A DNA stretch of 17,365 nt from Promethearchaeota archaeon (lineage in GTDB: Archaea > Asgardarchaeota > Lokiarchaeia > Sigyniarchaeales > SOKP01): positions 1-17,365 of the forward strand of contig JAFGGO010000102.1 in assembly GCA_016930515.1 (NCBI GenBank). Reading direction: 5' to 3'. The position numbers and the translations under genes were made by a program. The notes below the pieces were generated by a model. It was not told the DNA's origin and did not search any database. It saw only the letters and a program-made list of their open reading frames with translations. Within the stretch, counting starts at the first letter, position 1, and every line of letters begins with the position of its first letter. Shown piece after piece: positions 1 to 17,365 of the stretch.

Positions 1-80
1 AGATCGATTTAAATTATCGTAAGTATTAATAATCATTCTTTTTTTTATATTATTAACAAATTATAATAAAGAGTATATGA

Positions 81-1370
81 ATGACAACAGAAGAAAAACC
101 AAATTGGTATCCAATGTGGAAAAATTTAAAACTAGATATCCAAAAGCACGATCAGCTATTAGGAGTTCTCCCTGAGATCTATGAGGAGATATACATCGTT
201 TCGCAAAAAAATCGCCCTCAAGGCATGAATTTTTTTGAATTTGTCGTTGGAGATATTCACGGAATTAGGATAAGTGAATTAGTAAAAGCGCAGCAAGAAG
301 GGAAGAAAGTGGTAGCAACTTTCTGTCTCTATATCCCTGACGAGATAATTACTGCTTTGGACGCTATTGGAGTAGGATTATGTGGTGGCACAAACTTCTC
401 TAACTTTGCCTCTGAAGGTTTACTTCCAGCAAACACTTGCGCATTGATCAAGTCTTCGTTAGGATTTGGATTGGGTAATATTTGTCCATATTATCAATTA
501 GCAGATCTGATCGTGGGAGAGACTACATGTGATGGAAAGAAGAAATGCTGGGAAATATTAGCAAAAAGCAAGCCTGTTTATGTCGTTGAAACTCCTCAGT
601 GCAAAGATAGGCTTCAAGCTAGAGAGCATTACCTTGCAGAATTAAGGGCCTTAATCACTAGACTCGAGGAACTAACTAAAAAGAGGCTCACAGCAGAAAA
701 TTTAAAAGCGGCAATGGAAAAGATGAAGAAGAAGAGACATCAACTCAAGAGAGTCTATAACACTCGAAAAAGCGATCCAGTTCCGATTTCAGGCAAAGAT
801 TCGTTATTAGTATCACAAATTGCATTCTACGACGACCCAGATAGGCAAATCCAAATGGTCGGACAACTAGCAGATGAATTAGAAAAGCGCGTTAAGGAAG
901 GTGTTGGTGCACTCAATAAAGGAGCAAAAAGGATCCTCATCAGCGGTACACCCATGGCAATTCCAAATTGGAAGCTCCACCACCTCGTAGAAACGAAGGG
1001 AGCCGCCATTGTTGCTGAAGAAACTTGCACTGGCACGCGTTATTTCGAATCCGATTATAACATCAAAGGTAATACCGTGGAGGAACTCTTAGAAGTACTC
1101 GCTGATAGGTACATGAGCATTAATTGTGCTTGTTATACACCCAATTCAGGTAGAAAAGACGATATCAAACGCCAAGTTAAAGAATATAAAGCTGATGGCG
1201 TTATTTTATACACGCTCTCTTTCTGTCAGCCCTACGACATCGAATCTATAGGTTTAGAAAAGGATCTCAAGGAACAAGGAATACCAGTTCTATCAATAAA
1301 TACTGATTATACTTCGGACGATGAAGGACAATTAAATACTCGGATTGAAGCATTTCTCGAAATGTTATAA
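81..1370 (+). CDS. Double-cubane-cluster protein (DCCP)-like anaerobic reductase, 2-hydroxyacyl-CoA dehydratase (HgdA/B, FldB/C) family
   Basis: 429 aa. Family motifs TFCLYIPDEI, GLCGG, NTCALIKS, CPY, GETTCDGKKK, EETCTG, INCAC, GVILYTLSFCQPY, GQLNTRIEAFLEML. The N-terminus WxxLxxDxxxHD...SQKNRPxGM...IHGxR resembles the DCCP subfamily as I recall it. Confidence 0.85.
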   Translation: MTTEEKPNWYPMWKNLKLDIQKHDQLLGVLPEIYEEIYIVSQKNRPQGMNFFEFVVGDIHGIRISELVKAQQEGKKVVATFCLYIPDEIITALDAIGVGLCGGTNFSNFASEGLLPANTCALIKSSLGFGLGNICPYYQLADLIVGETTCDGKKKCWEILAKSKPVYVVETPQCKDRLQAREHYLAELRALITRLEELTKKRLTAENLKAAMEKMKKKRHQLKRVYNTRKSDPVPISGKDSLLVSQIAFYDDPDRQIQMVGQLADELEKRVKEGVGALNKGAKRILISGTPMAIPNWKLHHLVETKGAAIVAEETCTGTRYFESDYNIKGNTVEELLEVLADRYMSINCACYTPNSGRKDDIKRQVKEYKADGVILYTLSFCQPYDIESIGLEKDLKEQGIPVLSINTDYTSDDEGQLNTRIEAFLEML

Positions 1371-1388
1371 TTCTTTCTTTCTTTTTTT
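1371..1388 (+). terminator. Oligo-T archaeal-type terminator candidate
   Basis: TTCTTTCTTTCTTTTTTT immediately after the stop codon of the first CDS. Confidence 0.5.
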
Positions 1389-1472
1389 AATCTCAAAAAA
1401 TTTCAGATTGTAATTAAATAAAAAAAAATAATAATGATGAAAGCAATTTTCCAGCTTGCACGAGATGCGGGT

Positions 1473-1646
1473 CTAATCGTCATCCTTGGCTTCTTTCATG
1501 CCTTTCTTAACTCCCTTTTTGATGCTACCTGACTTTATTGCCTTCTTCACGCCTTTTCCAGCGGCTTCGCTTCCAGTAACGCCTTCAACAATTCCACCAG
1601 CGGCTTTTGCAATTCCTTTTTTCAACTTTTTTCCTAATCCACCCAT
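1473..1646 (-). CDS. Small Lys/Gly-rich cationic amphipathic protein (57 aa), unknown function
   Basis: More GC-rich than the AT-rich flanks, with non-random composition (15 K, 13 G, KKG[IVM] periodicity). ATG at 1646, alternative GTG at 1655. TATAAATA-like box on the minus strand at ~1678-1685. Confidence 0.7.
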   Translation of the reverse strand: MGGLGKKLKKGIAKAAGGIVEGVTGSEAAGKGVKKAIKSGSIKKGVKKGMKEAKDDD

Positions 1647-1829
1647 TACATTCACGTGATTTTTTATTGCTTGAATTTATTTATATTAAATTAATAATTT
1701 AATCGTGAAATATCGTTATAAATCTTTTGGACAAACCGTGATAAGGTTATTTTTCGATTAAAAAGCGCGATTACTAGCTATAATTATATAAGGACAAATA
1801 AAAGAAAAAAGAAAATGAGAGATTAGCGT

Positions 1830-3020
1830 TTATCTCTTTAAATTGGCGCTTACCCAATCGTAATAACCTTTCTCGTTGAGTTCCTTTGGAACTTCCTTGA
1901 AGAATTGGGCAGTTATGTCCTTGACGTGTTTTGCCGCAACCGGGTGGAACATCATTGCGAGATCAAGTCCTACTAAAGTAAGTGTCAAAGCGTTGATGAT
2001 TTCCCACATTGGACCCCTGTATTCTCTCAAGCCCCATTCGGGAGCTGTTTTTTCGGACATCCAAGCCTCTCGAGCGCCCCAAGCGTTGGTCGTACCGCCA
2101 CTGATTGGATAGGCAAGGTCTTTTTCGCCAAGCAGTCCAGCCATTCGCATCCTTTGATAAATGCTAAAAGAATATTCCATACCGTAACCAAGCGTTGCAC
2201 ACGTTGGGTCCATGACAATCCTATTTCTGGGAAGTCCTAATTCCACGGCGTCCTTGTTCATCTTGATTTGGTTGTTCAAATCCAAAGAGGTCCAGAGCAA
2301 GCAGTTATGGTCGTACTTGACCGCTAATGGAATGACTTCTTCCCAAGTTGCCTTATCGGCTGCGGAAAGCATCAAGACCTCGCTTTCAGTCGCAGGAGCA
2401 GTTTTTTCGAATAGTTCAATGTCCTTTTTCTTGTTTCCAGAACATCCAATAATGACTGGCACGTCAACAGTTTGCAAGATGTCTTCCAAGAGCTTTACCG
2501 ATTTTGAAACGGGAGCGTCTCCCATGCCAGGATCGATGCTTAAGGAGTGAAATGTAATGAGATCGGCTCCGAACTTGTCAACTGCAAACTTAGCCCATTC
2601 GGGAGGGCTCTTCAACACGCTACCGTACTGTTCCTTGATTGGTTTAGGCGGGGAAAAATCAATGGTGTCGAAAACATCGTATGTGACCGCTGGAGGATTT
2701 GGATTTCGCTTGTCGAGACCTAGAAAATTGTAGAAGGGTGGAACTTTTTCTCCACCAATCGTGACGGTTTTTCCTTTCGATCGAATGAATTGGATCGTTT
2801 CGATCTCGCCAGGGAAATTAACATCAAACTTAAATTTTGCTGGAGTCCACTCGGCTTTTCCTACAGCAGGCAAGCCCATTGATTGAGCCGCCGCTGCTAC
2901 TATACCAGGCAGCATCTGAAATTCGAGATATTCTGCTAAAAGATCAACGTCTTTCAGCTCGATTTCTTCTGTATCTTTCATGAGCTGCGCAAATTTTTTA
3001 CTAAGTTCTTCAAATGGCAT
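1830..3020 (-). CDS. cdhD: Acetyl-CoA decarbonylase/synthase complex subunit delta (corrinoid Fe-S protein small subunit)
   Basis: Motifs TVTIGGEKVPPFY, NPNPP, PxEWAKFAVDKFGADLIT, DVPVIIGCSGNxxKD, RIVMDPTCATLGYGMEYS, NAWGAREAW, EYRGPMWE, MMFHP. Confidence 0.93.
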   Translation of the reverse strand: MPFEELSKKFAQLMKDTEEIELKDVDLLAEYLEFQMLPGIVAAAAQSMGLPAVGKAEWTPAKFKFDVNFPGEIETIQFIRSKGKTVTIGGEKVPPFYNFLGLDKRNPNPPAVTYDVFDTIDFSPPKPIKEQYGSVLKSPPEWAKFAVDKFGADLITFHSLSIDPGMGDAPVSKSVKLLEDILQTVDVPVIIGCSGNKKKDIELFEKTAPATESEVLMLSAADKATWEEVIPLAVKYDHNCLLWTSLDLNNQIKMNKDAVELGLPRNRIVMDPTCATLGYGMEYSFSIYQRMRMAGLLGEKDLAYPISGGTTNAWGAREAWMSEKTAPEWGLREYRGPMWEIINALTLTLVGLDLAMMFHPVAAKHVKDITAQFFKEVPKELNEKGYYDWVSANLKR

Positions 3021-3353
3021 GTTAATTTACTTTATTGTTTGTGTTTTACTTGAAGATAATAATACTTAAGAAAAAATTACTAAAAATAAAAACTTGATGA
3101 TTGAAACCCAAAGTGAGAGCTATTTAAATGACGTGCAAAAAGAGAAAAAAATGTGATCAAAATAATATAAAAGTGACAAAACTTTCGATCGTTATCGTCA
3201 TTTAAATAATCTACCATTCAAATTTCGTTATAATTCGCCGATTTTCGACTTTTTAAAAATCGAAAACGAGATCGCTTCAGTATTAATTTTTAAACGATGA
3301 TACTAATATTGAAATTAACAATTAATATTGATTTAACGGGGTAAAATATAAAA

Positions 3354-4556
3354 ATGAATAAAAAAATCATAGCATTACTTGCGATCGTGGGGATTTGTGC
3401 GGTGAGCATTCCTCTTTCTATTTGGATAATCAGCTTGTCTTCTTCTACCACAACAAATACTCCCGAAATACCTACCATAACGAGTTATTCTCCCCGATCT
3501 TTTCTCAGAGTAAATACATCAGCCACAGAAGAGTTTAGCATCACGACTTCCTTTCCATCGGGCACGCATTTGAGCTATACATGGACCGTTAACGGTACGA
3601 ACCAATCGCTCAACGCAAGCTCCTTTCTATTCGATGCTAACGGCAAGATAAGCGAGGAGGTCTATAAAATCAAGGTTAGCGTTACTGATGGCAATGTCAT
3701 CCTTCAGCATACTTGGACCGTGCTCGTTAGCGACCATAGCGGAGGATTGATAATAGACCACGAATGTGTGGACTGGACGAGCATACCGATAGAATACATA
3801 ACGCTTGCAAAGGAGCTGAATTTCCATTACGCCCATACTTCTCACGGTGGTCAAATAACATCGGGTCTTTACGACCTTCAATCCTTGAATCCAGTCTTCA
3901 ATTTTTCATCCGGAGACCAGACTCTTCCTGATGAAAACGACACTTTATGCATCTTTGACGGTCAGGAAACGGAGGATTACATCACGCCCGATCTTTATTG
4001 GGAGACTTTTCAAGGAATAAAATATACTCAAAATGTAATTAACAATAATCTCGCCTTAAACTTATCAATGTGGAGTTGGTGTACCCAAGTAAATTATTAC
4101 TCTGCAGACTCAATCGAAGAATACTTGGAAGTGATGAACGAATTCGAACAGAACTACTCGAGCAGGGGAGTCAGGTTCATATACATGACCGGAAACTGCG
4201 ATACAGGTGACTTTTCCGAGCACGGAACTCCTGCAGATAGTGGAAATCAGAATCCTGAAGGGGGTTACCAAAGATACCTCAACAACCAGCGGATCAGGGA
4301 ATATTGCTTGCTAAACGACAAGATCTTGTTCGATTTTGGTGATATCGAGTGCTGGCTCTACGATAACGACGGAGATTTTTACGATTACAGTAATTTCAAG
4401 TACGATACGGGTAGCGAAACGATTCTGGTACCAAAAAGACACTGGCAATATAGCAACCAAGACGAAGTGGCCCATACAACGGAAAAAAACTGCGAAAACA
4501 AGGCCAAGGCGTTTTGGTGGATGTTGGCAAAGATCGTTGAGTTGAATTTGGCATAA
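3354..4556 (+). CDS. Membrane-anchored hypothetical protein: N-terminal TM, Ig/PKD-like domain, conserved HTSHGxQ/MWSWC domain (paralog 1)
   Basis: MNKK + hydrophobic helix; Ser/Thr linker; Ig-like motifs YTWTVNG and YKIKVSVTDG; C-terminal domain shared with the next two ORFs (IIDH, HYAHTSHGGQI, MWSWC, FIYMTG, IRxYCxxNDKILFDFxDIE). Confidence 0.8.
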   Translation: MNKKIIALLAIVGICAVSIPLSIWIISLSSSTTTNTPEIPTITSYSPRSFLRVNTSATEEFSITTSFPSGTHLSYTWTVNGTNQSLNASSFLFDANGKISEEVYKIKVSVTDGNVILQHTWTVLVSDHSGGLIIDHECVDWTSIPIEYITLAKELNFHYAHTSHGGQITSGLYDLQSLNPVFNFSSGDQTLPDENDTLCIFDGQETEDYITPDLYWETFQGIKYTQNVINNNLALNLSMWSWCTQVNYYSADSIEEYLEVMNEFEQNYSSRGVRFIYMTGNCDTGDFSEHGTPADSGNQNPEGGYQRYLNNQRIREYCLLNDKILFDFGDIECWLYDNDGDFYDYSNFKYDTGSETILVPKRHWQYSNQDEVAHTTEKNCENKAKAFWWMLAKIVELNLA

Positions 4557-4694
4557 ACACATTTTCAAATTTTATTTATATTTTATATTTTTTTTAATAA
4601 TATAGCTTGAAGGTGGATTTTTGCATAGGATTTATAAAAAATCGTCCATAAATAAATATGACAAGTATTAAGTATAAGGGGTTTGATTTTAGAT

Positions 4695-5570
4695 ATGAAT
4701 AAAAAAGCTATTGTAATTGTAATTATTATCGGAATAGCCGCATCCTTAGGTGGTGTTTATGCTTGGATTTTGTTCTTCAACGCAAACAATAGTAATCAAG
4801 GATCTGGTGGGAACATTAAAATCGATCATAATAGCGCCCATTTAGAAGATTTAAAAGCAATTCCAGAATCCTGGATCATAGAAGCGAAATCGAACTTGCA
4901 CGTGGTTTATTGGCATACCTCACACGGTAGCCAAGTTGTAGATGGAATGTCACCATTGGACGACTTCATGAACGGGAGCGGATTGTACACTTATAACGAC
5001 GGAGGAACCGACGGTGCGCTCGACCTGGTCGATATCAACGGTGCTGATTTAAGCGCAAATCTATACAATTTTAATGAAATCACGCGTACTTTTTTAGATG
5101 ACACAAATAACAACAATATAAATGTTGTCATGTGGTCTTGGTGCGCTTTGCACACATCTCCTGAAGAAATAGGAACATATTTATCCAACATGAGCCAATT
5201 AGAATTGGAATATCCTGGCGTATCGTTCGTGTACATGACGGGGCATCTGGACGGAACTGGGGAAGACGGCCCCGTACATGTTGCCAACCAGATGATAAGG
5301 AATTACTGCTCGGTAAACAATAAGATCCTTTACGATTTTGCCGACATCGAATCTTACGATCCCGACGATAATTACTTCCTTGATCTGGGTGCTACCGATC
5401 ATTGTGATTATGTAGGCGGTAACTGGGCGTTGGAATGGCAAAACACTCACACGATGGGAGTTCATTGGTACAGTTGTAGCTGTATTCACAGTATAGCACT
5501 TAATGGAAATATGAAAGCATATGGCGCTTGGAATCTCTTTGCAAGGTTAGCTGGTTGGTCAGGACCTTGA
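4695..5570 (+). CDS. Membrane-anchored hypothetical protein, HTSHGxQ/MWSWC family (paralog 2)
   Basis: ATG at 4695 preferred over TTG at 4683 because it gives MNKK + TM like the paralogs. Motifs IDH, IPESWIxEAK, WHTSHGSQ, MWSWC, YMTGHLDG, NKILYDFADIESYDPD, CIHS, LAGW. Confidence 0.8.
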   Translation: MNKKAIVIVIIIGIAASLGGVYAWILFFNANNSNQGSGGNIKIDHNSAHLEDLKAIPESWIIEAKSNLHVVYWHTSHGSQVVDGMSPLDDFMNGSGLYTYNDGGTDGALDLVDINGADLSANLYNFNEITRTFLDDTNNNNINVVMWSWCALHTSPEEIGTYLSNMSQLELEYPGVSFVYMTGHLDGTGEDGPVHVANQMIRNYCSVNNKILYDFADIESYDPDDNYFLDLGATDHCDYVGGNWALEWQNTHTMGVHWYSCSCIHSIALNGNMKAYGAWNLFARLAGWSGP

Positions 5571-5758
5571 GTTAATCCTTAAATTCTTTTTATTTTTTAC
5601 TAGATTTAAATATTTAACATGAAATGTTTTTATAAAGTTCTAAATATTTTATTGAATCACTTCATCAATCTAGCCCCAAAAAAAAATCTATAGTTATAAA
5701 TACGATCCATTCTCATTCATATTCAAGGTTATATTTTTGAACGGGGTACGAAATAAAC

Positions 5759-6766
5759 ATGAGTAAAAAATTAACAGCTTTTGTAATTATCGGAATAATT
5801 GCAGCCATAAGCATAAGCGTGCCGGTTTACTTCACCTTTTTCTCTCCAATAGGAACGAACATAAACACAGGAACAAATCCTGATTCAAATCCTGATTCAG
5901 ATCCTAATCCAAATCCAAATCCCAATCCATTACCTGCAGATTTAATCTTTGATCACAAGGACTTGAATATCAACAACATTCCAGAATCGTGGATTGAAGC
6001 GGCAAAGGAAATAAAATTCCATTACGCCCATACCTCTCACGGAGGACAAATTATAAACGGGTTAAGTTATGTCCAATCTGATAATGCGTTATTTAATTAT
6101 TCAAGAGGGTTCAACAACCTTCCTCTTGAAGCAAACACGTTTTGCATGTACGACGGAAACGATTATTGGTCAGGTCCAGACACGGACACTTATATAGAAC
6201 CTCCCATGTATTGGCATAGTCCAGACGGTATAAAGCACACCTACGATGTGATCGACGATAATCCTTCCATCACGCTTTCGATGTGGTGCTGGTGCTGTCA
6301 AGTCAGTTATTATCCGCAGGCGCAAATTCTGGAATATCTCGATCAACTGAATGAATTCGAGCAAAACTATTCAAGCAGGGGAGTCAGGTTCATATACATG
6401 ACCGGAAACGCTGACGATGGAGATTATCCAGAAGGTACGCCTGCCGAAGGGACTAATCAAGATCCTGAAGCGGGTTATCAAAGATACGTTAACAACGAAC
6501 TGATTCGAAATTATTGCGAGGAGAACGATAAGATCTTGTTTGATTTCGCGGATATAGAATGTTGGTTATACCACGAAAATGGAACTGCCTATGATCATAG
6601 TACTTATGATTATGGAACGGGTGATGATACGGTAGTTGTCCCGAAACGCCATTGGCAGTATAGTAATTTAGATGAAACTGCTCACACGACGCAATTGAAC
6701 TGCAAAAATAAAGCTAAAGTCTTTTGGTCAATGTTAGCAACAATCGCTGGATGGGATGGTTCCTAA
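5759..6766 (+). CDS. Membrane-anchored hypothetical protein with Asn-Pro stalk, HTSHGxQ/MWCWC family (paralog 3)
   Basis: MSKK + TM; NPDS/NP repeat linker; motifs IPESWIEAAK, HYAHTSHGGQI, MWCWC, FIYMTG, DKILFDFADIE, DETAHTT, IAGW. Confidence 0.8.
   Translation: MSKKLTAFVIIGIIAAISISVPVYFTFFSPIGTNINTGTNPDSNPDSDPNPNPNPNPLPADLIFDHKDLNINNIPESWIEAAKEIKFHYAHTSHGGQIINGLSYVQSDNALFNYSRGFNNLPLEANTFCMYDGNDYWSGPDTDTYIEPPMYWHSPDGIKHTYDVIDDNPSITLSMWCWCCQVSYYPQAQILEYLDQLNEFEQNYSSRGVRFIYMTGNADDGDYPEGTPAEGTNQDPEAGYQRYVNNELIRNYCEENDKILFDFADIECWLYHENGTAYDHSTYDYGTGDDTVVVPKRHWQYSNLDETAHTTQLNCKNKAKVFWSMLATIAGWDGS
5876..5929 (+). repeat. Intragenic tandem repeat encoding NPDS-NPDS-DP-(NP)4
   Basis: AATCCTGATTCA twice, followed by GATCCT and four AATCCN hexamers. 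Confidence 0.85.
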
Positions 6767-7275
6767 ACTTTATTTCTATTATTTTTTCTTTTTTTTAATA
6801 AATATAAAACACCAATACTTCCAAAAGATGTCAGTATTAGTATTTCTATTGGAAATCCCGGAATTTGGGGGAGGTAATACCTCGTAAGTTCAAGGGTATC
6901 TCCGTCTCGGGTGCTTGTCAACCAAAATACATCCGGACCGTTTGAAACTAATTTCACTTGAACAAAGAACATTCTCGTGTAATTTGTCGTGTAAACTACC
7001 TGAAGTCTATCGAACGAATAGTCTCCGATTATCGCGCTCGAATTTTCGTTGATTTGTTCGCTTGTAGGAGCAGCAATTAACAAATACAATTTAAAATCCC
7101 CATTACCCGAGTGATTCAAGCTAATTTGAACCGTGCTGTTTGCTTCTAAAGAAAACACATAAAACGCCGAACTTCCCGTGTATAAATTCTCAGGTTGTGC
7201 GTCTGCCCGTGCGAGAGTAGCGGGAAGCAATAAAAAAGCGATGGTAACTAGCAAGAGGTATTTGTATTTTTTCAT
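6763..7275 (-). CDS. Secreted/surface protein with PPC-like beta domain and Loki-CTERM/PGF-type C-terminal sorting signal
   Basis: Signal peptide MKKYKYLLLVTIAFLLLPATLARA (ATG at 7275; the ORF track starts at 7287). PPC-like motif VQISL...GDFKLYL. C-terminus IPGFP + hydrophobic helix + KKRK basic tail. Confidence 0.75.
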   Translation of the reverse strand: MKKYKYLLLVTIAFLLLPATLARADAQPENLYTGSSAFYVFSLEANSTVQISLNHSGNGDFKLYLLIAAPTSEQINENSSAIIGDYSFDRLQVVYTTNYTRMFFVQVKLVSNGPDVFWLTSTRDGDTLELTRYYLPQIPGFPIEILILTSFGSIGVLYLLKKRKNNRNKV

Positions 7276-7329
7276 CGGTTCATGCAAGAACTAAACAATT
7301 TCTTGATCATAATATGAGCTTACTATTTT

Positions 7330-7836
7330 TTAACTTCTTGCAATAATTTTTTTTGCGTAATTCACAAGTCCTTCGGAGGCGATGATCTCTTGCAAAAACT
7401 TGGGCATTTTATTGATCGTGAACTGTTTATTTGAGGTTAAATTTGAAACGAGTCCTTTTTCAAAATCGATTTCAAGTTCGTCCCCCGTATTTACTTCTTG
7501 AATCTCCTTGAATTCCACGATCGGTAATCCAATGTTTATTGCGTTTCTAAAGAATATTCTCGCAAAGGAAGGCGCCAATACGCATTGTATTCCCGCGGTT
7601 TTTATCGCCAGAGGGGCTTGTTCCCTACTCGATCCACTTCCAAAATTAGAATCTGCTACAATTATGGAAATACCCTCGTTTTTGACTTTTGAATTAAAGT
7701 TTGGATCGAGGTCTTCCATGCAATGTTCTGCCAAAAATTTAGGGTCTGATTTTACCAAATAGCGTGCAGGAATGATCAAGTCCGTATTTATATTTTTTTC
7801 CTCGTATTTTATCACTTTTCCTTTCAAATTAATCAC
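7330..7836 (-). CDS. leuD: 3-isopropylmalate dehydratase small subunit (archaeal-type LeuD/HacB family)
   Basis: [41 protein letters not shown]. The YLV loop is LeuD-like rather than the HacB-like YLR. Confidence 0.9.
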
Positions 7837-7862
7837 TCTTGAAATAATATCGTCCGAAATAA

Positions 7863-9134
7863 TTATATATAATCGGGAGAGGTAATATATCCCTTGATCG
7901 CAGAGGCAGCAGCAATTGCAGGACCTGCCAAGTATACCTCGCTCTCTACATGACCCATTCTTCCAACGAAATTTCGATTAGTGGTTGAAACTGCTTTTTC
8001 TCCCGCAGCAAGAATCCCCATAAAACCACCTAAACAAGGACCACATGTAGGAGTTGAAACTATTGCCCCGGCGTCAATAAAAATTTCAAGCAAGCCTTCT
8101 TTCAAGGCATCCAGGTATATTTTTGGCGTTCCAGGTATTACGATGCACCGGACATTAGAATTTACTTTTTGATTTTTAAAAATTTTTGCGGCCACCCTCA
8201 AGTCTTCCAAGCGACCATTCGTACAAGACCCAATGACGGATTGATCGATTTCAACCTTCATTGCGTCAACTTCTGAAATTGGTTTGCTATTTTCGGGCAA
8301 ATGAGGAAGCGCAACTTGAGGCTCTAGATTCGAACATTCGAATTCAATGATATCTATATATTCTGCGTCCTTATCGCTAAAGTACGGTTTTTGGTGTGTA
8401 TATGCCCAATCCAGATATTCTGCCGTTTTTCCATCAGGAGCAATGATTCCGTTTTTCCCTCCAGCCTCGACTGCCATGTTGCACATCGTCAGCCGACCGG
8501 ACACGGATAAATTGTCGATTACCTCTCCCGTGAACTCCATTGCCTTATAGGTTGCGCCATCAACACCAATCTCACCAATTGTGTATAATATCAAGTCTTT
8601 ACCAGAGACATATTCTCCGAGTTTTCCAGTATATACGAATTTTATTGACTCCGGGATTTTAAACCAGCACTTTCCTAAAACCATTGCAACTCCCAAATCG
8701 GTCGAACCAACACCAGTAGAAAAAGCACCAAGGGCACCATAAGTACAAGTGTGAGAATCAGCCCCGATAAAAACATCTCCCGGAGACACCAAACCTTGTT
8801 CTGGAATGAGACAATGCTCGATTCCAACCCGACCTTGTTCGAAATAATGCTCGATCTGGTGCTCGTGAGCGAACTCCCTAAGCATCTTACACTGCTCTGC
8901 AGAAGCAACATCCTTGTTCGGAGCAAAATGATCGGGAGTCAGCACGATCTTTGACTTGTCAAAAACACCTTTTCCCGTTCCTTTAACTATCTCGTTAAAT
9001 ACCTTTATGGAAATTGGTGCTGTTATATCGTTTGCCAAGCATTTATCAATGCGCGCTAAGACGAAATCGCCTGCCGAAGGATTATTTTCCTCGCAATGAT
9101 CTCTCAATATCTTTTCCGTAATTGTAAAACCCAT
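7863..9134 (-). CDS. leuC: 3-isopropylmalate dehydratase large subunit (LeuC/HacA aconitase family)
   Basis: [69 protein letters not shown]. Confidence 0.92.
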
Positions 9135-9294
9135 ATTTTAAACCTTATTGCGTATTTCTAAAAACGCTGGTAAATTCTCGTAAATATGGTTTGAAAATGA
9201 ACCATTCAATAAAATTTTTTCTTATATTTAGATAAATCAGATATAGAGGAGGGGATTATTTCACTCGTAATTAAAATTATTTAACAAAACAATT

Positions 9295-10242
9295 CTAAAC
9301 CATTTCAATTTTTAAAATAGGAATGATCATCTCTTGTAGTATTTGATCTGATTCTGCCCACAAGTAAAAAAGCTTGTTCTTAATAGGAACAATCACAGCT
9401 TTTCCGATCTCTCTAAAGTTACTATCTTCAATATTCACCATATCGTTCTCCTCCACATTGACCTTGGTAAAGTATTCCGATTTTCGAAATTCCTCCATGC
9501 TAGTTCCCATCTTGAAAACGGGGAATATTTTCTTATCAATTTCTATAGTATCATCGAGAAATTGAAATTCCTTTATATCAAAAAAATACGATTTCATTTC
9601 TTTAGTTTTCTTTTTCAACCGATTAACAAAAAATTGTAGAGCGTTTTTATCTTTTTCAATGTTGTAATCAAAAATGAACAAGTGATAACTATTATCCTTC
9701 AAGTATCGTGCGTGTGGAGCGTAGAGCATGCAGTCGTAAACTACATAATCTAAGAGAGGCATCTCCTTTCTAACTATGAGAGATTTGACCTTCCAACCTT
9801 TATCCATGAGCGGTTTAAAATATGGTTTGATAAAATCGTCAATGTCTTCGTATTTTAATTCAATACCATTAGAATAAATTTTATCCAATTCATTGGAGTG
9901 TTCGATCTTTAATTCCTTAAGAAATTCAAGTTCTTTCCGTTTTTTAGATATCACTCTTTCATAGTAATCGGTAGGTTTCGTTGCAATAAATATCGTGGCG
10001 TTTTTTGATGTATCTGCTTGACCCCTTTCCATGACTACCTTCATATTGACAAGTTTTCGTAGTGTGGAATATATCGTCGTTCTTTTCATATTTCCTGGAA
10101 GTGCATGGATGAGTTCCTTAACAATGCTCCCCCTATTTCCCGACTTAATCAGCGTGAAATATACTAAAGCTTCCTTATAATTCAAACCTGTATTTTGAAA
10201 TATTTGCACGAAATTTTTTTCTTTCTGAAACCGACTCATCAT
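9295..10242 (-). CDS. TrmB-like helix-turn-helix transcriptional regulator
   Basis: N-terminal GLNYKEALVYFTLI...KRTTIYSTLRKLV...FIATKP matches the TrmB winged-HTH pattern, followed by a coiled-coil. The C-terminal domain was not recognised. Confidence 0.72.
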   Translation of the reverse strand: MMSRFQKEKNFVQIFQNTGLNYKEALVYFTLIKSGNRGSIVKELIHALPGNMKRTTIYSTLRKLVNMKVVMERGQADTSKNATIFIATKPTDYYERVISKKRKELEFLKELKIEHSNELDKIYSNGIELKYEDIDDFIKPYFKPLMDKGWKVKSLIVRKEMPLLDYVVYDCMLYAPHARYLKDNSYHLFIFDYNIEKDKNALQFFVNRLKKKTKEMKSYFFDIKEFQFLDDTIEIDKKIFPVFKMGTSMEEFRKSEYFTKVNVEENDMVNIEDSNFREIGKAVIVPIKNKLFYLWAESDQILQEMIIPILKIEMV

Positions 10243-10272
10243 ATATTTTAATTTTTATTTGTATTTAAGATT

Positions 10273-10291
10273 TGTCGATCTGTTTTCGACA
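10273..10291. promoter_or_regulatory. Candidate operator TGTCGA-N7-TCGACA between divergent promoters
   Basis: Perfect 6-bp inverted repeat between a minus-strand TATA-like TTAAATA (~10262-10268) and a plus-strand TTTAAAAA (10300-10307). Confidence 0.45.
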
Positions 10292-10375
10292 CGATAACAT
10301 TTAAAAATAAGAGGGATTTTACATTATTATCAACATGTTAAATGATAAAATCTAACAAATTCTAGAGGTTTTTTC

Positions 10376-11257
10376 TTGAGTGATTTGAATCTTGAAAACA
10401 TTAGTTTTGAAAAATATCATGGACTAGGAAACGATTATATCCTCCTTAACGATATTGAATTGGCCATTCCAGAAGAAAAAAAAGGCGAACTCGCCAAGCA
10501 ATTATGTCGATTCCATTTTTCAATAGGAGCAGATGGCGTGATATTTGTCTGTAGCTCAAAAAAAGCAGACATTAAAATGAGGATTTTTAACGCCGATGGA
10601 TCAGAAGCAGAAATGTGTGGGAATGGAATTCGATGCTTCTCAAAACACATATACGAGCGAAATATCGTAAAAAAAGACCTTATTCAAGTTGAAACTCTCA
10701 AGATCGTCACGATAGCCGAATTAAATGTGCGGGACGGCGAAGTAAAAACCGTAAAAATCGACATGGGTCCACCAATATTGGAGTGCGATAAAATACCTGT
10801 CAAGACAAATAAAAATACGGGAAAATGCTTAAACGAAGAAATTGCTGTCTTAGATAAAATTTTCAATTTTTCAGCAGTATCGATGGGTAACCCCCACGCG
10901 GTCATTTTCGTGAAGAAACAACTCACAAACGACGAATTAAATCGATATGGCAATCTCATCGAGTCCCATCATTATTTTCCTAACAAGATAAATGTTGAAT
11001 TTGTCACCATAAAATCAAAAACAGAAGCCAATCTTCGAGTATTCGAAAGAGGAGTAGGGATCACGAATTCGTGCGGAACGGGTACATGCGCTGCCGTGGT
11101 TGCAGGAACTATTTTAGGGATATTTGAAAAGAAGGCTCCCGTGATTGTACACAATGATGGAGGAGTCCTTATAATAACCTATACGGGGAAAACTGTATAC
11201 ATGGAAGGACCAGTTGAGCGAGTATTTGTCGGGACTATCGAAAAATTAACAATTTAA
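10376..11257 (+). CDS. dapF: Diaminopimelate epimerase
   Basis: FEKYHGLGNDY, IGADG, IFNADGSEAEMCGNGIRC, VSMGNPHAV, INVEFV, RVFERGVG, SCGTG. Both catalytic Cys present; TTG start. Confidence 0.95.
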   Translation: MSDLNLENISFEKYHGLGNDYILLNDIELAIPEEKKGELAKQLCRFHFSIGADGVIFVCSSKKADIKMRIFNADGSEAEMCGNGIRCFSKHIYERNIVKKDLIQVETLKIVTIAELNVRDGEVKTVKIDMGPPILECDKIPVKTNKNTGKCLNEEIAVLDKIFNFSAVSMGNPHAVIFVKKQLTNDELNRYGNLIESHHYFPNKINVEFVTIKSKTEANLRVFERGVGITNSCGTGTCAAVVAGTILGIFEKKAPVIVHNDGGVLIITYTGKTVYMEGPVERVFVGTIEKLTI

Positions 11258-11268
11258 AGGGAATCAAT

Positions 11269-12582
11269 ATGAAATACGAAAAGTGGTTAAAAAACAAGGA
11301 ACTAGAATATCTGGAAGACACCCTGCATTTCGGAGGCATGAATGTGATCGATTTAGCAGAAAGATACGGAACACCCGTTTACATTATCAACGAACAGCTC
11401 CTGAGAAAAAGGTACAAAGAACTTAAATCGTTGTTAGATAATACTTATAAGAAAAATGAGATCCATTACGCAGTGAAAGCGAATTCAAACCTTTCAGTTC
11501 TCAGTATCTTGAACTCAGAGGGTGCGTCCTTCGATTGTTCGTCCGTAGGAGAGATTCACGCCTGTTTTAAGGCAGGAATCAAGCCAGAAAAGATATTTTA
11601 TACGGGAAACATGTTCACGAACGAGGATTTTAAATACGCAATTGAAAATAATGTCCGCATAAATTTAGATAGTGTAAGTCAGATATCGCGCTTAGCACGA
11701 ATGTACGATGGGTTGGACAACAAGAAACAAACTTTTTCAGTGCGTTTTAATCCTGAATTCGGAGCAGGTCATCATCCACACACTATCACGGGAGGGAGAA
11801 ACATCAAATTTGGTATATTAGAAGAGCAAATGGTCGAGGCATACTCTCTCGCCCGTGAATTGGGATTTGAAACTTTTGGAACCCACATGCATATAGGTTC
11901 TGGTATTATTGATGCTCAAGATTACCAAAAAGCCACAGAAAAATATCTATCGACCATAACCAGAGTTTCTGAAACACTTGGAATCTCTTTCGACTTCGTT
12001 GATTTTGGAGGTGGCCTTGGAATCCCTTATAGACCCGATCAAGACCCCCTCGATTTGCAGGCTTACAATAACATCGTCATAGATCAATTTAAGACATTAG
12101 TTAATCGAGGTACGATCGGAGAACCTACACTAAAAATCGAGCCCGGGCGATATATCGCAGGTGAAGCGAGCGTGTTGATAACCCAGATTAATACAATCAA
12201 GAATAACGGATATAAACTATTTGCTGGCGTGAATGCGGGTTTTAACACGCTCGTAAGACCTACCATGTATGGATCCTATCATCATATTGTCCCTTGTGTT
12301 AAAACTAACGGTTCGAATATTCTCTCATACGATATTGTAGGTCCTATTTGCGAGTCTGGAGACGTTCTAGGGAAAGAAAGAGGAATTACAGAGCTCAAAG
12401 AAGGAGATTATTTAGCAGTCCTCGATGCAGGAGCGTACGGATTTACCATGAGTAGCCCGTATAATTCAAGACCGAGACCTGCTGAAATACTCATTAATAT
12501 GGGGAATTCTTACCTCGTTCGGAAAGCAGAATCTTACGACGACCTTCTCGAGCTCCAAAAAATACCAGATTATTTGAAATGA
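11269..12582 (+). CDS. lysA: Diaminopimelate decarboxylase
   Basis: YGTPVY, HYAVKAN (PLP Lys), KFG, HMHIGS, DFGGGLG, IEPGR, GPICESGD, AGAYG, SPYNSRPRPAE. Confidence 0.95.
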   Translation: MKYEKWLKNKELEYLEDTLHFGGMNVIDLAERYGTPVYIINEQLLRKRYKELKSLLDNTYKKNEIHYAVKANSNLSVLSILNSEGASFDCSSVGEIHACFKAGIKPEKIFYTGNMFTNEDFKYAIENNVRINLDSVSQISRLARMYDGLDNKKQTFSVRFNPEFGAGHHPHTITGGRNIKFGILEEQMVEAYSLARELGFETFGTHMHIGSGIIDAQDYQKATEKYLSTITRVSETLGISFDFVDFGGGLGIPYRPDQDPLDLQAYNNIVIDQFKTLVNRGTIGEPTLKIEPGRYIAGEASVLITQINTIKNNGYKLFAGVNAGFNTLVRPTMYGSYHHIVPCVKTNGSNILSYDIVGPICESGDVLGKERGITELKEGDYLAVLDAGAYGFTMSSPYNSRPRPAEILINMGNSYLVRKAESYDDLLELQKIPDYLK

Positions 12583-12617
12583 AATAAACATAAATTTCAT
12601 GCTATCATTATTATATT

Positions 12618-12745
12618 AGGTCATCGGAAAAGAGATCGAACGAGGACTGGATACCCTTTATTCGTTCTCAATGAAGGAACGGCGTTATGAAATCGCCCAT
12701 GCGATTGATGATAAGACTGATCTGCACTGATCGCTTCCGTGACCT
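12618..12745 (+). ncRNA. Candidate structured small RNA, box C/D sRNA-like with kink-turn and long terminal stem
   Basis: ~47% GC (60/128 by hand count) in an AT-rich spacer. The ends pair (AGGTCA-T-CGGAA / TTCCG-TGACCT). Hairpin GAACGAG/TTCGTTC. D'-like ATGA (12687-90) + 6-bp stem AATCGC/GCGATT + C'-like ATGATAA (12708-14) + 12-nt spacer + D box CTGA (12727-30). G-U pairs favour the plus strand. Confidence 0.6.
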
Positions 12746-12814
12746 TATCTGTTTTCGTAAGCATTTCATAAAAAAAAAGAATCAATAACTGAAAAATTAA
12801 GAAATAAAACACCC

Positions 12815-13636
12815 TCATAACCCTAAAACTTCTTTCATGCTGTATACCTTTACATCCTTAGCTTTTGCCAAGAATTTTACAGCCGTGATCGCTCCCGAAG
12901 CAAGACAATTTTGACTATGAACTTGGTGCTTGAGTTCTATACGTTCGCCATTTCCCGCATATAAAACCAAGTGATCGCCTACTATGTCGCCTGCTCGAAT
13001 AGCGTGTATTCCGATCTCCTTGCGGGCGCCTATTTCTCTCTTGTTTGGACCTTTATCCCTGCCATATTTCGCTACACTATCAATGTCCACCCCAATTGCT
13101 TCAGATATCGCCTTTCCAACAGTTAAAGCCGTCCCCGAAGGCGAATCCACTTTTCGATGGTGATGTGCCTCCACTATCTCAATGTCCCAGTCTGCCAAGT
13201 ACTTGGCGAGTTGAGCCGCCACCTCAAAAAATACATTCACACCAGTAGCCATATTGGACGATATTACTGCAGGGGTTTTCTTTTCGTTAACGAGTAAGGT
13301 AAATTCTTCTATAAACGCTCTAGAAAGCGCAGTCGTTCCTATCACGCATCGAATATTAGATTTCACGCAAATAATGCAATTTCTTTCGGTGGCATCCGCT
13401 ATCGTAAAATCAATTGCGACATCAGGTCTTGTTCTTTCAATTATTTCCTGGAGATTGTTGACGTCTTCTATCTTGATTTGATTAGAGCTTTTAATTCCCA
13501 ATAGAAGTGCAAGTTCGTTTCCGATGTTGTTAATATCGCAAGCGGCAACAACCTTTATTTCCTCGTCTTCCAAGGCGAGTCTGCTAATGAGTCTTCCCAT
13601 CGAACCCGTAGGTCCAATTATCAATAATTTAATCAT
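12815..13636 (-). CDS. dapB: 4-hydroxy-tetrahydrodipicolinate reductase
   Basis: IIGPTGSMG Rossmann motif, DVAIDFT, VIGTT, SSNMATGVN, EIVEAHHHRKVDSPSGTA, IRAGDIVGDH. Confidence 0.95.
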   Translation of the reverse strand: MIKLLIIGPTGSMGRLISRLALEDEEIKVVAACDINNIGNELALLLGIKSSNQIKIEDVNNLQEIIERTRPDVAIDFTIADATERNCIICVKSNIRCVIGTTALSRAFIEEFTLLVNEKKTPAVISSNMATGVNVFFEVAAQLAKYLADWDIEIVEAHHHRKVDSPSGTALTVGKAISEAIGVDIDSVAKYGRDKGPNKREIGARKEIGIHAIRAGDIVGDHLVLYAGNGERIELKHQVHSQNCLASGAITAVKFLAKAKDVKVYSMKEVLGL

Positions 13637-13674
13637 TGTAAATTCCTTTCAAATATACGATAAAAATTATAAAT

Positions 13675-14583
13675 TTAAATGAGCTTGAGTTTTTCCAACT
13701 CTTTTCTGATCTTGGCTTGAGTGTCTTCCAATGGGGGTGAAAGCGGGAGCCGTAATCGTCTGCTAGCAATACCCATCAATTCTGCGGCGTATTTGACAGG
13801 CGTCGGATTGGGATCAACAAATAAGACATTAAAAAAGTCGTATAATTCAAGTTGTATTCCACGGGCTTTAGTCCAATTGCCTGCTAACATGGTATCCATG
13901 AATTCTACCATTCTTGCTGGAATCAAATTCGAGGCCACGCTAATAACCCCTTTTCCACCTAGTGCCGTGATGTGAAATGTTAACGAATCGTCTCCGCTGA
14001 GCACTATGAAATCGTCAGGTGTCATTTTAATGACCTTGGTGATTTGATCGATATTTCCAGAGGCGCATTTCATTCCCACGATGTTATCCTTAGTCCTTGC
14101 AAGCTTGGCAACGGTTTCTGGTTCCAAATTTCGAACGGTTCGAGAAGGTACATTGTATAATATTATTGGCAACGATATGGAATCCGCAACGGCAGAAAAG
14201 TGTTCGATAAGCGAATGCTGCGCGGGCTTATTGTAGTAGGGAACTACCGTTAATACACCATCGGCACCAGCTTTTTCTGCATATTCACAGAGAGAAACCG
14301 CCTCTTTCGTTGAGTTACTTCCAGCACCGGCTAAAACAAACGGCTTTTTCTCACTCTTTTTCGCTTCGTCTACCGTTATATCAATCGCTCGATGGTGCTC
14401 TTCGTGCGATAATGTCGGGCTTTCGCCCGTTGTACCCATCGTCAAGGGCAAGCAACCGTTCTCGATTTGAAATCGAATGAACTCCCGGTATTTATCCTCG
14501 TCGATCGAAAGGTCTTCCCTAAATGGCGTTATCATTGCCGTAATCACGCCTTTAATTTCGTTTATTCGGTCAAGTTTAGACAT
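13675..14583 (-). CDS. dapA: 4-hydroxy-tetrahydrodipicolinate synthase
   Basis: TAMITPF, GTTGES, AGAGSNST, PYYNKP, LYNVPSRT, GMK (Schiff-base Lys), SGDD, GVISVASN, NPTPVK; operonic with dapB. Confidence 0.95.
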   Translation of the reverse strand: MSKLDRINEIKGVITAMITPFREDLSIDEDKYREFIRFQIENGCLPLTMGTTGESPTLSHEEHHRAIDITVDEAKKSEKKPFVLAGAGSNSTKEAVSLCEYAEKAGADGVLTVVPYYNKPAQHSLIEHFSAVADSISLPIILYNVPSRTVRNLEPETVAKLARTKDNIVGMKCASGNIDQITKVIKMTPDDFIVLSGDDSLTFHITALGGKGVISVASNLIPARMVEFMDTMLAGNWTKARGIQLELYDFFNVLFVDPNPTPVKYAAELMGIASRRLRLPLSPPLEDTQAKIRKELEKLKLI

Positions 14584-14769
14584 TATATAATCAAGTATGA
14601 TGTTTTAATCGTGCTTTAAAGGATTAAATGATCTAAATGCTTTGATCTTGCTCCTTTAAGGTAATCGTAATAAAGAATAAATAGAATTTATTTTTTATTA
14701 TTAAAATTGTACGAAATTCAAAAATTATATTTTTTTTAGTCTTACATATATTAAAATTTTAAAAAAAAT

Positions 14770-15462
14770 TTAAAAAAAATCTGATAAACTACTACTAACT
14801 TGTTGTTCAATGAAATATAATGTCTTTTGTTTGTCAAGTATTTTTGTTAGTAAGTTAAATTTTTCCATAAGATCGATGTATTTAGAGACTGTATTTATAT
14901 GCATTTGAAGAGCATTAGCAAGTTCCGTTTTAGAAACGCCATGATCGTTTTCATTAAGATATTGAATGATCTTTTTTGTTCTTTTTTTTCTAATAACATA
15001 CATGAGTTTAGCGTTCTTTATCGAGATAGTGGAACTAAAATAAATCTCGTGGTTATCAAAAGTTACCTTTTTTAGAAATCCAAATTCAACAAGAGATTTT
15101 AAGTGCCATGTTACTACATGATTTGGGAAGCCTGTACCTTCCAATATTTTGAGAAAATATGAACCCGGATGTTTCATGACGAATTCATAAATATAATTTC
15201 TCTTTTGGTTTTTCAATATATCATTTCTGATGAGTTTTGAACCTTCAACGATCATTCTTTTATCGATAAGCGATTGTAAATGCTTGAAAATGCCTGTATT
15301 GTTGATATCCACGGACATTAACTTGAATTTCGAATGAATATAAGATAGGATCTTTTTTGTATCAAAAAAGCGATTTTTATCCATATATTCCAATATAACA
15401 TTGAGAACGACTTCTTCTTGTTCTGAAAGGTTAGATGGAATTGAAAGTATCGAATCACACAT
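14770..15462 (-). CDS. Multi-winged-helix DNA-binding protein / transcriptional regulator
   Basis: ILKNQKRNYIYEFVMKHPG...VTWHLKSLVEFGFL and a second HTH SKTELANALQMHINTVSKYIDLM. ATG at 15462 lies 1 nt after the upstream stop (TAA-A-ATG); alternative GTG at 15474. Confidence 0.78.
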   Translation of the reverse strand: MCDSILSIPSNLSEQEEVVLNVILEYMDKNRFFDTKKILSYIHSKFKLMSVDINNTGIFKHLQSLIDKRMIVEGSKLIRNDILKNQKRNYIYEFVMKHPGSYFLKILEGTGFPNHVVTWHLKSLVEFGFLKKVTFDNHEIYFSSTISIKNAKLMYVIRKKRTKKIIQYLNENDHGVSKTELANALQMHINTVSKYIDLMEKFNLLTKILDKQKTLYFIEQQVSSSLSDFF

Positions 15463-15463
15463 T

Positions 15464-17365
15464 TTAGTTACCACGTCCTCTAATGGATTGATTTTTTCTC
15501 ATTTCTTCAATGTATTCCATCCGCTTGTGTGGTGGAAGAGCTAACATTTCTTCAATAAAAGAAATTTTATCTTCCTCATCCCAGTCAAAATCATTAACTC
15601 CGTCGATAAAATCTTTAGAAAGAGCCGTTAAATTTATTTCACCCATATTTAGTAAAGTTTCAATGCCATCATGTCTTTGAAATAAGGAAATAGAATCAAA
15701 ATCGGTTTTAATATTCTTTAATTTCAATGGATTATTACAGACCCAGCAATTTTCGTTCTTTTCTGCCAGGATCAACGCACATTCGTAACAATACTTTGCC
15801 TTACAATGAGGACATACATAAATAATACCTTCTATAGGGCCCCTATGTACTTGACAATTTAACTCGTTTTCAATAATTCCAACTTCCGATTCTAATTGTG
15901 TATTTTTTGAGTATTGATTATTATAGGGCTTGGATTGCTCTACCTTGGTAAAATTATTTATTTTTCCATATTTATTCAACGAATCAGGTTTTGGATCTTT
16001 TAAATTGGATTTTAAAGGAAAGACACGATGTTGAAATTTCGATTTTGTATTGATTAGAGGTTCTCTTGCTTTTTTCTTTCGTTTAGAAAGAAAAATATAT
16101 CCAGTAGGAATTGATACTCCAATGATACTTAAAAATATTATGACAATTATAATAAATCTCATATCCTGTAAACTATTTGATAAACTGAATTCTATCAAGC
16201 AGAAATGTGAGAGTTCATTTGTCGTTATTTCAATATAATTCCCAGATTCATTAAGTTGAGTTGTTAATGAAATCCAAGAGGTTTGAGCTGTGTCATAATG
16301 AAATATACGCAAGTTTTTCGCATTATCTACTCTATTCGGGTCGAAAAAAAAACGAATTGTAATATTTTCCAAAATCGTATCATTCTCCCGCAAATTAGTA
16401 TCCAAAACGGAGAAGTAATAGTAAAATAGCGCCCCAGAGAAGGGTATCGGATTAATAGAAGGGTAACAAGATTGGTTTCGACCAATAAGTAAAGTTCCTT
16501 CAGCATTTAATCTTATTATAATATATAGACCATATTGATTTCTGAAATCATAAATTCGAGTAATAAGTCCCTGATGAGAGGAATTTGCATTTATAGTGAA
16601 ATAAACAATATCAGAAGCGAAATAAGTTCCCAAACTACTGTTACCAAATACTTGAACAAAGTGAATACCACAAGCAGGCATAACTATTGTGGAGTTGCCA
16701 TAGATAGTTTTGTTTTCAACACCATCCAATGAATATGCTAACCACTCAAGCTCCTTTTTACTTTGAAAACTGAGAAGCAACCCTTCATTTAAGTTATCAC
16801 CAACATTATAGTTAGAATCCCAGGAAAATCCGAAGGCATCCCAAAAACCATAGAAAATATCTGCATTTCCTGAAGTGAAGAGAATAATATTATCAACATC
16901 TAGAATAGTACTCATTGAAAATTCACCAAATTCCATCCCATTAATATAAACCCTCCATGTATATTGATCTGATAAGCCCTCGTAAGAGTTACCAAAAGAG
17001 CAGCGAAATCTAATGGATATATGATAAAATTGATTAGATACATGAGAGCCAAATCCATTTGGATTCCAAGAACCGTTCCAATATGTCCATTTTCCATCAC
17101 ATCTCATCTTCAACCCAAAAATATCGGTGTTTCCGCTTTTGAACATTATATTAAGATTTGGAGCAGAAGATTGATAGTTATCATAACCCATATAAAATTC
17201 AATCGAACCATGTGATTGTGAGCCGAAAAAGCACGATAGACTTGCATTATGATCTGTATTTAATTTATTACGGGTCACCACCTGGTAATTAGCTCCAATC
17301 CCGCTGTATCGCAAGTAAAACGAGGATGGAAACGTTCCGACTGCGTAAGATTCGAAATCTTCTTC
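15464..17365 (-). CDS. Large single-pass membrane protein (5'-truncated): lectin/ConA-like and Ig-like ectodomains, TM helix, cytoplasmic RING-like zinc finger
   Basis: The frame stays open to the window edge (EEDFESYAVGTFPSSFY precedes the TTG at 17314). TM at 16088-16156 followed by SKRKKK. C-x2-H-x10-C-x2-C-x4-C-x2-C-x10-C-x2-C at 15737-15856. Acidic helical C-terminal domain. Confidence 0.75.
   Translation of the reverse strand, partial: EEDFESYAVGTFPSSFYLRYSGIGANYQVVTRNKLNTDHNASLSCFFGSQSHGSIEFYMGYDNYQSSAPNLNIMFKSGNTDIFGLKMRCDGKWTYWNGSWNPNGFGSHVSNQFYHISIRFRCSFGNSYEGLSDQYTWRVYINGMEFGEFSMSTILDVDNIILFTSGNADIFYGFWDAFGFSWDSNYNVGDNLNEGLLLSFQSKKELEWLAYSLDGVENKTIYGNSTIVMPACGIHFVQVFGNSSLGTYFASDIVYFTINANSSHQGLITRIYDFRNQYGLYIIIRLNAEGTLLIGRNQSCYPSINPIPFSGALFYYYFSVLDTNLRENDTILENITIRFFFDPNRVDNAKNLRIFHYDTAQTSWISLTTQLNESGNYIEITTNELSHFCLIEFSLSNSLQDMRFIIIVIIFLSIIGVSIPTGYIFLSKRKKKAREPLINTKSKFQHRVFPLKSNLKDPKPDSLNKYGKINNFTKVEQSKPYNNQYSKNTQLESEVGIIENELNCQVHRGPIEGIIYVCPHCKAKYCYECALILAEKNENCWVCNNPLKLKNIKTDFDSISLFQRHDGIETLLNMGEINLTALSKDFIDGVNDFDWDEEDKISFIEEMLALPPHKRMEYIEEMRKNQSIRGRGN

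Follow-up and report, generated by a model that had tools for sequence, protein, structure and literature searches.

A conserved small RNA gene of Loki-type Asgard archaea with box C/D architecture, a predicted guide to 16S helix 34 and a candidate second 16S contact

The locus and its RNA

The window analysed here, i.e. the whole stretch of 17,365 nucleotides of a Promethearchaeota archaeon, carries a conserved small RNA gene of Loki-type Asgard archaea between lysA (forward strand, ending at 12582) and dapB (reverse strand, ending at 12815). Both neighbours were confirmed by NCBIfam models. We are confident that the RNA of 12618-12745 belongs to the box C/D class. Its parts are given below, with the observation behind each in brackets.

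11269-12582, + strand: lysA, the usual upstream neighbour, outside the RNA (TIGR01048)
12583-12597, + strand: probable promoter, A-rich BRE and TATA-like WTAAAW (motif common to 90 homologous loci)
12618-12745, + strand: box C/D small RNA gene, about 128 nt (fold, alignment, covariation, single copy, family-wide pattern)
12618-12629, + strand: terminal helix P1, 5' strand (13 pairs in the alignment, 9 of them double-changed)
12638-12667, + strand: 5' hairpin P2, upstream of box C (8 pairs, 5 double-changed, 91% of cells paired)
12649-12655, + strand: loop motif GGAUACC in P2 (predicted pairing to 16S GGUAUCC)
12671-12677, + strand: box C, AUGAAGG (family mostly AUGAAGW)
12678-12686, + strand: C-D' spacer, 9 nt (several equally weak sites, none unique)
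12687-12690, + strand: box D', AUGA (92 of 99 homologs)
12691-12706, + strand: hairpin P3 closing the C'/D' kink-turn (6 of 6 pairs double-changed; length differs between species)
12708-12714, + strand: box C', AUGAUAA (AUGA core invariant in the alignment)
12715-12726, + strand: D guide, 12 nt (core 12716-12725 identical in 94 of 99 homologs)
12727-12730, + strand: box D, CUGA (98 of 99 homologs)
12735-12745, + strand: terminal helix P1, 3' strand (folding, covariation)
12815-13636, - strand: dapB, convergent neighbour, outside the RNA (TIGR00036)

The terminal helix, the hairpin, the boxes C, D', C' and D, the stem and the guide are all found where an earlier note on this DNA had placed them, and the GC island it described is real: the RNA stretch has 47% GC, its two flanks have 14% and 23%, and the genome as a whole has 35%. 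Folding of 12618-12745 gives a z-score of -2.93 (1 of 200 shuffles equally stable), and the reverse strand is on a par with it (z = -2.91). Because the reverse strand folds equally well, the strand was called from the boxes and the upstream motif and not from folding. The boxes occur in the order C, D', C', D; C and C' are degenerate and the AUGA cores invariant. At the sequence level, the tandem G-A/A-G of a kink-turn is present beside the helix, and the C'/D' motif is closed by the covarying P3. The C/D motif would be closed where P1 and P2 meet in a three-way junction, and not by a simple stem. All defining features of archaeal box C/D guides that can be checked in sequence are found in this RNA. 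Its length of 128 nt, exceeded by its relatives, lies outside the roughly 50-70 nt that are typical of archaeal box C/D sRNAs without defining them. The genes for fibrillarin and Nop5 are adjacent on contig C58 of the host, and L7Ae-family genes are encoded as well. Rfam, to which the earlier note had pointed for a check, returned zero matches to the RNA at gathering score; the best trace was a weak match to the C/D-box RNA sR17 (E 4.5).

Ahead of the terminal helix, 90 homologous loci share A at positions -35 to -33 (92-97%) and WTAAAA at -30 to -25, and the upstream motif in the window agrees with those of same-genus homologs. This motif is probably an archaeal BRE/TATA promoter, and its spacing would place the 5' end of the RNA near 12618-12620. 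The probable promoter bears on the suggestion that the element is a lysine-responsive or L7Ae-bound part of the lysA 3'-UTR which switches between two folds. Indeed, lysA precedes the RNA at 89 of 113 loci. At about 20 loci, however, a different gene takes its place, in some cases on the opposite strand, and the promoter-like motif keeps a fixed distance. The alternative four-way junction, also put forward in the earlier note, is possible in 1 of 99 homologs, no Rfam riboswitch model matches, and the element lies 3' of convergent genes instead of forming the 5' leader of a lysine gene. We consider such a 3'-UTR element very improbable. A SECIS-like reading of the AUGA/GA motifs was set aside by inference from the short and variable helix and the changing upstream gene.

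As to gene neighbourhoods, dapF instead of lysA is found directly upstream of the RNA at the loci L004, L016, L096 and L166. Elsewhere in the window, at 3354-6766, lie three adjacent, related, membrane-anchored ORFs of 400, 295 and 335 aa, the first of them without NCBIfam match; the first and the third share blocks of 86-92% identical DNA.

Conservation and covariation

By BLAST, clear homologs were detected in about 22 of 36 family genomes. A pattern of box C', guide and box D only matches 103 of the 134 family genomes, in which the reversed pattern, used as a control, gave zero matches. With the P2 loop added, the pattern occurs in 99 stretches among 185,579 species genomes, and 77 of the 80 titled records of these matches are archaeal, mostly from Promethearchaeota. 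Apart from a few bacterial chance matches, the scan of all species returned archaeal records of this RNA type only. A covariance model (R1), in which the AT-rich stem dominated, gave no matches beyond the family; the patterns reached further. No copy of the RNA was found in four near-complete or single-contig Loki genomes (G012 and the single-contig genomes G044, G050 and G055), and the RNA is therefore not universal.

In an alignment of 25 sequences, 91.8% of the helix cells pair and 20 of the 27 pairs show double changes. This level of pairing was reached by 0 of 500 shuffles, a test that is inflated by relatedness, the aligned sequences being kin and not independent; slid controls pair at 37-53%. 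Since relatedness inflates the shuffle test, more weight is given to the slid control and to P1 of the window, whose sequence departs from the family consensus while its pairing is kept. All three helices (P1, P2 and P3) covary. The earlier note had looked to homologs in Asgard genomes with covarying helices, and both were found; its proposal of a box C/D guide enlarged by an additional hairpin, here in an Asgard archaeon, is borne out by the boxes and the three helices. For its AAUCGC/GCGAUU stem with CCAU loop, the stem stands, as it covaries, whereas its length is variable and CCAU is not conserved.

A mobile element (MITE) with terminal inverted repeats would account for the long terminal helix, and occasional tandem partial duplicates occur in relatives. 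Such an element should be dispersed in many copies, as the earlier note pointed out, but the host genome contains one, relatives mostly have a single, syntenic copy as well, and conservation is higher in the inner boxes than at the ends. The chance of a MITE is practically negligible. The duplicates, at L094, L095, L119, L174, L266 and L267, comprise the 3' half of the RNA without the loop hairpin; they sit about 1.1-1.5 kb from the full copy and are likely dead. In genus g8, a second, near-full paralogue was detected (L092:1496-1650 on the + strand and L093 on the - strand), with an intact loop and altered guide and spacer.

The D guide and helix 34 of 16S rRNA

Targets in rRNA were computed on the 16S and 23S sequences of family relatives, because the host 16S is not in the assembly and the sole host 23S fragment is probably foreign. 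This fragment (L043, G000:C72:828-1639) is about 70% identical to the family 23S and probably stems from a misbinned contig.

The guide core 12716-12725 forms 10 bp, one of them G-U, with 16S GCAGGUCAGU, which belongs to the 3' strand of helix 34, and this site ranks first of 4797 sites in 16S and 23S. The fifth base before box D (D+5), C12722, lies opposite the first G of CAGG in a Watson-Crick pair, and the G that the earlier note had predicted as target base is thus the base found there. This G has number 1197 in the alignment to E. coli that Dennis et al. 2015 (PMC4644070) provide. Duplexes of guide and 16S from the same genome reach -17 to -18.5 kcal/mol. Of 99 homologs, 98 retain the wobble U that adjoins the target; in the family member G009, it is replaced by C and the duplex with 16S becomes perfect. 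In a second Asgard family, f27, the guide has A against a 16S U where the Loki pair is G against C. From these computed duplexes, G1197 is very likely the target of the D guide, and the RNA most likely guides 2'-O-methylation at this position.

Other targets fared worse. The literal 12-nt D target of the earlier note is absent from the rRNAs of relatives and from the host tRNA-Cys. Its LSU candidate, 23S UGCAGAUC, offers 7-8 bp only, is broken in or absent from some family 23S genes and is mismatched in G009, whose guide has C. Its second candidate, the anticodon arm of tRNA-Cys, does not hold either, as the host arm and the other tRNAs found mismatch the D guide. Most tRNA genes of the host (G000) carry introns, many of them at non-canonical positions, which is why ARAGORN miscalls host anticodons.

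The C-D' spacer has 9 nt with a GGCR-like core and is short and degenerate. When its targets were searched in 16S and 23S, several sites scored alike and none ranked clearly; candidates lie in 16S helices 18, 34/35 and 39 and at 23S 2503-2510, and the base variation of the spacer fits U/G partners, as at the latter site. The spacer is probably inactive as a guide; archaeal box C/D sRNAs often have a second guide at D', though they do not need one.

The same position is served in other organisms. The 49-nt sR32 of Pyrobaculum calidifontis (PMC4644070) has the same D guide to the helix-34 segment and the same D+5 base, a D'-C' loop of 3 nt and a perfect duplex. In contrast, the Asgard RNA measures 128 nt and has a long terminal helix as well as two hairpins, one 5' of box C and one at C'/D'; its guide duplex contains a G-U, and it carries a putative second antisense element. 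In eukaryotes, yeast snR56 (RF01188) as well as human U25 and plant snoR19 (RF00054), all of clan CL00049, address the same nucleotide of helix 34. Yeast snR56 methylates Gm1428, the human counterpart being Gm1490, and loss of snR56 raises -1 frameshifting 1.2-fold (PMC2794176). In the Rfam consensus of snR56, the guide can pair with the homologous segment of yeast. From sequence context and the standard numbering, we take yeast 1428 to be E. coli 1197. G1197 is therefore a target already known from sR32 and from eukaryotes, and the guide job itself is ordinary.

In four other Asgard families, the same guide is accompanied by another that addresses position 1051 in the 5' strand of helix 34, which is the site of yeast Gm1271/snR40 (loci L199-L204, L207-L209, L211-L216 and L256-L257).

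The P2 loop and its putative contact in the 16S head

A candidate antisense element that the earlier note had overlooked is the 10-nt loop of P2, which carries GGAUACC. When the pattern allowed C or T at the variable position, T was found in 97 of 99 matches, the other 2 being bacterial chance matches. The loci found without the loop in the pattern also carry GGAUACC, except for the truncated tandem copies. The best of 4801 rRNA sites for this loop is 16S GGUAUCC at E. coli 1081-1087, with 7 bp, all Watson-Crick. By the standard secondary structure, we take this segment to span the 3' strand of helix 36 and to run into the first part of helix 37, beside helix 34. In sequence, it lies about 110 nt from the guide target; in the 16S head, the two are adjacent.

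In the family f27, the same guide sits at D' and a hairpin comes after it. The loop of this hairpin is GGACACC in 18 of 22 genomes, and 4 of 4 f27 16S genes carry its complement GGUGUCC, a change of loop and 16S between Loki and f27 that counts as a single evolutionary event. Several f27 loops lengthen the 16S duplex to 11-13 bp. Loki-type and f27-type RNAs have the same circular order of guide, D-type box, loop hairpin and C-type box. Further variants were observed. In the single-genome locus L206 (G238:C593), which has a guide to the G1197 site, the D'-C' hairpin carries GACUUAAC, complementary to 16S 1089-1096 just beyond the loop target. The family f26 (L310-L312) has the same guide at D', then box C' and a hairpin with UGACACC, which can form 6 bp with the same 16S segment in all 3 genomes. 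The other Asgard guides to the G1197 site and that of Pyrobaculum lack the loop.

About 15 nt after D', the Rfam snR56 consensus carries GCAGAUAAA, which pairs over 9 bp with the yeast segment following the same GUGA loop, the yeast equivalent of 16S 1081-1089; 5 of 5000 shuffles match it, in a test that was not blind, as the motif was known beforehand. Compared with the Loki duplex, the register is the same and three pairs are changed on both sides (1081, 1082 and 1087). In the SNORD25 consensus, GGAUA occupies this register too, with a pairing that is not significant (469 of 5000 shuffles). Direct evidence for a contact of snR56/U25 at helix 36/37 was not found in the papers on CLASH and KARR-seq that were searched.

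The match at 1081-1087 could be due to chance, with an ordinary G1197 guide whose loop is kept for protein binding or a tertiary contact. A random 7-mer has a perfect site somewhere in 16S and 23S 25% of the time, the loop resembles that of 16S helix 24, and there is one Asgard contrast only. However, a perfect site at most 150 nt from the guide target is expected for a random 7-mer in 1.8% of cases, the base change in f27 agrees with its 16S and is accompanied by duplexes of 11-13 bp, and snR56 shows the same register with three double changes. The likeness to helix 24 is contradicted by the covariation of the closing pairs (alignment columns 47-60), on which grounds a helix-24 mimic was rejected. 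Chance is unlikely, and we regard it as likely that the GGAUACC loop pairs with 16S 1081-1087. The comparison suggests that an 'extra base-pairing' of eukaryotic style is common to the Asgard RNA and snR56.

Extra base-pairing raises methylation in yeast up to five-fold and accompanies short guides, according to van Nues et al. 2011 (PMC3116282), and snR56 is listed there among the snoRNAs with such a region. The eukaryotic element is likewise a short conserved antisense element off the D box, displayed in a loop and directed at a site near the methylated nucleotide; in yeast and human, it mostly lies right beside the target (PMC3116282), while the Asgard site is about 110 nt away. Reports on extra base-pairing in archaea and papers on Asgard C/D sRNAs were not found in the literature searched. 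The Asgard RNA looks like an archaeal case of it, with compensatory change in support.

Taken as a whole, we favour with fair confidence an account in which the RNA is an independent C/D sRNA, transcribed from its own promoter, that methylates G1197 with the loop contact as a helper. L7Ae, Nop5 and fibrillarin would bind at the two kink-turn motifs. The D guide would pair with the 3' strand of helix 34, as computed, and direct 2'-O-methylation of G1197 by the D+5 rule, and the P2 loop would pair with 1081-1087 in the adjacent arm of helix 36/37. The contact of the loop would most likely steady the wobble-bearing guide duplex or hold the 16S head open during assembly, much as extra base-pairing does in eukaryotic snoRNAs. 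The association of extra pairing with short guides in yeast is in keeping with a wobble next to the target.

Two other readings also use both 16S sites. The RNA could be an assembly chaperone that grips helix 34 and helix 36/37 and leaves G1197 unmodified. The near-invariant G-U beside the target and the short, degenerate D' spacer would suit this, and a chaperone role has been suggested for archaeal sRNAs that bridge distant strands of 16S (PMC4644070). The canonical D box, the 12-nt spacing and the Watson-Crick pair at D+5 argue for a methylation guide instead, and the same site is methylated in eukaryotes (PMC2794176), which makes a non-methylating chaperone improbable. Less credible still, and hardly to be expected, is an acetylation guide similar to snR4/U13 that loops out the CCG of helix 36 via the loop and the C-D' spacer. 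The loop site (1081-87) and a candidate spacer site (1063-71) would flank 9 nt containing this CCG, the loop-out size reported for snR4/snR45 (PMC5464676), but the spacer site is not ranked first and 2 of 5 family 16S genes carry CUG, yet the RNA is kept. The N-domain of TmcA/NAT10 (PF08351) was not found in the host (G000) and three relatives that are 92-100% complete. The acetylation reading fails because CCG is unconserved and this domain was not found in four family genomes. The four genomes are G000, G010, G029 and G031; the f27 genome G170 has the domain.

We return to the methylation guide with a second contact and its relation to eukaryotic RNAs. Against RF01188 and RF00054, the Asgard RNA gives no match above gathering score and is not a member of these families. 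In snR56/U25, the guide is at D' with the extra segment after it; in the Asgard RNA, the guide belongs to box D and the extra segment precedes box C. The circular order is the same. Circular permutation is known in archaeal C/D sRNAs from Pyrobaculum sR56/sR57, in which two guides are swapped in RNAs of about 55 nt without a hairpin-loop element (Lui et al. 2018, PMC6009581). A permuted pair of this kind is formed by the Loki-type and f27-type RNAs, with the hairpin-loop element in addition. What marks the Asgard RNA as a variant is the hairpin that precedes box C, together with the predicted second contact and the existence of a permuted relative.

Hoeppner and Poole (PMC3511168) left homology of any archaeal sRNA with a eukaryotic snoRNA undecided, since two RNAs may come to address one target by convergence. 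The predicted second contact, which has the same rRNA register in snR56 and in both Asgard families, offers an independent character on which homology can be tested. It is possible, though we hold it only tentatively and rather doubt it, that the helix-34 guide and the helix-36/37 anchor date back to an ancestor shared by Asgard archaea and eukaryotes, so that the RNA and its f27 relative would be orthologues of snR56/U25. If true, orthologues would be recognisable by a second, compensated element beyond the shared target. As a separate observation, L281:1492-1573 on the - strand (G170:C10) is a C/D-like small RNA candidate with weak matches to many eukaryotic snoRNA models.

Follow-up and report, generated by a model that had tools for sequence, protein, structure and literature searches.

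Introduction

In several well-known systems, among them RseA-sigmaE, RsiW-SigW and PtsG/Mlc, a membrane protein uses a small domain on its cytoplasmic side to hold a soluble protein of transcription. Anti-sigma and ECF sigma genes are co-transcribed and occur as many paralogous pairs per genome; the genes of the family described here likewise form many paralogous pairs and are probably co-transcribed. A related solution is seen in the transmembrane transcription regulators (TTRs) ToxR, TcpP and CadC, single-pass proteins in which a sensor is linked to a cytoplasmic winged-helix DNA-binding module; Asgard archaea are not mentioned in the survey of these proteins (Demey et al., 2023, PMC10269533).

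Here we describe a pair of genes in a window of 17,365 nt, which is the whole of contig JAFGGO010000102.1 (C155) of a Promethearchaeota archaeon. One encodes a membrane protein, P0001, and the other a protein with three winged-helix (WH) domains, P0002.

Results

Locus and gene pair

The P0001 reading frame (15467-17365, minus strand) is open at the contig end and encodes 633 aa beginning EEDFESY. The contig end removes the N-terminus, leaving the gene 5'-truncated, and the promoter region falls beyond it. Comparison with the 1057-aa homologue P0003 suggests that about 390 aa could have been lost. At C12:1-471 a 157-aa ORF, open at the end of that contig, is similar to the N-terminus of P0003. 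We considered it as the missing part and set it aside, since it cannot be assigned to P0001 rather than to a paralogue.

The preliminary description of this locus had proposed a type-I layout, with an ectodomain, one transmembrane (TM) helix, a basic stop-transfer, an eight-ligand finger and an acidic tail, and we confirm this order on the minus strand (Table 1). The stop-transfer, KRKKKAR, is followed by a basic linker of about 75 aa (pI 10.0) in which no domain was recognisable.

With the receptor stop codon at 15464-15466 and the winged-helix ATG at 15462, a single nucleotide lies between the two genes. An alternative GTG at 15474 would overlap the receptor gene by 11 nt and yield 234 aa; both spacings agree with those first described, and the ATG is favoured by the database record and by homologue alignment. 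The two genes are probably co-transcribed. The neighbouring genes belong to lysine biosynthesis, and no ligand, kinase or protease gene is found nearby.

Table 1. Features of the receptor and winged-helix genes, in positions of the window
Feature	Position	Strand	Basis
Ectodomain of P0001 (aa 1-395), N-terminally cut	16181..17365	-	Sequons; Laminin_G_3 in homologues
Single TM helix (aa 402-422)	16100..16162	-	Hydropathy peak 2.58
RING-like binuclear zinc finger (aa 498-550)	15716..15874	-	Conserved ligands, model, fold matches
Acidic four-helix tail, predicted docking domain (aa 558-630)	15476..15694	-	Tail HMM, predicted interface
Receptor stop codon TAA	15464..15466	-	Sequence; 1 nt from winged-helix ATG
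Three-winged-helix protein P0002, 230 aa from ATG, pI 9.4	14770..15462	-	Translation, model
WH1 and WH2, predicted platform for the tail	15022..15423	-	Interface residues 20-123, conservation
WH3, ArsR/SmtB/MarR-like, free in predicted complex	14782..15021	-	Fold matches and weak Pfam/NCBIfam matches

Ectodomain

Ten N-x-S/T sequons fall within aa 1-395 of P0001 and three lie beyond the TM helix. Pfam and NCBIfam searches with P0001 returned nothing for the ectodomain or the tail, and no Pfam family matches its aa 1-265. Laminin_G_3 is matched by 13 of 30 aligned homologous segments that are 32-39% identical (best E 1e-9), and from these homologues the ectodomain appears to be lectin-like, of the ConA-like superfamily. 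A PDB profile search with the ectodomain alignment found nothing, and an ESM Atlas feature search was uninformative because its scores were 0.80 or lower. The ectodomain family is common to very many Asgard surface proteins without the cytoplasmic modules.

A finger with a RING-like predicted fold

The P0001 finger, CQVH-x10-CPHC-x4-CYEC-x10-CWVC (aa 504-543), supplies eight ligands: C504, H507, C518, C521, C526, C529, C540 and C543. Its spacing is C-x2-H-x10-C-x2-C-x4-C-x2-C-x10-C-x2-C, with four residues between ligands 4 and 5 versus the canonical two or three. All 41 aligned relatives have the same eight ligands. Seven are invariant cysteines and the second is histidine, rarely cysteine, so the histidine singled out as unusual in the preliminary description is a conserved feature. 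A phmmer search with finger plus tail (aa 470-633) returned 706 representative clusters at E<=1e-3; this recurrence, together with that in the 41 relatives, shows that the finger is not a chance cysteine pattern. The source genome holds about 22 copies, and in relatives that have the finger only, it is placed at the extreme C-terminus.

The finger is modelled with a pLDDT of about 95, and its top Foldseek and VIA matches are all RING or U-box domains, including TRIM37, MDM2, RING1B and Prp19. The best is TRIM37 (3lrq; Z 6.5, rmsd 2.3 Å over 57 residues), and almost all of the finger-covering matches in the VIA top 50 are of this kind (Z 5-6.5, rmsd 1.4-2.4 Å, 48-57 residues). On the model, then, the finger has the cross-brace RING/U-box fold, in line with the RING assignment originally put forward. 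The accompanying likeness to prokaryotic RING family 1 or to PHD fingers did not hold up: P0001 has no match to PF14446 at E<=1, and no PHD or FYVE chain is among the top 50 fold matches, despite weak FYVE_2 Pfam matches, which led us to reject a PHD or FYVE identity.

No curated RING model reaches its cut-off for P0001. The sole Pfam match is C1_4 (TFIIH), at E 0.003-0.005 and 17-18 bits versus a cut-off of 28.9. Among the 41 relatives, weak matches are to C1_4 (12 of 41), zf-C3HC4_3 (11 of 41, best 2.8e-5) and Prok-RING_1 (4 of 41, best 7.5e-4), and a PDB sequence search with the cytoplasmic part of P0001 gave weak RING matches only (best E 0.066). At the positions that contact E2 in canonical RINGs, hydrophobic residues are conserved in the 22 genome copies: V/I before the histidine in 22 of 22, L/I/V in the helix in 22 of 22, and the tryptophan of CWxC in 20 of 22. 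The linchpin position after the last cysteine is mostly N, G or D, with Arg or Lys in 4 of the 22 genome copies and 2 of the 41 family members.

The winged-helix gene accompanies the tail

The model of the P0001 tail (aa 546-633, pI 4.8) consists of four helices, all above pLDDT 90. A tail HMM matches aa 573-627 (E 2e-23); a fold search gave only generic helical matches (Z ~5), for example a PKS docking domain. Of the 20 tail domains in the source genome, 16 either form a fusion with a winged-helix module or have such a module on the same strand no more than 300 nt away. The fusions (on C27, C45, C98 and C172) contain the full module, giving the order ectodomain, TM, tail and three WH domains.

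Receptors with a tail but no finger (on C3, C47, C151, C174 and C186) have the winged-helix partner, and no same-strand winged-helix gene was found beside finger-only receptors in this genome. The finger is present in about one third of tail-bearing receptors, and about two thirds of tail/winged-helix pairs do without it. From these two distributions we conclude that the finger and the tail/winged-helix modules are independent of each other. The coupling of the finger-bearing receptor to the regulator gene, proposed earlier, is conserved as a pair, but it runs through the tail: the winged-helix gene is better described as coupled to the tail than to the finger.

The pair is retained in all seven informative loci of other genomes. 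There the winged-helix orthologue is 36% identical, and the ectodomains vary (LamG-like, WD40-propeller and others). Distances among tails and among their partner winged-helix proteins are correlated (Mantel r 0.65; none of 5000 permutations was as high). Of 68 genomes sampled from the same taxonomic family, 67 have the winged-helix family, and a closed, single-contig genome of 4.4 Mb from the same order holds at least four copies of the system.

Winged-helix protein P0002

P0002 is modelled as three WH domains (pLDDT 89, pTM 0.81). Proteins of this family are basic, with pI 9-9.8. WH1 and WH2 bear the near-invariant motifs IVEGSKL and NH..WHL, and among the three domains WH3 varies most, its recognition helix (..NTV.KY..) being fairly conserved among paralogues. 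Such conservation would be easier to reconcile with a common target than with 20 different operators.

In fold searches (VIA), WH3 matches ArsR/SmtB/MarR regulators with Z 10-12 and rmsd 1.4-3 Å. It also matches HTH_11 and HTH_24 in Pfam (4e-5) and an ArsR/SmtB model in NCBIfam (2e-5); for NF033788 the score is 24 bits versus a cut-off of 55, and the three-WH architecture is unlike the single-domain ArsR/MarR dimers. This likeness and the basic pI suggest that P0002 probably binds DNA, with WH3 as the candidate output.

Foldseek with the whole model lists Rpc34, ESCRT-II Vps22 and UFL1/DDRGK1 (E 4e-5 to 8e-4, TM 0.2-0.36). These are tandem-WH scaffolds without DNA sequence recognition, a point against a regulatory role. 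For the ESCRT-II family PF05871, P0002 reaches only E 0.081, and genome searches with PF04157 and PF05871 found only genes on C85 and no winged-helix paralogue. We rejected an ESCRT-II identity for the winged-helix protein, the genuine ESCRT-II genes being those on C85 and the paralogues not reaching these families.

Predicted complex of receptor and winged-helix protein

The complex of receptor and winged-helix protein is predicted with an ipSAE of 0.74 (runs 0.76, 0.74 and 0.74); the best of three controls gave 0.01. Of 80 solved complexes 58 attain this mark, as do 2 of 110 mismatched pairs, counts that hold only roughly because alignments of our own were used. At least 88% of contacts are common to the runs, with a partner pLDDT of at least 84.

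All confident receptor interface residues lie in the tail (aa 558-630) and none in the finger. On the winged-helix side they span residues 20-123, and WH3 is outside. The tail is therefore predicted to dock on WH1-WH2, leaving WH3 free. The conserved tail residues T580, W595, F603 and M622 are at the predicted interface, and the residues it uses include those most conserved in each family: T, W, F and M of the tail, and IVEGSKL, NH and W119 of the winged-helix protein. The score is silent on partner specificity, since close paralogues would probably do equally well.

Discussion

On balance, and with moderate confidence, we read P0001 and P0002 as a two-gene transmembrane signalling unit, one of a large family in Lokiarchaeia, in which the receptor tail holds a winged-helix regulator and the RING finger is an accessory. 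This proposal builds on the observed architecture, pair conservation, fused forms and co-divergence, and on the predicted interface. The receptor would display a glycosylated, lectin-like ectodomain, for which we infer a ligand-sensing role. Its acidic four-helix tail would dock on WH1-WH2 of the adjacent basic protein and retain it at the membrane, while WH3, of ArsR/MarR type, would stay free and is the likely output domain that binds DNA. When the ectodomain receives a signal, release, oligomerisation or cleavage could then alter the hold and with it transcription. The finger would be optional, with possible roles in receptor dimerisation or in recruiting an E2. Simple sequestration and release cannot apply throughout, since the winged-helix module of the fused paralogues would have to be cleaved off before it could leave the membrane.

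The preliminary description had suggested a relay by ubiquitylation or by sequestration of the co-translated regulator. Of the two, sequestration or tethering is the better supported. For ubiquitylation, the receptor would be a membrane RING E3 and the docked winged-helix regulator its substrate, with ligand switching ubiquitylation and thereby degradation or release. The material for such a route exists: the source genome does possess a ubiquitin system, with E1, at least three E2-like proteins, JAB and Ub-like genes, and a winged-helix gene followed by a TM-tail-UBL gene sits within its ubiquitin cluster, a pair conserved in at least 10 genomes of four genera. The E1 gene is at C26:3123-4370, and E2 genes are on C26, C71 and C187. 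The finger has a RING-like fold whose closest counterparts are MDM2/IAP-type and C4C4 RINGs, its E2-contact hydrophobics are kept, and the tail would bring the winged-helix protein beside it. Against this, the independence of the two modules, the scarcity of a basic linchpin and the lack of any Pfam RING match above cut-off all weigh on the other side, and in the source genome no finger-family gene is on a contig bearing an E2 or ubiquitin match. The conserved hydrophobics may be plain core residues, and RING folds without ligase function are numerous, the matched Nse1 and TFIIH p44 among them. We therefore consider regulation of the partner by a receptor E3 unlikely, although it is the alternative to which we give most weight. 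That a receptor with a working RING ligase and a docked winged-helix factor turns an external signal into ubiquitylation of that regulator we hold to be a little less likely again. If it did, this would be a prokaryotic route from receptor through E3 to transcription factor made from eukaryote-type parts, tied to the ubiquitin operon by the tail-UBL/winged-helix pair.

A different use of the same interface is conceivable, in which P0002 is a tandem-WH adaptor like those of ESCRT-II, the UFL1-DDRGK1 UFM1 ligase or cullin WH domains, rather than a transcription factor, and links receptors to ubiquitin/ESCRT-type sorting or another machine. We think this improbable. WH1 and WH2 do bind protein in the predicted complex, a UBL domain occurs in the paralogous pair of the ubiquitin cluster, the WH3 helix shows fair conservation across paralogues, and Foldseek lists Vps22 (3cuq_A, E 3.4e-4) and UFL1/DDRGK1 (8b9x, E 8e-4). 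However, TM-scores of only 0.2-0.26 for these proteins mean that the tandem-WH arrangement alone is shared, and the genome has its own ESCRT-II, from which the paralogues are distinct. WH3 by itself fits ArsR/MarR regulators far better, and the strongly basic character of the family also speaks against an adaptor. Least likely of all, in our judgement, is that there is no signalling and P0001 is an adhesin or envelope protein whose cytoplasmic modules do no more than keep it anchored or clustered, for instance through a tether to the nucleoid or cytoskeleton. The wide occurrence of its ectodomain family in proteins lacking these modules, and a neighbourhood of lysine biosynthesis genes, would suit such a role; many unrelated ectodomains combined with one conserved output and a co-diverging partner are instead the hallmark of a receptor family.

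The two-gene signalling unit that we favour is a modular receptor design, in which many ectodomains are joined to one cytoplasmic output and a eukaryote-type RING finger lies in the same tail in about one third of cases. With some 20 copies in the source genome, and the winged-helix family in nearly all sampled genomes of the taxonomic family, the system would be a major route for these cells to read their surroundings if the winged-helix protein is a transcription factor. It would also be a concrete case, open to testing, of signalling from membrane to DNA in the lineage from which eukaryotes arose. The conserved ubiquitin-cluster copy is a way in to learning the role of archaeal ubiquitin, and experiments in culture may be feasible, given the closed genome of the same order with several copies.

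Comparison with known systems

Our literature search found no description of the pairing of a small, predicted docking domain with a dedicated three-winged-helix protein, or of this finger family. Archaea are not known to have sigma factors, and the folds of the anti-sigma and sigma partners are unrelated to those of the tail/winged-helix pair; fused forms are not known among anti-sigma/ECF pairs, unlike in the present family.

The defining TTR arrangement, a TM helix and a DNA-binding domain in one polypeptide, is absent from P0001/P0002, which are encoded by separate genes, whereas fused paralogues in the same genome do combine the TM helix and the winged-helix module in this way and share the TTR logic. 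P0001/P0002 differ from TTRs in having the opposite orientation, type I with the output C-terminal, and three WH domains versus one OmpR-type domain, with no sequence homology. Further differences are that the output is a separate protein, predicted to be held by a dedicated docking domain, and that a RING-type finger lies between TM helix and tail.

Among eukaryotic proteins, RNF43/ZNRF3 and the PA-TM-RING proteins RNF13/GRAIL share the type-I topology of P0001, in which a binding domain outside the cell is combined with a RING-fold finger in the cytoplasm. P0001 has no PA domain, its finger follows the pattern C-H-C6, where x4 separates ligands 4 and 5, rather than RING-H2, the linchpin is mostly absent from its family, and it adds a tail and a winged-helix partner. 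The best fold and sequence matches of the finger itself are MDM2/IAP-type RINGs (zf-C3HC4_3) and TFIIH p44 (C1_4). Like them it has eight ligands, a helix after ligand 6 and the ending C-x-x-C-x-x-P-I/L, as in MDM2, but it has His at ligand 2, CWxC instead of CPxC and no conserved cationic linchpin. P0002, finally, resembles Rpc34, Vps22/Vps25 and UFL1-DDRGK1 in having several WH domains in a row, some of which bind protein; the TM-scores of this likeness are low, and its WH3 is nearest to the ArsR/MarR DNA binders.

The receptor gene and its neighbourhood

The window spans an entire contig, one of 190 in a 4.0-Mb Asgard genome. Homologues that carry a name belong to Promethearchaeota/Lokiarchaeota, Hodarchaeota, Thorarchaeota and Hermodarchaeota. 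The preliminary description had seen in it a receptor with a transmembrane (TM) helix, sequons, a cytoplasmic finger and an acidic tail, adjoining a winged-helix (wH) gene. All of these features were found, so that observation was accurate. P0001, the receptor, runs off the contig end and has 10 N-x-S/T sequons ahead of the TM helix and three behind it; its C-terminal 88 residues have a pI of 4.8 and are helical in the model. Both the database record and the alignment of homologues point to the ATG as the start of P0002, the 230-aa wH protein. The lysine biosynthesis genes dapA, dapB, lysA and dapF lie downstream of the pair, and a link to it is not evident. Elsewhere in the window (3354-7287 and 9295-10242) are five ORFs of 174-400 aa lacking a Pfam match at E<=1e-5.

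Locations of the receptor/wH pair, neighbouring genes and the ubiquitin cluster (window positions unless stated)
Feature	Location	Strand	Remark
P0001 ORF	15467-17365	-	633 aa, runs off contig end
P0001 TM segment	aa 402-422	-	single strong hydrophobic stretch, then KRKKKAR
P0001 finger	aa 504-543	-	sequence pattern CQVH-x10-CPHC-x4-CYEC-x10-CWVC
P0001 stop codon	15464-15466	-	1 nt from P0002 ATG
P0002 start	ATG 15462	-	alternative GTG 15474 gives 11-nt overlap with P0001
dapF	10376-11257	+	lysine biosynthesis
lysA-type decarboxylase	11269-12582	+	lysine biosynthesis
dapB	12815-13636	-	lysine biosynthesis
dapA	13675-14583	-	lysine biosynthesis
CdhD-like gene	1830-3020	-	one side of the five Pfam-less ORFs
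Aconitase-family large/small subunit pair	7330-9134	-	other side of the five Pfam-less ORFs
Ubiquitin cluster	contig C26 (locus L018), 290-8377	two divergent groups	E1, E2, JAB, Ub-like genes and a tail/wH pair

The ectodomain module at residues 4-260 is shared by over 100 surface proteins of Asgard archaea. Among 30 aligned homologous segments, 13 match Laminin_G_3 (ConA-like lectin superfamily; best E 1e-9), and P0001 itself has no match to it. The closest full-length relative, P0003 (1057 aa, 37% identity), has a second module copy ahead of the aligned part, which begins at its residue 434; P0001 may therefore lack about 390 aa. Another contig end cuts an ORF that begins with a signal/TM segment (C12:1-471, minus strand; 36% identity over 115 aa to the P0003 N-terminus) and may represent the N-terminal part that P0001 or a paralogue lacks.

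The RING-like finger

The homologous receptors P0003, P0065, P0078 and P0079 share the eight finger ligands, among them the unusual His at position 2, and 41/41 aligned relatives keep them (seven Cys invariant; position 2 is H, rarely C). Used as the query of a full HMMER scan, the cytoplasmic part of P0001 gave 706 representative clusters at E<=1e-3, in which the finger very often forms the very C-terminal end of the protein, whatever its size. This genome has about 22 copies, and there are also small soluble finger proteins of 62-139 aa (contigs C32, C45, C48 and C111).

By sequence, P0001 matches only TFIIH C1_4, below the cut-off; among the 41 relatives, 11 match zf-C3HC4_3 and four match Prok-RING_1. 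An AlphaFold model computed from the alignment (pLDDT ~95 in the finger) bears on whether the fold is that of a RING or of another zinc finger: the top Foldseek matches in the PDB are RING/U-box domains only (MDM2, RING1B, TRIM21, TRAF6 and Prp19), with probabilities of 0.9-0.99 and E-values of only 0.04-0.15 for so short a domain. An independent all-against-all structural scan agrees (TRIM37, Z 6.5, rmsd 2.3 Å over 57 residues), with further matches to Nse1, RNF146, RING1B, TFIIH p44 and CesA. Given the conserved ligands, the modelled fold and the relatives' sequence matches, we accept the domain as a predicted binuclear finger with a RING fold, belonging to a subfamily of its own. Conservation extends to the hydrophobic positions by which canonical RINGs contact E2; a cationic linchpin after the last Cys occurs in only 4/22 copies of this genome and 2/41 family members.

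The tail is the partner of the wH protein

HMMs for finger, tail and wH, built from alignments A1 and A2, were run on all ORFs of the genome and gave 20 tail and 20 full-length wH matches. Of the 20 tails, 16 either share a chain with a wH module or have one no more than 300 nt away on their own strand; four of these are single polypeptides (C27, C45, C98 and C172) that run from signal peptide through ectodomain, TM helix and tail to three WH domains. The coupling of receptor to wH gene proposed earlier holds as a conserved pairing, but the finger is not its link: paired receptors on C3, C47, C151, C174 and C186 have a tail and no finger, whereas for the ~15 finger-only receptors of the genome no same-strand wH neighbour was found. 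C157 holds the sole partial exception: in a multi-gene cluster there, a finger-only gene divergently adjoins a wH gene whose partner is a tail-bearing 289-aa protein. The real partnership is that of tail with wH.

Outside this genome, the pair is retained in every informative locus (P0003, on three contigs, P0065, P0078, P0079, P0124, P0134 and P0155), with intergenic gaps of 2-95 nt; the P0161 contig was too short to count. The proteins encoded downstream in these loci are P0002 orthologues in the strict sense (36% identity, E 3e-51). The P0124 ectodomain is a WD40-propeller, and P0155 has Cys at finger ligand 2. Within the genome, tail divergence tracks that of the partner wH (Mantel r 0.65; 0/5000 permutations as high), which indicates that the pairs duplicate and evolve as units.

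The ~22 CxVH RING-like fingers, 20 tails and 20 full three-WH modules make a large paralogue expansion for one 4-Mb genome. P0065, P0078 and P0079 (loci L005, L006 and L008) carry two tandem tail copies behind the finger, and each has a further gene for a large surface protein immediately upstream. The order of tail and finger is not fixed, since a 1368-aa receptor (C32:1185-5288, plus strand), with a partial wH gene just upstream, has its tail (aa 1213-1264) ahead of its finger (aa 1312-1367).

A predicted tail-wH complex

Predicting the complex from the finger-plus-tail and wH alignments gave an ipSAE of 0.74 (runs 0.76, 0.74 and 0.74), against 0.01 for the best of three controls; 58/80 solved complexes and 2/110 mismatched pairs reach this mark, rough counts since self-made alignments were used. 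The runs share at least 88% of contacts, with partner pLDDT of at least 84. The prediction supports tail-wH binding. All confident receptor contacts fall within the tail (aa 558-630) and none in the finger; on the wH side they fall on residues 20-123, that is, WH1 and WH2. The predicted interface comprises the most conserved residues of both families: T580, W595, F603 and M622 of the tail, and R31, IVEGSKL (71-77), N114, H115 and the invariant W119 of the wH protein. The tail contacts predicted on WH1 and WH2 would explain the stronger conservation of these two domains (mean column entropy 1.29 and 1.39) relative to WH3 (1.71).

As the multi-wHTH reading anticipated, P0002 is modelled as three WH domains (pLDDT 89, pTM 0.81). 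WH3 compares well in structure with ArsR/SmtB, MarR and related DNA-binding domains (Z 10-12), it also has weak sequence matches to HTH_11, HTH_24 and ArsR/SmtB, and the wH proteins are basic (pI 9-9.8). Whole-model Foldseek returned the tandem-WH proteins Rpc34, TFIIIC, SelB, Vps22 and UFL1/DDRGK1 at low TM-scores, which argues for a common arrangement rather than a common family; the genuine ESCRT-II genes lie on C85. At E<=1e-20 the wH family occurs in 67/68 sampled genomes of the same family, 7/7 of the same order and 2/2 others of the class, with weaker matches in several other families of the phylum.

Proposed membrane tethering and the ubiquitin system

In the best-supported model, a dedicated docking domain of the receptor would keep the three-WH protein at the membrane, and WH3 would probably serve as the DNA-binding output. 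One caveat to the regulator reading is that the recognition helix of WH3 differs rather little from paralogue to paralogue.

A relay by ubiquitylation from the receptor RING to the wH regulator is possible; its sole bases are the finger fold and the separate tail/wH copy within the ubiquitin cluster. The genome does have the ubiquitin system that such a relay presupposes, encoding E1, E2s, JAB and Ub-like genes. On one strand of the cluster, the gene for a 6-TM protein with a different RING-like finger at its end is followed by JAB, E2, E1 and a Ub-like gene. On the divergent side, a three-WH paralogue precedes a protein with two TM helices, the tail (E 3e-9) and, at its C-terminus, a ubiquitin-like domain lacking a final GG; this side also has another Ub-like gene and one for a coiled-coil protein. 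Cross-referenced genome searches found the wH and TM-tail-UBL genes adjoining in at least 10 further genomes from four genera; the tail/wH module therefore occupies a conserved position within the ubiquitin cluster. The CxVH finger family has no such position, as no gene of it lies on any contig of this genome with an E2 or ubiquitin match.

Returning to tethering, the fused paralogues, which join ectodomain to three WH domains in one chain, show that it is part of the design, and the system would therefore resemble bacterial transmembrane transcription regulators. A survey of these regulators does not mention Asgard (PMC10269533), and in the literature searched, which included this survey, ESCRT surveys and papers on Asgard ubiquitin, we found no description of the tail/wH pairing. 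The split, two-gene form is akin to anti-sigma/sigma pairs. Compared with both, the receptor-wH system is built from unrelated parts, with an optional RING.
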